Source of the DNA: a virus
Length of the DNA stretch: 60,542 nucleotides
Virus record (IMG/VR): IMGVR_UViG_3300027721_000017
Reading direction: 5' to 3' (one strand)
The notes beneath the pieces are model-generated. The model was not told the DNA's origin. It did not search any database and saw nothing but the letters and a program-made list of their open reading frames with translations. How positions within the stretch are numbered: position 1 is the stretch's first letter; each line of letters opens with the position of its first letter. This document shows, piece after piece, positions 1 through 60,542 of this stretch. The translations under genes were made by a program, and so were the position numbers.

Positions 1-1304
1 TGCTGGTACATCATCGCGCCTTGCATGCCCGCCGTGTCCATGATGCCGCGGACGCTCGTACCCGCCATCTTGGAGTACATCCGGGCTTCCATCGCCATGT
101 CCATGGTCTCGCCAATAGACAGACCCATCTGTCGTGCCTTGCCCATTGACTTCAGGGCTTCGACGACGTTGGGTTCGTTGGCGATCTTCATGAAGCTGAC
201 TAGGGACTTTGCGATGGTTTTCACGCGGTCGTGGATTTGATCAACCGACTGCGTGTCGTTCAACATCCCCTGCTGCCCCGCCACATTTGTGATTCGGGTG
301 AGGTCCTGGGCGGAGAATGCCCCCTGCGTGTCGCGCTTGAACTGCGTGCTGAACGCAGTGTCCTCCAATTTCCTTCCGAGGTGGGTGGCGCCTTGAATGC
401 TCAGGCCGCGGCCTGTGGTCATGTTGAGATCGGGACCACCCCCAACCCAGGTTTGTGACGCTCCCAGCATTTGCTGGCCTCGGATGGCCATCGTGCGGAA
501 GGGGTTCAGATTGTCCGTGATGTGCTGAGCTGTGGCCCCGAGGCCCAGGTGTTCGGACCCCATGGCTCCCGCGAGCGCGCCGATGCCGCCGCCGATGAGA
601 GCGCCTGTCGGACCGAAGCGAGCTCCGAGGGAGGCTCCGATCCCCGCGCCCATGGCGCCAAAGCCGATGTCAGCCGCTCCTCGCGCTACGACTCCCGGTG
701 TCGCAAACAGCGCCCCTGTGCGCCGCTGCCCTGCCTGGATCGCCATGTTGTTCGAGAGCTCCATCGGAGTCTGGAACTGTGGTGGCGGAGGCATCGGGGT
801 GAAGGGCGTTTGAAACAACGGCATCTGCGGAAACGGTGAAACCGTCGGTGCCTGCGGTGGCTGGAAGGGTCGGTAGATCCCCATTCCTGGCGTCGTCATC
901 ATCGCCGGGTTGGGCATCATCCCCGTGTTGAAGCCTCCGCCGAAGCCTCCCATCATCCCCATCATCTGCGCGGAGTAGGGGCTGAGTTGCTGAGACTGAA
1001 TCCCGGCCATGTTCTGCTGGTACTGTTGGGAGAACGCGCCTATAGCGCCCATCCCTATCCCGCCTCCTCCGCCCCCGCCGAAAGCCATTCCGCCCATGCC
1101 GCCCAGCCGCATCGCGGAGGTCGTTTGGAGGGTGGTCGCCATCTGCGTCTGGGTCTGGCGGACGATGTCCTGGGAGATGTCGCCAGGGTGCCGCACCATG
1201 GGTGGCGCCGGCGGAGCCGGTGTTGCGATCCCGAGGGGGTTGAAGCTTCCACCTTGCCCGACGAGTCCCAACTGCGCCTGCATCGAGTTGAACTCGTCCG
1301 CCAT
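1..1304 (-). CDS. Hypothetical Gly/Met/Pro-rich protein, N-terminal ~434 codons only; the gene runs off the window at position 1
   Basis: By-eye translation of the minus strand from ATG (complement of 1302-1304) gives an uninterrupted frame to position 1 (MADEFNSMQAQLGL...GGFGGGFNTGMMPNP...). The stop of the upstream gene (1308-1310) lies 3 nt from this ATG. It is missing from the ORF track, presumably because it is truncated by the window edge. Confidence 0.45.
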   Translation of the reverse strand, partial: MADEFNSMQAQLGLVGQGGSFNPLGIATPAPPAPPMVRHPGDISQDIVRQTQTQMATTLQTTSAMRLGGMGGMAFGGGGGGGIGMGAIGAFSQQYQQNMAGIQSQQLSPYSAQMMGMMGGFGGGFNTGMMPNPAMMTTPGMGIYRPFQPPQAPTVSPFPQMPLFQTPFTPMPPPPQFQTPMELSNNMAIQAGQRRTGALFATPGVVARGAADIGFGAMGAGIGASLGARFGPTGALIGGGIGALAGAMGSEHLGLGATAQHITDNLNPFRTMAIRGQQMLGASQTWVGGGPDLNMTTGRGLSIQGATHLGRKLEDTAFSTQFKRDTQGAFSAQDLTRITNVAGQQGMLNDTQSVDQIHDRVKTIAKSLVSFMKIANEPNVVEALKSMGKARQMGLSIGETMDMAMEARMYSKMAGTSVRGIMDTAGMQGAMMYQ

Positions 1305-1307
1305 GGA

Positions 1308-1874
1308 TCACCGTCTCCTCGCACCCGCCTTTTTCTTCGGTGGGGCCGTATCCTCTGGAGTGTTCAACCCCTCCAGTCTCTTCAATAGGGCGTCGTCATC
1401 CAACTGCTTTTTGACCTTTTTGCTCACTACTTGATTTCTTCGCAGGCGTTGACGGGCGGTGTAGTCTGGGGTGTAGTATTCTTGGGTAAGGACGTTCTTG
1501 TAGGCACTTAGCATAGCCTCAAGAGTGTCGCTACGCATACCCAGTCCCCCGCTCAGGATTCTCGCAAAAAGCTCCACCGTCGTGAAGCGCTCTTCGCGTT
1601 CTCGACGGTAGACTTCCTGGAGAAGGACGTCTTGGGCGGAGCCCCGCGGCGGTAACGCCACCCCCCTGGCGTAGGCATGGGCGCGGGCGTTGTTCCGCGG
1701 GGCTACTAGAAATTTTCGGCAGCTCCCTCGTCGAAGACCGTCATGACTTTGGTGTCGAACCTCGATAGCTCCCTTGAAAGAACCGTGAATAGGGGCCCGG
1801 GAAGCCTTTTCACGATTTTCATGATGGCATCGAAGTCCTCGTCTGTTTCGTGCTTGAGAGGCTTTCCGTCCCAT
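1308..1874 (-). CDS. Hypothetical protein, basic C-terminus; the true start is probably internal (ATG ~1538 or GTG ~1577), because the listed N-terminus overlaps the upstream gene by 168 nt
   Basis: Track ORF. RBS-like GGGGGA sits before the internal ATG. Co-directional with neighbours. Confidence 0.4.
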   Translation of the reverse strand: MGRKASQARNRRGLRCHHENREKASRAPIHGSFKGAIEVRHQSHDGLRRGSCRKFLVAPRNNARAHAYARGVALPPRGSAQDVLLQEVYRREREERFTTVELFARILSGGLGMRSDTLEAMLSAYKNVLTQEYYTPDYTARQRLRRNQVVSKKVKKQLDDDALLKRLEGLNTPEDTAPPKKKAGARRR

Positions 1875-2287
1875 TCATAGAGAGACGCTGCCAGGTTGTA
1901 GCGCGTAATGAGCTCGTCTTGGCTGATCGCCAGCTGCGGCTTCTGCATTTCGAGGATTGTCTGCAGGCGGAGGTGGTCTTCGTACATTCGCGTGCGGAAC
2001 ACAGCGCGATGACTTCCTCGAAGGCGGACGTACTCTTCGTAGTAACCCTTGGAGAGCACGCTGTCGTAGATGGCTTCGGCGCTTTTGAGGTCGATCTCTT
2101 GGGCTTTCAGGCGCTCCCGGTACTTCTCAGCGGGGGTGAGGAAGTCCGCGTTCTTGAGCGGAGGTGGAGTGGTTGCGGCCACTGGCTCCTCGGCGGCGAC
2201 CTCCTTTTCCTCTACAGGCTCCGACGGCGGGGGCCTCGGCTTGTTCTGCTCAGGACTGCGAAAATCACCGATGGTGGGTCGTGCCAT
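1706..2287 (-). CDS. Hypothetical protein (193 aa)
   Basis: Track ORF with no competing frame. Diverges from the helicase gene across a 110-bp promoter region. Confidence 0.5.
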   Translation of the reverse strand: MARPTIGDFRSPEQNKPRPPPSEPVEEKEVAAEEPVAATTPPPLKNADFLTPAEKYRERLKAQEIDLKSAEAIYDSVLSKGYYEEYVRLRGSHRAVFRTRMYEDHLRLQTILEMQKPQLAISQDELITRYNLAASLYEWDGKPLKHETDEDFDAIMKIVKRLPGPLFTVLSRELSRFDTKVMTVFDEGAAENF

Positions 2288-2396
2288 GCCAGCTCCTTAA
2301 AGATCGTCAGCTTCTTGGTACAAGGTGGGAACAACCAAGGTGTTGCCCGGATAAACACGTGTGGTATACCGCGGACCTAGCGGAAAGGGAACAGCA

Positions 2397-4676
2397 ATGC
2401 GCTGCAACGGATGTGGCTTCAGTTCAACGGTGGAAGAGGCACCAGCCGACAGGCGCTGCAACGCCTGTGGGAATCGCTTCGCTTTCGAAACCGACGATTT
2501 TCTTTTGCGTCAACACGGTGCTCCTGGCCGAGATGTGCGACCGGGCCAGGTGCAGATGGGTCGTTTGGTCGAGAAGGTGATTCGTGAGCACGCCGTGGCC
2601 TTTGTAGAGGCTCCTGTCGGCTCTGGCAAGTCGGATGCGTACGGCGTCCCCGCCTTGCTCACGGTGGCGAAGGATTCGAAGTACAGCATTAAGGGGTTCA
2701 CGGGCACTTTACCGAGTAGAGTGGCCGAGCAGAAGACGTTCAAGCCGCGTATCGTCATCTCGACGGCTAAGAAGAATCTTCAGCATCAGATCGCGGAGAA
2801 GGACCTTCCGTACATTCGGACGCGACACGGGGACGGACTGATTCAGATTTCCGTCCTCAAAGGAAAGAGCAACTACGCCTGTCGTCTCAAGGCGGATACG
2901 ACGCTCGAGCCGAAGGACCTGCGAGAGTTCACCGAGTGGCTCGACAAGAACCCCTCGGAGGACTTGGGGAACTTCACCGGCAAGCGCCCTCCGTACATGT
3001 TCGACGTCACCGCGGAGGACTGCATCGGGAAGAGCTGCAAGTACGCTCGTGGAGGCCAGTGCGGCTACTGGAATGCACGGCAGACGGCGGCAACCGCCAG
3101 CATCATCGTCACGAACCACCACGTCGTTGCTTTCGACCTCCGCTTCGGCCCGTGCAAGGTCATCGGACCCTACACGACGTTGATCCTGGATGAAGCACAC
3201 CAGGCACCGGCGTCCTTCCGGGCGGCATTCTCGCAAGGAGTGTCGCAGAACGGTGTATCTCGCTTGGTCCGGCAAATGGACAAGGCGGGGATCATGGGAG
3301 GTTTAGACACCGCTCTCAAGAATGCCTGGAAGGAGATGTTCGATCCTCTTCACAGCACAGAGGGTGAGATTCCGAAGGATCCCTTTGGCTCTCCAGGCAC
3401 GGAGACCTTCGAAGTCATGAAGGAGCTCTCTGTTGCGACCCAGAAAGAAGCAGAGGAGCTTGGCTGGTCCAGCAAGCCTGATTGGGACATCGAAGACATC
3501 GCATCCCTGAGTGATCGGGACCGCATCATGGCGATTCTCGCGCTCAAGAAGAACACTGAGCGAACGATGTCGACGCTTTCTTTGGCTACGGACCCGGGAG
3601 ACAACCACGTCATCTACATGACCAAGTCGGAGAAGGGGCACAAGAAGGTCACCATCGCTCCTATCTCCGTCGGCAAGTTGGTGGGCCCCAAGCTGCAGAT
3701 GATCCCGTCGGTTATCGTCACCAGTGCGACGATGGCTATCAACGGGACTTTCGATGACGCGAAGTTCCAGTTGGGGCTGAACTGGGCGAGCTACAACGAT
3801 GAGGATGGAGCCCCCAAGGCTCCGAAGGTCATCCACGAGCTCGTGCTGGGTACGCCGTTCAACTACGACAAGCAGGCGATTCTCTACACGCCGAGGCATA
3901 TCCCCCTCCCCGTGGGGGCGACGTCACCGGACCGAGAGAGGTACGTCTCGGCGTTGGCGAATGAGTGCTCGAGGCTCATCCAGGCTTCGAACGGGAATGC
4001 GTTCGTTCTCTTTACCGCCAAGCAAGACCTGTTGGACGTCCACGCAGCGCTGGAGGAGGAAGGTCTCCCTCAGCCGCTCATCATCCAAGAAGATGACGCC
4101 GCCGCAACTCTCCGCCTCTTCATGTCTACGCCCAACAGCGTTCTCATGGGGGTGAAGTCGTTCTGGGAAGGCGTCGACGTGCAGGGGCAGAAGTTGCAGC
4201 TGGTCATCATCACCAAGCTGCCGTTCCCTGCACTCACGGACCCTGTGATGCAAGCACGGTCGAGACAGCTCATCGCAGAGCAGGTGGCGCAAGGCGTAGC
4301 TCCGACTACCGCGCAGAGCGCTGTGTTCTCCAAGCTCCAGATTCCTCACATGCTCACGGAGCTTCGCCAAGGAGCCGGTCGGCTGATCAGAGCGAGAACT
4401 GACAAGGGCGTGCTGGCCATCTTGGACCCGCGGATGTTCACGGGCAACTCGAAGGACCGCCCGACGCCGACACAGACGTCCTATCGTGGGTACGGGAAAC
4501 TGGCCGCTGATGCGACTGGATTCCGGAACCACGTGTTCGACTTCGAAGTAGTCCAGCGCGTGTTGGCGCAGTGGAATGAACGAGAGGTGATCCGTCGTGC
4601 AACCGCGTCGAAGAGTGGTGAAGTACCCGGAACATCAACGAAGGCTGTTGGAGTATCTCAAGGTGATGCGGGCTGA
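2397..4676 (+). CDS. DinG/XPD(Rad3)-family ATP-dependent DNA helicase with an N-terminal C4 zinc finger
   Basis: Zinc finger CNGCG...CNACGN. Walker A: APVGSGKS. DEAH box: ILDEAHQAP. Motif VI: QGAGRLIRARTDKGVLAILDPR. RBS AAAGGGA lies before ATG 2397; the track start at 2361 is probably too far upstream. Confidence 0.85.
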   Translation: MRCNGCGFSSTVEEAPADRRCNACGNRFAFETDDFLLRQHGAPGRDVRPGQVQMGRLVEKVIREHAVAFVEAPVGSGKSDAYGVPALLTVAKDSKYSIKGFTGTLPSRVAEQKTFKPRIVISTAKKNLQHQIAEKDLPYIRTRHGDGLIQISVLKGKSNYACRLKADTTLEPKDLREFTEWLDKNPSEDLGNFTGKRPPYMFDVTAEDCIGKSCKYARGGQCGYWNARQTAATASIIVTNHHVVAFDLRFGPCKVIGPYTTLILDEAHQAPASFRAAFSQGVSQNGVSRLVRQMDKAGIMGGLDTALKNAWKEMFDPLHSTEGEIPKDPFGSPGTETFEVMKELSVATQKEAEELGWSSKPDWDIEDIASLSDRDRIMAILALKKNTERTMSTLSLATDPGDNHVIYMTKSEKGHKKVTIAPISVGKLVGPKLQMIPSVIVTSATMAINGTFDDAKFQLGLNWASYNDEDGAPKAPKVIHELVLGTPFNYDKQAILYTPRHIPLPVGATSPDRERYVSALANECSRLIQASNGNAFVLFTAKQDLLDVHAALEEEGLPQPLIIQEDDAAATLRLFMSTPNSVLMGVKSFWEGVDVQGQKLQLVIITKLPFPALTDPVMQARSRQLIAEQVAQGVAPTTAQSAVFSKLQIPHMLTELRQGAGRLIRARTDKGVLAILDPRMFTGNSKDRPTPTQTSYRGYGKLAADATGFRNHVFDFEVVQRVLAQWNEREVIRRATASKSGEVPGTSTKAVGVSQGDAG

Positions 4677-4839
4677 GCACAGCAAGACACAGGATGACGT
4701 TGCGAAGGGCCTGAACCTCTCGAGGAGTCAGTACACCGCCCTCGAGGGGGGAAGGTCCCTTCTCAACGTCGACCATCTCTGTAGCCTGGCTGCGTTCTAC
4801 CAGCAAAGCGTTTCGGAGTTTCTGGACGGAGTGCTGTGA
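4597..4839 (+). CDS. XRE-family helix-turn-helix transcriptional regulator
   Basis: HTH signature QDDVAKGLNLSRSQYTALEGG. GTG start preceded by GAGAGGTGA. Overlaps the helicase 3' end in another frame. Confidence 0.55.
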   Translation: MQPRRRVVKYPEHQRRLLEYLKVMRAEHSKTQDDVAKGLNLSRSQYTALEGGRSLLNVDHLCSLAAFYQQSVSEFLDGVL

Positions 4840-4997
4840 TGCCTCGCCCCGCAGGGACCCGCGTTGTCATCTGTTCTTGCGGCCGACGCTGTGTCGGATC
4901 GCCAGGACAGCGGGTCACCTGTGCGGGGTGTGGGAAGAGAATCTCGATGCCGAAACGGAGGCCCAGTGCACAACGACCGATTCCTGGTAGCCGCTAA
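4839..4997 (+). CDS. Small zinc-ribbon protein (52 aa; CSCGRRC...CAGCGKR)
   Basis: ATG overlaps the TGA of the upstream gene (tgATGcc). Four-Cys pattern. This is an alternative to the longer track ORF 4864-5430, which looks less gene-like. Confidence 0.3.
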   Translation: MPRPAGTRVVICSCGRRCVGSPGQRVTCAGCGKRISMPKRRPSAQRPIPGSR

Positions 4998-5438
4998 TCT
5001 CGTGCGGGGTAAGAAGCTGGTCGCTGCGGCGGTAGTCTACGCCAGCGGGGTCGAGGAGCCTTCGTTTTCGTATACGATCAAAGGGCGTAGTCGCACTTCA
5101 TTTCTTTATCGTCGTGGAGACAAAGTCCCTCCGTCTCTGGACGCGTCGCTGAACGAGCACATTCGCAGCACCGCCGTAAGCTGGTCCGTAGTGACCGCGC
5201 ACCCTGATTGCGCCCCCGCAGCGGCCTTGGAGTTGGCGATCATTCGCGCTGTGGAGCGTTGGGTTTGTCGTCAACCGTCGCTCCCTAGTCTCGACGAGAT
5301 GTCGGTTCTCTTGCCAGTCAAGAAACCCCTCGCGGAACTTCCTTCTGCTTTGAAGCAGCATACGAACACGCGGGACTGGCATACCGCCGCCGCTCGAGCC
5401 CTTTGCCGCTACCGCATCGCGCAAGAATAGGAGATCAC

Positions 5439-5669
5439 ATGTCCAAGACTACGTACCCACGCTGTAACGGAGATACATGTGTCCGCTGTCGTCGTAAGTT
5501 TGAGCGCGGTGATCGCGTTCAAGTAGTGAACATCATCGAGAAGGTCGGTACGAACCCGAGCAACCCGCGTGAAGTAGGGTCGTGGTTCTCCGGGGAATTC
5601 GAAGTGCAACACTCTAACTGCGCCGATCCAGGTCTTGACGGCACCATCATCTTGGGGAATTCTGCATGA
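5439..5669 (+). CDS. Small Cys-rich protein (CNGDTCVRCRRKF)
   Basis: AGGAG RBS 4 nt before ATG 5439. Internal start within the track ORF. Confidence 0.5.
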   Translation: MSKTTYPRCNGDTCVRCRRKFERGDRVQVVNIIEKVGTNPSNPREVGSWFSGEFEVQHSNCADPGLDGTIILGNSA

Positions 5670-6151
5670 AGAAGAGAGCGGGTATTTTTGATCCCTGGCG
5701 TCAAACGGAGCAGCCGCCCGTCGATGAGACTCCGGCGAGAAAAACACCTAGAGAAGTCCCCCTGGATAGGATAGAGGCGCCCCCGGAACACTGTATTCAG
5801 TTCAACGGTATTCGCGCGGGTGTGTTCGTGTGGCTAGATGATACCGGAGGGGATGACAGTCCAAAGGCTCGGCAGATTCTCGTCGATCTTGTTCATCGCA
5901 TCTCGATGCACGACAACATCAGCAAGGTTCTTCACGGTTGGGGCGTGTACGCTGGCGTGCACAAGGCTCCTGATGTTGTTCAGCTCGGCGACGGGGAGAA
6001 GAAGATGACCATCGTCGTGCCTGTGAAAGATGAACGTCTGGTCCCCCGAGCCATCGACACATTGTCCTTGGCTCTTCGAGAAGTTTCGCAGCAGTTTCCC
6101 GATGTCCGCGATATGTTGGTCGCCCTCAAAGTCCGTCCCTACGTCAAATAG
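5666..6151 (+). CDS. Hypothetical protein (161 aa)
   Basis: ATGA overlap with the upstream gene. Operon-like packing. Confidence 0.55.
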   Translation: MKKRAGIFDPWRQTEQPPVDETPARKTPREVPLDRIEAPPEHCIQFNGIRAGVFVWLDDTGGDDSPKARQILVDLVHRISMHDNISKVLHGWGVYAGVHKAPDVVQLGDGEKKMTIVVPVKDERLVPRAIDTLSLALREVSQQFPDVRDMLVALKVRPYVK

Positions 6152-6159
6152 GAGAAGTC

Positions 6160-6399
6160 ATGAACAAGCTGAAGTGCAAAGACTGCCGTCACTTCGACCC
6201 CATCCGCAGCGGTCAGTCGAAGAACCCGAAGCACGGCTGGTGCGTCGTGAAGTCGATCTATCCCTTCCGGGAGGAAGCGGGCGGTCCCGTGTTTCCGCCA
6301 GGGGTGCGCCGCGTGGAGTCCCCGGAGCTCCCGGCCAAGCCTGAAATCGTGGAGGGAAACGTCGTCATCTCCAGCTGCGCGAAGGTTTCTGCCAAATGA
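6160..6399 (+). CDS. Small CxxC/H...C protein (79 aa)
   Basis: CKDCRHFD...HGWC. Track ORF. Confidence 0.5.
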   Translation: MNKLKCKDCRHFDPIRSGQSKNPKHGWCVVKSIYPFREEAGGPVFPPGVRRVESPELPAKPEIVEGNVVISSCAKVSAK

Positions 6400-6749
6400 C
6401 TCAGACCCGAAAGACGAAGGTGCCCGACGGCAAGGGTGGCTGGGCGGAGCTCGAGGGAGAGCTTCTTCCGGGGTCCGCCGCGGATATGAAGAAGCAGGAG
6501 GCTGTTCTTCAAAAACAGTTCATTGAAGACGCGGCTGCTATCACGGAGCGTCTCGTCCAGTTCGACCGAGCTCTGCTCGTGGAGCGCGGGTTGACGAAGG
6601 AGCATCGAGCCTTCGCCGCCGCGCTCTACTGCATCAATCTCCGTGAGTCGTACCCCGGGGCTACTGGGAAACCAGACCCCGAGGCGTTTGACGCCCTCGC
6701 CAAGATGGCCGCGGACTACTACGACGCGAACGCACCTAAAAAGGGCTGA
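6396..6749 (+). CDS. Hypothetical protein (117 aa)
   Basis: ATGA overlap. Track ORF. Confidence 0.55.
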   Translation: MTQTRKTKVPDGKGGWAELEGELLPGSAADMKKQEAVLQKQFIEDAAAITERLVQFDRALLVERGLTKEHRAFAAALYCINLRESYPGATGKPDPEAFDALAKMAADYYDANAPKKG

Positions 6750-6751
6750 TC

Positions 6752-7090
6752 ATGGCCAGCGTACCTTACGCAGAGAAGGCGTTCCTTCAGCTCATGGCTC
6801 GTCGTCTGCTTCGGTACACCAGAGAGGCAGAAGCTCGAGGGGAAACGTACAATGACCTCTCGGGCTTCTCCCCTCTTCAGTGTGGTGTTCGCGCCAAGTA
6901 CCGCTTTGAGAGCGCTCCTGGCGGGTACGTCCCGGTTCTCCTTCTCAAGGCTCACCTCTTGTATTCTCCCGGTGAGTTGAAAGAGATCGCAGCAGAGATT
7001 CTGGACGGGCCTGTAAAACTTCGTGCGTCGAAGGACGATGACCTAGAATACGTCCGCGAAATGGACGCTGGTACATCGGTCCCTGGGTGA
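6752..7090 (+). CDS. Hypothetical protein (112 aa)
   Basis: Track ORF, tightly packed. Confidence 0.55.
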   Translation: MASVPYAEKAFLQLMARRLLRYTREAEARGETYNDLSGFSPLQCGVRAKYRFESAPGGYVPVLLLKAHLLYSPGELKEIAAEILDGPVKLRASKDDDLEYVREMDAGTSVPG

Positions 7091-7121
7091 GGTAGGTTGC
7101 CCAGCTCACGGAGGAACTGTC

Positions 7122-7802
7122 ATGAAAAACTTCATTCTCTGCTGTGCTCTTCTCTGTTCATCCGCTGCCCTCTCTGAGGGCGTCGTGGCTCCGGTCCAGA
7201 TCGATGCGGGAACCGTCGTTGTTGAGATGTCCGCTCTCGTGGTGACGGGGGTCGCGGAGCCTGTAGACGCAGGAGTTTCCGTCGTTCTCGACCCCACTTT
7301 CACGGACCCCTTCTTGTCGACCAAGGGATTCTACCACGCGGTCACCACGGGCAACGGCTGGCTGATCGCGATGTTCCTCTTGTTCTTCCTTGTGGGCGGT
7401 CTCCGGGTTGTTGGTAAGCGCGTCCACGCGATGATCCCCGATGATACCAAGCACCCTGTTCTGAAGCCTGTGGAGACGGCGCTGTTCTTTATCTTCGACA
7501 CGAAGATCGGCGGCTGGGTCATGAACTGGCTCTCTGCTATCGGCGGCTGTGTTGCCACCGCGGCGATGGCCGGGCACGCGGTCGACGGGGAGACGTGGAG
7601 GGTGGCCATCATGGCGTCGACCGGTGGTACGGCGCTCATCGAGCTCAAGGATGACGTGATGGAGTGGTGGGACAAGAAAGCCGCCGCAGCCTTGGAAAAG
7701 AAGACAGCAGAAGAGGCCGCTAAGCTCGCAGTGGTAGCTCCAGCTACTGAGGTAGTTCCTCCGCCTCCCTCAATTCCCCCGGTTGAACCGCCGAAGGCGT
7801 AA
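7122..7802 (+). CDS. Putative secreted/membrane protein (N-terminal signal-like MKNFILCCALLCSSAALS, internal hydrophobic segments, Pro-rich C-terminus)
   Basis: Hydrophobicity pattern in the translation. Confidence 0.55.
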   Translation: MKNFILCCALLCSSAALSEGVVAPVQIDAGTVVVEMSALVVTGVAEPVDAGVSVVLDPTFTDPFLSTKGFYHAVTTGNGWLIAMFLLFFLVGGLRVVGKRVHAMIPDDTKHPVLKPVETALFFIFDTKIGGWVMNWLSAIGGCVATAAMAGHAVDGETWRVAIMASTGGTALIELKDDVMEWWDKKAAAALEKKTAEEAAKLAVVAPATEVVPPPPSIPPVEPPKA

Positions 7803-7804
7803 CC

Positions 7805-8251
7805 ATGCCCATGCCGACAGGCCCATTCAAGCCGAAGCTATTCATTGGTCTCGATGGGCCTGTTTTGGTCCCTTCAGCTAACCCGATTGACCGCGATGAG
7901 TACCTCGGCGCCGCGGTCGCGCCGTACGCCAAGTCCTTCCTGCATTGGGCGACACAACACTTCGACGTGCACTGGCTCTCTGATCGCGGGGCCGTCCCCG
8001 CAGCCTACGTATCAAATCTCCTGGCTCTCCCAGCGGACAAGGTCCGTATCTCGGGGTTCACGGACTCCAAGGTCGAAGCTCTCTCTCCTCACAAAAACTT
8101 CTACTGGGTCGACTCAGAACTGATTCCCCATGAAGTTTCCTGGTTGGCGCAACATGGTCACGTGGACCGCCTGATCTCGGTTGACCCCCGCGAGGGGGTG
8201 TCCACGGACGCTAAGAAAGCGCTTGAAGCGCGTGTAGCAAACCACCGGTAA
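7805..8251 (+). CDS. Hypothetical protein (148 aa)
   Basis: Track ORF. Start sits 3 nt after the upstream stop. Confidence 0.55.
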   Translation: MPMPTGPFKPKLFIGLDGPVLVPSANPIDRDEYLGAAVAPYAKSFLHWATQHFDVHWLSDRGAVPAAYVSNLLALPADKVRISGFTDSKVEALSPHKNFYWVDSELIPHEVSWLAQHGHVDRLISVDPREGVSTDAKKALEARVANHR

Positions 8252-8257
8252 ACAATC

Positions 8258-8554
8258 ATGTCAGATGAAGTGATCCTTTGCGCGGATTGTCGTTCAGAGT
8301 TCCCCTTTACCGAGAGCGAGGCAACGTTCTTCGCGTCCAAGGGGTTGACGAAGCCGCGGCGGTGCAAGCCCTGCCGCCAGAAGCGCCGCGACGCCAAGGC
8401 TACCGATATTGGTGCCGCTCCTGGTCCTACTCTCGCTGCTTCTCCCAAGGCCAGGACCCAGTGGGTTGGTGGTGGGGAGACTGAGGAGCCCCGCCGCAGC
8501 AAGGGCGGGCGTCGGGATCGCCGGCGTGACCGGCACGACGATCAAGGCTTCTAA
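8258..8554 (+). CDS. Zinc-ribbon protein with basic C-terminus (CADCRSEF...CKPCRQKRR)
   Basis: Cys pairs and Arg-rich tail in the translation. Confidence 0.55.
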   Translation: MSDEVILCADCRSEFPFTESEATFFASKGLTKPRRCKPCRQKRRDAKATDIGAAPGPTLAASPKARTQWVGGGETEEPRRSKGGRRDRRRDRHDDQGF

Positions 8555-8564
8555 AAGCCTGGGT

Positions 8565-8590
8565 CACTATGGGTACAAGACTCTGGCACC
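8565..8590 (+). promoter_or_regulatory. Promoter-like motif CACTATGGGTACAAGACTCTGGCACC
   Basis: As above. Lies about 95 nt before ATG 8673. Confidence 0.4.
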
Positions 8591-8672
8591 CGCAACGCCA
8601 GATTCTCGTCGGTGACTGTTTTCTTATCCCCAAAGGGCGTAAGAACGGTGGTCCCACTTCAGGAGGCCGTTC

Positions 8673-9005
8673 ATGATACAGCTACGACCGTTAACGCTTT
8701 GTGTCTTGATGATCGTACCCGCCTGCAGCCTCAGCGCGGCTAGCGCCACGGGGGTGTCGTGGACCTATGAGCGGAAGCTCGAGAGAGTCCAGGAAGAGCG
8801 ACAAACCTACACAGCCCTCGCGAACTCCGCGATGGGCATGAGTGAAAGAGCCTTCTCTTTCGCTCAGAAGTACCAGGAGACCCTGGGCATTTGCATGGCC
8901 AAGCTTTACGGCCGTGACACGCTGGAGCTTATGCAGGCTGCTTCTTATAAGAAAGGAGGAATCGGTGGACCTCTCGATGTGCGGAAACAAAGCCGACTTC
9001 CTTGA
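8673..9005 (+). CDS. Putative secreted/lipoprotein-like small protein
   Basis: N-terminal hydrophobic segment ending VPAC|S (lipobox-like). Confidence 0.45.
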   Translation: MIQLRPLTLCVLMIVPACSLSAASATGVSWTYERKLERVQEERQTYTALANSAMGMSERAFSFAQKYQETLGICMAKLYGRDTLELMQAASYKKGGIGGPLDVRKQSRLP

Positions 9006-9579
9006 CCGGTATCGGGGGAACGTCGCAATCAATGTGAAGTACCGCGGAGATCCAAAGCTTTCGAAGGAGACGTTGGCCCAGCTCTCGGCGCTCGATGGCG
9101 CCACCAGGGACACCGTCGTTCGTTTTGCTGAGGAAGCTCTTCGTGAGACCTGGTGGGCTACGATGCAGGAACGCTCACGGGAGCTTGGTCTTGGAGACCT
9201 CTGGAGCGATGGACGTTCTGGCGGGTGGCTCGTCTTCAAGATGACCATCAGTCAGCTTGAGGACAAGATCTACGAAGCAGAGCGCCACTGTCGGAACTGC
9301 GACGTCACATTTGAGCAGCACGTAGACGGCAAGTGCTTGTTCGACTCTTCTCCGTTCTCGTCTGACGCTCCGGAGCATTTGGCGCTGTGGGAAACGTTTC
9401 GAACCTTCTCCTCCGAAGTGAAGGATTCTCTCCAGTCCGTGGGGGACAACTTCGAGGAAGAAGTACTTTTTCAGCTGGAGAATCTGGATGACTACACAAC
9501 TGGACTTCCTCCCCTCGGAGGCTCCGAAGCCAATCCCGCAGCCTTTGAAGAAAACGCCGACGAAGAAGCTGGCCCCTGA
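8965..9579 (+). CDS. Hypothetical protein carrying the recurring C-x2-C...HVDGKCLFD module
   Basis: AAAGGAGG RBS at 8953-8960. Motif CRNCDVTFEQHVDGKCLFDSSPF. The track start at 8842 is probably too far upstream. Confidence 0.5.
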   Translation: MDLSMCGNKADFLDRYRGNVAINVKYRGDPKLSKETLAQLSALDGATRDTVVRFAEEALRETWWATMQERSRELGLGDLWSDGRSGGWLVFKMTISQLEDKIYEAERHCRNCDVTFEQHVDGKCLFDSSPFSSDAPEHLALWETFRTFSSEVKDSLQSVGDNFEEEVLFQLENLDDYTTGLPPLGGSEANPAAFEENADEEAGP

Positions 9580-16732: not shown

Positions 16733-17890
16733 ATGAAACCGTTGACCAGCACCACCGAAGACCTGAAGCCCGACAAGATGCTTCCGACGCTCTACAAGAA
16801 GACGAGCACGGGGGCTGACCAGATGTGGAGCATCGGCACCTACCGAAACGTCATCATCACCCAGTTCGGCCAAGTCGGAGGGAAGATTCAGGAGACCCAC
16901 GACATCGTCAAAACCGGGAAGAACATCGGCCGGTCCAACGAGACCACCGCCATCGAGCAGGCTGAGCTCGAGGCCAGGGCGCAGTGGGAGAAGAAGAAGA
17001 CGGCCAAGGGCTACGTCGAGTCCTTGAGCGATGCCAGGAAGGGGAAGCGTGACGCCCTCGTCGCGGGCGGCATCGACCCGATGCTGGCTCACCGCTTCGA
17101 CGAGCAGGGCCACAAAATCGTGTACCCCGCACTAGCACAGCCGAAGTTCGACGGGCATCGCTGCATCGCAGTTGTATCCGCTGGAAAGTGTACCCTCTGG
17201 TCCCGTACACGGAAGCCCATCACTGGCCTGCCCCACATCATTCGGGATATCGAGTTCTGGGCCGAGAGCCGGGGGCAGCGGGACCGCGTGCTAGACGGGG
17301 AACTCTACAACCATGACTACCGGGAAAAGTTTGAGGAGCTCACCAGCTTCATCCGGAGTGAAGATCCCAAGCCGGGACACGAAGTCGTTGAGTACCACAT
17401 CTACGACGTAGCTGGCCCCGACTCTTTCGTGGACCGTCACGCGATTCTCAAAGCGTTCTCCTTGCACGGCGCCATGCGCTGCGTCGAGACCGTCGCAGTC
17501 ACCGATGAAGACGATCTCATGCTCACCTTCGAGCGGTTCTTGGTACAAGGCTATGAAGGATTGATGGTCCGAAACATGGCGGGCGAGTACGTCAACAAAC
17601 GCTCGTACGACCTTCAGAAGGTGAAGGAGTTCATCGACGAGGAGTTCGTCGTCATCGGCGTCGAAGAGGGTCGCGGCAAGTTGGCGGGCCACGGCATCTT
17701 CGTCTGCAAGACTCGCGACGGCGTTGAGTTTCGAGCGAAGATGATGGGCGAGCTCGAGAGCCTCAAGCAGTATTACGAGAACCCCAAGGCTGTCGTAGGT
17801 CAGCTGCTGACTGTCAAGTTCCAGGGGTACACGGCGAAGAACGGCGTTCCCCGATTCCCGGTGGCGCTACGCATGCGGGAGAACATCTGA
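16733..17890 (+). CDS. ATP-dependent DNA ligase (small phage T7-like type)
   Basis: Adenylation motif I KFDGHR (AQPKFDGHRCIAV). Motif IV-like EGLMVRN. Motif V-like DLQKVK. About 385 aa. Confidence 0.85.
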   Translation: MKPLTSTTEDLKPDKMLPTLYKKTSTGADQMWSIGTYRNVIITQFGQVGGKIQETHDIVKTGKNIGRSNETTAIEQAELEARAQWEKKKTAKGYVESLSDARKGKRDALVAGGIDPMLAHRFDEQGHKIVYPALAQPKFDGHRCIAVVSAGKCTLWSRTRKPITGLPHIIRDIEFWAESRGQRDRVLDGELYNHDYREKFEELTSFIRSEDPKPGHEVVEYHIYDVAGPDSFVDRHAILKAFSLHGAMRCVETVAVTDEDDLMLTFERFLVQGYEGLMVRNMAGEYVNKRSYDLQKVKEFIDEEFVVIGVEEGRGKLAGHGIFVCKTRDGVEFRAKMMGELESLKQYYENPKAVVGQLLTVKFQGYTAKNGVPRFPVALRMRENI

Positions 17891-18288
17891 TGCAGACGTT
17901 TCTCCCGTATCCCGACTTCGTGAAGTCCGCGCAGGTCCTCGACTACCGCCGTCTCGGGAAGCAGCGCGTCGAGTGCGTTCAGCTTCTCAGCGCGTTGTCC
18001 GGGCTCAAGAAGGGCTGGGTCAACCACCCCGCCGCAAAGATGTGGCGAGGCCACGAGCTCGCTCTCGCGGCCTACAAAGATGCATGTATCCGCGAATGGG
18101 TTTCTCGGGGGTACAAGAACACCCTTCCGTTGTCCGACATCCAGGAGCCAGCCCCTTTTCCCGCGTGGTTTGGGGACGAGCTCTTCCACCGCAGCCATCA
18201 ATCAAACCTGCTTCGGAAGGACCCCGTCTTCTACGGGCCTCACTTTCCGGGCGTTCCGAATGACCTGCCTTACATATGGCCGACATGA
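17890..18288 (+). CDS. Pyrimidine-dimer DNA glycosylase (Pyr_excise/PF03013-like) family protein
   Basis: N-terminus MQTFLPYPDFVKSAQVLDYRRLGKQRVECVQLL follows the M-x-W/F-x-L-H/Y-P-x-Y/F-L-D...W-R-E consensus as recalled. ATGA overlap with the ligase. Confidence 0.45.
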   Translation: MQTFLPYPDFVKSAQVLDYRRLGKQRVECVQLLSALSGLKKGWVNHPAAKMWRGHELALAAYKDACIREWVSRGYKNTLPLSDIQEPAPFPAWFGDELFHRSHQSNLLRKDPVFYGPHFPGVPNDLPYIWPT

Positions 18289-18506
18289 ACCAAATCCTTA
18301 CTGACGACTTGATCAAGTACGAGAACGACGAGATGACTTCAGCTGAAGAAGTCGTCTTTTTCCAGAAGCTCATCGACACAGGCATGGCCTGGACACTCCA
18401 AGGACACTATGGCCGCACGGCGCAAAGGTTCATCGAAGAGGGCCTCTGCACCCAAAGTAGACCCGGAGGTGGAGGCTCTTCTGCTGGTAAAGCAACAGCT
18501 GGCTAA
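18276..18506 (+). CDS. Small hypothetical protein (3' end doubtful; an alternative frame 18409-18606 also looks protein-like)
   Basis: Track ORFs. ATGGCCGACATGA overlap with the upstream gene. Confidence 0.35.
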   Translation: MADMNQILTDDLIKYENDEMTSAEEVVFFQKLIDTGMAWTLQGHYGRTAQRFIEEGLCTQSRPGGGGSSAGKATAG

Positions 18507-18628
18507 GCGAGGTCTCTGGCGCTCGGTTCACGCCGTCGACCAAGCGCTTAACACGCTGGGGTGGGAGATCGCAGGAGCTGAAGAGAAATGGCGGACGGAA
18601 TTCTAGGCGTCGGAAGAGAGGCGGCGGT

Positions 18629-18949
18629 ATGGCCGACTGCGTAGGCTGTGGCTTCGAATGCCGCCGAGGTCCTTGTGGCTTCAGCGGCGAGATGATGCAT
18701 CGAGAGGGGAAAACATGGGATCCAAAAGTGGGCTGTCCTTACCTACGTCAGGTGGGGATACAGTGGCGTTGCGGGATGTACATCGACGGGAGTCCGAAGC
18801 TCCGGGAAGCGATGGAGCAGGTGATGGGGATCGGGGCGGGCTGCAGTGCCTCCCTCTTCAATTCGGACCGCGAAGAGATGATCCGGCGTTTGCGTTCCTT
18901 GTCAGCTTCGTCAAGAACATCCTCCGAGAAACCGTCAGCCAAGACCTGA
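18629..18949 (+). CDS. Cys-rich small protein (CVGCGFECRRGPCGF...)
   Basis: Track ORF. Followed after 3 nt by a 39-codon ORF (18953-19072). Confidence 0.45.
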   Translation: MADCVGCGFECRRGPCGFSGEMMHREGKTWDPKVGCPYLRQVGIQWRCGMYIDGSPKLREAMEQVMGIGAGCSASLFNSDREEMIRRLRSLSASSRTSSEKPSAKT

Positions 18950-19204
18950 TCGTCATGGCTCTGTACGGCGTCAAAGCGGACCTGAAGGCGACGGACGAAC
19001 AGATGAAGGTGTTCCAGAAAGCCATGGTTGGCTGGTGGAAGACCAACAAGGTTTGGCCTGACGGCTTTTGACTTCCCATCAGTCTACTCAGTAAAGCCGT
19101 CGTAGTGACGGCCGCGATTCTGGCTTGGCGCCACAAGTACCACGGCCTAGCCGTGTTACTTGATGTCGCCAGGCGCTGGTGATGAAAACAAAGTGGTGGG
19201 GGCT

Positions 19205-19744
19205 ATGGCTCGAAAAAAGTGGAACAGCGAAGAGAAGACGTACTTGGAGGCGAATCACCAGTACCTGCCAATCGCAGCTATGGCGCAGGCGCTTGGGAGA
19301 ACTCCTCACTCTGTAGGTTCGTATCTACGCGCCGCTGGTATGGCGCGGCACTACGAAAAGAAACGGTGGACCAAAGGTGAGGTGCTCAAGTTGTATCTCT
19401 ACGTGGAGCGCTACGGTCCGCACGCCATCTCAGAGAAGATGAAACGTCCTCTGACGGAGATCCGTCGGAAGATCGTGCACCTGAAGCTCAAGACCCGCAC
19501 GGAGGTGTACTCCCAGGCGCGAGCTCGGGCAGTTACGGGGTACCACGAGTACCAGCTTCAACGAGCTCGAGACGTCTTACGTCAGGTTTGGCGCCGAGAG
19601 ACGTTCCCGTCTCCCCGTGGGGGTCGGGACAAAGTACGGTTCACCATCACGCAGAAGCAGTTGGACGCGCTCTGTGAGCACTTGAAGACAGACCCGCTGA
19701 AGAACATGCGGAAGACGAAGCGCGCACTTCTTTGCGCCGCCTGA
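19205..19744 (+). CDS. Putative DNA-binding protein (HTH/Myb-like WNSEEKTYLEANHQYLPIAAMAQALGRTPHSVGSYL)
   Basis: ATG 19205 is internal to track ORF 19160. Followed by a strong terminator. Confidence 0.5.
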   Translation: MARKKWNSEEKTYLEANHQYLPIAAMAQALGRTPHSVGSYLRAAGMARHYEKKRWTKGEVLKLYLYVERYGPHAISEKMKRPLTEIRRKIVHLKLKTRTEVYSQARARAVTGYHEYQLQRARDVLRQVWRRETFPSPRGGRDKVRFTITQKQLDALCEHLKTDPLKNMRKTKRALLCAA

Positions 19745-19748
19745 TGTG

Positions 19749-19777
19749 CCTCCCCAGGTCACCGGGGAGGTTTTTTT
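19749..19777 (+). terminator. Rho-independent terminator (cctcccc-aggtcacc-ggggagg + TTTTTTT)
   Basis: 7-bp stem and T7 run seen in sequence, between convergent genes. Confidence 0.7.
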
Positions 19778-20519
19778 AGCCCCGCGATAGCGCAGGCTGC
19801 TTCATCAGATGTGACAGCGAAGTCCCGGCGGGCGGCTTGTTCTTGGGCCTCAAGATGGTCGCGAGGACCAGCTTGTTGTCCTTGCCCACCGTCTTGAACG
19901 CCGCCACGGCGGCGGGGTTGCCGACTGCGTCCTTCACTGGGAGGTAGTAGCGCCCCGCAGGGACGTCGAGCTTGATGGCCTGTGACCGCAGCTGCGCGAG
20001 AACGTCGGCGGGTAGTTCCACCTTGATGCGTTCTTTTAACCGGTCGTCAGCGTGGTCAGCGGCCTTTTGCTCGTAGCCCGCCCACCGGGGGTCCTGCGGG
20101 GGTCCACGCTGCTGCTTTGGGGCTGTGGCCTGCTGCAGGGCCATATTCCCCAGTATGCTGGCTCCCATGCCCTTGAAGCCTCCCAGGTAGCCGCCTGCGG
20201 CGTCAGAGACGCCACCGATGAGAGCTTGACGCATCTTGTCGCCTGAGGGGGCCATGGCGGCGTTCATCGCCATGCTGGACAGCCCTTGGATCGTAGCCGT
20301 CGCCGCCCGCTGTGCTGGCGTCAATACGGCATCCGCCTCCTTGCTGAAGTGAGCCAAGGCTGCTCGAGCTCCAAGCTCGTAGGCCTTCTTCACGTGCAGG
20401 GGAAGCTTCTTCTTGTTCTTGGTCTCGTGCTCCCATTCGTGAACCGTTTTTTCGGAGATCTCTCCTCGCGCCGCTTTGGCGTGAAACAGTCTACGCTGGG
20501 CCTCACTTTTGAACGGCAT
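19776..20519 (-). CDS. Hypothetical protein (247 aa)
   Basis: Track ORF. First of a co-directional minus-strand block. Confidence 0.55.
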   Translation of the reverse strand: MPFKSEAQRRLFHAKAARGEISEKTVHEWEHETKNKKKLPLHVKKAYELGARAALAHFSKEADAVLTPAQRAATATIQGLSSMAMNAAMAPSGDKMRQALIGGVSDAAGGYLGGFKGMGASILGNMALQQATAPKQQRGPPQDPRWAGYEQKAADHADDRLKERIKVELPADVLAQLRSQAIKLDVPAGRYYLPVKDAVGNPAAVAAFKTVGKDNKLVLATILRPKNKPPAGTSLSHLMKQPALSRG

Positions 20520-20522
20520 GTC

Positions 20523-21863
20523 TCACCGCATGTATGTGGCGAGAGCTGCGTCGGCGCCAGCTTGATAGATGAGGGAGGCTTGCTTCGGGGCGCGGCGGAC
20601 CGTCATCATGGGCCCCTCGGGGGGCGGCGTCTTCGGCTTCATCGGCTTCTGCGGCGTAGATGGATCACGCCGGTAGACCTGCTGGTCTTCTGCGCGATTG
20701 ACCTTGGGCTGCGCTCGAGCCTTTGCTTCTTCGGGGGTCGCCGTTGACTTGGCGCCTCCGCGAACGCCCATGATGCGCTCGAAATCCCTGGTGGACCGTG
20801 CGCCCTGAGGGCCTTTGATCTTCGGCGCAGTCTTGTCGGCGACCCAGTCCATGGCGCGTTCACCCGCGCCTACCACTTTTTCTTTGGCTCCTGCGATGGT
20901 GGGGCCTACCGTGTTCCGGTAGATCTCTCCTCCGCGAGTTTGTTCCTTCATCATCTTCTCGTGGAAGGCGTTCGCCGTAAGCCCGGCGCCTGCGAGCCCC
21001 ATCGCGGCGGGGGCCATCGCTTTGCCCGCTCCATAGAGGCCCTTCGCGCCTTCTACCGCGCCCGATGCGAGGTCCTTCGCGTGCCCGAGGAGAGGGTGGT
21101 CCGGCTGCGCCACCTGCTCCATCCCGGCCATCTCACGAAGCTGGTTCGCTCCCCCACGGATGCTTCCGCCGATACCCTTCTGGTAGGCGTTGACCAGTCC
21201 CGTTCCGCGGATGTTCCCTCGAGTGTTCATCAGTGTGTGGTGCAGGCCGCCAGCGAGCGCCGTGCCTCCGCCCAGCAGGAGAGCCTTGTCAAAAGCGCTC
21301 AGGCCCTTGTCGTTTGGGTCCTGGCCGTACTGTCCGTAGTACGCAGCCTCTGGAGGGAGGGGACGCCCGTAGGCGTCGACGTAGGCGATTTTGAAGCGGT
21401 CAAGTCCAGCGGCGCTGGCGAGGTCGTTGATCTTTGAGCCCATAGGTTTGTACGCCTTAGAGAGGGGGGACTTCGTACCCATCAGCATGTTGTGTCCGAC
21501 ATGGGCTCCGGCGGCGAGCCCACCCATCCCAAGTCCGGCGGTGAGCGCCGACGACGCTGTGTCGCCTTTGTCTGCGTTGATCCCAGCGATGAGCGCGGAG
21601 GGGAGGCCTACCGCAAGCGCTGGCACCGCGGCATTCTGAAGGCTCTTCAGCAGCAGCGCCTTGGTCTTCGGGTTCATGCCTCCGAGGACACTCAGGGGCG
21701 GCTTCGACCAGGGAAAGGCGAGCTTGAACTGTTCGGCTGTTTTGCCGGATGGCTTTGCTTCCGGGTTGAGCCGGTGGAAGCTATCGAGATTGACGTTCTT
21801 CGAGCACGCCGGGCACTTTGAATCCTTCTTCTCGTGCTTGCATGCGCATTGCTTGGTCATCAT
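20523..21863 (-). CDS. Gly/Ala-rich hypothetical protein (446 aa) with N-terminal CxC...CPAC and hydrophobic stretches
   Basis: Track ORF. Low-complexity composition. Confidence 0.55.
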   Translation of the reverse strand: MMTKQCACKHEKKDSKCPACSKNVNLDSFHRLNPEAKPSGKTAEQFKLAFPWSKPPLSVLGGMNPKTKALLLKSLQNAAVPALAVGLPSALIAGINADKGDTASSALTAGLGMGGLAAGAHVGHNMLMGTKSPLSKAYKPMGSKINDLASAAGLDRFKIAYVDAYGRPLPPEAAYYGQYGQDPNDKGLSAFDKALLLGGGTALAGGLHHTLMNTRGNIRGTGLVNAYQKGIGGSIRGGANQLREMAGMEQVAQPDHPLLGHAKDLASGAVEGAKGLYGAGKAMAPAAMGLAGAGLTANAFHEKMMKEQTRGGEIYRNTVGPTIAGAKEKVVGAGERAMDWVADKTAPKIKGPQGARSTRDFERIMGVRGGAKSTATPEEAKARAQPKVNRAEDQQVYRRDPSTPQKPMKPKTPPPEGPMMTVRRAPKQASLIYQAGADAALATYMR

Positions 21864-21869
21864 GGATCC

Positions 21870-22325
21870 TCAGTAGTGGACCATTCCGGGGAGATTACCT
21901 TGCCCGGCGGCTCCTGGCATGTGGGAGGGCCCGGGCCCTGCGGGTCGTTTGAAGTTGGTCATCCCGGTGGGCGCGGGCTTCGGAGCCAGCAGTTTGTCCG
22001 CCGCAACGTCTCCAGCCATTCCCGCTACGATGCCGCCACCACCAGGGATCAGACTCGACGCGGCTTGGATTCCACCACGAGTCACCGCGCCTTTGAGTCC
22101 TTCCCCTTGGGCGAACCCTTGAATAGCACCGCCCGCTCCGCTGAGCACCGCCCCCGCCGCGTTTCCAACGACGGGGACGACGCTCGCTCCGCGGCCGAGC
22201 CACTTCGCGCCAGTCGCGACGCCCTTCCCGATGGCCCCCATGCTGAGGGCGATTTTGGTCAGACCAAAGGCCCCGAGAGCCGTTCTCTCGCCGTAAGCGT
22301 ATGCCACCGGGGTTGGGTCAAACAT
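21870..22325 (-). CDS. Gly-rich hypothetical protein (151 aa)
   Basis: ATG 22325 preceded by a TATACT box (see findings). Confidence 0.55.
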   Translation of the reverse strand: MFDPTPVAYAYGERTALGAFGLTKIALSMGAIGKGVATGAKWLGRGASVVPVVGNAAGAVLSGAGGAIQGFAQGEGLKGAVTRGGIQAASSLIPGGGGIVAGMAGDVAADKLLAPKPAPTGMTNFKRPAGPGPSHMPGAAGQGNLPGMVHY

Positions 22326-22340
22326 GCCTGGAGTATAGGG
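22326..22340 (-). promoter_or_regulatory. Minus-strand CCCCTATACTC box 6 nt upstream of ATG 22325
   Basis: Read on the minus strand: cccctatactccaggcATG. Confidence 0.45.
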
Positions 22341-22360
22341 GAGCCGAAGCTCCCCGGCGA

Positions 22361-23056
22361 CTAGCGACGGTTCTTCTTCTCGAAGAAGCTCGGCTTGGCG
22401 GCGGGGGCTGCTTCAGGAGCAGCCTCGGGGGCTTCCTCCTCTTTCGCCTCGCTGGCAGGCGCGACGACCTCAGGCTCCACAGGCTGCGTGACGACAGGCT
22501 CCGGCGTCGGAGCGGGAGGGGGAGGAGCCACAGGCTCTGGGGGCGCCGCCACCTTCGCCACTTCGACGACAGGGGACGTCGTGCCGACGCTGAAGTTGAG
22601 CCAGCCTGCGCCCTTGAGCTTCTCGAGTCCGGGAGTCAGAAGTCGAAGCTGGCCCTCAGTGACCTCTACCGTCTTTGTCTCTTTCGGCGCCAGCGGGAAC
22701 GTCAGGTAGCCAGGGTCTCCGACCATGACGGTTGATGCGAACGTGCTCGTGAGAGTCAGCTTAGGCATTGTTGATCCTTTGTTTGGGCGCACTGCGCAGG
22801 TGACACAAGGCTCATCATATCGTCGAAGGAGATACAAGAGAAACTCTTTTACGTGTTCTCGGCGGTACAACTCCGCTAGGGGAATTCCGTTTTCTACGGC
22901 GTGATCTATGAGGTTGAAGAAATGATCTACCCTCTCTTCCGGGGAGAGTTTTAGGTCCTTCCAAGCGTAATTCCCGGTTATCGGCACGGCCAAGTATAGG
23001 GCTAGGCCTCCGGCGTTACCTCCTCCGCGGCTTTGGGGAACAAGAGGCTCCAGCAT
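22361..23056 (-). CDS. Hypothetical protein with a Pro/Ala/Glu-rich linker and basic C-terminus; start uncertain (internal ATG ~22768 possible)
   Basis: Track ORF. The listed start overlaps the upstream gene by 54 nt. Confidence 0.4.
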   Translation of the reverse strand: MLEPLVPQSRGGGNAGGLALYLAVPITGNYAWKDLKLSPEERVDHFFNLIDHAVENGIPLAELYRREHVKEFLLYLLRRYDEPCVTCAVRPNKGSTMPKLTLTSTFASTVMVGDPGYLTFPLAPKETKTVEVTEGQLRLLTPGLEKLKGAGWLNFSVGTTSPVVEVAKVAAPPEPVAPPPPAPTPEPVVTQPVEPEVVAPASEAKEEEAPEAAPEAAPAAKPSFFEKKNRR

Positions 23057-23499
23057 TCAGGGGCCTTGAGTACGACGCCGAAGGCGCTCAGAGCCTCGCT
23101 GACTGAGACATCGTCGTCGATGATGATGAAGCCGTTGTCGCGGTTCTCGAGCCCCTGCTTGAAATTGAGCAGTTGCTCCCGCTTGTACTCGGCTGCGTTG
23201 AGCATGTTCCCGTTGGGCCGCATGAGCAGGTGAGTGTCGGGCAGGGCGAGGTTCAGCTTCTCGAGCATCCAACGCATCGTCGTGTCTCGGAGATCTTCAT
23301 TTCGCCCGGTCAAGATGATGATGTCGTACTTCAGCTCTTGGAACTGTGTGAGTACGCGCTCCGCTCCGGCGATGACCGTGTCTTTGATGACGAGGTCTGG
23401 CGCGAAGAAGGCGTCCCAGTTCTTGGGCTCCTTCTCTACGTGGTGCGAGCGGTGAGCATTGTCAGCGAGGGTCTGGTCTAGATCAAGGACTACGAACAT
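23002..23499 (-). CDS. HAD-superfamily phosphatase (polynucleotide 3'-phosphatase / 5'-nucleotidase-like)
   Basis: HAD motif I VLDLDQTLA (DxDxT), ILTGR and DDD motifs. About 165 aa. Confidence 0.65.
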   Translation of the reverse strand: MFVVLDLDQTLADNAHRSHHVEKEPKNWDAFFAPDLVIKDTVIAGAERVLTQFQELKYDIIILTGRNEDLRDTTMRWMLEKLNLALPDTHLLMRPNGNMLNAAEYKREQLLNFKQGLENRDNGFIIIDDDVSVSEALSAFGVVLKAPECWSLLFPKAAEEVTPEA

Positions 23500-23502
23500 G
23501 GG

Positions 23503-23712
23503 TCACTCCGTCACTTTCTTTTTTCGGCTTGCGTACTTCTTCTGGTGCTCGCGTGCCCGCGCCAATCGCAGTTCACGCTCTTCGGCTGTCTCTCTCGTCA
23601 GCTTCTCCGCGTATCTCTCGCGGTAGTAGGCTTTCGCTTCTTCGTGGTTCCGTCGATACCATGCCCGCCAGGCAGCCCGCGCCCTAGCTTTTGATTCGCT
23701 TGCGCTTCCCAC
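23503..23712 (-). CDS. Small Arg/Glu-rich helical protein
   Basis: Track ORF. Confidence 0.4.
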   Translation of the reverse strand: MGSASESKARARAAWRAWYRRNHEEAKAYYRERYAEKLTRETAEERELRLARAREHQKKYASRKKKVTE

Positions 23713-23881
23713 GGCTGCTCCTTTTCTTTTCCAACTGGTAGAAGGCTACGGCGGCCCGCTCCAGCGCGTTTTCAGCGTGGACGAATTTGATCCGGTCCTT
23801 CATGTCCTTCGTTTTGTTTGCCCGCTCCTGCCATTCTCCGAATCGGAGGGCCGAGCGCTTGAGCTTCTCTTCGGCGGTCAT
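23684..23881 (-). CDS. Small basic protein (65 aa)
   Basis: ATG at 23881-23879 overlaps the TGA of the upstream gene (ATGA). The track's longer start is unlikely. Confidence 0.4.
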   Translation of the reverse strand: MTAEEKLKRSALRFGEWQERANKTKDMKDRIKFVHAENALERAAVAFYQLEKKRSSRGKRKRIKS

Positions 23882-24123
23882 CACTTGGTCACCTTTTTCC
23901 TGGAGAGGTAGTCGTTCGCCCAGGAGATGGGGGCCCCGTGAAAGTCTCCCTTGAAGGGGAGATCCATCTGGTTGGTGATGACGCGCCCGGTGGGATCTCG
24001 AATTTCCCACAGCGTCGAATGCGTGTTGGTCTGGGCGGTCAAGAGGTACCCAGACTCATGCTTGAAGGCAGCGGTCACCTTCGGTTGAGCAGGGTGTTCC
24101 TCAGGAGGTACAGGTTTCCACAT
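23881..24123 (-). CDS. Small hypothetical protein (80 aa)
   Basis: Track ORF. Confidence 0.45.
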   Translation of the reverse strand: MWKPVPPEEHPAQPKVTAAFKHESGYLLTAQTNTHSTLWEIRDPTGRVITNQMDLPFKGDFHGAPISWANDYLSRKKVTK

Positions 24124-24177
24124 AGGAGCTCCTTTGACTACGAGGGAGCGCCCTTAGACACCATTTGTATATCAGTG

Positions 24178-26325
24178 TCAATCGTTTTCAGGTTGACGAA
24201 GCATCTGTCGAACCTGCTGGTTCAGCTGCTCTTTTCGAACGCCCATCTCGTCGAGGTACTCATCGACGCCGTAGCCCGGTTTCCGCAGGCCTACGCGCTC
24301 CAGGAGCCCTTGTGGCGCTCTGGTGGCTAGGTACCGCTGCACCAGCACCTTCCGCTCCTCTGGAGGCAAGTCAGCGTGGCTTCGGTACCGGATTCCGCGG
24401 CCAATGACCTGCTTCAACTTCTCCTGGTTCCAGTGCGGCTCGAGGAGCTGGATGAGACGCGTACCTTTGAGGTCCAACCCCTCCCCGCCAGCGCTGGAGA
24501 GGAGCAGGGCTTTGAGCTTACCCTCGTTGTAGTCGCGGACCATCTGTTCACGCGTGCCTCGCGCCATAGCACCGGTGAAGGACCCGTGTGGAATGTTGAG
24601 CTCTTCGAGCCGCTTCTTGTACGGGTCAATCCCTGACTCGAGGTAGTGCGAGTAGATGATAGCTTTCGCGTTGGGGTTCTTATCAAGCATACCCTGAAGC
24701 TCTTGAACCGCTTTGTCGATTTTGGGCTGGCTCGGTGGAATGACGCTTGTGTCGAAGCCACGGGTCGTGTTTGAGATCTGCCGGACCCCGCTCAAGAACG
24801 AGTTGAGCTGCTTCGCTTCTGCTTTGGTTGGCGGAAGGTTCTGAAGGACTTTATTGCGCACCCAGCTGGGCTGGTCCGCCGTGACGTGTTCGTACAGCTT
24901 CATCTGCGCGCTGGTCATCGGCACGTTGACCGTTTGATCCTCCCGTGTAGGAAAGTTCTCCGTGCTCCCCGGGTAGAAGTCGACGTACTTGTCGAGGACC
25001 TTCTGCAGGAACCCTGTGGCTCGCGGGTTCAGACGGGTCTGGTACGACGCGGGTGTTCCTCGCAGGCGCTGCCACAGACTCCGCTCATTGGGGATGTCTT
25101 GCAGAAATCGTTGGCTGAATTGTTCCGGGTCCTCTGGCAGAACGTATCTACCCGCGACCAGGTTGATCGGTCCTGCGACATCCGACGGGTGGTTGTACAG
25201 GAGGGAGCCGGTCAAGGCTAGGCGCTTGCCCGCGGGGGAGGCCATCAAACCTTCGCGTGTCTTTCCAGGGTTCCGCGTCCGGTGGGCTTCATCCACGATG
25301 AGCAGGGGATTCTTCAGCGTCGATCCCCCGCTCCGCGCGACCCCCTCGAGGCTTTGGATGTTCGTGGCGGTAGGGCCCCGCGTATGAGCTTTGAGCTCCT
25401 TACTGTAGTTCCCTTGGAGCGCCGCCGGAGTCACAACGTCGGCAGGAAGGCCCAGCGCATCTGCTACGGCGATGCTCGTGAGCGTCTTTCCGGACCCCAG
25501 CCCGTGAACAGCTACGAGCCCCGGTTGATCGTCATCCTCCATGCGATCCACGACCCGCTGCTGGTGTGGCTTGAGGCGTGTAGTGATTTTCGCTGTTTTC
25601 TCGTTGTCCTTCTCTTCCCGGCGCTTCTTCATGAACTTCTTTACGCCGGTGATCGCCAACGGAGCTAGCGCATGCGCGAGGTACGTTCCATACGCGGGAA
25701 GAAGTACGGAGCTGTGGAGAAGCCCTTTCCCGAGTCCGTACTTCCCGACCATGTGTGCCACTGCGCGAGCGGAGGCCAGGCCTTCATCCAGCAGCAGCGG
25801 TGAGGAGAAGGCCAGCGATGCGAGTCCAGGAGCCCAAGAAGGATCCTTGGAGGCCGCTGCGTAGATGGACGCCGCCGGGACGCTGTACGAGGTTATCTTG
25901 TCCGCTATGTTGTGCCCGGCCACGTAGGCGAGGGGCGGAAGCATTTGGCTGTTGAGGTTGTGCCCCATTTCATGCGCGGCGACTGCTTCACCTACGCCGC
26001 TGGGCAGCTGAATGCCGCGCCACCAACCGAATGGCCCCTTTCCTACTATCGCTGCGGGACTCCCAGCGTAGTATCGGTCGACATCCCCGCCCATCTGATA
26101 GCGTAGCCAGCGCTTAGAGAAGAGCTTTTTGTCCAGCGGGCTCATCAAGTGGTAGAGCGCGGAAGCCGGCTTGTGCGCGTGCCGTTGCACGAGATATCCC
26201 GCGGCCCCAGCGCCTACGGTCTTAGCAACCTCTTTGGCCTTTTCCGCCGTCGAGCTTTCCGGCTTCTCATCTTTTTCTTCGCGCTTGGCGAGCTTGAACC
26301 GATCAAGCATGGGCGTGCTGGTCAT
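24178..26325 (-). CDS. SNF2-family helicase/ATPase with an N-terminal ~250-aa domain carrying a HExxH metallopeptidase-like motif
   Basis: N-terminal AAHEMGHNL. Walker A GLGSGKT. DEAH-like LIVDEAHRTRN. Helicase C motif LLSSAGGEGLDLKGTRLIQLLEPHWN...QVIGRGIRY. Confidence 0.85.
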   Translation of the reverse strand: MTSTPMLDRFKLAKREEKDEKPESSTAEKAKEVAKTVGAGAAGYLVQRHAHKPASALYHLMSPLDKKLFSKRWLRYQMGGDVDRYYAGSPAAIVGKGPFGWWRGIQLPSGVGEAVAAHEMGHNLNSQMLPPLAYVAGHNIADKITSYSVPAASIYAAASKDPSWAPGLASLAFSSPLLLDEGLASARAVAHMVGKYGLGKGLLHSSVLLPAYGTYLAHALAPLAITGVKKFMKKRREEKDNEKTAKITTRLKPHQQRVVDRMEDDDQPGLVAVHGLGSGKTLTSIAVADALGLPADVVTPAALQGNYSKELKAHTRGPTATNIQSLEGVARSGGSTLKNPLLIVDEAHRTRNPGKTREGLMASPAGKRLALTGSLLYNHPSDVAGPINLVAGRYVLPEDPEQFSQRFLQDIPNERSLWQRLRGTPASYQTRLNPRATGFLQKVLDKYVDFYPGSTENFPTREDQTVNVPMTSAQMKLYEHVTADQPSWVRNKVLQNLPPTKAEAKQLNSFLSGVRQISNTTRGFDTSVIPPSQPKIDKAVQELQGMLDKNPNAKAIIYSHYLESGIDPYKKRLEELNIPHGSFTGAMARGTREQMVRDYNEGKLKALLLSSAGGEGLDLKGTRLIQLLEPHWNQEKLKQVIGRGIRYRSHADLPPEERKVLVQRYLATRAPQGLLERVGLRKPGYGVDEYLDEMGVRKEQLNQQVRQMLRQPEND

Positions 26326-26578
26326 CTGTGTCTCCCCCGCAGACCGCGCAGGTTCCGATTGCTTGGCCTAGGCTCACGTTCGCCTCAGTTCGGACGACGG
26401 GTTCTTTGGTTCCTGGGTCCAAGTACATCGTAGCATGCCCCTGTATCTCAACGTACGAGGTTTCGATTCGGCGGCCGTCAGCGTACTGTACGACGAACGA
26501 TGTCTTCCGCGGTAGGCGCTTGATTGTGATCTTCTTCACCTTCTCTTCTCCCGCCCCGAGTCGCTTTGTCCGACGCAT
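26303..26578 (-). CDS. Small hypothetical protein (91 aa)
   Basis: Track ORF. Confidence 0.45.
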   Translation of the reverse strand: MRRTKRLGAGEEKVKKITIKRLPRKTSFVVQYADGRRIETSYVEIQGHATMYLDPGTKEPVVRTEANVSLGQAIGTCAVCGGDTDDQHAHA

Positions 26579-26581
26579 ACG

Positions 26582-26935
26582 TCATTCCTCCACCGCAGCG
26601 TACAGGGCCTGCAAGCTGAACGGTTTACTCAGTAACGTCGCCTCGCCGGTATATTTTTCTTTGATCTCCGAGACTTTGAGGACTCCGGACATGATGACGA
26701 CGTGGACGCCTTTGAGGAGGCCTCCTTTTCGAAGAACGTCGAGCATCTCGAGCCCGTCGCTGTTGGGCATGGAGATGTCCGTGATGAGAACCTCGGGGCT
26801 GTGCAGCATGAATCTTGCGACTCCGTCAACACCGTCTTCGGCTTCTAAGACCGTGTAACCACCTCGCTTGCTCAGAGCGTCATGCACCAGCCGTCGGATG
26901 ATTTTGTCGTCGTCGACGACCAAGGCGGTCTTCAC
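26582..26935 (-). CDS. Stand-alone CheY-like response-regulator receiver domain protein (117 aa)
   Basis: All canonical receiver residues are present: VVDDD (acidic pair), LITDISMP (phospho-acceptor Asp), VVIMSG (Ser/Thr), LSKPF (Lys-Pro). GTG start. Confidence 0.8.
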   Translation of the reverse strand: MKTALVVDDDKIIRRLVHDALSKRGGYTVLEAEDGVDGVARFMLHSPEVLITDISMPNSDGLEMLDVLRKGGLLKGVHVVIMSGVLKVSEIKEKYTGEATLLSKPFSLQALYAAVEE

Positions 26936-26970
26936 CCCGCAAGTGTAGGTCCGTACGCCCGTAAAAGGGG

Positions 26971-26990
26971 GTCGTTTTGGGTATAAGCCC
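26971..26990 (+). promoter_or_regulatory. Promoter-like motif GTCGTTTTGGGTATAAGCCC
   Basis: As above. Lies 25 nt before the TTG start at 27012. Confidence 0.45.
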
Positions 26991-27011
26991 CTGCACCCAA
27001 AGGAGGCTGCA

Positions 27012-27272
27012 TTGACGATTCACGTTACGAAGGATGGGACGCCTACCGTGTTCGATGGTCCGAAGGCGGTCAATTTTTTTCGCATGAACGTCCTGCTCCA
27101 GGGGATGAGGACGGAGCTCAAAACCGGGATGAGGATGTCTCGAGGCCCTTCGTGCTTCACTCGCGTGAAGCAGGAGTACGGACTCAAGGGAAACAAGCAG
27201 AAGTTGATTGAGCAGTTCGAGAAGCTGATCGCCGAAGAGAACGAGAAGATGGAGTACAAGCGCGATGCCTAA
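27012..27272 (+). CDS. Small hypothetical protein (86 aa)
   Basis: AAAGGAGG RBS before TTG 27012. GGGTATAAG promoter-like motif 25 nt upstream. Confidence 0.5.
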   Translation: MTIHVTKDGTPTVFDGPKAVNFFRMNVLLQGMRTELKTGMRMSRGPSCFTRVKQEYGLKGNKQKLIEQFEKLIAEENEKMEYKRDA

Positions 27273-27909
27273 CTGGTGCGAGTGTTTACTCAAGGTCACA
27301 GGTCCTGCGAAAGAGATCGCGAAGTTCAAGAAGAAGGCAAAGGGTAAGGGTCCCAACCCCGTCAAGGGAGATAAGACGTTTCCGTTGTCTCTCCACGCCC
27401 TCGTGCCGCAGCCTGCGAAGTTCAAGAAGGAAGGTTCCGACTGGTACAATTGGCGCCTCGCCAACTGGGGCACCAAGTGGGCCGTCGATTCCCGGATCGT
27501 ACAGGAGGACAAGGAGCTGGTGGAGTACGGCTTCGATTCAGCCTGGGCTCCGCCGATGGAGTGGCTCGCTCAGGTTGGCCCGAAGTTCCCGAAGCTTTCT
27601 TTTCGCCTCTGGTACGCCGAAGGCGGCTGCGACTTCGCGGGCGTCTACACGGTGGAAGACGACCACGCGAGCAACGAAGAGAAGGACTTCATCGAAGCGC
27701 AAATAGAGGAACGTGGGAGCTACCAGGTCTGCTGCGGCTACTGCGACAACGAAATGGAGATCACCTCGAAAGACGAAGCACGCATCTGTGAGGAGTGTCT
27801 CCAGCACCGCTGTGACAACTGTGGCAAACAAGACGACGTCCACGTCGACGGGAAGTGCCCCTTCGATTCAACGAAGTTCAAGAACATCTCAGCGGAGAAG
27901 ATCAAATGA
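27265..27909 (+). CDS. DUF1281/YubB (Api92-like ferredoxin-fold) family protein with C-terminal CCHC module
   Basis: MPNWCECLLKV...WYNWRLANWGTKWAVD matches the NWGTKW signature as recalled. C-terminal CDNCGKQDDVHVDGKCPFDSTKF. Confidence 0.6.
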   Translation: MPNWCECLLKVTGPAKEIAKFKKKAKGKGPNPVKGDKTFPLSLHALVPQPAKFKKEGSDWYNWRLANWGTKWAVDSRIVQEDKELVEYGFDSAWAPPMEWLAQVGPKFPKLSFRLWYAEGGCDFAGVYTVEDDHASNEEKDFIEAQIEERGSYQVCCGYCDNEMEITSKDEARICEECLQHRCDNCGKQDDVHVDGKCPFDSTKFKNISAEKIK

Positions 27910-28220
27910 AGAAGGCCTGGGATTCTCATCCGCTCTGTATCGTCTGTCGACAGATACACACGAAGAACGAGGTGTGCTCCTACTGCCTCGGGCATGCGAG
28001 CGTACGAAAAGCTGTCAAGCAAGGAAAGAAGCCGAAGAAGCCGAAGGCGAAGGAGCCAGCTCTGACGCGGGCACAAGAGAAGGCCTACGTGGAGGCGGCT
28101 CAGCGGCAGCACCATGAAGAGGGCACTTGTGAGATCGATGACAACGCCAAGGTGAGTTGGTCACCTGAGGGCGGCGGTGCCTACGTCCAATCCTGGGTGT
28201 GGGTCTACGACGAGGACTGA
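27906..28220 (+). CDS. Small Cys-containing basic protein
   Basis: ATGA overlap at 27906. CIVCRQ...CSYC. Confidence 0.5.
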   Translation: MKKAWDSHPLCIVCRQIHTKNEVCSYCLGHASVRKAVKQGKKPKKPKAKEPALTRAQEKAYVEAAQRQHHEEGTCEIDDNAKVSWSPEGGGAYVQSWVWVYDED

Positions 28221-28838
28221 ATGAAAAACCTAGACAAAGCAGCGCCGCCCCTCGAGCTCCTGCTCAAAGGCGGAGACCCTGAGAAGATCGCTCTGTGGGG
28301 CTGTGGCACGTGCCACATCTCTGCGAGAACAAGAGAAGAAGCCGTCGCCTGCTGCGCTCCTTGGGTCTGCGAAAAGTGCGGCAAGGAGGTCAAGAGCTAC
28401 TGCGAGGACTGCTCGAAGAAGGAGCAGTTCGCCAAGGCACAGGCGCAGTACGACAAGGCCAAGAAGGTGATGCTCTCGGAGTACGCGGGTGACTGGCTGT
28501 GCTGCGATCACTGCGACGAGTACTACCCGGACGTTGATTCGCTCCTCGATGCTCACGATGACGATGAAGAGCCGCGGACTTGGGCGTGGGGGACAATCGA
28601 GCAGCCGTTCACGCTGAACGCCAATGACGTTCTGTGCCAGGAGCTGGAGCAGCAGGAGTTCTACGAAGAAGCGTTCGAGAACATCGATGGCGCTGCCATC
28701 GACCAGATGCAGAACTTCTTCGATGCCTGGCTCAAGAAGCAGGACATGAAGTCGTACATGGTGGACTACAGCGTCGTTGTCGATTTCGAAGCACTCACCA
28801 ACCTACGGAAGAAGGAGCTGGAAGATGCGCCTGACTGA
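28221..28838 (+). CDS. Cys-rich acidic protein (205 aa)
   Basis: Track ORF. Multiple CxxC pairs. Confidence 0.55.
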   Translation: MKNLDKAAPPLELLLKGGDPEKIALWGCGTCHISARTREEAVACCAPWVCEKCGKEVKSYCEDCSKKEQFAKAQAQYDKAKKVMLSEYAGDWLCCDHCDEYYPDVDSLLDAHDDDEEPRTWAWGTIEQPFTLNANDVLCQELEQQEFYEEAFENIDGAAIDQMQNFFDAWLKKQDMKSYMVDYSVVVDFEALTNLRKKELEDAPD

Positions 28839-29073
28839 TGAGGAAGCAGGACGTAAGTTCTTGGCGGACGCCATCAATGAATCTGCGCTTGAGCGCGAAG
28901 CTCTCGAGAAGAAGTGGGGTGAGGTCTGGGACACCAAGCAGGTCCAGCAGGTGTTCAAGATCCACGGATTCTTGGCCCCATTCGTCAGTGTGACCCGGCT
29001 GGCTGATGGGAAGAAGGGGGCGCTGACGTTCCAGCATCTCCCGCGGTACTATTTCTCGTTTCAGCCGGAGTAG
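28825..29073 (+). CDS. Small hypothetical protein
   Basis: Internal ATG 28825 overlaps the upstream gene's stop. Confidence 0.45.
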   Translation: MRLTDEEAGRKFLADAINESALEREALEKKWGEVWDTKQVQQVFKIHGFLAPFVSVTRLADGKKGALTFQHLPRYYFSFQPE

Positions 29074-29409
29074 CTACTTCCTGGTGTCGGCGCCGTACTG
29101 CGCTCCGCTGGTGGCGTAGCCGGTTCCAGCGTCGGGGATTCGTTCGGGGGTCGGCTTCTTCAAGGTTATGAGGAGTTCGTTGGTCTCAGGCGTCCCCGGT
29201 TGCGTCAGGGAGGACCGCTTGACTCCGAAGTGGTGCCGCGCAGCGTCAACTCCAGAACGGTAGGCCTCCACACGCTGCTCCTCGAAGGCGCTACTGGGCT
29301 GGTGCGACGCGCCCATTCCTGAGCTCGTATGTTCTTCTCGAATAACGTTCTTTGGCATGTACGAGGCCCCTTGGGGCTTTGACGCGTCGTTCTCGTAAGC
29401 AGTCTTCAC
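29074..29409 (-). CDS. Hypothetical protein (111 aa)
   Basis: Track ORF. GTG start. Confidence 0.45.
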   Translation of the reverse strand: MKTAYENDASKPQGASYMPKNVIREEHTSSGMGASHQPSSAFEEQRVEAYRSGVDAARHHFGVKRSSLTQPGTPETNELLITLKKPTPERIPDAGTGYATSGAQYGADTRK

Positions 29410-29420
29410 GGGCCCAGTTT

Positions 29421-29436
29421 AGCCTATACTGCCTGC
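29421..29436 (+). promoter_or_regulatory. CCTATACT box 7 nt upstream of ATG 29437
   Basis: agcctatactgcctgcATG. Confidence 0.4.
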
Positions 29437-29895
29437 ATGCACCCACTTGAACAGCACTACGCGGGCGGCAGCGATTACGCCTTGGCCTCCTTCGGGCTTG
29501 AGAAAATTGCCGTCATGTCGCCGGAGCAGGCGAAGGCGTTCATGGCGGCACGCGCAAACAGGCCGACGGGTCTGGCGGCGATCCAAGCCAAATCTACTAC
29601 TCCCATTCTCGGGAGCATCCCTGGCGCCTCCGCTGCGGGAGCAGCAGCCGCACCTGTTGGCGGCCCTGGAATGGCTCCGGGCTTCGGTGGCGGGGGCCTC
29701 CCTTTGGAGGCCCCTCTTGGGTACGGGGAGGCTTCTCTGAAGGGAATCCAGCCAAGCCGCAAACTTCCGACAGCCATGACCGGCGCTGGGAGCATCCCTG
29801 GGCAGGCGGCGCAGGCGGAGATGAGAGCTCGCGCCGTTCCTACTCGGTTCAATCTCCCCGACAAGCTCGCGGCGTTTCTCCTGCCGACCGCCTAG
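29437..29895 (+). CDS. Gly/Ala/Pro-rich hypothetical protein
   Basis: ATG 29437 lies 7 nt after a TATACT box. Confidence 0.5.
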   Translation: MHPLEQHYAGGSDYALASFGLEKIAVMSPEQAKAFMAARANRPTGLAAIQAKSTTPILGSIPGASAAGAAAAPVGGPGMAPGFGGGGLPLEAPLGYGEASLKGIQPSRKLPTAMTGAGSIPGQAAQAEMRARAVPTRFNLPDKLAAFLLPTA

Positions 29896-30098
29896 CTTCG
29901 GTTTTCCCGTCGGGCGGGAAACGTCTTCCTCCCGAAGGTGTCGTTGATTGACGGAGACGGCGGCGGGTTGTTCTTTTTCGCCTCCCGCTCGCCACAAGCC
30001 TGCCAGTCGACGCAGGCGTTGACCGGCGTTCCTTGTTTCAGACGCACCATCAGCTGATCTGTCGCGCCACACCAGGCGCAGGCTTCGCGCTTGCTCAT
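29892..30098 (-). CDS. Small zinc-ribbon protein (CAWCG...CVDWQACG)
   Basis: Track ORF. Confidence 0.4.
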   Translation of the reverse strand: MSKREACAWCGATDQLMVRLKQGTPVNACVDWQACGEREAKKNNPPPSPSINDTFGRKTFPARRENRS

Positions 30099-30118
30099 GG
30101 TGAAGTACTACCTCGACA

Positions 30119-30598
30119 TCAGCGCTTTGCCAAGAGAGGGTTGAGGCGCCCAGGCACCGTCCCCGCAGTCCCTCCCGCGGGGCGAGCAGGGGGCGCTACC
30201 GGCGCAGGAGTTGGGGTCGGAGGAACAGGAGCGCGTCCCGTCAAGGTCTTGTGCACCGTTTCCGCGGGCATGTTCTGCAGCTGTTCCCGGCTGAACGTGA
30301 CGCTGGTTGGTTGTTTCCTGATGAACGTCGGATCGGTCCCCCCAGCGGGGATCGGAGACCGGGCGCTGACGGTGGGGTTTTTCGCGGGGGCGCGCGCGCT
30401 GCTTCCGACACCAAGAGGGTCAATGATCCCTCCACCTTGCTGGAACTCGCGCTCGGCTCGAGCTTTGACCGCGGCGTTGAACTGGTCCGGCGGAAGATGG
30501 CCGTACACCTTCTCGAGTTCGGCGAAGCCCTTGGCGTCGATGGCGAACTTCGCCAGGCAATCCGCCACTCCTTGGTCCCTCGCCAGGTCACGCAACAT
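30119..30598 (-). CDS. Hypothetical protein (start moved to the ATG at 30598)
   Basis: TATACT box 6 nt upstream of ATG 30598. The track start at 30655 would include the promoter motif. Confidence 0.45.
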   Translation of the reverse strand: MLRDLARDQGVADCLAKFAIDAKGFAELEKVYGHLPPDQFNAAVKARAEREFQQGGGIIDPLGVGSSARAPAKNPTVSARSPIPAGGTDPTFIRKQPTSVTFSREQLQNMPAETVHKTLTGRAPVPPTPTPAPVAPPARPAGGTAGTVPGRLNPLLAKR

Positions 30599-30612
30599 GG
30601 TCGAAGTATAGG
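30599..30612 (-). promoter_or_regulatory. Minus-strand CCTATACT box 6 nt upstream of ATG 30598
   Basis: Read on the minus strand: gagcctatacttcgaccATG. The divergent plus-strand GGTACAAGGGGAGAGG lies before ATG 30646. Confidence 0.4.
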
Positions 30613-30645
30613 CTCTCTCGGTGGTACAAGGGGAGAGGAAATCCC

Positions 30646-30900
30646 ATGCCTGCATTCAGACCCCGCAGCAAGCGGGCTTACCGTAAGTCACTGCGAGGCC
30701 TTCGGGTCTCAAAGGAGTCCAAAACAATTTTAGCTGAGATCGCCAACGAGGTTGAGGGGGCCTACTGCGACGCGATGAATGAGCTTCGCTCGGCGGCCCT
30801 TACAACGCTTTTCGCCGTTCGTGACGAGCTCGGTGTTCGTAGCAGTACCCACAAGAAGGTAAGCCGTCTCATCAAGAAGCTACAAGGAGCCAAGAAATGA
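30646..30900 (+). CDS. Small basic protein (84 aa)
   Basis: GGGGAGAGG RBS before ATG. Confidence 0.5.
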   Translation: MPAFRPRSKRAYRKSLRGLRVSKESKTILAEIANEVEGAYCDAMNELRSAALTTLFAVRDELGVRSSTHKKVSRLIKKLQGAKK

Positions 30901-31229
30901 TTCAGGGATTGCAGATCGATGTGCCGTCGGACGAGCTCATCAAGATTCTCCAGGAGCGCTTGGCGCACCACCAGAGCAAGGCGGAGACCTACGAGAAGAA
31001 GGCCAAGGAGTTGGGGGCACAGATCGCCGCCATCGAGGAGGACATGGAGGTCGGTAAGGTGTCCGGCGGGACTCCCGTGGAACAGCTCTCCAAGAAGGCT
31101 CGGGAGCACAAGGATCAGGCCGGGTGGTACGATTTCATGATCAAGCACGTGGTCCAGAAAGACACGTACCGGCTTGAGCAGAAGGACCTCCAGCGGCTGG
31201 GCATCGCCGTCGGCAACCACTACTACTGA
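30897..31229 (+). CDS. Hypothetical coiled-coil protein (110 aa)
   Basis: ATGA overlap. Track ORF. Confidence 0.5.
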   Translation: MIQGLQIDVPSDELIKILQERLAHHQSKAETYEKKAKELGAQIAAIEEDMEVGKVSGGTPVEQLSKKAREHKDQAGWYDFMIKHVVQKDTYRLEQKDLQRLGIAVGNHYY

Positions 31230-31554
31230 GCATCCTGTGAGCATCCTCAAGGAGAAGTTCTTCACGAAAGTGGAGCCGTTTTTCCATTGCTCTCGCATCA
31301 AGAGCGGGGACCTCAAGATCGAAATCGAGACTCCCCCTGAGCCGCTGCTTTCCCGGATGCTCAAGTTCAAGATGAAGTGCATCCGGTGTTCAAAGACGAA
31401 CCAGCCGTTTCGAGTTCGTCAGAAGTCTCCGTTGAGAAAGACCTCGACGGCGAAGCACATCTACTACGCCTGCTCCTGCGGGAATCTTGGCTGTTCCCGA
31501 GGGAACGCAGCACGAGATGAGTACGAAGCGGTCGGCAAGTATTTCAACGTCTAA
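31174..31554 (+). CDS. Cys-rich small protein (start probably internal, ~31241 GTG)
   Basis: Track ORF. CIRCSK...CSCGNLGC. Confidence 0.4.
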   Translation: MSRRTSSGWASPSATTTTEHPVSILKEKFFTKVEPFFHCSRIKSGDLKIEIETPPEPLLSRMLKFKMKCIRCSKTNQPFRVRQKSPLRKTSTAKHIYYACSCGNLGCSRGNAARDEYEAVGKYFNV

Positions 31555-31565
31555 CAAGGAACCCA

Positions 31566-32627
31566 ATGAGCAAGGACGCAATCGAAGTGATCTTCAGTTT
31601 CGACACTACCGGGTCAATGTACCCCTGCCTGACGCAGGTTCGCCGCGAGGTCAAAAAGACAGTGAAGCGTCTCTTCAAGGACGTCCCTGACATCCGGGTG
31701 GGAGTCATCGCGCACGGGGACTATTGTGACGCTGGGTCTACGTACGTCACCAAGCACCTCGACTTCAGCACGGACCAGAAGAAGATCGCCGACTTCATCA
31801 CCAACGTGAAGCCGACGGGCGGCGGTGACGCAGCTGAGTGCTACGAGCTCGTGCTGCACGAGTCCAAGACGTTCAGCTGGTCAGCAGGCAAGAAGAAGGT
31901 TCTCGTACTCATCGGCGATGACGTGCCGCACGGGAAGAACGAGGCGCAGAACACCAAGAAGTTGGACTGGCGCAACGAGCTCAAGCTGCTGCTCGAGGCG
32001 GGTATCCAGGTCTACGGCGTTCAGGCCCTGAACCGGAAGCACGCGACGAAGTTCTACGAGGACATCGCGGAGGAGACGGGCGGCTTCCACCTGGAGCTCG
32101 ACCAGTTCTCCAGCATCACCGACATGATCTTCGCGGTCGCCTACAAGCAGCAGGGAGACGACAAGCTCAAGGAGTTCGAAGAAGAGCTGAAGGCTGACGG
32201 TCGCCTGAACCGTTCGATGCGCCGGAGCTTCAACCGGATGCTCGGGCGCAAGGACGAGGCGGCGTCGAAGAGCAACCTGGACGCTGTTCCGCCAGGTCGC
32301 TTCCAGATGATGAAGGTGGACGACGACACGCCCATCTCGGAGTTCGTTCGCGCCCAGGGCGTCGAGTTCAAGACGGGCCGCGGCTTCTACGAGTTCACCA
32401 AGTCCGTGAAGGTGCAGCACTACAAGGAAGTCATTCTGCAGGATCGCGCGACAGGAGATTTCTACTCGGGCGACAAGGCTCGGGATATCGCTGGCATGCC
32501 CATCGGCGAAGATGCGACGGTGAAGCCCGGGGATCTCGGCGCTTACCGCTGCTTCATCCAGAGCACCTCGAACAACAGGAAGCTTCTCGGCGGTACGCGA
32601 TTCCTGTATGAGGTCTCCGACTACTGA
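31566..32627 (+). CDS. von Willebrand factor type A (vWA) domain protein
   Basis: MIDAS-like DTTGSM. Rossmann-like alternation. VLVLIGDDVPHG. 353 aa. Confidence 0.75.
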   Translation: MSKDAIEVIFSFDTTGSMYPCLTQVRREVKKTVKRLFKDVPDIRVGVIAHGDYCDAGSTYVTKHLDFSTDQKKIADFITNVKPTGGGDAAECYELVLHESKTFSWSAGKKKVLVLIGDDVPHGKNEAQNTKKLDWRNELKLLLEAGIQVYGVQALNRKHATKFYEDIAEETGGFHLELDQFSSITDMIFAVAYKQQGDDKLKEFEEELKADGRLNRSMRRSFNRMLGRKDEAASKSNLDAVPPGRFQMMKVDDDTPISEFVRAQGVEFKTGRGFYEFTKSVKVQHYKEVILQDRATGDFYSGDKARDIAGMPIGEDATVKPGDLGAYRCFIQSTSNNRKLLGGTRFLYEVSDY

Positions 32628-32935
32628 TGCCCAAAGCCATGAAGCTCGCCGCAGACTGCATCCCATGCCCGGATGGCTGCGGCGAGCCGTGGTGTCCTGA
32701 CTGTCAGGTACACTACGCAGACTGTGACTGTCCGGGACCACACTCAGAGGAAAGCATGTCCGACATTCTCGTAGTGACCAGCAAGGTGAAGGCCATCGCC
32801 AAGGCAAAAGACATCCGCACGGGCGAGGAGTTCATCGAGAAGCTCAGCGGTGAGGTTCAGTCGATGGTGGAGGAGGCGATCACCAAGGCTGTCGCCGCTG
32901 GCCGAAAAACGCTGAAGGCTGAAGACCTCGGGTAG
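32627..32935 (+). CDS. Cys-rich small protein (CIPCPDGCGEPWCPDCQ...CDC)
   Basis: TGATG overlap. Track ORF. Confidence 0.5.
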   Translation: MPKAMKLAADCIPCPDGCGEPWCPDCQVHYADCDCPGPHSEESMSDILVVTSKVKAIAKAKDIRTGEEFIEKLSGEVQSMVEEAITKAVAAGRKTLKAEDLG

Positions 32936-32940
32936 AGGTT

Positions 32941-33013
32941 TGGGGACTAGCTCAATTGGTAGAGCGCGCGGCTCTGACCCGCGAGGTTTCAGGTTCAAGC
33001 CCTGAGTCCCCAG
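32941..33013 (+). tRNA. tRNA-Gln (CTG anticodon)
   Basis: Acceptor tggggac/gtcccca. D-arm tagctcaattggtagagc. Anticodon stem-loop cgcgg-ctCTGac-ccgcg. T-arm tcaggTTCAAGCcctga. Confidence 0.8.
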
Positions 33014-33024
33014 TTGGTAGCACT

Positions 33025-33098
33025 GGGATCGTAGGCGAGCGGTCTAAGCCACCGACCTTTTAAGTCGATGATCGTGGGTTCGAATCCCACCGGTCCCA
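33025..33098 (+). tRNA. tRNA-Lys (TTT anticodon)
   Basis: Acceptor gggatcg/cggtccc (one G-U). Anticodon loop ctTTTaa. T-arm gtgggTTCGAATcccac. Confidence 0.7.
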
Positions 33099-33099
33099 C

Positions 33100-33171
33100 A
33101 GACGCGTAGCTCAGGGGTAGAGCGGCTGCCTTACACGCAGCGGGTCGGGGGTTCGAAGCCCTCCGCGTCTA
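33100..33171 (+). tRNA. tRNA-Val (TAC anticodon)
   Basis: Acceptor agacgcg/cgcgtct. D-arm tagctcaggggtagagc. Anticodon stem-loop gctgc-ctTACac-gcagc. T-arm gggggTTCGAAGccctc. Confidence 0.8.
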
Positions 33172-33172
33172 C

Positions 33173-33487
33173 ATGAAAAAGAGAGCATCTCCGCAACAGA
33201 TTTTCGCCGCCAAGCTGCGCGCAGCTGATGAAGCGTATGTACGGAAACACCGGAAGCCTTGCCAAGGGGTATTTATCGTTCCCCCGAGAGACAAGGTCTA
33301 CTCGTACCTGTCGAAGAAGTTCGACATTCCCTTTGGAGACGTTGGTTACTACTTCACGTATTCACGTTCATGCACACATGAGTGGAACGAGGGCGCTTGT
33401 TCGTTGTGCCCTGTTCCCGCGTGTTGTACAGGATCCCCATGCGCCCAGACACCAAACAAGTTATCATCGAAACGTCAATCGCGATGA
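33173..33487 (+). CDS. Hypothetical Cys-rich protein lying between tRNA genes (weak)
   Basis: Track ORF only. Confidence 0.3.
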   Translation: MKKRASPQQIFAAKLRAADEAYVRKHRKPCQGVFIVPPRDKVYSYLSKKFDIPFGDVGYYFTYSRSCTHEWNEGACSLCPVPACCTGSPCAQTPNKLSSKRQSR

Positions 33488-33537
33488 TCCCCGTCATCTT
33501 CGTAATTCTGTTGATGTTGTTCTGACCTCGTAGCATC

Positions 33538-33609
33538 GCGGGCATAACTCAGGGGTAGAGTCACAGCCTTCCAAGCTGTTGGTCGTGGGTTCGAATCCCA
33601 CTGCCCGCT
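33538..33609 (+). tRNA. tRNA-Gly (TCC anticodon)
   Basis: Acceptor gcgggca/tgcccgc. D-arm taactcaggggtagagt. Anticodon stem-loop acagc-ctTCCaa-gctgt. T-arm gtgggTTCGAATcccac. Confidence 0.85.
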
Positions 33610-33615
33610 CTCGCA

Positions 33616-33687
33616 GGCCCCATCGACTAAGGGCTAGGTCGCCACCCTTTCAAGGTGTGAATCCGGGTTCGAATCCCGGTGGGGTCA
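33616..33687 (+). tRNA. tRNA-Glu (TTC anticodon)
   Basis: Acceptor ggcccca/tggggtc (one G-U). Anticodon loop ctTTCaa. T-arm ccgggTTCGAATcccgg. Confidence 0.75.
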
Positions 33688-33806
33688 CATGTCCGAATGT
33701 CCGAAGCACAAGCACCTCACTGACAAACAGATCCAAGCGATAACGGAGACCGAGGCCGCGGTGTGCGCCTGGCTCTGGGTTCGCTGGTGGATCCTTCGAG
33801 GAACAA

Positions 33807-34082
33807 ATGGCTAGAAAAAGTAATCGGTACCGGATGGGCTACAGCGATGGCTCAGGATCCGACGACACGATTTACGACGTAACGCTGGACAAGCCCATCG
33901 CCGTTGTGACGTGGGGCTGCTCTTGCTGCGCGTGTCCTCAGCCAGGTGACACTGAGCGAGGGCAGTTGATCGTTGATGCGTTGAACGCTTACAAACCAAA
34001 GGAGCAGCCATGGCTGAAGAAAAGAAGGACCCCTTCAAAGGGAAGTCGATCTCTGCGACGAAAGGCGGCAAGATCAAAGTAA
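33807..34082 (+). CDS. Small Cys-containing protein (WGCSCCACPQPGD)
   Basis: Track ORF. Overlaps the next gene. Confidence 0.4.
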   Translation: MARKSNRYRMGYSDGSGSDDTIYDVTLDKPIAVVTWGCSCCACPQPGDTERGQLIVDALNAYKPKEQPWLKKRRTPSKGSRSLRRKAARSK

Positions 34083-34303
34083 CGCCGACTCTCAAAGAAA
34101 CGAAGATGGCGCTGGAGGGTTTTATCGCTGAGCAGCCACGTTACAAGGCGCCCAAGCCGATGAACTTCACGCAAATGCCAGCAACCTGCGTGTGTGGCAA
34201 ATCTCTGACGCTGACGCTCCAAGAGCCCCACTACCAACACATCGCGTGGAGCTGCTTTTGTACGAGCTGCCGCTGGCGGGTCACGGTGAGTCTGACGCGA
34301 TGA
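34010..34303 (+). CDS. Small Cys-containing protein (97 aa)
   Basis: Strong RBS AAAGGAGCAGCC before ATG 34010. Confidence 0.5.
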   Translation: MAEEKKDPFKGKSISATKGGKIKVTPTLKETKMALEGFIAEQPRYKAPKPMNFTQMPATCVCGKSLTLTLQEPHYQHIAWSCFCTSCRWRVTVSLTR

Positions 34304-34518
34304 GCACCACGTACGCCATCTACAAGATGTACCGCCCGGATCCGGAGTACTGGGACGGGCCCTACAAGACGCTGAAAGCCGCGTTGGCGGACTTCAAGAA
34401 GAGCTACACCAACCCCGCGACTGAGCCGCAAGACTTCGCCATCTTCAAGATCATCACAACAAGGGTGAAAACAAAATGGGTGACAAGAAAATCAAAGCCA
34501 CGTCGCGCGTCACGGTGA
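34300..34518 (+). CDS. Small hypothetical protein (MSTTYAIYKMYRPDPEYW...)
   Basis: ATGA overlap at 34300. Confidence 0.45.
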   Translation: MSTTYAIYKMYRPDPEYWDGPYKTLKAALADFKKSYTNPATEPQDFAIFKIITTRVKTKWVTRKSKPRRASR

Positions 34519-34718
34519 CGGTGGAGATCGACACCGGCGGAAGCTGGGGAGCCGACTGCACGGTGGAGCAGGTGCAGAAACAAGCCGCGGACTCAGCGCG
34601 GGCCGCCCTCATGAAAGGGCTCGTCTTGGACCTCAACTCGATGGGCAAGGACACCAAGACGACGGCTCGCATTGTGGGAGAGCCGAAGATTCTCGCCATC
34701 CTGGTCGAGGAGGCGTGA
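34476..34718 (+). CDS. Small hypothetical protein (80 aa)
   Basis: Track ORF. Confidence 0.45.
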   Translation: MGDKKIKATSRVTVTVEIDTGGSWGADCTVEQVQKQAADSARAALMKGLVLDLNSMGKDTKTTARIVGEPKILAILVEEA

Positions 34719-35005
34719 TGGCCAAGAAAAAGAAAGAGCTGAGTATCAACGAACGCTGGGAGCAGGGGGTGGCGCACGACCCCCGTTCCACCGCTCTCTA
34801 CAAGGGTATCGCCGACATCGACTTCAAAGAGGGCGGTGACTACTTCTGCTTCAAGTCCGGCGGAGACGGGGACAACGGCGAGCACCTGATGTACCTGCTC
34901 GACATCTACTTCGAGCGCAAGGACAAGACCATCGTCGTCGTCAAGGAGGAAGCTACCTACGCGGAGATGCACGACACCCTAGAGATTATCGGGAGGATCA
35001 AATGA
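34715..35005 (+). CDS. Hypothetical protein (96 aa)
   Basis: GTGATGG overlap. Track ORF. Confidence 0.5.
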   Translation: MMAKKKKELSINERWEQGVAHDPRSTALYKGIADIDFKEGGDYFCFKSGGDGDNGEHLMYLLDIYFERKDKTIVVVKEEATYAEMHDTLEIIGRIK

Positions 35006-35302
35006 CTGCGCCAGAAGAGAAGCGTCCCGTCTGCGTCTACTGTCGCCAAGAAGTAGAGCCGTGGAACTGGGCGCTGATGCCGTACAAGCCGCCCCGCAGC
35101 CCCATCGTTCTCCTGCCGGTATGCCTACCGAAGTGTGAGGCAGCACCGTGACGCAGGCAGAGCGAGAAGTCTTGAAGAAGATCTACAAGAACTTCAGCAG
35201 CTACCAGGTATGGTACCGCGGGGTCGGTCCGAACAAGCGCGATGAAGCCTTCGCGCTTCTTCGTGGCCTTCTCAAGAAGCCCCCCAAGCCCAGGAAACGA
35301 AC

Positions 35303-35713
35303 ATGAGCGGCTACCTCTGCAGCGACTGTCAGGGCATGTTCCTGACGTCAGAGCACCCCTGCGGCGTGAAGCTGGCCAAAGAGGTGGAGAAGTTGAACCT
35401 CGAGCTCATGGAACGCGACACCCGCCCCGACTACGAGCGGGGGGAGTACGCGGGACAGGACGCGATGATGCGTCATCTCGTGAAGATGGACGAGAACAAC
35501 AACAGCGCCATGGCTGCGGCGGTGAAGAAGAGCCCCTACGTTCAAAGGTTGATGCGCTTTCTCGCACAGCACGCGGACTCGCTGCTCTGTGCCAGCTACT
35601 CCTCGGATCAGCCATTCGATCCGGAGGCCGCCAAGGCGTTTCACTCGGAGTTCTGCATCGTACAGAAGCGGTGTGAGCTCCTCTCGAAGGACTTGGTGCC
35701 TGAAGATGGCTGA
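35303..35713 (+). CDS. Hypothetical protein (136 aa) with N-terminal CSDC...C
   Basis: Track ORF. Confidence 0.5.
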   Translation: MSGYLCSDCQGMFLTSEHPCGVKLAKEVEKLNLELMERDTRPDYERGEYAGQDAMMRHLVKMDENNNSAMAAAVKKSPYVQRLMRFLAQHADSLLCASYSSDQPFDPEAAKAFHSEFCIVQKRCELLSKDLVPEDG

Positions 35714-35921
35714 GCAAGAGCCTTTCCGGCTACGTACCCCCGACGGACGTTGGGCCATCGAAATCACCGAGCAGGCAGACGGTCAGTTCTGCGTACTCGT
35801 CATCCTCGACGGCGCGACAACGACTGAGTCGTTGATCACTAACGACAGTGAGAAAGTCATCACTTGGGCTTTCCGCCAGATGAAAGAAGCGATGCGGAGA
35901 AACGCCGATGTACCGCGCTAG
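35706..35921 (+). CDS. Small hypothetical protein (MAEQEPFRLRTPDGRWAIEI...)
   Basis: Internal ATG at 35706, just before the upstream stop. Confidence 0.45.
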   Translation: MAEQEPFRLRTPDGRWAIEITEQADGQFCVLVILDGATTTESLITNDSEKVITWAFRQMKEAMRRNADVPR

Positions 35922-36282
35922 CTTCTTCGACAACGAAGTAACGACAACGATGACGACGGGTGAAGCCTGGAGTGTGTTCGAGAATGACATCATTCGGATC
36001 ACCCTTCGGGACACCACCATGGGTACGACGGGAGGAACCACCGAGGTTCTTTACCAAGTAAAGCAGAAGACCTACCAATCCATCGTCGTCACTCCGTACG
36101 CCCCCGTCGACTACAGCGCGTTCTTTCCTACGCGCCTGGAACTCAACGATCAAGCGGCTCGTCGTGGCGCAGTAGCGCAAGAAGAGAAGCACCGAAGGAT
36201 CCCCAAGAAAGCGTTGGTGCTCCGCTCGAGCTACCAAGGGATGGCACGCCTACCGTGCTACAGAGGAACGAGGCCGAGATGA
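35908..36282 (+). CDS. Hypothetical protein (124 aa)
   Basis: Track ORF. Confidence 0.5.
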   Translation: MYRASFFDNEVTTTMTTGEAWSVFENDIIRITLRDTTMGTTGGTTEVLYQVKQKTYQSIVVTPYAPVDYSAFFPTRLELNDQAARRGAVAQEEKHRRIPKKALVLRSSYQGMARLPCYRGTRPR

Positions 36283-36509
36283 CGGGCCGCATGATTGGAA
36301 CGGATACGGACTGCTCTGAGGAGGAGGAAGGGGTTCGTGAAGGTCACTGCTTCCACGACCTGCCCGCGACCAGCAAGCACTTCCCAGGCTCCGTTTGCTG
36401 CTTCTGCGGAGACATCTTCGCGGTGGATTGGGACGAGGTGTCAGAGCATGGCGAGTACCTGCCCAAGATGTTCCACCACAAGAAGCTGAAGTTGAGGAAG
36501 TCTCGTTGA
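36279..36509 (+). CDS. Small acidic Cys/His protein
   Basis: ATGA overlap at 36279. Confidence 0.4.
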   Translation: MTGRMIGTDTDCSEEEEGVREGHCFHDLPATSKHFPGSVCCFCGDIFAVDWDEVSEHGEYLPKMFHHKKLKLRKSR

Positions 36510-36514
36510 GCATC

Positions 36515-36727
36515 ATGATCGACGGTTGTCAAAACTGTCATCACGATAAGTCAACGCACCTACCCGACGGCTCCTGTCTCTTTGAGCCGACGAAGTTCAA
36601 GCCGTACCCTTCGATATACATTACGACCGGGCGCCTCAGCAGCAGCGAGCCCAACATCGCGACACTCCCGAAGAAGAAGCAGGACCGTTGGGAAGCTGTC
36701 TGGAAGTTTCTGACCACCCCTTTGTAA
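36515..36727 (+). CDS. Small protein with N-terminal CCHC module (MIDGCQNCHHDKSTHLPDGSCLFEPTKF)
   Basis: Internal ATG 36515. Motif shared with four other genes. Confidence 0.45.
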   Translation: MIDGCQNCHHDKSTHLPDGSCLFEPTKFKPYPSIYITTGRLSSSEPNIATLPKKKQDRWEAVWKFLTTPL

Positions 36728-36735
36728 GAGGAACA

Positions 36736-38826
36736 ATGATCCCGAACACCCAACTCCGGCTCGTGTCGTCGAGTCCTATCGCCGAGAGCGCCGAATTCGG
36801 CATCTCGATGAACGACACGGCTCACATCATGTCGATTCTCCGAGACCAGCTGTACTCGGATAAGATTCTCGCGGTTCTCCGCGAGTACGGCTCCAACGCC
36901 TGGGACGCCCACCGAGACGCCGGAAAGGCGGAGCTCCCCATCAAGGTGACGTTGCCCACGGCGATGGAGCCGACGCTGACAATCCGAGACTTCGGCCAGG
37001 GGCTCACTCCCGAGGGCGTCTTCAAGGTCTTTACGCAGTATGGCGCCAGCACGAAGCGGAACAGTGACAACTCCGTGGGCATGCTCGGCATCGGTTCGAA
37101 GAGCGGCTTCGCCTACTCCGACAGCTTCACCGTCACGTCGTACTGTGAGGGCATGAAGCGGACCTATGTTGCGGTCCTGGACCCGTCAGAGAAGGGGATC
37201 ATCAATCTTCTGTGCGCGGAAGGCTGTGGCGAAGAGACAGGGGTCGCGATTTCAATCGCGGTGCGGCCCGCGGACCTTCGCAACTTCGAGCACACCGCGA
37301 AGACGCTGTTCAAGTACTTCGTCCCACGCCCGGACATCAACACGGAGCTGCCCCAGCTTCCCCCGGCGCAATCGACTCTGAAGCACGGAGTCATCTACGA
37401 GAAGGAAGAGGGGTACTACAGCGACAACAAGTGGGTCGCTGTCATGGGGTGCGTTTCGTACAACGTCAACCTCGATCAGCTTCGAGGTATCGACGCTACG
37501 CCTGAAGGAGGAGTCGCTTCCTTCCTGAGCGGTATATCGGGGGCCCTCTACTTCGACATCGGAGAGGTGCAGGTCAGCGCCTCTCGCGAAGAGCTAAAGT
37601 ACAGCTCGGAGACCAAGCTGGCATTGGTCAAGAAGTTCAGCGAGCTCGTCGAAGAGTACGTGAAGAAGGCTCTTGACGACATCATGCTGAAGACGAACAC
37701 CCCTTGGGAACGCCGAGTCAAAGCCCAGGTTCTGGGCAAGCTTCATCTCCCGGTTCCTCAGGATACGAAGGACCTGCTCTCCACGAATGTGGCGCTGAAG
37801 GACAAAATCCCCGCGGGCATCGTCATCACGCAGAATCGTACGCACTGCACCAGCATCGCGGTCAACGAAGGAACTCGCTTCGTTCTGGTAGACGATCAGC
37901 GCGCCCTCCCCGGGTTTCAAGGAATGCACTACACCGATTACTTCATCCGAGCCGTAGACAAGGCGGGGCACTTCCGCACAGCGCACATCCAGTGGGATCC
38001 TATCGAGCTCAAACTCAAAGAGATGTGTAAGGCGGCGGACATCGAAGGTATTCCCGTCATCAAGCTGTCGTCTCTCCCGTGGACCACTCCGTCACGCAAC
38101 GCCACAGGGCGGACGATCAACCCGAAGCACCGGATGAAGGTCTTCAAGTTTCTGCCGGAGGAGGGCTACAGCAAACCCTGGTCCGACTCTTGGGAACCAG
38201 CGGACATCGTACCGTCGAAGGATGATGTGTTCGTCCTCATCCAGTGGTTCCAGACCCAAGGGTTCAACATGGGAGAGTACTACCGAGCGGACAAGGCACT
38301 GGCTGAGGCGTTCGGAGGAGCTCTCCCGACGATCTACGCCTACAAGACGACTGAGAAGAAGCCCGTTGAATCGAAGGACTGTCTGGGTACGTACTACCCG
38401 GATTGGCGCAAGAAGTGGGTCCCCACACTGCTCACGCAGCAAGTGAAGGATCAGTTCTCACTGCTCCAGTGGGTTCAGCTTGCCAACAGCTCGCCGCACT
38501 ACTGGCGGTATCGGAACGTGGACAAGAAGATCTACGACAAGATGGTGGCGGAGCTCGGAGAGACGCACCTCATCACACTGATGGTGAAGAACATCTACGA
38601 AGGGCAGGCGTACTTCAAGAAGTACCCGAAGTTGCAGCCCGCTCTCGCGCAGCTCGAGAACAGGGCGCCAGGCGTGACTGTCAAAGACAGCCCGGCGCAG
38701 AAGACGCTGGAGACGCTCACGAAGAAGTATCCGCTGCTCACCCTCGAGAACCTTTGCATCGCAGATGTTTGGGGAGAGCGCGCCGCGGACTGGGTGCAGT
38801 ACATCAAACTCATCGACAAAGGATAG
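36736..38826 (+). CDS. GHKL (Bergerat-fold) ATPase domain protein, 696 aa; possibly rIIA-like
   Basis: N box EYGSNAWDA. G1 IRDFGQGL. G2 GMLGIGSKSGFAYS (Hsp90/MORC-like order). AGAGGA RBS before ATG 36736. Size and domain order resemble T4 rIIA (about 725 aa, N-terminal HATPase) as recalled. Confidence 0.55.
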   Translation: MIPNTQLRLVSSSPIAESAEFGISMNDTAHIMSILRDQLYSDKILAVLREYGSNAWDAHRDAGKAELPIKVTLPTAMEPTLTIRDFGQGLTPEGVFKVFTQYGASTKRNSDNSVGMLGIGSKSGFAYSDSFTVTSYCEGMKRTYVAVLDPSEKGIINLLCAEGCGEETGVAISIAVRPADLRNFEHTAKTLFKYFVPRPDINTELPQLPPAQSTLKHGVIYEKEEGYYSDNKWVAVMGCVSYNVNLDQLRGIDATPEGGVASFLSGISGALYFDIGEVQVSASREELKYSSETKLALVKKFSELVEEYVKKALDDIMLKTNTPWERRVKAQVLGKLHLPVPQDTKDLLSTNVALKDKIPAGIVITQNRTHCTSIAVNEGTRFVLVDDQRALPGFQGMHYTDYFIRAVDKAGHFRTAHIQWDPIELKLKEMCKAADIEGIPVIKLSSLPWTTPSRNATGRTINPKHRMKVFKFLPEEGYSKPWSDSWEPADIVPSKDDVFVLIQWFQTQGFNMGEYYRADKALAEAFGGALPTIYAYKTTEKKPVESKDCLGTYYPDWRKKWVPTLLTQQVKDQFSLLQWVQLANSSPHYWRYRNVDKKIYDKMVAELGETHLITLMVKNIYEGQAYFKKYPKLQPALAQLENRAPGVTVKDSPAQKTLETLTKKYPLLTLENLCIADVWGERAADWVQYIKLIDKG

Positions 38827-38828
38827 CC

Positions 38829-40001
38829 ATGGCCACCGCCGCACTTCCGTTTACCCTCACGAACGAGTCGATCACCGTCGTCTACGAAGGAAAGCCTCAC
38901 GTCGTACAGAAGGGGGCTCCGCAGTTCAATGCACTGCGTAAAGCCATCATCGCTGAGGACTGGAAGGCCGTCCCGAAGAACCTCACCGTCGCCAAGAGCA
39001 TCAAGGATTGGGCGAAGGGGAAGTTCACGCTGAAGGGGGACAACTTCTACTTCGAGGGAGCTGCGATCCCGAACAACATCAACAGCCGCATCATCCAGAT
39101 GGCGACGAAGGGCGAAGACCCGACGCCGCTCTTCAAGTTCTGGGAGCGGCTGCAGAGGAACCCGTCGATGCGGTCGGTCCAGCAGCTCTGGCCGTTCCTC
39201 GAGCACAAGGGGATCCCTATCACCAAGGACGGAACGTTCCTGGCGTACAAGGGGGTCAAGAACGACTTCAAAGACGCTCACACGGGGACCATCGACAACA
39301 AGCCGGGCGTCGTGAATGAGATGCCTCGGAACAAGATCTCCGACGACCCCAATGAAGCCTGCCACGAAGGCTTCCACGTCGGAGCTCTCCGCTACGCTCA
39401 GAGCTTCTCTCAGCGCGTTGTGGTCTGCGAGGTAGACCCGGAGAACGTGGTCTGCGTGCCGTACGACTCGAGTCAGGAGAAGATGCGGGTCTGCAAGTAC
39501 CTGGTCCGCGGCAACCACAACGGAGAGCTCCTGCCCTCGACGACGTTCGAGGAAGACGCTCCTCGGGGCGATGCGTCGTACGAGCATGGGCATGACGTTC
39601 CTAAGGACTACGACCCGGAGAACGACTTCCTGGCTGAGCCGTGCGAGGAGTGCGGGGCGAAGATGCCTCCGGAGTACCTCGACGTGGACTGCTCGTACCA
39701 CCTGGTCGAGTGCTCGAAGTACGACGAGTTCACGCCCGACGATGAGCCGGAGGAGAAGAAGCCCGCCAAGAAGGTGAAGGGCAAGGATAAGAAGAAGGCG
39801 CACAAGGCGCTCAAGAAGGAAGGGAAGAAGCTCGCCGCGAGCTTCGACCGTCTGAAGAAGATGACGATGGCCGACTTGATGAACGAGTCACTCGACACCC
39901 TGCGCGACTACGCAGGCAAGGGGTTGAAGATCGTCGGGGCTTCGAAGGTTCCCGGTGGGAAGACGGCGCTGGTGTCCGTCATCCTGAAGGTCCGCGGCTG
40001 A
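38829..40001 (+). CDS. Hypothetical protein (390 aa) immediately downstream of the GHKL ATPase; candidate rIIB-like partner; Lys-rich C-terminal tail
   Basis: ATG 2 nt after the upstream stop. Assignment is by synteny only. Confidence 0.35.
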   Translation: MATAALPFTLTNESITVVYEGKPHVVQKGAPQFNALRKAIIAEDWKAVPKNLTVAKSIKDWAKGKFTLKGDNFYFEGAAIPNNINSRIIQMATKGEDPTPLFKFWERLQRNPSMRSVQQLWPFLEHKGIPITKDGTFLAYKGVKNDFKDAHTGTIDNKPGVVNEMPRNKISDDPNEACHEGFHVGALRYAQSFSQRVVVCEVDPENVVCVPYDSSQEKMRVCKYLVRGNHNGELLPSTTFEEDAPRGDASYEHGHDVPKDYDPENDFLAEPCEECGAKMPPEYLDVDCSYHLVECSKYDEFTPDDEPEEKKPAKKVKGKDKKKAHKALKKEGKKLAASFDRLKKMTMADLMNESLDTLRDYAGKGLKIVGASKVPGGKTALVSVILKVRG

Positions 40002-40040
40002 TGTACCGGCGGCGCTCCTTCACAGGGGCGTCGTCGTTTT

Positions 40041-40388
40041 TTAGCGTCGAGGAATTACTGGTGCGATAGGTGGAGGCTTCATCGCAGGGGCGGCGGGGGC
40101 AGGACCCATCGGAGCGGCGGGCATCGGAGCTCCTTGGACCGTGGCCTTCGCCGTCATCCCAGCGAATCGCGGATCGGCGGACAGGTTTCCCACCTGCATT
40201 TTTTCCATGGGGTTCAGCTTCTGCCGAGCCTCTGGGGTCATCTTCCGGTACAGGTCTAGCGTCTCTTGGTTCATTGACTTCTGAACGGTCGGGTCCATCA
40301 TCCCAGAGAACGGCGGTAGATCTGACGCCGTCGCCCGAATGGCGAACTTCTCCAACGCCTCTAGCATTCCAAGTTTGTAGAAGTTCAT
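40041..40388 (-). CDS. Hypothetical protein (115 aa), Pro/Ala-rich C-terminus
   Basis: Track ORF. Start of the long minus-strand structural block. Confidence 0.5.
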   Translation of the reverse strand: MNFYKLGMLEALEKFAIRATASDLPPFSGMMDPTVQKSMNQETLDLYRKMTPEARQKLNPMEKMQVGNLSADPRFAGMTAKATVQGAPMPAAPMGPAPAAPAMKPPPIAPVIPRR

Positions 40389-40395
40389 GGGTCAC

Positions 40396-42564
40396 TCAGG
40401 CGATGGGATTTCCCTGCGTGTCTTCGACGTTGACGACGGTCAGCGTGTACAGGAAGTTTGGTGTCTGGGCGCTCGTTGTCAACAGCACTTGCTGTGCGGT
40501 AAGTGACACGATGCCGGAGATCGTGAGCCCCGGAATGGTGTAGTTGGCGACGTTCAGCGCTCCGTTCGCTCCCCCGGTCATGACTACCGCTTCGGAGTAG
40601 GTTACTCGTACGGTCGTGTGAGTCGGAGAGGCTACCTGCACGATGATTGGGAGATCGGTGTCGCCGTTGGCCTCGAACTGCACGTACGGCGTAGCCGCCG
40701 CCCCTGTGTTGAGCTTCTCGCCCGCTGAGCCCATGCTGAGGTGGCCCGACAGCTGCTCATCCCAGACCGCATCGGCGATCCCACCGACCGTGAGGCTCGA
40801 GGAAGGCGCCGCCGGGACGACCATATAGCCGGCCCCGACGAGGGGGATGGTTCCCCAGGGACGGTCTACTGTGGCGATCTTCGTCGTACCGTCGTAGTCC
40901 GTGATGGAGCGCGACTGGCTGATGCCGGTCCCCGAAGTGATGACGAGGAGGCCATTGTTGTAGAAGTCGTCGATGGCCGAGGCCGCGAGCTTGAGGGTCG
41001 CCGTACTGGCGGCGCCCGCCTGGAGTGTCCCTGTGTCGGACAGCTGAAGCGTCTGGCCGAAAGTGCCCACGGTCGTGTGACTCGAGAGCGTACGGTCCCA
41101 CACGGCCGTGGCGATGGACGCTGCGTCGGTTTCGATGTTGATTGCGTCCACGGCGGTCTTTGTGTCCAGTTCGAGCTGGGCGAAGCTACCGCCAATTGCG
41201 TGCCCTGCTGTGAGCTCATCCCAGACCGCGTCAGCGATGGAAGCGTTATCCACCGGGACGTTGGCCGCAGGAAGGACAATGTACTGAGACGTGTTGTCCG
41301 GATTGAGCCCCCAGGCACGGTCAACCGTCGCGACCTTGAGCGCGGTGTACTCCGTGATGGCGCGTGCCTGCCCCGCCCCTGTTCCCCCGGTGATGACAAG
41401 GAGAGCGTTCTTGTAGAAGTCGAGGGTTCCTACGGCGGAAGCGCCAAGGGTGATCGTTGTGGCACCGCCAGCCGCGGCTGTGTCGTTGTTGAGAAGCTGC
41501 AGGGTCTGGCCGAATGACCCATTCAAGGTGTGTGTGCTGATCGCTTCATCCCAGACGGCGTCGGCGATAGCCGCCGCGGAGCTAGACCCAGACGCGGCGT
41601 CGTTGACCAGCCCGCCCATCGTCCCTGCGCCGATGTTCCCGGCGGTCGCCGCGTCCCAGACAGCGTCGGCGATGGAAGCCGCGTCGGTCTCGACGTTGAT
41701 GGCGTCGACCGCGGTCTTGGTGTCCTGTTCGAGCTTTCCGAACGTTCCCGCTGTGACGTGGGAAGCCGTTGCGCGGTCCCAGACCGCCGTCGCGATGCTG
41801 GCAGCGTCCGTCTCGATGTTGATGGCATCGACGTTGTCGCTGACGATCTTGAGGCTGTCCGTGGCCGTGTTGAAGCCCGACCCCTTGATGTCGGTGAGCG
41901 CTGTGTTCGCGGTCGTGAGATCCGTCTGCACCGCAGCTACCACGTCGTAGACCTGCTCCACGTCGTTACCGTCGCTGGTTCCAGCAGTGTCGCCGCGAAC
42001 GCTCTCTTTGTAGAGCAACGTCTTTCCGAAGAGGGTCGGGTCCGACGAGAGATCGGCGGGATCACCAAGTTGGTCGACTCTCAGGCCCTTCTCGCCAGCT
42101 CCGTACGAGGCGCTGTCTGACCAAACAGCCGCCGGTACGTCCGAAATCGGATCGTCGAGGAAGACGTCTCGCGGGCTGATGGTGCCCTTGATGTAGCGAA
42201 CCTCCTCAGTCGGGATGGACGCCCCACCATCAACCTGGAAGACGATGTCCGAGTCCGTCTTGGTGAGCCAGATCCAGTCGAAGTAGTAGCGCCCGTTGCT
42301 CTTCTCGACGATTCCGCCTACGGGCGACGCAGGTGACGTCGGACCAAAGCCGGGGGTCACCTGCAGAAAGGTGAACGTCGGCGTCAACCCTGTATCGGAG
42401 TTGCGGAAGTCCAAGAAATAGCGCTTGGTGATTGGGAAGGGCATTGGATCCACCAGGGGTTCGATGATGATGTAATCGACGTTCGCCAGTTCTCGCTGCA
42501 GGGTCGCAGGCCCCACTTGGAACCCGCCGCTGTCGAGGTAGTCGATGTTGCTGATGTCAGGCAT
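40396..42564 (-). CDS. Tail-fibre-like structural protein (722 aa) with three or more tandem ~60-aa repeats (TAVDAINIETDAASIATAVWD...)
   Basis: Internal repeats are visible in the translation. Confidence 0.5.
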   Translation of the reverse strand: MPDISNIDYLDSGGFQVGPATLQRELANVDYIIIEPLVDPMPFPITKRYFLDFRNSDTGLTPTFTFLQVTPGFGPTSPASPVGGIVEKSNGRYYFDWIWLTKTDSDIVFQVDGGASIPTEEVRYIKGTISPRDVFLDDPISDVPAAVWSDSASYGAGEKGLRVDQLGDPADLSSDPTLFGKTLLYKESVRGDTAGTSDGNDVEQVYDVVAAVQTDLTTANTALTDIKGSGFNTATDSLKIVSDNVDAINIETDAASIATAVWDRATASHVTAGTFGKLEQDTKTAVDAINVETDAASIADAVWDAATAGNIGAGTMGGLVNDAASGSSSAAAIADAVWDEAISTHTLNGSFGQTLQLLNNDTAAAGGATTITLGASAVGTLDFYKNALLVITGGTGAGQARAITEYTALKVATVDRAWGLNPDNTSQYIVLPAANVPVDNASIADAVWDELTAGHAIGGSFAQLELDTKTAVDAINIETDAASIATAVWDRTLSSHTTVGTFGQTLQLSDTGTLQAGAASTATLKLAASAIDDFYNNGLLVITSGTGISQSRSITDYDGTTKIATVDRPWGTIPLVGAGYMVVPAAPSSSLTVGGIADAVWDEQLSGHLSMGSAGEKLNTGAAATPYVQFEANGDTDLPIIVQVASPTHTTVRVTYSEAVVMTGGANGALNVANYTIPGLTISGIVSLTAQQVLLTTSAQTPNFLYTLTVVNVEDTQGNPIA

Positions 42565-42580
42565 GGCGCTCCCTCAAGGT

Positions 42581-43648
42581 TCAGTACAGGGGGACTGTTC
42601 CGTTGAACGGGACCACCATGTTGCCCACGACAACTCGCGTCTGCGCGGCCGTGGTGGGGAAGCTAGCTCCGACGGGCGCATCGGCGATGGCTTGAAGGTC
42701 CGGAAGCAACCCTCGCTTCATAACCTGCGGGGACGTCTCGAAGAAATACATCGGGGCGGAGTTCCACTCAGCAGTGCCCGCATCGATAGCGGTCGCGGTG
42801 ATGACCGGAGAACCATCAACTACCAACGCCGCCACGCCCCCTCCATTCTTCTGCTGATCGCCGACATTGAAGTTCGACCTCGCCGCGCAGAACGCTCCCT
42901 GTCCCATCCGATATGAGCCGGGGCTCCCACGACCAGTCGCCGTGCCGTCACCATTCAGAAGGACGTAGGGGAACAAGTCAGCCCCCGGACCACCCACCGG
43001 CTTCCACAAAGAAACGAAGTTGAAGAAGCACCCGAGCCCTACGCGGCTGCACTCGAAGTGGAACTCCCCTGAGTCGGCGCAGGTGTAGTGCCAGTAGTTG
43101 GTCCCGCCGAAGAACGTGGAGTCGCCCATGGTGGCGGAGTTCCCCGCTTGTGTGCTCTCGAAAGCCACTTGGTTCAGGCAGGTGACTCGTGCGTCCAGTG
43201 AAGCAGCAGGACACTGGCTGACAGTTCCTCCGCTCCACGTTCCCGAAGGAGCAACGTTGATGCCCCAAGCGGTCGCAGTCGAGCCGAAGTCCAACAAAAC
43301 TTCGAGCCCCATGAAGACAAACTCGACGAGCATCCAGTGGTGGTTAACGCCGCCTGCACCTCGGATGAAGTTGCCGGGGAAGGTTCCGCCACCCCAGCGA
43401 TTCGTTCCAGGTACTCCGACCCCGGTGACCGCTCCGCCTGTTACGCCGTTGGAACTGCCGCGGCAGATGGCAATGGAGTTCGCGTGGCGTGCGCCCACCA
43501 GCGCGCCGGTAGTGTGAAGATTCAACATGCCCGCCGAGAGCGCCCACATGGCGAAACTCTCCAGCCGGAGCTGGGACGTGTTGTTCGCCCCGAAGGGTCC
43601 GTTGCCTCGAGTGCAGTAGGGGCGGGTCAGCGCAGGGAGGGTAGCCAT
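42581..43648 (-). CDS. Hypothetical structural protein (355 aa), Gly/Thr/Asn-rich
   Basis: Track ORF in the structural block. Confidence 0.45.
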   Translation of the reverse strand: MATLPALTRPYCTRGNGPFGANNTSQLRLESFAMWALSAGMLNLHTTGALVGARHANSIAICRGSSNGVTGGAVTGVGVPGTNRWGGGTFPGNFIRGAGGVNHHWMLVEFVFMGLEVLLDFGSTATAWGINVAPSGTWSGGTVSQCPAASLDARVTCLNQVAFESTQAGNSATMGDSTFFGGTNYWHYTCADSGEFHFECSRVGLGCFFNFVSLWKPVGGPGADLFPYVLLNGDGTATGRGSPGSYRMGQGAFCAARSNFNVGDQQKNGGGVAALVVDGSPVITATAIDAGTAEWNSAPMYFFETSPQVMKRGLLPDLQAIADAPVGASFPTTAAQTRVVVGNMVVPFNGTVPLY

Positions 43649-43797
43649 GTGGTTTTCCTTTTACTTTCCGCCAGGTGTTTGAACAGGGCGGCTGACGTTC
43701 GTGTTGAATACGCCGGTCAAGGCGGGTTGAGTACCTGGCGTGGTAGTCGTCGCTGGCTTCGGAACGATAGAAATCAGCGTAGTGAACATGTCGGCCA

Positions 43798-45609
43798 TTA
43801 GATCAACCCCAGAGCATTCAGCACCCAAACACGTCCGTCCGTCCCAAGCACTCCGCCTGCGACTCCCACAGCATAGATTTTCTTGGTCGTTTCATCGAGC
43901 GCTACATCGGTGACGACGCCGTCGACCAAGCCAACAGCCGTCCACTGCGCCGTGTTGTCGATGACAGTGCCTGTCGCTGTCCAGGATGGTTCTGCGCTTC
44001 CAGAGGTTCCCCCAGTCGTGGCTCTGAAGTAGTAGCGGCTCCGAGCGAACTGGTGCTGTGCTCGAGGTTTCACGAGGGCGTTGAGCGCGTAGACCCTTGA
44101 AGGCGCCCAGTCGCTGACGACTTTTCCAGAGACGGCCGTTTGCGCCAAGATTTGTCCGTCCGAATTGAGAACGAGGGCACCCGCGTTCCCGGCAGCGAGG
44201 ACCACGTTCCCATTGGACGCGAGCGCCGTCTTGTAGAACGTACTCCCGCCGGACAAGGTCAAGGAGTCGATCAGTTGGACTGGGAGCGATGAGCTTGTGT
44301 AGCGGTACACGTTCAGGCGGTCAACGCAGGCCACGTAGACCAACGCTCCGCTCGCGTTCGTCGGATCCACCGCAACGGTGATGGCGTTGGCTCGACTGGT
44401 GAGCTTGGTGTTCAGCAGTAGGGTCGGTGTCAGCGCATTCTCTTCGTACACGCGGAGGCGCTCAACGCCGCTCTCCGTAGACGCCACGAAGATCAGCTTG
44501 GGCGTGAGGAAGTTCGCCGTTCCAACGGCCCGAACACCGGTGACGCCGGAGAACACGGTAGCCGTCGCACGTGTGGTGAGATTGACGACGACGAACTGTC
44601 CCGCGGTTCCAGAGTTGTCGGCGTATTCAGCAACGTACCCGTGGGTCGGCGTCACCGCCAATGAGACAGCGTACGACGTGCCTGGGAGGTCCGTAGCGAC
44701 GTCGAGAACTGGAGTCAGTGAGTAGCTTACGAGGTCGTCTCCGTTCCCAGAGGGACCAGCGGAGGCGATGACCGTAAGCGCGCCTCCAACAACTTCGATT
44801 TTCGCAACAGCGTTTACCGTGTCGGAGGTTCCCTGAGCTACTCCATCAAGATGAAAAAGAGCGGTATTGTTCGTCGCGAGTACGAGAGATCCACGCAGGT
44901 TGTCTGTGAGCGTCGTGTTGTCGAACTTGGAAGGCTCTCCGACGAAAAATGTGTTGGCAATCGTTGGATGCTTGACGATGGACGCGAGCGGCCTCGTTCG
45001 CTGGAGCGTGCTCACTTCGTTCAGCGTTTTGCCGCCGCGCCCAAGCTGGGCGACGGAGACGTGCACGCCGTCGTAGGGAACGACCTCGAGAGCGGAGGTC
45101 GCGGTCACCTGCCCGGTGATGAGTGGGTACGCGTTCTCCCAGGTGAGGCCTCCATCTTCACTACGCCGTCCGTAGACCCCAAGATTCTTGGCAGTCTTGT
45201 AGTAGATCAAAAACTTGGAGTTTGGCGTCGTCGTGAGGTAGCAGAGTCGAGCAGTCGCGCCTTGGAACAGTTCGGTGGGTCCGCTGATGAGCTCCGCTGT
45301 TACCGGGTTGAAGCGCGCTGTATAGAGGATCCCGTTGCGAGAGCCATCAAGGGCATCACCGTTGTCCCATACGACGACCAAGTGATCCGACGTGGGGTCG
45401 TACAGGCAAGAGACGTTGCTGTACACCTGCAGGAGAGCGGGGATGACTTCCGTGTAGTCAGCGCTACTGTGAGGCTTCCACCGGATGCGGCGAGACAGGC
45501 CTAATACCGGCGTCGCCCAGAAGACGTAGGCAACACCAGCCCTCAGGAACGAGCTGAGTTCCTGTGGCTGATCTTCTTGTGTGATGCCTGTAATGGGGGA
45601 GACTGGCAT
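43798..45609 (-). CDS. BNR/Asp-box repeat beta-propeller protein (sialidase-like fold), 603 aa; possible tail spike or receptor-binding protein
   Basis: Asp-box SEDGGLTW. Beta-strand-rich Thr/Val/Ala composition. Located in the structural block. Confidence 0.4.
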   Translation of the reverse strand: MPVSPITGITQEDQPQELSSFLRAGVAYVFWATPVLGLSRRIRWKPHSSADYTEVIPALLQVYSNVSCLYDPTSDHLVVVWDNGDALDGSRNGILYTARFNPVTAELISGPTELFQGATARLCYLTTTPNSKFLIYYKTAKNLGVYGRRSEDGGLTWENAYPLITGQVTATSALEVVPYDGVHVSVAQLGRGGKTLNEVSTLQRTRPLASIVKHPTIANTFFVGEPSKFDNTTLTDNLRGSLVLATNNTALFHLDGVAQGTSDTVNAVAKIEVVGGALTVIASAGPSGNGDDLVSYSLTPVLDVATDLPGTSYAVSLAVTPTHGYVAEYADNSGTAGQFVVVNLTTRATATVFSGVTGVRAVGTANFLTPKLIFVASTESGVERLRVYEENALTPTLLLNTKLTSRANAITVAVDPTNASGALVYVACVDRLNVYRYTSSSLPVQLIDSLTLSGGSTFYKTALASNGNVVLAAGNAGALVLNSDGQILAQTAVSGKVVSDWAPSRVYALNALVKPRAQHQFARSRYYFRATTGGTSGSAEPSWTATGTVIDNTAQWTAVGLVDGVVTDVALDETTKKIYAVGVAGGVLGTDGRVWVLNALGLI

Positions 45610-48600
45610 TTACGCACGCAGCCCGACCACGAAGCGGGTCAACCGGAATCGGCGGTCACCGTAAATCTGGTACGTCACCGGCCCAGCGTCGGCGGTGAAA
45701 GAGACCGCCGTCCCGTCGTAGTGGTTCTTCACTGTGATGGACGTTGAGCTCGAGTAGGTTTGGATCTCGTAGATGCCGGTGTTCACCCCAGAGACGATGT
45801 AGAGCAAGCGACCAACATCGTCAGACGTGAAGCCAGTTCCGGTGAGGACTCCGTTTCCACCAGCGATGACCCCGTCGGCCCTCTGGAAGCCGGAGCCGAT
45901 GTCTTCCGAGAAGAGCCGGAACGTGCCGCGGCTGTCGTGGCACAAGTCCCCCGTTTGAACCGGATAGGTGCCGAGGCTGCCAGTATCTCCTGCCACCGTG
46001 TTTCCAGGACGCGTCAACCGGGCCGTCTTTGTGGCCTCTGTCGTAGCGGACGCTGTGTCGTACGCAGGACGACGAATCTCCCACGTCCTGTTAGCCCTGA
46101 CAGGCTGCAGCGACTCGGCGATGGTCATCGTCGTCAATGAATCGTTGATGGTCGCCAGGGTGAACTCTCGGAGATCCCCAAGGAAGACAATCTTGTCCGG
46201 GGACACACCGCCGACGCTGATGCCCTCGTGAATCGAGAAGGTGCGCCCGGTCTCTGTTGGGGAGAAGAGCGTTGAACCCGTACCCGACGGTGGACCAACG
46301 GTAATCTGTGTGGCGCTCACTCGAGAGAGGATTCGGTAGTACCCCGCGTTCGTCCCGTCCTGGACCCACAGGAATCGCCCCGGCGTGGCACTGGCAGGGA
46401 AGTCCGAACCGGCGGAGTTGAACGTATTCCCCCCGTTGATCGGGTTACCGTCCGTTTTCGTCGGCCCCACCTGGAAGCCGAGGAACTTGTTTCCGCCGGT
46501 TGTCAGGGTGAGCGTGTCCCCGTTTGCTCCACCGAGGTCAACGTTCCCGTTGACACCGGAAACCCCGGTCATGGCATCGTTGGCGGACTGAATGAAGTCA
46601 GCCCTGTTGATGTGGTTGAAGAGGAAGTCGGCGTTGGTCCGTGCCTCATCCACCACAGTGTTCTTGCTCGTCGCGAGTCGGTTTCCGGCTACGTCGTAGA
46701 ACTCCCAGGTGGAGATGTCGTGGTCAGCGCGGCCGCTATCAGTCGCGAACCGGGGGATAGCAGTCCACTTCCAATATCGTCCTGTCCGTGCGGAGGATGA
46801 AAGGTCGCTGAAGTCCGAGTAGACCTTTACGTCTTGGTTGGAATAAATCTCTCGTCCGTCACCGCTCAACCACGTCCCGTTGTTCTTGACGTCGGGAGGA
46901 GCCGCGTCTGCGCTGTAGGAGATGCGCTTCACCAAGTCCCAGGTCGGCTTCACGCAAATCCAACTCTGATTCGTGATGAGCGCGTTCGGAGGAATCCGAA
47001 GCTGCATCGTTGTGGGCGTGAGCAGACGCTCAACGCACAGTCGGTGCCCGCCGTTGGCCACGACGATCATGTCCTCTTCCCGCACGGCATCCTTGATGCG
47101 GTAGGTGACTACGGCGCTCGAAAGCGTCCACGTCTTCGCGGTTTGGTCCAGGTTCTGAACCGTGATGACCGAAGGGCTGGTGTACCCGATGACGCGGAAG
47201 GCATTGTTCGGAGCGGTAGACTCCGCGCCAGCACCCGCCGTGAGCTCTACAACCTGCCCCACGTGGGACGCCAGGAATTGGGCGTTGGTCGTATCTGTGA
47301 GGGTATTCCCGCCTGACGTGATGAGCCCCACCGCCGGAGTCGTCGGCGTGAGACTGATCGCGCCTAGGAAATCGCCAGACAGCAACGCATTCGTGTTAGC
47401 GACGTTCGCTGTGCAGTTGAAAGTCCCTGCGCCGGATGTTCGGACACCCGGGGTTGGTACAACGAACCAGGTAGCGGCGTAGTTGTTCTGAGTGGCCCCA
47501 GAGGCGTTCGTATAGCTGATCGACGACGAGCTGTTGAAGGCCGTGATGGTGAACGTCCCGTTGTTGGCCGCTACCGAAGCACCAGTGATGACGATGTACT
47601 TTCCGACATCCCCCGCCACAAACGGCGTGCCGGTGGCGTTCAACGTCATCGTCGGTGTGGAGAAGGACAGCCCCGTCGTTCCGTTGCCCACACCAGACTT
47701 CGTGGCGGAGCCCAGAGGAGTTCCCCCCGCGTCCGTCGCCTTGTAGATGTTCCCGATGAGGCCGCAGCTGGTAAGCGTGTTCATAATGCGCGCTTCGGCC
47801 GAAAAGGTGTGGACCCGCAGAACGGCGTAGCCGACCTGTACGTCCTTTCCGAAGTCGACCATCAGCGAGTAGCCGAGGACGGTGTTGGCGGTGATGCCAT
47901 TCCAACCCGTGTCACTGCCAGTATTAGAGTAGGCAGTTCCATGTCCGACCACGCCGTCCATGCGCTTCCCGATGATGCCGTCGAGAATCTGGCGGCCGTT
48001 GGTCAACTCGGCCGCGGGAAGAGCTCGGTGGTGCGCGAGAGCCGCGTCGTACTGCCCTGTTTGTTCTGGGTAGTTTTCGAAGTACACCTTCGAAGCAAGA
48101 CTCCCAGGGACGGCCAACGGATTCGCGGTGGCGAACTTTCGGGGCTCGTCATTCTCGTGGAGGCGAGTCTTGAAGTGGTACGCCTCGTACGTGAAGCCGG
48201 TGATGTCCTGCGTGTTGTCCTTGCCCACGCCATCGGCCAGCATGATGGTCATCTCTTCTGGTCCGGCGTTTGAGCCAACCGAGCCGTAGTCCCAGACGGT
48301 GTACGTCAGCGACCCCGCCGTGGCCAGGGCCGAGAACGTGGCTCCGGCCATGGTCTTGAGCGTCACGGAGACGCCCGGAGTGACTACGTTGATCTTGTAG
48401 ATGCCTGCGTCTGTTCCAGTTTCGATGCGCAGCGTACGACCCGCGTCACCAGAAACGAAGCCGCCATCTGTGAAGACAGCGGAGCCGGTGGTGGTTCCGC
48501 CGCCAGAAGAAGTGACGCGCACCTGGGCCATACGCCCCAGGAACTCATTGTTGGCGGGCGTGGCCGGAACAAGGATGCCTTGGCGGTAGAAGCCAATCTT

Positions 48601-51600
48601 CACGCCGTACATCACCTCTTCGTGCGCGGAGTGAATCGGCTTGGCCGCACAGAGGGGATTCGTCGTGTCGGCGAAGGACTTGTTCGGCGTCCCCGCGAGA
48701 GCCACTTCTCGTGGAGTCCAAGCGGAGCCGGTCCACTGGTAGGTGACCTCGACAGCGCCAAGCCACATACGTGGCCCCGCGTTCCATGCACCGTAGCTAA
48801 GGTCCAGGAACCATCCGACGCTGTCGAAGACTTTGTTCCGCCCGGTGCTGCCCGTGGTCTGGTTTGAGACATTCTCATCCCGCCACACGAATGTGTCAGC
48901 TTCTCGGGAGTAGTACGCAGTGTCGACGTTCCCGGTGCTCCCGGCCCATAGTTGCGTTTGAACGCGTCCGTCTGGGTGTTCGAAGAAGTTTCTTGTGATG
49001 CGGCTGTTCTGGGGGGAGTACGAACCATCAGAGCGCGGAGCGTAGGAGGAGACGATGAAGAAGGTTCCGGCGTAGTTGGCCTGGGTCGCCATCGTCGCGC
49101 CGGTGTTGTTGTTGTAAACGATCTGCGACGAGCTGTTGAAGGCCGTGATGGGGAACACCCCGTTGTTGCCCGCAGTCGACGAACCCGTGATGACGATGTA
49201 CTTGCCCACGTCACTGGCCACGAAAGGCGTCCCGGTGGCGTTCAATGTCATGTTGGGCGCGGAATACGTGAGAGCAGTGGAAGCGCTCCCGGTCCCCGTC
49301 GTCAGAGGGGGCCCCGCCCAGTACGCGGTGTTTTCTGCGCCCCAGTACCGCTTCATCGTCGCGGGAGCGAACGTGCTCTTGACGATCTTGAGGTGGCCGT
49401 TGTCCGAGCCGACCCAGATTTCATCGAACTTTGAATTCACCAAGATGGCGTTGAAGCTCGTCGGAGTCGCCGGGTTCACTGAAGTAGCCGCAGTTCCACC
49501 AACGAGAACGCTCCCAGGAGTCGTCAAAACGTTAGTGTCAGTGATGAGAATGGCGGTGTGCGCGTTGGTCGCGACGTTGTACTTGTTGATTTGCTGCGTC
49601 GTGTCGTTGGACAGCCAGTAGACGTCGCCGTTGGCGGGGTCGATGGCTACTCGCTGGTTTTCGCCGTGGATCGCCTGCACATTGCAGTCGGCCCCGAGGC
49701 CCGCCGTTGAACTGAAGGTCCGGTTGAGGAACGTGCCAGGAGCCAGCGACTCGAAGTAGTTGATCTTGTTCAGCCCGGTCGTGGCGTTATCGTAGAACAT
49801 GTACAGCCGGTCGCCGATGTCCAGGTCGATGCCTCCGTCACCCCCGAAAGTGACCGCGTCCCCGGCGAGCGTCGTAACGGTGATCGTGTCCGCGTCTACC
49901 ACCGTGGCGATTTTGTAGATGCCTGCGTCCGCTCCGGCTACGCGGATAACGCGCCCAATGTCAGAGCTCGTCATCGTAGTACCTACGATGTTGTCGATCT
50001 GATTCGACGCGCCAACAGTGTCTCCGGCGAATGCGCGATTCGCTGTTTTATCAGCGACGATACCCGCGACATTGGAGTCGGGAACGCCAAGGCGCGTCCA
50101 TGTCCCAGTGAACGCCTCAGCTACGCCTGCGTGGTTCTGGTACGTGATGACCGTTGGGCTGGTGTACCCGGTGATGAGGAACGTCCCATCATTTGCGCCC
50201 GTAGTGGCGCCTGAGATGGTGATCGACTGCCCCACCATCCGCGCGTTGAACACCGCGCCAGCGTCAGTCAGCGTCATGCTCGGCGCGGTTCCGCCGATGG
50301 TATCGCCCGTCCCGGTCCACGCTGCGCCGCCCTGGTCCTCGGTGTACTGACGCGTTGTCAGGTCCGGCTTGATGATGATGACGCCGCCGTTGCCCAGGGA
50401 CGGGTGCTGCACAGCGAAGTAGACCCAGTTGCCGGTTCCTTGAGTCCCACCACGAATTCGGTCGCCAGAAGCAAGGACCAGTGGCGGAGACAGGAAGGAC
50501 GAGTGGCCCGCCGTACCAAGGTAGTTTGCCACCTCACGTGGAGACTCAATAGTTCTCCACCGCCAGTGCATGATGCACGAGTCGTTGTTGGCGTTGGTGT
50601 GGCCAATCCAGCAGCGCTGGTTGGCTTCATCCAGGACCATCGCGTTCGCGCCTCCCGCCCCTGTACTGGTGTACGGGAACGTGTGGCCTGGGAAGTTGGC
50701 GCTGCCCCCTTCGTTCACGGTATTCTTGTACAAGGCGAAGTCGTAGCCCAGCCCCTGGTCGTAGTCGCCGTGAGTCCACGGCTTCATACCGATGGTGTAG
50801 CTCCCTTGTTGTTCGGCGGCGGCGGCGACTTCTGTGGAGCCAGTCTTCTCGATCTTCACCTTCATGATGAAGCTTGACCGGATTGGTTGAGTCGTTCCAG
50901 CAAAAAATCCGGGCTGGAATCTCCCGCTGGTCTCGACCTGTCCCGCGGACAGCGGGATGATGCTTATTTCGTTGAAGTAGGTCGTGCGGCCGGGACCGAT
51001 GTACAAGTCGTTTCCCGCGATAGTCGCCGCGGCTTGCCCCACAAAGGGCGTACCATTCAGATTTCGCAGCCAGAGCTTGTTATTGGCGAAATCGACGTGT
51101 TGGATGAAGTAGAACCCAGCATCGGCGCCTGTGGCGATGCGCAGAACTTGCCAGCGACCAGGCGTGACGTACTTGTTGTCCCAGAATCCAGCATTCGTGA
51201 AGGTGACGTAGTCCCTACCTACAAGCGTCGTGAGGGTGGAGTTGGCAGCGCCTCCGGCGAGGTACATCGGGTGGGCGTAAACGATGCCGATCTGCGTGTA
51301 GTCGGCGGGTAGGTCCGACGCCGAGACGAGCGAGTCTCCTCCCCAGGCGCTTTTGTCTACGCCAACTGTGTTGTCGTAAGCAGAGATACCGGCGTGGACT
51401 CGCGAAATAGCGGAAGACGCGATTGCGGCGATGCTCCCCGTGGCCCTAAACTTGAGGTAGTCCAGCGTCGATATGGCCGTCATCTGAACCGGGTACGCGG
51501 TAGGCTGAGCCGCCGCCCAGTCAGCGTGCCCGACGGTGATGTCGTTGTCGTCCAGCAACCCTCCTTGTTTGAAGGGGTACAGGCGCATCTGGTAGCTCTG

Positions 51601-51756
51601 CCCAGCGCTGTTGGTGTCCCAGAAGTTAATGGTCCGGGCGAGGGTGCGGCTGCGGAAGGCGATGTTGCCCGCCTGCAGGTCTTCCTTGTTGGATGACTTC
51701 GGATTCTCCTTGTCGGGAAGAATCGTCATGAGCCCGGTGATTTCTTTGACTGACAT
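45610..51756 (-). CDS. Giant virion structural protein (about 2048 aa) with five or more internal ~60-aa repeats (G..V.ITG....NNG.F.IT.F/Y.S...I.Y.N)
   Basis: GAGGGA RBS 8 nt before ATG 51756. The upstream gene stops at 51771. Uninterrupted frame of 6.1 kb. Confidence 0.55.
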   Translation of the reverse strand: MSVKEITGLMTILPDKENPKSSNKEDLQAGNIAFRSRTLARTINFWDTNSAGQSYQMRLYPFKQGGLLDDNDITVGHADWAAAQPTAYPVQMTAISTLDYLKFRATGSIAAIASSAISRVHAGISAYDNTVGVDKSAWGGDSLVSASDLPADYTQIGIVYAHPMYLAGGAANSTLTTLVGRDYVTFTNAGFWDNKYVTPGRWQVLRIATGADAGFYFIQHVDFANNKLWLRNLNGTPFVGQAAATIAGNDLYIGPGRTTYFNEISIIPLSAGQVETSGRFQPGFFAGTTQPIRSSFIMKVKIEKTGSTEVAAAAEQQGSYTIGMKPWTHGDYDQGLGYDFALYKNTVNEGGSANFPGHTFPYTSTGAGGANAMVLDEANQRCWIGHTNANNDSCIMHWRWRTIESPREVANYLGTAGHSSFLSPPLVLASGDRIRGGTQGTGNWVYFAVQHPSLGNGGVIIIKPDLTTRQYTEDQGGAAWTGTGDTIGGTAPSMTLTDAGAVFNARMVGQSITISGATTGANDGTFLITGYTSPTVITYQNHAGVAEAFTGTWTRLGVPDSNVAGIVADKTANRAFAGDTVGASNQIDNIVGTTMTSSDIGRVIRVAGADAGIYKIATVVDADTITVTTLAGDAVTFGGDGGIDLDIGDRLYMFYDNATTGLNKINYFESLAPGTFLNRTFSSTAGLGADCNVQAIHGENQRVAIDPANGDVYWLSNDTTQQINKYNVATNAHTAILITDTNVLTTPGSVLVGGTAATSVNPATPTSFNAILVNSKFDEIWVGSDNGHLKIVKSTFAPATMKRYWGAENTAYWAGPPLTTGTGSASTALTYSAPNMTLNATGTPFVASDVGKYIVITGSSTAGNNGVFPITAFNSSSQIVYNNNTGATMATQANYAGTFFIVSSYAPRSDGSYSPQNSRITRNFFEHPDGRVQTQLWAGSTGNVDTAYYSREADTFVWRDENVSNQTTGSTGRNKVFDSVGWFLDLSYGAWNAGPRMWLGAVEVTYQWTGSAWTPREVALAGTPNKSFADTTNPLCAAKPIHSAHEEVMYGVKIGFYRQGILVPATPANNEFLGRMAQVRVTSSGGGTTTGSAVFTDGGFVSGDAGRTLRIETGTDAGIYKINVVTPGVSVTLKTMAGATFSALATAGSLTYTVWDYGSVGSNAGPEEMTIMLADGVGKDNTQDITGFTYEAYHFKTRLHENDEPRKFATANPLAVPGSLASKVYFENYPEQTGQYDAALAHHRALPAAELTNGRQILDGIIGKRMDGVVGHGTAYSNTGSDTGWNGITANTVLGYSLMVDFGKDVQVGYAVLRVHTFSAEARIMNTLTSCGLIGNIYKATDAGGTPLGSATKSGVGNGTTGLSFSTPTMTLNATGTPFVAGDVGKYIVITGASVAANNGTFTITAFNSSSSISYTNASGATQNNYAATWFVVPTPGVRTSGAGTFNCTANVANTNALLSGDFLGAISLTPTTPAVGLITSGGNTLTDTTNAQFLASHVGQVVELTAGAGAESTAPNNAFRVIGYTSPSVITVQNLDQTAKTWTLSSAVVTYRIKDAVREEDMIVVANGGHRLCVERLLTPTTMQLRIPPNALITNQSWICVKPTWDLVKRISYSADAAPPDVKNNGTWLSGDGREIYSNQDVKVYSDFSDLSSSARTGRYWKWTAIPRFATDSGRADHDISTWEFYDVAGNRLATSKNTVVDEARTNADFLFNHINRADFIQSANDAMTGVSGVNGNVDLGGANGDTLTLTTGGNKFLGFQVGPTKTDGNPINGGNTFNSAGSDFPASATPGRFLWVQDGTNAGYYRILSRVSATQITVGPPSGTGSTLFSPTETGRTFSIHEGISVGGVSPDKIVFLGDLREFTLATINDSLTTMTIAESLQPVRANRTWEIRRPAYDTASATTEATKTARLTRPGNTVAGDTGSLGTYPVQTGDLCHDSRGTFRLFSEDIGSGFQRADGVIAGGNGVLTGTGFTSDDVGRLLYIVSGVNTGIYEIQTYSSSTSITVKNHYDGTAVSFTADAGPVTYQIYGDRRFRLTRFVVGLRA
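47530..47730. repeat. Direct DNA repeat copy B within the giant gene (approximate coordinates)
   Basis: As copy A. Confidence 0.5.
49130..49330. repeat. Direct DNA repeat copy A within the giant gene (approximate coordinates)
   Basis: Antisense track ORFs 49136-49621 and 47534-47746 translate to near-identical peptides (MKAVMGNTPLLPAVDEPVMTMYLPTS... and MKAVMVNVPLLAATEAPVMTMYFPTS...), which reveals a duplication about 160 bp long. Confidence 0.5.
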
Positions 51757-51770
51757 GTTCGTTGTCCCTC

Positions 51771-52367
51771 TTAGTAGATGGGGCTCATGCTGATCTTGTA
51801 GATGACTTCCAGCGTCTGAGTGTTCGTCTGAGTTTTGGGTGGGGTCATCAGCGCATACGCCATCACCCATTTCGCGTACCCAGTACCGAGGCCAGCGCTC
51901 CACCCCGACAGGAAGATAGTCCCGAGGTTTCGGTTGCCTTGCCCAGAGCCGTAGTTAGCCGAGATGGTAGAGTTGCAGGTGAACGTCTTGGTGTGGGTTA
52001 CCACGTTGTTCGTCGGTGTCAGGTTTCCGGAGACAAAAAGTTGGGCGCTGTCGGATGCGATGCTGCTTCGCGCGGACATGGGCGGCTCGGTGGAAGAGGA
52101 AAACCCGAGCTGCGCTATATTGAATCGGTAGTCCATCCAGATGCGCCGCCCAGAATCCGTGATGAGGTTCTCCCCTTGGTGAGACCAAGCAACCTCGCCA
52201 GATTCCGCGTCCTTCGCGACAATTTCGAAGGAGCCTTTCATCTCAATGCCGCCCTGAAGAATCGCCTCTCTCGTGGCGTTTCGGTTTTCAGGTCCTCCGC
52301 GACGAAGACGAGCCAATACCTCTCGGGCTTCCTCTGGGTTGACAACAGACACCTTGTAGTCGCTCAT
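51771..52367 (-). CDS. Hypothetical structural-block protein (198 aa)
   Basis: Track ORF. ATGA overlap with the upstream gene. Confidence 0.5.
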   Translation of the reverse strand: MSDYKVSVVNPEEAREVLARLRRGGPENRNATREAILQGGIEMKGSFEIVAKDAESGEVAWSHQGENLITDSGRRIWMDYRFNIAQLGFSSSTEPPMSARSSIASDSAQLFVSGNLTPTNNVVTHTKTFTCNSTISANYGSGQGNRNLGTIFLSGWSAGLGTGYAKWVMAYALMTPPKTQTNTQTLEVIYKISMSPIY

Positions 52368-54145
52368 ATGATCCTCGTCGTTCCTGCCTGAGTCCAGGTG
52401 CCTGCGCCGTCTGCCTGTCCGCTACCGCCAGGGCCACCGGCCCCATCGCTGAGCAGGTTTGTATCAGGGTCGACAGCTGAAAACTTCACCGGCGCTCGAT
52501 TCACGAAACTGAAGTCGTCACCCCTCGGCTCCCGCTGAGCAGTCCCCTCACTAACCCACGCAAAGTCTGTGAGGTCTCCGTCTCGGCCGAAACTCAACCA
52601 GTAGTCGGTGAAGAGTACCCCCTCATTGAAGCGGTCCACAATGACGCTGGAATACACCCCAGACGGGCGCCCCATCACGTCGAGAGCTTGGGCGAAGTAG
52701 CCGCGTCCGTACACCCGCGTGGCGACAGGCACGAAGAAGGTGTCCGCCCCAGGGAAAATCAGCGTTGGAGCCGCAAGGGGAACCGCCACGCCGCCGTCCA
52801 GCCGGTACACGATGTACCCCGACGTCTCAGAATCGTTGGGGCCGACGAAGACACCGAACCCATCCGGAGAAGGTCTCTCAACGAAAGCAATCGACACGGG
52901 GCTTGGTGTTCCAAGCGTGTACGTCCCTTGATCTCCAGACCCCTCACCAACCAGGTTTGTGTCTGGGTCCGTAAAGCCAATCTTGACGGGCTGGCGGTTG
53001 ACGTACGAGAAGTCGTCGTCTCTTGGATCTCTCTGCGCAGAACCTTCTCCGACGCGCCCACCATCGACGTTTTCGAGCGACTTGATGATGCCGCCTGTGT
53101 CCGCCGTGAAAGGCATGTTCATGGTGGCGGGGTCATCTGTGCTGTTCGCCGTCAACTTGAAGATACGGTTCCCCGCGAAGAAGAAGACGTACAAAGTGTC
53201 GGTGGCGGCGTCGTAGAGAAGCTCGGGACGCCCTGTGTTTGACGAGTTGCCTCCACCTGGGGTCGTCAGCCGTGTCTCTGGACCGAACTGCCCGAACGGG
53301 CTCTCTTTTACGACATAGAGATCCCGGTCCCTCTCGACGCACCACCATCGAGTTCCAGAGCCCATCTCGTACGAGGACACCGCAACGACATTGTCTGTAG
53401 CGGTGAGCTTCGTCGTCGCGGAACGAAGAGCGGCTTGGTAGTAGGCCGCGATGAGATACGGTTGGTAGGGGCGTGAGACATCGTGAACTGAGACCTCATC
53501 CGCCAACCCATCCCAGAAAGCGGAGTCCGCGACCCTCTGTAGCCGCCCTACGCTGAACACCGCCGTAATGTTCGTCACGGGCGGCGGAACTGGCAGCGAT
53601 GAGGGAATCCCATTCACCGTAACGGACGCCGCAGGCACCAACTGATTGTCGATGTAGATCTCGATGTCGCGGTTTACTCCGTTTACGCTCCGACGCACGG
53701 CGATAGAGTAAAACTGGTTCAACTTGATGGTGGCCGCGGCGGTCGTGACCAAGACTTCGCCCGCAGCGGCGGTGTGCCGGTACTCCAGAGCCCCGTTCGA
53801 TTTGACCGAGAGGGCGTAGAGAACGCCGTCACTCGTAGTGGGGCCGCCACAAGAAACAATGCAGCGCAGCTGAGATCCGGTTGGGTTGATGGAGTTCATC
53901 TTCACCCAACTGATGAGAGTCAGCCCCGCGGTAAGACGAAGAAGAGGGTTCGAAATTGAGGCAAAGGACGATGTTCCGTTCAGGCCTCGCGCTCCACCAA
54001 CTCGGCCAAGAGTCGCGGAGCTCGCGCTTGTGACCGTCAGGTGAAGTGCGTTCGCCGTCGCATCGCGCGCAGCATCAGTCTCCAAGGCCTCATCGAAGCC
54101 CCAGTAGCCGATGAGATTGGCGTCGAGCGAAAGGCGAACAGCCAC
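52364..54145 (-). CDS. Structural protein (593 aa) with putative N-terminal concanavalin-A-like/LamG lectin-fold domain
   Basis: N-terminal LIGYWGFDE...ALHL...G..G.NG.SSFASI...LTAGLTLISWVKMNS resembles the LamG/ConA-like pattern as recalled. Confidence 0.4.
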   Translation of the reverse strand: MAVRLSLDANLIGYWGFDEALETDAARDATANALHLTVTSASSATLGRVGGARGLNGTSSFASISNPLLRLTAGLTLISWVKMNSINPTGSQLRCIVSCGGPTTSDGVLYALSVKSNGALEYRHTAAAGEVLVTTAAATIKLNQFYSIAVRRSVNGVNRDIEIYIDNQLVPAASVTVNGIPSSLPVPPPVTNITAVFSVGRLQRVADSAFWDGLADEVSVHDVSRPYQPYLIAAYYQAALRSATTKLTATDNVVAVSSYEMGSGTRWWCVERDRDLYVVKESPFGQFGPETRLTTPGGGNSSNTGRPELLYDAATDTLYVFFFAGNRIFKLTANSTDDPATMNMPFTADTGGIIKSLENVDGGRVGEGSAQRDPRDDDFSYVNRQPVKIGFTDPDTNLVGEGSGDQGTYTLGTPSPVSIAFVERPSPDGFGVFVGPNDSETSGYIVYRLDGGVAVPLAAPTLIFPGADTFFVPVATRVYGRGYFAQALDVMGRPSGVYSSVIVDRFNEGVLFTDYWLSFGRDGDLTDFAWVSEGTAQREPRGDDFSFVNRAPVKFSAVDPDTNLLSDGAGGPGGSGQADGAGTWTQAGTTRII

Positions 54146-54148
54146 GGG

Positions 54149-54625
54149 TCACGCCCCTGCCTGAATGTACGTCCCGCCCCGCTCTTTGAAATTGGGCTCC
54201 ATGGCGTAGTTGCAGTGATCTTGGTGTAGCGCTGACGAGGTCAGTTGATTGGGCACGAGCTCGAGCCGGTACCGCTTGGCCCAGCGCTCCCCGCTCCCCA
54301 TTACGAAGAGTTCAAGTCGACTGACCTCTGGTACCCAAAGCGCAGAGCCTTGGAAAAAACCTCCCTCCGCGGTGTCGAAGGGGAGGCAGAGTTCTGGGTC
54401 CTTGCCCGAGAGCTCAAGGGTGTCGGCGTCGGCACCGAGCTCAAGGCCCACAGACACGATGGATCCGTTCGTTTTCTTTTGAAGGCGAAGAAAAGCTCCC
54501 GCGCCATTGGTCAGAATGACGTCGCTCACGTTGAGGGAACGAGCAACCGTCCACCCGAGGGACGTCATCAAGAAATTCTTCAGCGCTGAGTGAAAAAGCA
54601 GAACGCTGGCGAAGGTTTCGTTCAT
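54149..54625 (-). CDS. Hypothetical structural-block protein (158 aa)
   Basis: GGAG 8 nt before ATG 54625. TATACT box 24 nt upstream. Confidence 0.5.
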   Translation of the reverse strand: MNETFASVLLFHSALKNFLMTSLGWTVARSLNVSDVILTNGAGAFLRLQKKTNGSIVSVGLELGADADTLELSGKDPELCLPFDTAEGGFFQGSALWVPEVSRLELFVMGSGERWAKRYRLELVPNQLTSSALHQDHCNYAMEPNFKERGGTYIQAGA

Positions 54626-54834
54626 TGCGTCTCCACGGTGGACCGCCTGAGTATAGGCGAGGAGGCGCTGTCGTCACTCCTCTTTTGCGTACCTGCGTTG
54701 AAAAATACGGTCATCGCGCAGACCCCGCATCTCGTCGTGTACCTCCGCGTGGCAGTTAAGGCACAGCAGGTCGCACTTTTTGATCTCTGACCGCAGACTC
54801 TTATGCGTGTAGGAAACTTTTGAGAGGCCGATTA

Positions 54835-55326
54835 TCACAAGCCTACGGCGTACTGGAAGTGCATCGCGTCCTTCGTGCCCTTCCAAGCACCGCCCCAGTT
54901 CCACCCCTGCTCCGTGAAGGCTGCGACCCACTCAGGGGGGAGGTCCGTCACGAGGGTCTTGGCGACAGGGTTCTTGTCCCAGTTGACGTCGAAGGCGCAG
55001 CCCCAGGAGTGCGTGCTCAGCGGCTTCGAGGGGTCGTGCATCATGTGCCGGGCGCTGTGGCCTCCCAGCATTCGAACCTTGTACTTGGGAGCCCGCTTGA
55101 TCGCTTCCTCGAGGCAGACCTCGAAGATTGGTGCGACGAGACGATGCAGCTGGATGTTGCAGCCCGTTTTGCAGACGTTCCGCAGGACCACCAGGTTGTC
55201 TTTCTCCCAGGTGTCATCGATGTCGACCTCACCCTTGGAGAGCTCGGTGAACTTGAAGTCGCCGTAGCGGGCTTTGAGTTCCTTGAAGCCGTTCGGCGGG
55301 ATGAACTGGTAGGGGATGAGGGGCAT
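54835..55326 (-). CDS. Peptidase M15 (VanY / L-alanyl-D-glutamate peptidase-type) endolysin
   Basis: Zn-binding motifs SxHxxGxAxD (STHSWGCAFDVN) and DAMHFQY. ATG 55326 lies 8 nt downstream of a TATACT box. Confidence 0.8.
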   Translation of the reverse strand: MPLIPYQFIPPNGFKELKARYGDFKFTELSKGEVDIDDTWEKDNLVVLRNVCKTGCNIQLHRLVAPIFEVCLEEAIKRAPKYKVRMLGGHSARHMMHDPSKPLSTHSWGCAFDVNWDKNPVAKTLVTDLPPEWVAAFTEQGWNWGGAWKGTKDAMHFQYAVGL

Positions 55327-55342
55327 GACCCTAGAGTATAGG
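55327..55342 (-). promoter_or_regulatory. Minus-strand CCCCTATACTC box 8 nt upstream of the endolysin ATG (putative -10 driving a leaderless transcript)
   Basis: Read on the minus strand: cccctatactctagggtcATG. Confidence 0.45.
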
Positions 55343-55513
55343 GGATGCACTCTGACGAAAAGGCGAGACTTCGACTCATCCGAGAGCTGGAAGAGCGTCG
55401 ACGGAAGCCCCGAGGGCTAGGGGACGTCGTTGCGAAGATGACGACGGCGCTGGGTCTCAAGACCTGCGGGGCCTGTCAACGCCGACGAGAAGCGTTGAAC
55501 CGGCTGTGGAAGC

Positions 55514-55759
55514 TCAATCGGGAGTAGGTTGACACTCGCCGCAGGCGCCCTCGTGCTCCGGGTCTTTCGCAGTCCCGCCGCAACGACCGCAAGTGATCCG
55601 GGCCTTCACCGTCTTCCGTTCGGTTCTCACTTTACCGGGTAAATAGTCAGACGCCTCGAAGAGGCACTTTCCGTCCACGTGCTGGGTCACATCCAGCCCG
55701 CAGTTCCCGCAGGACCGCTGCATCACGGGCATGCGTATCTTGTAGATTCGTTCACTCAC
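55514..55759 (-). CDS. Small zinc-ribbon protein with CCHC module (CGNCGLDVTQHVDGKCLFEASDY) plus a second CxxC...CxxC
   Basis: Track ORF. Confidence 0.5.
   Translation of the reverse strand: MSERIYKIRMPVMQRSCGNCGLDVTQHVDGKCLFEASDYLPGKVRTERKTVKARITCGRCGGTAKDPEHEGACGECQPTPD

Positions 55760-60542: not shown

Follow-up and report, generated by a model that had tools for sequence, protein, structure and literature searches.

Five copies of a short module with the pattern C-x2-C-x6-H-x4(5)-C-[LP]-F-[DE]-x-[ST]-x-[FYW] and a length of 23-25 residues were found in the window, i.e., the complete stretch of 60,542 nucleotides of viral DNA analyzed here (IMG/VR record IMGVR_UViG_3300027721_000017). 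Judged from its sequence, this module is a previously undescribed family of a known general kind, namely the short Cys3His zinc knuckle, and within all collections searched it is confined to one group of uncultivated, MVP-encoding phages of ~170-195 kb. The residues Cys1, Cys4, His11, and Cys16 very probably hold one zinc ion, since the ligand set is conserved, includes a C-x2-C knuckle and has a register in common with retroviral knuckles. With considerably more reserve, it is proposed that the module could be a docking head for one shared ligand.

Copies of the module and their carriers in the window

A preliminary description of this DNA had reported the same motif of ~22 amino acids in five genes. 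All of these copies are present exactly as quoted there, namely at positions 9289-9357 (+) in gene 8965-9579 (CRNCDVTFEQHVDGKCLFDSSPF), at 27811-27879 (+) in the C-terminus of 27265-27909 (CDNCGKQDDVHVDGKCPFDSTKF), at 36527-36598 (+) in the N-terminus of 36515-36727 (CQNCHHDKSTHLPDGSCLFEPTKF), at 55643-55711 (-) in 55514-55759 (CGNCGLDVTQHVDGKCLFEASDY), and at 55857-55925 (-) in 55752-55979 (CGHCKLPHRTHVEDKCLFDATSF). The strict peptide pattern matched the six-frame translation five times, compared to no match in 100 codon shuffles. A degenerate DNA pattern for the form with four residues between His and the last Cys (x4) found the copies in all genes except 36515-36727, i.e., four, compared to none in 100 dinucleotide shuffles. 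With a local HMM derived from these copies, all five were recovered from the six-frame translation at E-values of 1e-15 to 1e-16, and as the next match had an E-value above 1, the window holds exactly five. The spacing of six to eight residues between the second Cys and the His that had been given previously needs to be narrowed to x6, which is found in all five copies. Between His and the last Cys, four copies have x4, and the one in 36515-36727 has x5.

In a nucleotide alignment of the five copies, TGT/TGC, GTA/GTC/GTG/GTT, and GGC/GGG/GGA alternate at conserved residues. Third codon positions thus vary freely, which points to selection at the amino acid level and rules out a DNA repeat or mobile element that is translated by accident. 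With the module masked, the five carriers fell into five different BLAST clusters (E<1e-3), so that their characterization as otherwise unrelated holds at the sequence level.

The gene at 8965-9579 (+) encodes a protein of 204 amino acids belonging to a family with the core GRSGGWLV, in which the module lies internally at residues 109-131. Its ~40 orthologues, with identities down to 43%, have all kept C, C, H, C, and the following F. A homolog with 31% identity (P0058) has the GRSGGWLV core in common with it, however, the module is absent. A few hundred bases upstream of this carrier a small gene for a C4 zinc ribbon of the 'zf_Tbcl' type (PF13451) is located at 8258-8554 (+), an arrangement that is kept in related contigs (L106-L108).

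The second carrier, 27265-27909 (+), encodes 214 amino acids and was correctly recognized before as a DUF1281 protein: residues 79-149 match PF18406 (DUF1281_C, Api92-like) with E=4e-10 and 39.8 bits at a gathering cutoff of 22.8. The module falls outside this domain, in a C-terminal extension in which an ordinary C4 zinc ribbon (residues ~157-180, CCGYC...CEEC) directly precedes it. Orthologues of this carrier in related phage contigs retain the module, whereas DUF1281-like homologs of cultured phages, e.g., of Prochlorococcus phage P-HM2, stop before the extension and are devoid of it. Together with P0058, module-less homologs exist for two carriers, which characterizes the module as an add-on that is present or absent per scaffold.

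The carrier encoded at 36515-36727 (+) is only 70 amino acids long and consists of a module of the x5 variant at the N-terminus and, behind it, a peptide resembling DNA polymerase A (TGRLSSSEPNIATLP). Its match to PF00476 (E=0.004) is below the gathering score and covers only model positions ~111-145, and the motifs A, B, and C of DNA polymerase A are absent from the whole window; a full DNA polymerase family A domain can therefore be dismissed for this gene. A derivation of the module itself from DNA polymerase A was likewise rejected, because Pfam aligns the peptide after the module and not the module. A motif-A-like string in an ORF of locus L077 was without support from Pfam. The peptide, TGRLSSxxPNxxN[IL]P, is found 10-25 residues after the module in 36515-36727, in P0060/P0205, in an ORF of L025 (236-790, -), and in P0009-P0015, and in some orthologues it is extended to an IRxAF-like LRRLF. 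Across module carriers these peptides match PF00476 at positions ~111-145 with E-values of 3e-5 to 4e-3, and some of the ~73-aa carriers containing them bear the JGI annotation 'DNA polymerase I-like'. The peptide could be a decoy or mimic, or what is left of a lost polA. The 70-aa gene is immediately followed by an rIIA-like gene (HATPase_c_3, 36688-38826, +) and this in turn by an rIIB-like gene (~38.8-40.0 kb, +); the latter was assigned by a match to PF26926 in L023, a contig identical to the window.

The remaining two carriers form a tandem pair on the minus strand. In the protein of 81 amino acids encoded at 55514-55759 (-), residues 17-39 make up the module, which is predicted to lie at a beta-hairpin tip, and the C-terminal part (residues ~57-76) contains a C4 ribbon (CGRCGG...CGEC) that is missing in several orthologues (P0004, P0006, P0013). 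The adjoining gene in the same orientation, 55752-55979 (-), encodes ~73-75 amino acids and probably starts at the ATG at 55973, as is the case in P0001. In related contigs the array matching this pair comprises three module genes. Orthologues with intact ligands were found for all three small carriers (36515-36727, 55514-55759, and 55752-55979).

Conservation, predicted structure, and distribution of the module

A sequence logo was built from 122 instances of the x4 type. The four ligands reach 4.3 bits, while the flanks on both sides remain at 0.3-0.4 bits, with a sharp drop in conservation at both edges of the module. Nine non-ligand positions exceed 2 bits, namely N/H3 (2.95), D13 and G14 (2.4 each), K15 (3.2), L/P17 (3.3), F18 (4.25), E/D19 (2.6), A/S/P20 (2.4), and T/S21 (3.4), to which an aromatic residue at position 23 (3.0) has to be added. 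Lower values were obtained for V/A/I12 (1.9), P25 (1.3), and the x6 loop (~1). On average, the module has a net charge of -0.5, and its carriers are net acidic as well.

The module is placed near the N-terminus, internally, or near the C-terminus of its carriers, which are mostly 64-210 amino acids long (5th to 95th percentile). When it was masked in 162 module ORFs from the fetched loci, these ORFs separated into 66 BLAST clusters, which by sequence comparison would correspond to about 60 real carrier families, a few of the clusters being chance matches. The only recognizable parts of carriers are DUF1281_C and the DNA polymerase A-like peptide. Several predicted products of 48-60 amino acids and one ORF of 42 amino acids consist of little else than the module. 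In about one fifth of the representatives, judged by eye, the module is directly followed by x-P-M-[TS]-x-x-E-[WFLM]; it was seen among P0059-P0202 and in loci L025, L037, L054, and L081. This stretch is probably a helix N-cap, and the fact that it is shared suggests a larger ancestral unit of module plus helix. Some carriers that appear unrelated may accordingly be diverged paralogues and not independent fusions, and the diversity of carriers probably reflects such diverged paralogy in part. Since all copies come from a single narrow phage clade, recent common ancestry might also account for part of the conservation, an explanation that is weakened by the complete divergence of the flanks.

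AlphaFold2 models were generated for two carriers. For the 204-aa protein (23 orthologues) the mean pLDDT was 83, and the blocks of 10 residues over positions 101-140, which include the module, averaged 86-95; here, the module lies between a helix of residues 95-107 and a helix of residues 136-172. For the 81-aa protein (9 sequences) the pLDDT was ~76-82 over residues 11-50, and the long beta-hairpin carrying the module at its tip is formed by strands 5-17 and 41-54. The DSSP string within the module is identical in both models, with isolated bridges and, immediately ahead of the His, a helix of one turn. Fold searches for these two carriers yielded no assignment. Since the elements flanking the module pair with each other in both cases, the N- and C-termini of the module are predicted to be close together, which would explain its insertion at protein ends or hairpin tips.

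A profile of the motif comprising 33 columns matched 395 protein clusters at E<=1e-3 among 1.84 billion cluster representatives. The 150 matches that were listed are 50-234 amino acids long, and all 144 new cluster representatives among them contain the full ligand pattern; several matched proteins carry two copies of the module. The C/C/H/C ligands are also kept in all of the ~55 orthologue copies examined, so that the conservation of Cys and His, which the preliminary description had named as a point to be checked in orthologues, is borne out. A further homolog search with an alignment of 109 module sequences gave only six candidates and added nothing.

In IMG/VR, the DNA pattern of the module was found at 20 loci, nearly all of them in four related contigs of 168-194 kb, and in the metagenomes of JGI and ENA at 77 loci, many of which belong to the contig-name series Ga03152xx. 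Single phage contigs contain at least 14, at least 10, at least 9, and at least 4 copies, numbers that are lower bounds as only copies inside the fetched flanks were counted. Module genes often stand in tandem arrays of three to five small genes, back to back on the same strand. Matches in L005, L012, L047, L079, and L097 were excluded as low-complexity or otherwise spurious, and a picorna-like RNA-virus polyprotein of more than 2000 amino acids (L007, L026, L086) contains a chance match to the DNA pattern (CFKCNLNKWLHWLTVCLFDYSVF) that is unrelated to the module family.

The scan of 185,579 cellular species genomes with the DNA pattern revealed no real copy, the only two matches both containing in-frame stop codons; on this basis a cellular or prophage origin of the module was rejected. 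Among cultured phages, no nucleotide or protein match was obtained to the window, the 204-aa carrier, or the consensus module. Scans of Pfam, PHROGs, and NCBIfam likewise yielded no relative of the module, and the best match of a sequence profile search against the PDB was non-significant (E 0.36). A widespread generic zinc ribbon, which had been named before as the finding that would speak against the motif, is thus not what is seen. All in all, the view of a discrete, portable, zinc-knuckle-like unit on unrelated proteins is supported by these data.

The phage also has its own tmRNA, with a tag that ends in ...APEFRAAA, as well as two clusters comprising nine tRNAs, located in the window at 10605-10972 (+), 11146-12668 (+), and 32940-33688 (+). 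One of the tRNAs, with the anticodon TCA (33616-33688), would decode UGA; as its 73 nt fall short of the length of a true tRNA-Sec, it may be a suppressor. Nevertheless, 20 of the 40 larger ORFs in the window end with TGA, which makes it the most common stop codon among them.

Possible functions of the module

The suggestion of the preliminary description that the module is a portable tag with a common partner is compatible with the sequence data, a common partner being suggested by the strong conservation of residues other than the ligands. Nine such positions are nearly fixed, charged and polar ones among them, as compared to flanks that have diverged to noise, which is why we infer a docking head. 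The existence of module-only and two-module proteins, as well as models in which long paired elements present the module at their exposed tip, support this assumption.

In such a scheme, the module would be a self-contained mini-domain of ~23-25 residues with one zinc bound by Cys1/Cys4/His11/Cys16, and its close termini would permit grafting onto protein ends or hairpin tips without disturbing the carrier. Within the clade it would have been multiplied by tandem duplication of small genes and also by fusion with or insertion into unrelated proteins, two routes that together account for the 10 or more copies per genome. By means of the docking head, a multitude of different small 'payload' proteins would then be recruited to a single common ligand. 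A protein, be it a hub of the phage or of the host, appears to be a more likely ligand than a nucleic acid, because the module is acidic and the carriers are net acidic.

The conserved residues of a knuckle of 23 residues could, on the other hand, be mostly purely structural. The module might then be nothing but a structural zinc staple, a low-cost nucleus for the folding of very small phage proteins whose functions and partners have nothing to do with each other, with all conserved non-ligand residues being needed to build the knuckle. The small size of most carriers would fit this explanation, a passive insert would agree with the pairing of the flanking elements in the models, and L17, F18, and the aromatic residue 23 plausibly pack around the metal site. 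However, the strongly conserved non-ligand positions include the charged or polar residues D13, K15, E19, and T21, and they outnumber the ~5 conserved non-ligand positions of a small, hand-typed alignment of retroviral CCHC knuckles. Moreover, the predicted module-only products of 48-60 amino acids require the module itself to act. A purely structural role is considered rather unlikely.

Contacts with single-stranded DNA or RNA, as made by the CCHC knuckles of retroviral nucleocapsids, would turn the carriers into accessory factors of replication or transcription. The Cys3His order aligns with the retroviral knuckles if a gap of two residues is allowed, at least two groups of carriers contain the primer-contact peptide of polymerase A (TGRLSS..PN.QNIP) after the module, the 81-aa family has a Lys-rich tail, and helicase and ligase genes are found elsewhere in the window. 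Against this stand the acidic mean charge of the module, in which D13 and E/D19 are conserved next to only one conserved basic residue, the net acidic carriers, the lack of a match to Pfam zf-CCHC even at E<=10, and an hhalign probability of just 14%. Binding of nucleic acids is thus regarded as quite unlikely.

The preliminary description had further considered packaging into the virion or into a compartment, for which no support was obtained; the sole tie of the module to a capsid or MVP is their occurrence in the same genomes. At 13002-15686 (+), the window encodes a homolog of the major vault protein (MVP) of 894 amino acids, in which Vault repeats and an MVP shoulder domain (E=1e-22) were recognized; a separate gene at 31566-32627 (+) codes for a von Willebrand A protein. 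Close homologs of this MVP (75-82% identity) were found in three related phage contigs of ~170-190 kb and one with 42% identity in a viral contig of 10 kb. That phages encode MVPs was reported in 2023 in a preprint on phages of the human gut (10.1101/2023.11.10.566534). As the homologs of the MVP encoded here were found only in those same three phage contigs and the 10-kb contig, the co-occurrence with the module is restricted to a single clade and carries no independent weight.

A tag by which diverse proteins are directed into the capsid or the vault-like MVP shell would resemble the tag-plus-cargo logic of capsid targeting in phage T4 insofar as a short constant motif is combined with variable small proteins, and two of the module genes head a minus-strand block that contains a head-decoration-like protein. 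In T4, rIIA and rIIB are early genes. One copy of the module is located just upstream of the rIIA/rIIB-like genes, however, and others lie elsewhere, away from the minus-strand block. Furthermore, some copies are internal and structurally integrated in the models, and module-only proteins would be tags without cargo. Carriers that consist almost entirely of the module and internal copies at hairpin tips are hard to reconcile with a pure address-tag role, which is accordingly judged to be very improbable. A broader addressing or docking system, in which dozens of small, fast-evolving proteins per genome are plugged into one receptor, appears improbable as well. The receptor could be a host hub, with effectors being docked in the way of poxvirus PRANC, or, as a more exotic option, the vault-like MVP shell or the capsid. 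In the latter case, the module would be the first example of a tag for loading cargo into a vault-like compartment of a virus.

It is most doubtful that the Cys3His site coordinates a [2Fe-2S]-type cluster or senses metals or the redox state instead of holding a structural zinc: CDGSH clusters, too, are ligated by three Cys and one His close to a D-G pair, and the best PDB sequence matches are Fe-S proteins, but these matches are non-significant (E 0.36-1.2, all above 0.3), the order and spacing of the ligands differ from those of CDGSH (C-x-C-x8-C-x3-H), and the module is far shorter than the dimeric CDGSH domain of ~39 residues.

Independently of its function, the module represents an undescribed domain family without a relative in Pfam, NCBIfam, or the PDB. 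It is a marker of a whole clade of uncultivated jumbo phages, and at least 395 protein clusters currently lacking annotation belong to this family. As its signature is short, sharply bounded, and extremely conserved, it can easily be synthesized and tested for metal and partners. Should one shared partner exist, it would point to a central node in the biology of this phage group and would offer an entry point to the function of dozens of 'hypothetical' genes in each genome. In addition, an insertable, metal-stabilized unit of ~25 residues that is predicted to be tolerated at N-terminal, internal, and C-terminal positions may be of interest to protein engineers.

Comparison with known systems

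By sequence, the nearest structural class of the module is the Gag knuckle (zf-CCHC, PF00098), although membership in this family fails on spacing, profile match, and charge. Both have the order Cys-Cys-His-Cys within ~16 residues, a C-x2-C knuckle and H-x4-C, and both are portable and often repeated. In a comparison by hhalign with a hand-made alignment of retroviral knuckles the four ligands came to lie in register, at the low probability given above. In contrast to the spacing C-x2-C-x4-H-x4-C of zf-CCHC, however, the loop of the module is x6 in all five copies of the window as well as throughout the 156 instances of the logo set, and the last Cys is followed by an obligatory tail of 7-9 residues, [LP]-F-[DE]-x-[ST]-x-aromatic-x-P. 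While zf-CCHC is basic, the module is acidic, and the conserved D13 and E/D19 do not agree with a basic/aromatic surface for nucleic acids. Pfam zf-CCHC did not match the module at E<=10 in the five carriers, nor did it match any of the 144 representatives.

Several other families were considered and rejected. In zinc ribbons, two C-x2-C knuckles are located on beta-hairpins, whereas the second pair of the module is H-x4-C, and no zinc-ribbon family of Pfam matches it. C2HC fingers of the UBZ4/Rad18 type have the pattern C-x2-C-x9-12-H-x3-C with a helix between the second Cys and the His; the module differs by its x6 loop and the x4 between His and Cys, and no Pfam match was found. CDGSH iron-sulfur domains follow the pattern C-x-C-x2-[ST]-x3-P-x-C-D-G-[SAT]-H and are excluded by the different order and spacing of their ligands as well as by the lack of a Pfam match. 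The second half of the motif is reminiscent of intein block A (C-L-x-x-D/E-T-x-V), in which the Cys is followed by a Hint domain of ~130 amino acids. No Hint domain follows the module, many carriers (e.g., 27265-27909) end 5-15 residues after the motif, and the upstream half C-x2-C-x6-H is conserved, unlike the unconserved upstream extein.

When it comes to function, analogies are found in two viral systems. The PRANC/F-box-like motif at the C-terminus of poxvirus ankyrin proteins docks variable proteins onto the host protein Skp1. Like the module, it is a short conserved motif on a large, fast-diverging multigene family of a large DNA virus; the analogy is functional only, as PRANC is helical, metal-free, and always C-terminal, in which the module differs. 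The capsid-targeting sequence of T4 internal proteins is an unstructured N-terminal leader that is cleaved off. It is a short common peptide that sends unrelated proteins to one destination, again a functional analogy only, whereas the module is a predicted folded metal site that can be internal or make up nearly the whole protein. Finally, the Rad50 zinc hook consists of C-x2-C only, so that two chains complete the site. The predicted position of the module in the 204-aa and 81-aa carriers resembles this hook in that a Cys-based site is located at the apex of a long antiparallel pair, with the difference that all four ligands of the module are provided by one chain.

Follow-up and report, generated by a model that had tools for sequence, protein, structure and literature searches.

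A family of stand-alone receiver-domain proteins with a conserved, putatively phosphorylatable active site in large myovirus-like phages

The window (the whole stretch of viral DNA that was analyzed, 60,542 nucleotides of IMG/VR record IMGVR_UViG_3300027721_000017) contains a leftward operon whose first gene encodes a receiver domain. It is followed by a 91-aa ORF, a gene for an SNF2 helicase, small ORFs and a PNK/HAD gene. The principal features are listed below.

26582..26935 (-), stand-alone receiver (REC) gene, 117 aa, GTG start and TGA stop
26303..26578 (-), gene for a 91-aa clade-specific protein with 33 homologues, separated from the receiver stop codon by a 3-nt gap
24178..26325 (-), SNF2-family helicase, third gene of the operon, with the Pfam domains SNF2-rel_dom and Helicase_C (PHROG_62)
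23002-23499, PNK/HAD phosphatase (polynucleotide kinase)
26936-27011, divergent intergenic region of 76 bp, shared by the receiver operon and the + strand genes starting at 27012

An earlier note, made from the sequence alone, had placed a phage-borne, CheY-like receiver of 117 aa at 26582-26935. This ORF was borne out on the minus strand, where it begins with a GTG at 26935-26933 and ends with a TGA at 26584-26582, the stop codon being included in the coordinates. A 176-aa ORF on the opposite strand, 26328..26858 (+), was rejected as the shadow of the receiver gene.

The predicted protein matched the Pfam model PF00072 (Response_reg) with 68.1 bits (E 9.3e-19), compared with a curated cut-off of 30.2 bits. 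Receiver residues 5-116 of 117 were aligned with profile positions 2-111 of 111. Because the match spans the entire profile and nearly all of the 117 aa, there is no space for an output domain, as the note had claimed. PDB chains were searched using phmmer and the best matches were E. coli CheY variants (E 4e-14). D8/D9 aligned with CheY D12/D13, D53 (in LITDISMP) with D57, S83 (in MSG) with T87, and K104-P105 with K109-P110. The active-site quintet is complete, comprising the acidic pair D8/D9(/D10), D53, S83 and K104(-P105), and all residues that the note had assigned to phospho-chemistry fell on their CheY counterparts. An AlphaFold (AF2) model built from the family alignment (pLDDT 86.8, pTM 0.84) has five strands and five helices that alternate from b1a1 to b5a5 in a (beta-alpha)5 arrangement. 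Foldseek aligned the model with solved receiver domains at TM 0.80-0.85; VicR, RssB, Spo0F, RR468, CheY4 and DivK were among the matches (TM ~0.8). The predicted structure, like the profile, supports a receiver. The protein appears to be a genuine single-domain response regulator capable of phosphorylation.

The chemotaxis leaning of the earlier note was not supported. NCBIfam models for the receivers of RpaB, CpdR, NtrC and RssB scored at the same level as CheY, and all NCBIfam equivalog cut-offs were missed by >100 bits. CheY orthology was rejected with 55.5 bits against a cut-off of 189 for NF007901 and 45.4 bits against 200 for NF041367. L101, three positions ahead of the Lys and corresponding to the switch residue Y106 of CheY, is Leu in 90% of the family, and the T+1 position is Gly. 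No cheA, cheW, MCP or flagellar switch genes were found among the 83 ORFs of the window (25 Pfam families listed) or in ~20 kb of a relative.

A word-indexed search of 5.8 billion proteins identified 50 receiver homologues with 56-98% identity, all of them ~117 aa apart from mis-called starts. One seemingly truncated member (P0049) is complete with a GTG start. Beyond these 50 proteins there is a sharp break, 117 bits being followed by 60 bits (≤47% identity). When all 1.84 billion 50%-representatives were scanned with HMMER, just 3 family representatives (57-66% identity) emerged; all other top matches were multi-receiver proteins with 26-39% identity, whose score sums several domains. The matches listed from 185,579 bacterial and archaeal species genomes (one per species) included no family member. 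The best of those listed was 41% identical, and the best cellular matches were spread over unrelated phyla (31-41%). The next relatives outside the family, whether cellular or viral, have ~40% identity at most. Family members are found on contigs of up to 190 kb that are syntenic with the window, and the family appears to be confined to one clade of large (~168-190 kb) myovirus-like phages.

Conservation was examined with an alignment of 51 family sequences, in which mean column identity was 44%. T52, D53, M56, P57, D60, G61, S83, G84, K104, P105 and F106 are invariant, and conservation is 98% at each of D8, D9 and D10. Among the structural elements, conservation is highest in the active-site loops, b1, b2 and a2. 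Helix a1 retains I13, R14, V17, A20 and L21 while its other positions vary. Helix a4, part of the usual output face of receivers, is the most variable element, with an entropy of 2.3 bits, and the part modeled with least confidence. Pairwise dN/dS among five DNA copies was 0.10-0.34, which are rough values with synonymous sites near saturation, and the family is under purifying selection. Receiver GC follows that of the genome, with 0.50 in a low-GC relative (L004) versus 0.56-0.59 in the others, which argues for long residence in phages. Divergence of the receiver between genomes resembles that of neighboring genes. By these measures it is a long-resident, vertically inherited phage gene, with no sign of recent pickup from a host.

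Many single-domain receivers are adaptors, and the phage protein might likewise be an atypical receiver or a CpdR-like protease adaptor that works unphosphorylated, in an adaptor or structural role. CpdR and RssB are indeed among its top NCBIfam models, though they are as weak as CheY and fall short of their cut-offs by the same >100 bits. Although the 51 sequences are otherwise free to vary, D8, D9, D53, S83 and K104 show 98-100% conservation, a pattern expected only where phospho-chemistry is in use. A role independent of phosphorylation is therefore improbable, and we consider it a slim prospect.

The gene lies within what is the DNA-metabolism (early/middle) part of the genome. Two further landmarks are listed here.

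36688-38826, rIIA homologue
16733-17890, ATP-dependent DNA ligase

The window also encodes two helicases, a denV-type glycosylase, an M15 peptidase, 9 tRNAs and a one-piece tmRNA. It is homologous to IMG/VR viral contigs of 168-190 kb, and the next block of one of these contigs contains genes for baseplate J and a VanY peptidase. That the receiver is encoded by a phage, as the note had proposed, is supported by this gene content (rIIA, DNA ligase, PNK, two helicases, tRNAs and tmRNA) and by the homologous contigs. Megablast with 12 kb of the window detected no similar GenBank phage DNA. With tblastn the receiver had matches of ≤37% in GenBank phages, many of them on mislabeled bacterial contigs, and searches with rIIA and the helicase found only distant relatives (26-39%) in isolated phages. 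From its sequence the genome belongs to an uncultured clade of large myovirus-like phages. The binning of one helicase homologue with a Gemmatimonadaceae MAG hints weakly at the host. The closest full-length relative (L090) encodes a sigma-70-like factor at 396-1097 (-) (Sigma70_r3, E 4e-9), ~9-10 kb beyond the start of the window, and the clade probably redirects host RNA polymerase with its own sigma factor.

Several other genes of the window deserve mention. An 894-aa protein at 13002-15686 (+) has eukaryote-type Major Vault Protein domains (MVP_shoulder E 1e-22, Vault_3 E 8e-10, Vault repeat E 7e-7). Its GC3 is very high (0.89), it has no PHROG match, and a homologue with 68% identity occurs in a related contig (L002). 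The tmRNA at 10605-10975 (+) is one-piece (Rfam RF00023, 115 bits) with a tag peptide that seems over-long in ARAGORN; it is followed by a tRNA cluster (Met, Ser, Gln, Ala), and tmRNAs occur at the same place in the relatives L090 and L092. A second tRNA cluster adjoins a VWA-domain gene at 31566-32627 (+), whose product is 96% identical between the window and the relative L001 while neighboring proteins are 70-85% identical. A 73-nt tRNA at 33616-33688 (+) has the opal-suppressor type anticodon UCA. It was called SeC by ARAGORN and an ordinary tRNA by Rfam (54 bits), and it is absent from the equivalent tRNA clusters of L001, L002 and L004. Despite this tRNA, TGA is the commonest stop codon in the window (43/82 ORFs).

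The phage was then examined for a partner kinase. The Pfam scan covered 83 ORFs over the 60.5-kb window and 25 families are listed, 7 weaker single-member families (E > 1e-4) having been left out. Response_reg occurred once. None of the 25 families listed for the 83 ORFs was HisKA, HATPase_c, Hpt or a Che family, and the note's statement that no partner kinase is encoded nearby holds for the window. The single GHKL match was HATPase_c_3, which is presumably rIIA. HisKA, HATPase_c and Hpt were also absent from 7.6 kb of a related genome beyond the window and from a further 13-kb block. In total ~83 kb of a ~190-kb genome contained no histidine kinase or HPt, although a phage kinase could lie elsewhere in the remaining ~107 kb. 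Given the lack of a kinase or HPt in the parts of the genome that were read, a phosphoryl group derived from the host is most likely.

The note had suggested that the receiver could be a phosphate sink or decoy. An abundant early receiver would compete with a response regulator of the host for a host kinase, CheA or another, drain off phosphoryl groups and silence chemotaxis or a stress or defense pathway. Bacteria have single-domain regulators of the sink type, such as Sinorhizobium CheY1. The phage protein would fit this role, being one domain with its pocket intact and having no kinase gene in ~83 kb, and the conserved a1 anchor residues I13, R14, V17, A20 and L21 would face the DHp or P1 domain of a kinase. 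However, the protein has no specific affinity to CheY (55.5 versus 189 bits, with RpaB and CpdR equal), and a sink does not need a tight, conserved operon with two phage proteins. The family also spans phages of differing base composition, which makes one specific host kinase unlikely. We regard a sink or decoy as possible but on balance rather unlikely.

The operon was compared in the window and four related loci (L001-L004). L001, L002 and L003, the last being the most divergent member, share with the window the gene order receiver, small ORF, helicase, and synteny of the receiver, 91-aa ORF and helicase is thus found on four independent contigs. In all four the frames abut or overlap. The 91-aa ORF overlaps the helicase start by 23 nt in the window, and overlaps in the relatives are 11-23 nt. 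In L004 the receiver and helicase abut and the small ORF is absent. In the window and L001 the receiver TGA is followed by one codon and then by the in-frame ATG of the 91-aa ORF (26576-26584, -), and read-through of this TGA would yield a 210-aa two-domain protein. Read-through with the phage tRNA(UCA) was rejected as a conserved feature since this frame holds in the window and L001 only, the frames differ in L002 and L003, and tRNA(UCA) is absent from the fetched parts of the relatives.

All 33 homologues of the 91-aa protein (60-100% identity) are on contigs of the same phage clade, and many of these contigs, as matched by their length, also contain the receiver. The protein is more conserved than the receiver, with mean column identity of 78% versus 44%. 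A basic N-terminal tail precedes a small all-beta core (residues 15-69), and C77-x2-C80 ... D-Q-H-A-H-A at the C-terminus is invariant; the overlap with the helicase start may account for part of this C-terminal invariance. No family match was found in Pfam, PHROGs, NCBIfam or PADLOC. The AF2 model (pLDDT 75.8) has a small all-beta core with disordered tails and matched no fold in the PDB.

The helicase family is much broader than the receiver family. A Rosetta-stone test found 0 receiver-SNF2 fusions among the best 120 helicase homologues, in which the varied N-terminal additions included a ligase, DUF5661, a C39 peptidase and an intein. Judging from these gene orders, the slot upstream of the core helicase is variable, and the receiver together with the 91-aa ORF is best described as an insertion into it that is specific to this clade. 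The helicase of the window has an extra ~225 aa at its N-terminus (25651-26325, -) with no Pfam match and a HEMGH motif of the HExxH metalloprotease-like type at 25960-25974. The HExxH is kept in the other two long helicases (P0099 and P0100) and is absent from the 480-aa versions (L001, L002 and L004). Among isolated phages the closest helicase homologue (39% identity) is that of Salmonella phage Arash (OQ632216.1, 141261-142679); its gene immediately follows one annotated as DNA-directed RNA polymerase subunit beta. The Arash gene order hints at a transcription-linked role for the helicase family.

These observations bear on a second use of the phospho-state, an internal switch of the phage. 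The receiver would sense host energy or phosphate status through acetyl phosphate or a host kinase, and phosphorylation-dependent binding to the 91-aa protein, the helicase or both would gate phage DNA transactions or transcription. The abutting or overlapping frames in the window and L001-L003 are consistent with such a switch, as are a highly conserved 91-aa protein limited to the same clade as the receiver and the RNA polymerase subunit gene beside the Arash helicase. Other observations are less favorable. L004 has the receiver and helicase but not the 91-aa gene, no fused receiver occurs among the best 120 helicase homologues, and the slot upstream of the helicase is variable (ligase, DUF5661, C39 peptidase, intein fusions), which means that the two genes may be neighbors by position alone. 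The 91-aa protein also offers a fold with no known relative in the PDB. We therefore consider an internal switch unlikely, even though a conserved, translationally coupled operon suggests a phospho-switch with a phage partner at least as much as it suggests a sink. A more elaborate version, which we hold to be speculative and doubtful, joins the receiver, the 91-aa beta/Cys-His protein and the SNF2 ATPase in one phage signaling module that would read a host phosphodonor and switch a DNA-remodeling or transcription step by direct binding.

Expression of the operon was examined through the divergent intergenic region, which has two conserved elements.

26942..26947 (-), TACACT hexamer (TANNNT, -10-like), 6 nt upstream of the conserved GTG
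26975..26987 (-), motif CTTATACCCAAAA, conserved in five loci and read on the + strand as TTTTGGGTATAAG

In the upstream alignment CCTACACTT (TCTAAACTT in L004) has identical spacing to the GTG in 5/5 loci, i.e. the window and L001-L004; the hexamer in L004 is TAAACT. No Shine-Dalgarno sequence was found between hexamer and GTG in the five loci. A conserved TANNNT 6 nt before the GTG with no Shine-Dalgarno suggests that the hexamer is the promoter -10 of a leaderless or very short-leader receiver mRNA. A generic sigma-70 consensus scan did not flag the TACACT hexamer. The second motif, CTTATACCCAAAA, is kept even in L004, whose neighboring gene differs, and TTTTGGGTATAAG (with TATAAG) is probably the -10 of a divergent promoter for the + strand genes from 27012. 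An upstream motif, CTTATACCYRAAA, was rejected as a general phage promoter with one exact copy in the window. The divergent neighbor at 27265-27909 (+) encodes a DUF1281_C / Api92-like ferredoxin-like domain with a Cys-rich C-terminus, and in L003 and L004 a dCMP deaminase is in the neighborhood of the divergent gene.

Taken together, the explanation that we favor, by a modest degree of confidence, is that D53 is phosphorylated by a host donor and that the receiver acts through binding or phosphoryl withdrawal. Transcription would proceed from the divergent control region (26936-27011), and the receiver would be the first product of an operon shared with the 91-aa protein and SNF2 helicase. 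D53 would be phosphorylated during infection, with the phosphoryl group coming from cross-talk with a host histidine kinase or HPt, or from acetyl phosphate. Two points weigh against this explanation. The phages with the family range from 50 to 60% GC and probably have different hosts, and a widely conserved host donor or acetyl phosphate would therefore be required. Helix a4, which would be part of the output face, is the least conserved element. Having no output domain, the receiver could use its phospho-state only by binding another protein or by withdrawing phosphoryl groups from the host; the output would thus be phosphorylation-dependent binding of a partner or drainage of a host pathway. 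The sink or decoy and the phage-internal switch are both forms of this explanation, and what is left of it belongs to other host targets.

Phages are known to tap host signaling, as in quorum sensing, and to make small inhibitors of two-component systems. If host kinases or acetyl phosphate donate to this receiver, lytic phages eavesdrop on or jam two-component signaling with a borrowed receiver. If it accepts no such phosphate, it is one more annotated accessory gene. A signaling module with the 91-aa protein and helicase, if true, would be a viral 'host-state sensor' made from a two-component part and with a new type of output. The family is a good test case, being small, under selection and limited to one phage clade, with at least 50 natural variants and a fixed operon.

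How does the phage receiver compare with known systems? It has the fold, the five active-site residues and the size of the bacterial single-domain regulators CheY, Spo0F, DivK and CpdR (PF00072), and like them it has no output domain. It differs from them in reaching no named subfamily cut-off, in having Leu for the aromatic switch residue and Gly at T+1, and in being encoded by a phage with no kinase, HPt or che neighbors in the window. In CheY the aromatic switch Y106 is coupled to Thr87, whereas the phage receiver has the conserved L101 there. Membership in a defense system was rejected with no PADLOC match for the receiver or 91-aa protein. The helicase had weak generic SNF2 similarity to DrmD, DpdE and PbeA (≤35 bits).

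Large phages have another small Rec-fold protein, cREC (PF20274), the cyclic-phosphate-processing Rec of jumbo phages, which is a predicted enzyme and not a phospho-acceptor and which lacks the conserved Lys-Pro (PMC7824862). A cREC-like phosphoesterase acting on cyclic phosphate or ADP-ribose ends in RNA repair or NAD conflicts (Iyer et al. 2021) would have no part in signaling. The PNK/HAD phosphatase and ATP-dependent ligase nearby would suit such an enzyme, and in the more distantly related phage L088 (194-kb contig) a cREC gene at 7963-8301 (-) lies ~600 bp from a homologue of the SNF2 helicase. In that phage a 1269-aa LigD_N/ligase/DUF5661 protein occupies the receiver's slot upstream of the helicase. 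Nevertheless, the receiver matched PF00072 and not PF20274, and its profile showed no detectable similarity to the L088 cREC past the first strand (hhalign probability 1.2%). It also has the Ser/Thr and Lys-Pro of classical receivers, both lacking in the L088 cREC sequence. Identity with cREC was rejected, and a cREC-like function is extremely improbable.

Virus-encoded receivers have been annotated elsewhere. PhoB in Alteromonas phage R8W (PMC8228385), phoB/phoR in soil phages (PMC10987575), and CheY, CheR, MCP and other two-component parts in phages of ammonia oxidizers (bioRxiv 10.64898/2026.05.02.722434) are known by annotation only. JGI labels members of the present family 'CheY-like chemotaxis protein'. 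PHROG 731 and 5982, receiver-containing groups with no assigned function, match the receiver through the generic domain alone. In the literature searched we found no functional study of any phage-encoded single-domain receiver. A viral structure library yielded ~25 virus-encoded receiver domains, including a 149-aa protein of Alteromonas phage vB_AmeM_PT11-V22, a 122-aa Hokovirus protein, 'CheY-like receiver' proteins of uncultured Caudovirales and hybrid kinases of EsV-1/FirrV. Several of these are short and stand-alone like the phage receiver, to which they are 19-27% identical. The receiver described here is no sporadic, host-like pickup but forms a vertically inherited family of its own, with at least 50 members and a conserved operon. 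What makes it worthwhile is an old, clade-specific family with an active site under selection and a fixed operon partner.

Follow-up and report, generated by a model that had tools for sequence, protein, structure and literature searches.

The stretch of DNA analysed here, called the window below, comprises 60,542 nucleotides of the IMG/VR virus record IMGVR_UViG_3300027721_000017, about one third of the genome of an uncultured phage of ~190 kb. On its minus strand, positions 55342-55327 read CCTATACTCTAGGGTC and are followed by an ATG at 55326-55324. An earlier note on this DNA had described the gene that starts there as an endolysin, and its Peptidase_M15_4 domain bears this out (Table 1). 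The true start of the gene is ATG 55326 and not the upstream in-frame GTG 55350, and the endolysin ortholog of a metagenomic relative (locus L062, see below) is 94% identical from residue 1. Together with a further copy at 54655, the box at 55340 heads a leftward gene array of ~15 kb. This array encodes the endolysin, a 158-aa protein, a ConA-like protein of 593 aa and a protein of 2048 aa, and further holds large proteins without database matches. The 2048-aa protein consists of T/G/A/S-rich repeats, is fibre-like and has no DxDxD RNA polymerase motif. From the endolysin to the fibre-like gene, the array is plausibly late. The copy at 54655 is separated from its gene by a 24-nt leader (54649-54626), in which GGAG at 54634-54631 lies 6 nt before ATG 54625.

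Boxes of the same kind are found before other genes of the window, on both strands. Four divergent intergenic regions of 27-76 bp contain them (29410-29436, 30599-30645, 26936-27011 and 55974-56035). Within the 27-bp region 29410-29436, the boxes at 29421 (minus strand) and 29425 (plus strand) stand back to back, and the 30610 box is located inside a 47-bp region common to the divergent gene starting at 30646. The boxes at 10069 and 22998 are internal to same-strand gene arrays. The former lies in the 3'-terminal part of the preceding ORF (9864-10085), ahead of a 137-aa gene, which is followed just downstream by a tmRNA (Rfam RF00023, 115 bits) and four tRNAs in one cluster; the latter immediately follows the stop codon (23002) of the gene before it. 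The leftward array headed by the 26947 box (26935-19776) starts with the gene for a stand-alone response-regulator receiver of 117 aa and also encodes an SNF2 helicase and a HAD phosphatase. In the receiver protein, the Pfam domain Response_reg begins at about residue 4, so the domain boundary fits a start at GTG 26935. The window also encodes an XRE-type HTH protein. The remaining boxes head small genes without assigned function. Three of the sites start with GTG (29409, 26935 and 22987).

Table 1. Boxes and neighbouring features of the window (for minus-strand boxes, the text cites the first base of the hexamer as read on that strand)
Feature	Position	Strand	Context
CCTATACT box	55335..55342 (hexamer 55340-55335)	-	8 nt upstream of endolysin ATG 55326
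Endolysin gene, 163 aa	54835..55326	-	Peptidase_M15_4 (Pfam), E = 5.9e-16; endolysin PHROG matches
CCTATACT box, leadered	54650..54657 (hexamer at 54655)	-	ATG 54625 of 158-aa gene
CCTATACT box	30605..30612	-	6 nt upstream of ATG 30598; 159-aa gene 30119-30598
CCTATACT box	29423..29430 (hexamer from 29425)	+	6 nt upstream of ATG 29437; 152-aa gene
TAAACT box	29416..29421	-	6 nt upstream of GTG 29409; 111-aa gene 29074-29409
TACACT box	26942..26947	-	6 nt upstream of GTG 26935
CCTATACT box	22993..23000 (hexamer 22998)	-	5 nt upstream of GTG 22987; 208-aa gene 22361-22987
CCTATACT box	22332..22339 (hexamer 22337)	-	6 nt upstream of ATG 22325; 151-aa gene 21870-22325
GGGGAGC-UUCG-GCUCCCC hairpin	22338..22355	-	abuts 22337 box; -24.1 kcal/mol for the 65-nt stretch, z = -1.9
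CTATACT box	10068..10074 (hexamer 10069)	+	7 nt upstream of ATG 10082; 137-aa gene
TAGGGT box	55980..55985	-	6 nt upstream of ATG 55973; 73-aa gene; divergent intergenic region
CCTATGCT box, leadered	16683..16690 (hexamer 16688)	-	16-nt leader with GGAGG; GTG 16666; 154-aa gene
TAAACT box	10563..10568	+	36 nt upstream of tmRNA gene 10605-10975; candidate tmRNA promoter

The frequency of the boxes was compared with dinucleotide-preserving shuffles of the 60.5-kb window. TATACT occurs seven times where 2.58 copies are expected, and all seven copies face a gene start. An ATG or GTG follows six of them at 5-8 nt; for the seventh, the distance to the start is 24 nt and includes a GGAG Shine-Dalgarno (SD) sequence. 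The longer form CCTATACT is present at six sites (0.26 expected), a number reached in none of 100 shuffles, and CTATACT-N4-9-ATG is present five times (0.02 expected). TATACT counts are independent of gene calling. The claim of the earlier note that these boxes adjoin start codons is confirmed with minor corrections, and the pattern is stronger than stated there. Its spacer lengths of 8 nt for the endolysin, 6 nt for 22325 and 30598 and 24 nt for 54625 were reproduced; only the spacer at 29437, given as 7 nt, measured 6 nt. Two TATACT sites were absent from its list, one on the plus strand at 10069 (ATG 10082) and one on the minus strand at 22998 (GTG 22987). A search for TAnnnT 5-8 nt before ORF starts added three boxes, TAAACT, TACACT and TAGGGT, all with a 6-nt spacer.

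For the tests that depend on gene positions, a set of 86 genes from a simple codon-usage gene call was used. Of the 86 predicted starts, 10 have a TAnnnT hexamer that begins 11-14 nt before them, where 1.09 would be expected (p = 2e-7); this positional test is somewhat inflated, since SD or TAnnnT was slightly favoured when starts were chosen in the gene call. The peak is sharp, with seven of the ten hexamers beginning exactly at -12. Over the whole window, a hexamer so placed precedes only 1.6% of ATG and GTG triplets. Thus, about one gene in nine (~10 of ~86) carries a box before its start codon. When the 40 nt upstream of all genes were searched for enriched k-mers without bias, only AAAGGAG, the SD sequence, and CCTATACT were recovered. 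None of the start-adjacent spacers contains GGAG, GAGG or AGGA, which agrees with the earlier statement that the genes concerned have no SD, and most other genes have an SD of the AAAGGAG type. Since the k-mer test yields the SD and CCTATACT only and most genes have a good SD, the genome uses two alternative start architectures, one SD-led and one box-adjacent.

Alignment of the sites confined the information to the hexamer and the C just before it, such that ~8 nt are conserved. All ten start-adjacent sites and both leadered sites match TAnnnT, and the C is found at nine of the ten window sites aligned, among them leadered 54655. The 16688 box belongs to this promoter class too, in leadered form. 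No information was detected upstream of -14 in the aligned sites, where a -35 element would show, and a scan of positions 20000-32000 for the canonical -35/-10 consensus gave one match against 1.9 expected. The earlier note had placed the motif CCCCTATACTC at four starts. It is indeed present at 55344-55334 and 22341-22331, but 30598 has GCCTATACTT and 29437 has GCCTATACTG; a copy with one mismatch was found at 54659-54649. The 'CCCC' at the 22337 site is accounted for by the hairpin that abuts this box, probably a terminator or 3' stabiliser of the upstream gene. A general terminator hairpin, of which 'CCCC' would form part, was considered and rejected, as a comparable hairpin is found at 22337 only and at none of the other sites. 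The motif is better written C(C)-TAnnnT, TATACT being its optimum, than as the 11-mer CCCCTATACTC.

Conservation of the boxes was analysed in close relatives found by protein-anchored searches of IMG/VR, namely IMGVR_UViG_3300037493_005727 (190 kb; loci L001, L023, L062 and L080), IMGVR_UViG_3300036766_000644 (188.6 kb; loci L061 and L081) and IMGVR_UViG_3300049844_000277 (168 kb; locus L082, with ~50% GC in the locus read). In ortholog comparisons, hexamer positions T1, A2 and T6 agreed in all 36 cases and the middle positions in 28 of 36. Identity amounted to 92 of 144 positions over the 12 nt that precede the hexamer, and to 25 of 43 (58%) over spacers of equal length. Spacer lengths in the window and the relatives were 6 nt (14 times), 7 nt (three times), 8 nt and 5 nt. 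T1, A2 and T6 are exactly the positions that are contacted by sigma region 2 in -10 recognition. This profile is as expected of a -10 element that sets the transcription start at a fixed distance.

The individual loci illustrate this behavior. The ortholog of the 10082 gene keeps TATACT in four genomes, the window and loci L001, L081 and L082, and the spacers read cattcac, ttccctc, tcccccc and tttaacgac. Part of the conservation at 10069 could reflect coding constraint, because the hexamer overlaps the Leu-Tyr codons of the upstream ORF. TATACT is also kept at the 22325 ortholog, with a 7-nt spacer. The hexamer variants seen in the relatives are TATATT, TAAGCT, TAGGCT and TACTCT. TATATT stands at the same distance from the 29437 ortholog, behind a diverged spacer, and 6 nt before the ATG of the 22987 ortholog, in which GTG has switched to ATG and the N-terminus is conserved. 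The sequence upstream of the L062 endolysin ortholog is unrelated, yet TAAGCT is located 6 nt before its ATG. Orthologs of the 55973 gene keep the 6-nt distance with TAGGCT (L062) and TACTCT (L061). In L023, the box of 29409 is kept in hexamer and distance (spacer gggccc versus ggtctc), and the boxes of 30598 and 26935 are conserved as well. For the leadered gene at 54625, the box, leader and SD are all kept in L062 and L061, hence in three genomes with the window; the ortholog of the other leadered gene, at 16666, has CCTATACT in L001 (-9956). TAAACT before the tmRNA is conserved in L080 and L081. The N-termini are conserved from the proposed start codons. Judged by this conservation, the boxes are a real, selectively maintained regulatory feature.

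Further copies of the motif were sought elsewhere in the genome. The window holds seven TATACT copies, more than had been listed, but the ~10 kb past its left end in each of two close relatives (~20 kb in all) add none. Queries for more of the genome with the polA of Virus Rctr197k, a distant relative, led to unrelated contigs only, and those with the right-end protein gave no match. Likewise, blastn of positions 52000-58000 against 50,697 phage records returned no match, nor did an exact 25-mer search of IMG/VR, and no common motif emerged among the start-adjacent 7-mers of more distant relatives.

Taken together, we consider it likely, with a probability of about 0.75, that the boxes are -10-only promoters of the sigma-70 family which place +1 at the start codon and give rise to leaderless mRNAs. 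Such a promoter would follow the C(C)-TAnnnT consensus with its TATACT optimum and end 5-8 nt (mode 6) before the start codon. RNA polymerase would open the DNA at the hexamer and start at, or at most 1-2 nt from, the A or G of the start codon. The resulting mRNA would have no 5' UTR and no SD, and ribosomes would bind the 5'-terminal AUG or GUG directly. A box located 16-24 nt upstream, as at 54655 and 16688, would produce an ordinary short-leader mRNA with an SD. Most probably the host supplies the core polymerase. As the reader of the boxes, the host primary sigma factor is favoured over a phage-encoded sigma-like factor. The genes at 10082 and 22987 could also be expressed from read-through transcripts, and at 10082, where an ATGA overlap is present, translational coupling could contribute. 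The conserved GTG starts are a hint that the host is good at leaderless initiation.

In the earlier note the boxes had been interpreted as giving leaderless late transcripts. The leaderless part is well supported by the sequence evidence, namely the fixed spacing, the invariance of T1, A2 and T6 beside diverging spacers, the position of boxes at operon heads and between divergent genes, and the use of the box with SD leaders (54655, 16688) and before the tmRNA. The late part holds only partly. It suits the endolysin/fibre-like array (55340 and 54655), and only at these two sites do the boxes clearly drive lysis and structural-type genes. Because boxes also head the helicase array with its response-regulator gene, the gene before the tmRNA (10069) and small genes, the class is not limited to late genes.

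Reading of the boxes by a phage specificity factor, either T4 gp55-like or a divergent sigma, or by a phage RNA polymerase would still produce leaderless mRNAs, which would then form one phage-controlled temporal class. We regard this as unlikely, with arguments on both sides. The middle positions and the upstream C are tighter than in the TAnnnT of high-GC bacteria, whose signals carry little information in the middle positions, and this could point to a phage-specific factor; seven of the ten start-adjacent boxes are TATACT, and the C precedes nearly every aligned hexamer. T4 late promoters, like the boxes, have no -35. Moreover, phages of the wider lineage encode a sigma-70-like factor, as does PaBG with gp118 (PMC7412058). 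However, neither a sigma nor a gp55-like nor an RNA polymerase domain was found with Pfam and PHROGs in essentially all ORFs of the window (~1/3 of the genome), in a scan run partly on concatenated ORFs. A sigma of the PaBG type was also missing from the window, the loci of the close relatives and Rctr197k, as judged by tblastn with gp118 and by an HMM built from gp118 and two homologs. These searches matched only L037, L038 and L060, where the homologs adjoin a VWA gene. In addition, orthologous boxes drift among TAAGCT, TAGGCT and TACTCT, a behavior more in keeping with a generic -10 reader than with one that requires TATACT, and the eight conserved nucleotides are far shorter than a promoter of the T7 type.

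That the box acts in translation, on longer mRNAs and as an A/U-rich unstructured substitute for the SD bound for example by ribosomal protein S1, is very improbable. It does occupy the position of a ribosome binding site, the box genes lack an SD, and the boxes at 10069 and 22998 are part of same-strand arrays in which read-through is expected. What is conserved, though, is T1, A2 and T6 and not A/U richness, and G/C-rich middles (TAGGGT, TAGGCT, TAAGCT) are tolerated. The box is also used at 54655 and 16688, 16-24 nt ahead of SD-led starts, and ~36 nt before the non-coding tmRNA, places in which it could have no part in translation initiation; this argues for a transcription signal and against a translation signal. 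Furthermore, the divergent regions of 27-76 bp need a promoter, for which no other candidate was seen, and the equivalent motif of Deinococcus radiodurans is not replaceable by a ribosome binding site (PMC12340547). The chance is slighter still that the box is an operator for a DNA-binding regulator from phage or host, or a repeated DNA signal of some other kind, and lies close to starts only incidentally. A short repeated 8-mer confined to regulatory regions would suit an operator, and XRE-type HTH and receiver-domain proteins are encoded in the window. Operators, however, can be placed variably and are as a rule palindromic or repeated, whereas the box is strictly co-directional with its gene, keeps its distance to the start within +/-1-2 nt and shows neither dyad symmetry nor a second half-site. 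Substitutions in it follow the pattern of a -10 element.

Other promoter types were tried and rejected. For sigma-54 (-24/-12), TGGCAC-N5-TTGCW gave 12 matches at two mismatches in the window against 10.8 expected, none of them at the boxes, and the aligned box sites show no GG-N10-GC conservation. A promoter of a T7-like or jumbo-phage multisubunit RNA polymerase was rejected on the ~8 conserved nt and the lack of an RNA polymerase domain in the window ORFs. An archaeal TATA/BRE promoter would be expected about 26-30 nt ahead of the start site; the box stands 6 nt before the start, and the window has a bacterial tmRNA, SD-led genes and an endolysin of the peptidoglycan peptidase kind. In the distant relative Rctr197k, a sigma-54-like TGGCAC-N6-TGC-TATAAAGT-N5-ATG stands before nine genes. 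A bolder proposal, which we consider improbable, is that CCTATACT marks a phage-controlled promoter class needing a phage sigma or appropriator and that, seen together with the Rctr197k boxes, the lineage systematically wires accessory genes as leaderless monocistrons with start-adjacent promoters, using whichever sigma the host makes available. If this were true, the lineage (phages of ~170-200 kb) would include the first sigma-54-dependent leaderless phage transcripts.

Protein similarities gave scattered leads to the host. The endolysin found no match in a search of genome contigs for the host, and an exact-protein look-up matched only two short metagenome contigs. An MVP-like protein had matches of 41-42% identity in Myxococcota MAGs only. 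The VWA protein is 58% identical to that of Virus Rctr197k and 45% identical to that of a Rhizobium phage, the M15 domain resembles domains of Rhizobium phage tape measure proteins, and the helicase resembles those of Streptomyces, Listeria and Bacillus phages. Searched by tblastn against phages, RIIA, VWA, ligase, endolysin and helicase pointed to phages of scattered hosts (Rhizobium, Streptomyces, Roseobacter). The start architecture may add a testable host clue, because -10-only promoters and GUG leaderless genes are efficient only in certain bacteria, such as Deinococcota and Actinobacteria.

The current understanding of transcription and translation is unchanged by these boxes; they are of use for annotation, transcription-unit mapping and host inference. 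They fix the starts of ~10 genes which longest-ORF or SD-based callers would misplace, for example ATG 55326 instead of GTG 55350, ATG 30598 instead of 30655 and GTG 22987 instead of ATG 23056. For this ~190-kb phage, which is uncultured and without cultured relatives, they also provide a first transcription-unit map. The 27-bp region 29410-29436 is predicted to be a very compact natural bidirectional expression unit for two leaderless genes, which may be of interest for synthetic biology.

Among phage systems, the late promoters of T4 consist of TATAAATA, a short -10-only consensus without a -35, and depend on gp55, gp33 and gp45; their mRNAs have leaders with an SD. T4 resembles the phage described here as a large lytic phage that also has rIIA and rIIB and in its short -10-only consensus. 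It differs in that the consensus here is TATACT and not TATAAATA, that the variation here follows TAnnnT rules and that no gp55-like match was obtained in the window ORFs. In the Thermus phage phiYS40, the classic example among phages, later promoters reportedly have a -10 without a canonical -35, and many middle and late transcripts are said to be leaderless and made by the host RNA polymerase. This phage is large as well; unlike ours, it is AT-rich and unrelated in sequence, and temporal classes were measured in phiYS40 only. The PRM-cI transcript of lambda is likewise reported to start at the AUG (Shean and Gottesman 1992). There, however, a single regulatory gene is served by a full, activator-dependent -35/-10 promoter, in contrast to a family of -10-only boxes.

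Closer counterparts are found in bacteria. A TAnnnT signal placed ~10 bp ahead of translation starts is reported for high-GC Actinobacteria and Deinococcus-Thermus (Zheng et al. 2011, PMC3160421). In mycobacteria, a 5'-terminal ATG or GTG is enough for translation; E. coli, by contrast, copes poorly with GTG (Shell et al. 2015, PMC4633059). The mycobacterial leaderless signal resembles that of the phage as a TAnnnT near the start in high-GC genomes. The phage consensus is stronger than the generic actinobacterial TAnnnT, and the phage is not tied to Actinobacteria by protein similarities. For D. radiodurans, experiments of a 2025 study identified TANNNT, most often TACACT, 6-7 bp upstream of the ORF as a -35-independent promoter of leaderless genes, and this -10 motif co-occurs with a GGAG ribosome binding site motif (PMC12340547). 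A '-10 region adjacent to ORF' mode is described for D. radiodurans and D. deserti (PMC12340547; de Groot et al. 2014 cited there). The Deinococcus mode and the phage boxes have in common the TANNNT hexamer, its position ~6-7 bp before the ORF, the lack of a -35, a GGAG ribosome binding site at other genes and the misannotation of gene starts. The phage hexamers TATACT, TACACT and TAAACT share with the TACACT of D. radiodurans a similar preference for TAnACT, which is only a lead to the host. The two differ in extent, ~10% of the phage genes being boxed versus about one third in Deinococcus, and the middle positions and the preceding C(C) are tighter in the phage. Moreover, the Deinococcus mode belongs to cellular genomes, and the boxes described here to an uncultured phage. 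The layout of the phage boxes agrees with the '-10 region adjacent to ORF' mode as published, a way of expression already known in bacteria such as Deinococcus and mycobacteria.

The start-adjacent box, a TAnnnT hexamer read as a -10 promoter of leaderless mRNAs, was found in a divergent arrangement in the window. Two boxes stand back to back within a 27-bp divergent intergenic region (29410-29436), with 6 nt between each box and the start codon it serves, and the same layout is kept in the 190-kb close relative IMGVR_UViG_3300037493_005727. A further candidate for leaderless expression, with TACACT 6 nt ahead of its GTG start, is the gene of a 117-aa protein that is a stand-alone response-regulator receiver domain. 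This phage-encoded receiver gene heads an array containing an SNF2 helicase. A conserved TAAACT lies 36 nt 5' of the tmRNA gene.

A start-adjacent motif of another type was found in the distant relative Virus Rctr197k (GenBank KX853510). The consensus TGGCA(C/T)-N6-(T/C)GC-TATAAAGT-N5-ATG/GTG recurs at nine sites, each with an ORF of 69-603 aa immediately downstream. In both sequence and spacing, TGGCAC-N5-nTGC corresponds to a sigma-54 -24/-12 promoter. With the GC 13-14 nt upstream of the ATG, transcripts from such a promoter would be leaderless or carry a 2-nt leader. To our knowledge, no leaderless phage promoters of the sigma-54 type have been described. The motif is absent from the 60.5-kb window. 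Among more distant jumbo-phage relatives, loci L037, L038 and L060 encode a VWA protein with 49-50% identity, and a homolog of the sigma-70-like factor of phage PaBG (gp118) lies ~1 kb downstream of its gene. The window carries a tRNA cluster at the equivalent position, in place of the sigma factor gene.

The tmRNA gene is followed by one set of tRNA genes, and a second cluster includes a tRNA with anticodon TCA. Judged by its anticodon, this tRNA would decode UGA, which makes it a possible opal suppressor. The standard code leaves the large ORFs of the window intact, and stop-codon recoding is therefore not evident.

Two large proteins of the window were also examined. An 894-aa protein contains major vault protein domains, which are unusual in a phage; its closest matches in bacterial genomes (41-42% identity) come from Myxococcota MAGs (Nannocystaceae, Myxococcales). 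A 2048-aa ORF without a match in Pfam or PHROG probably encodes a giant fibre or adhesin, and its counterpart in the 188.6-kb relative IMGVR_UViG_3300036766_000644 is 75% identical. Its true start is ATG 51756, which is preceded by the SD agaggga and was preferred to GTG 51903.

Features of the window and of related phages (window coordinates unless stated)
Feature	Position	Strand	Evidence
tmRNA	10605-10975	+	Rfam RF00023, 115 bits; ARAGORN tag peptide, end ...FRAAA
tRNA-Met, Ser, Gln, Ala	11146-12668		
Vault-domain protein	13002-15686	+	MVP_shoulder 1.1e-22, Vault_3, Vault repeat
Pyrimidine-dimer glycosylase, T4 endonuclease V type	17890-18288	+	Pyr_excise 4.2e-22
PNKP-type HAD phosphatase	23002-23499	-	
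Receiver protein	26582-26935	-	Response_reg 2.1e-16
AGTTTA (TAAACT on minus strand)	29416-29421	-	
TATACT	29425-29430	+	
tRNA-Gln, Lys, Val, Gly	32940-33610		
tRNA (TCA)	33616-33688	+	ARAGORN label 'SeC'
rIIA-like	36736-38826	+	PHROG 612, 5e-93
rIIB-like	38829-40001	+	PHROG 609, 1.9e-65
2048-aa ORF	45610-51756	-	T/G/A/S-rich, internal repeats
TATAAAGT sites, KX853510	129920, 130539, 132964, 134257, 134895, 136013, 141085, 141957	+	
TATAAAGT site, KX853510	15582	-	
PaBG sigma-70-like homolog	L037 8242-9273; L060 11933-12904; also L038		

The pyrimidine-dimer glycosylase gene adjoins that of an ATP-dependent DNA ligase, and together with the PNKP-type phosphatase these form a small phage DNA-repair set. 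The rIIA-like and rIIB-like genes are neighbours in the window, a pairing also known from T4-like phages and many other large ones.
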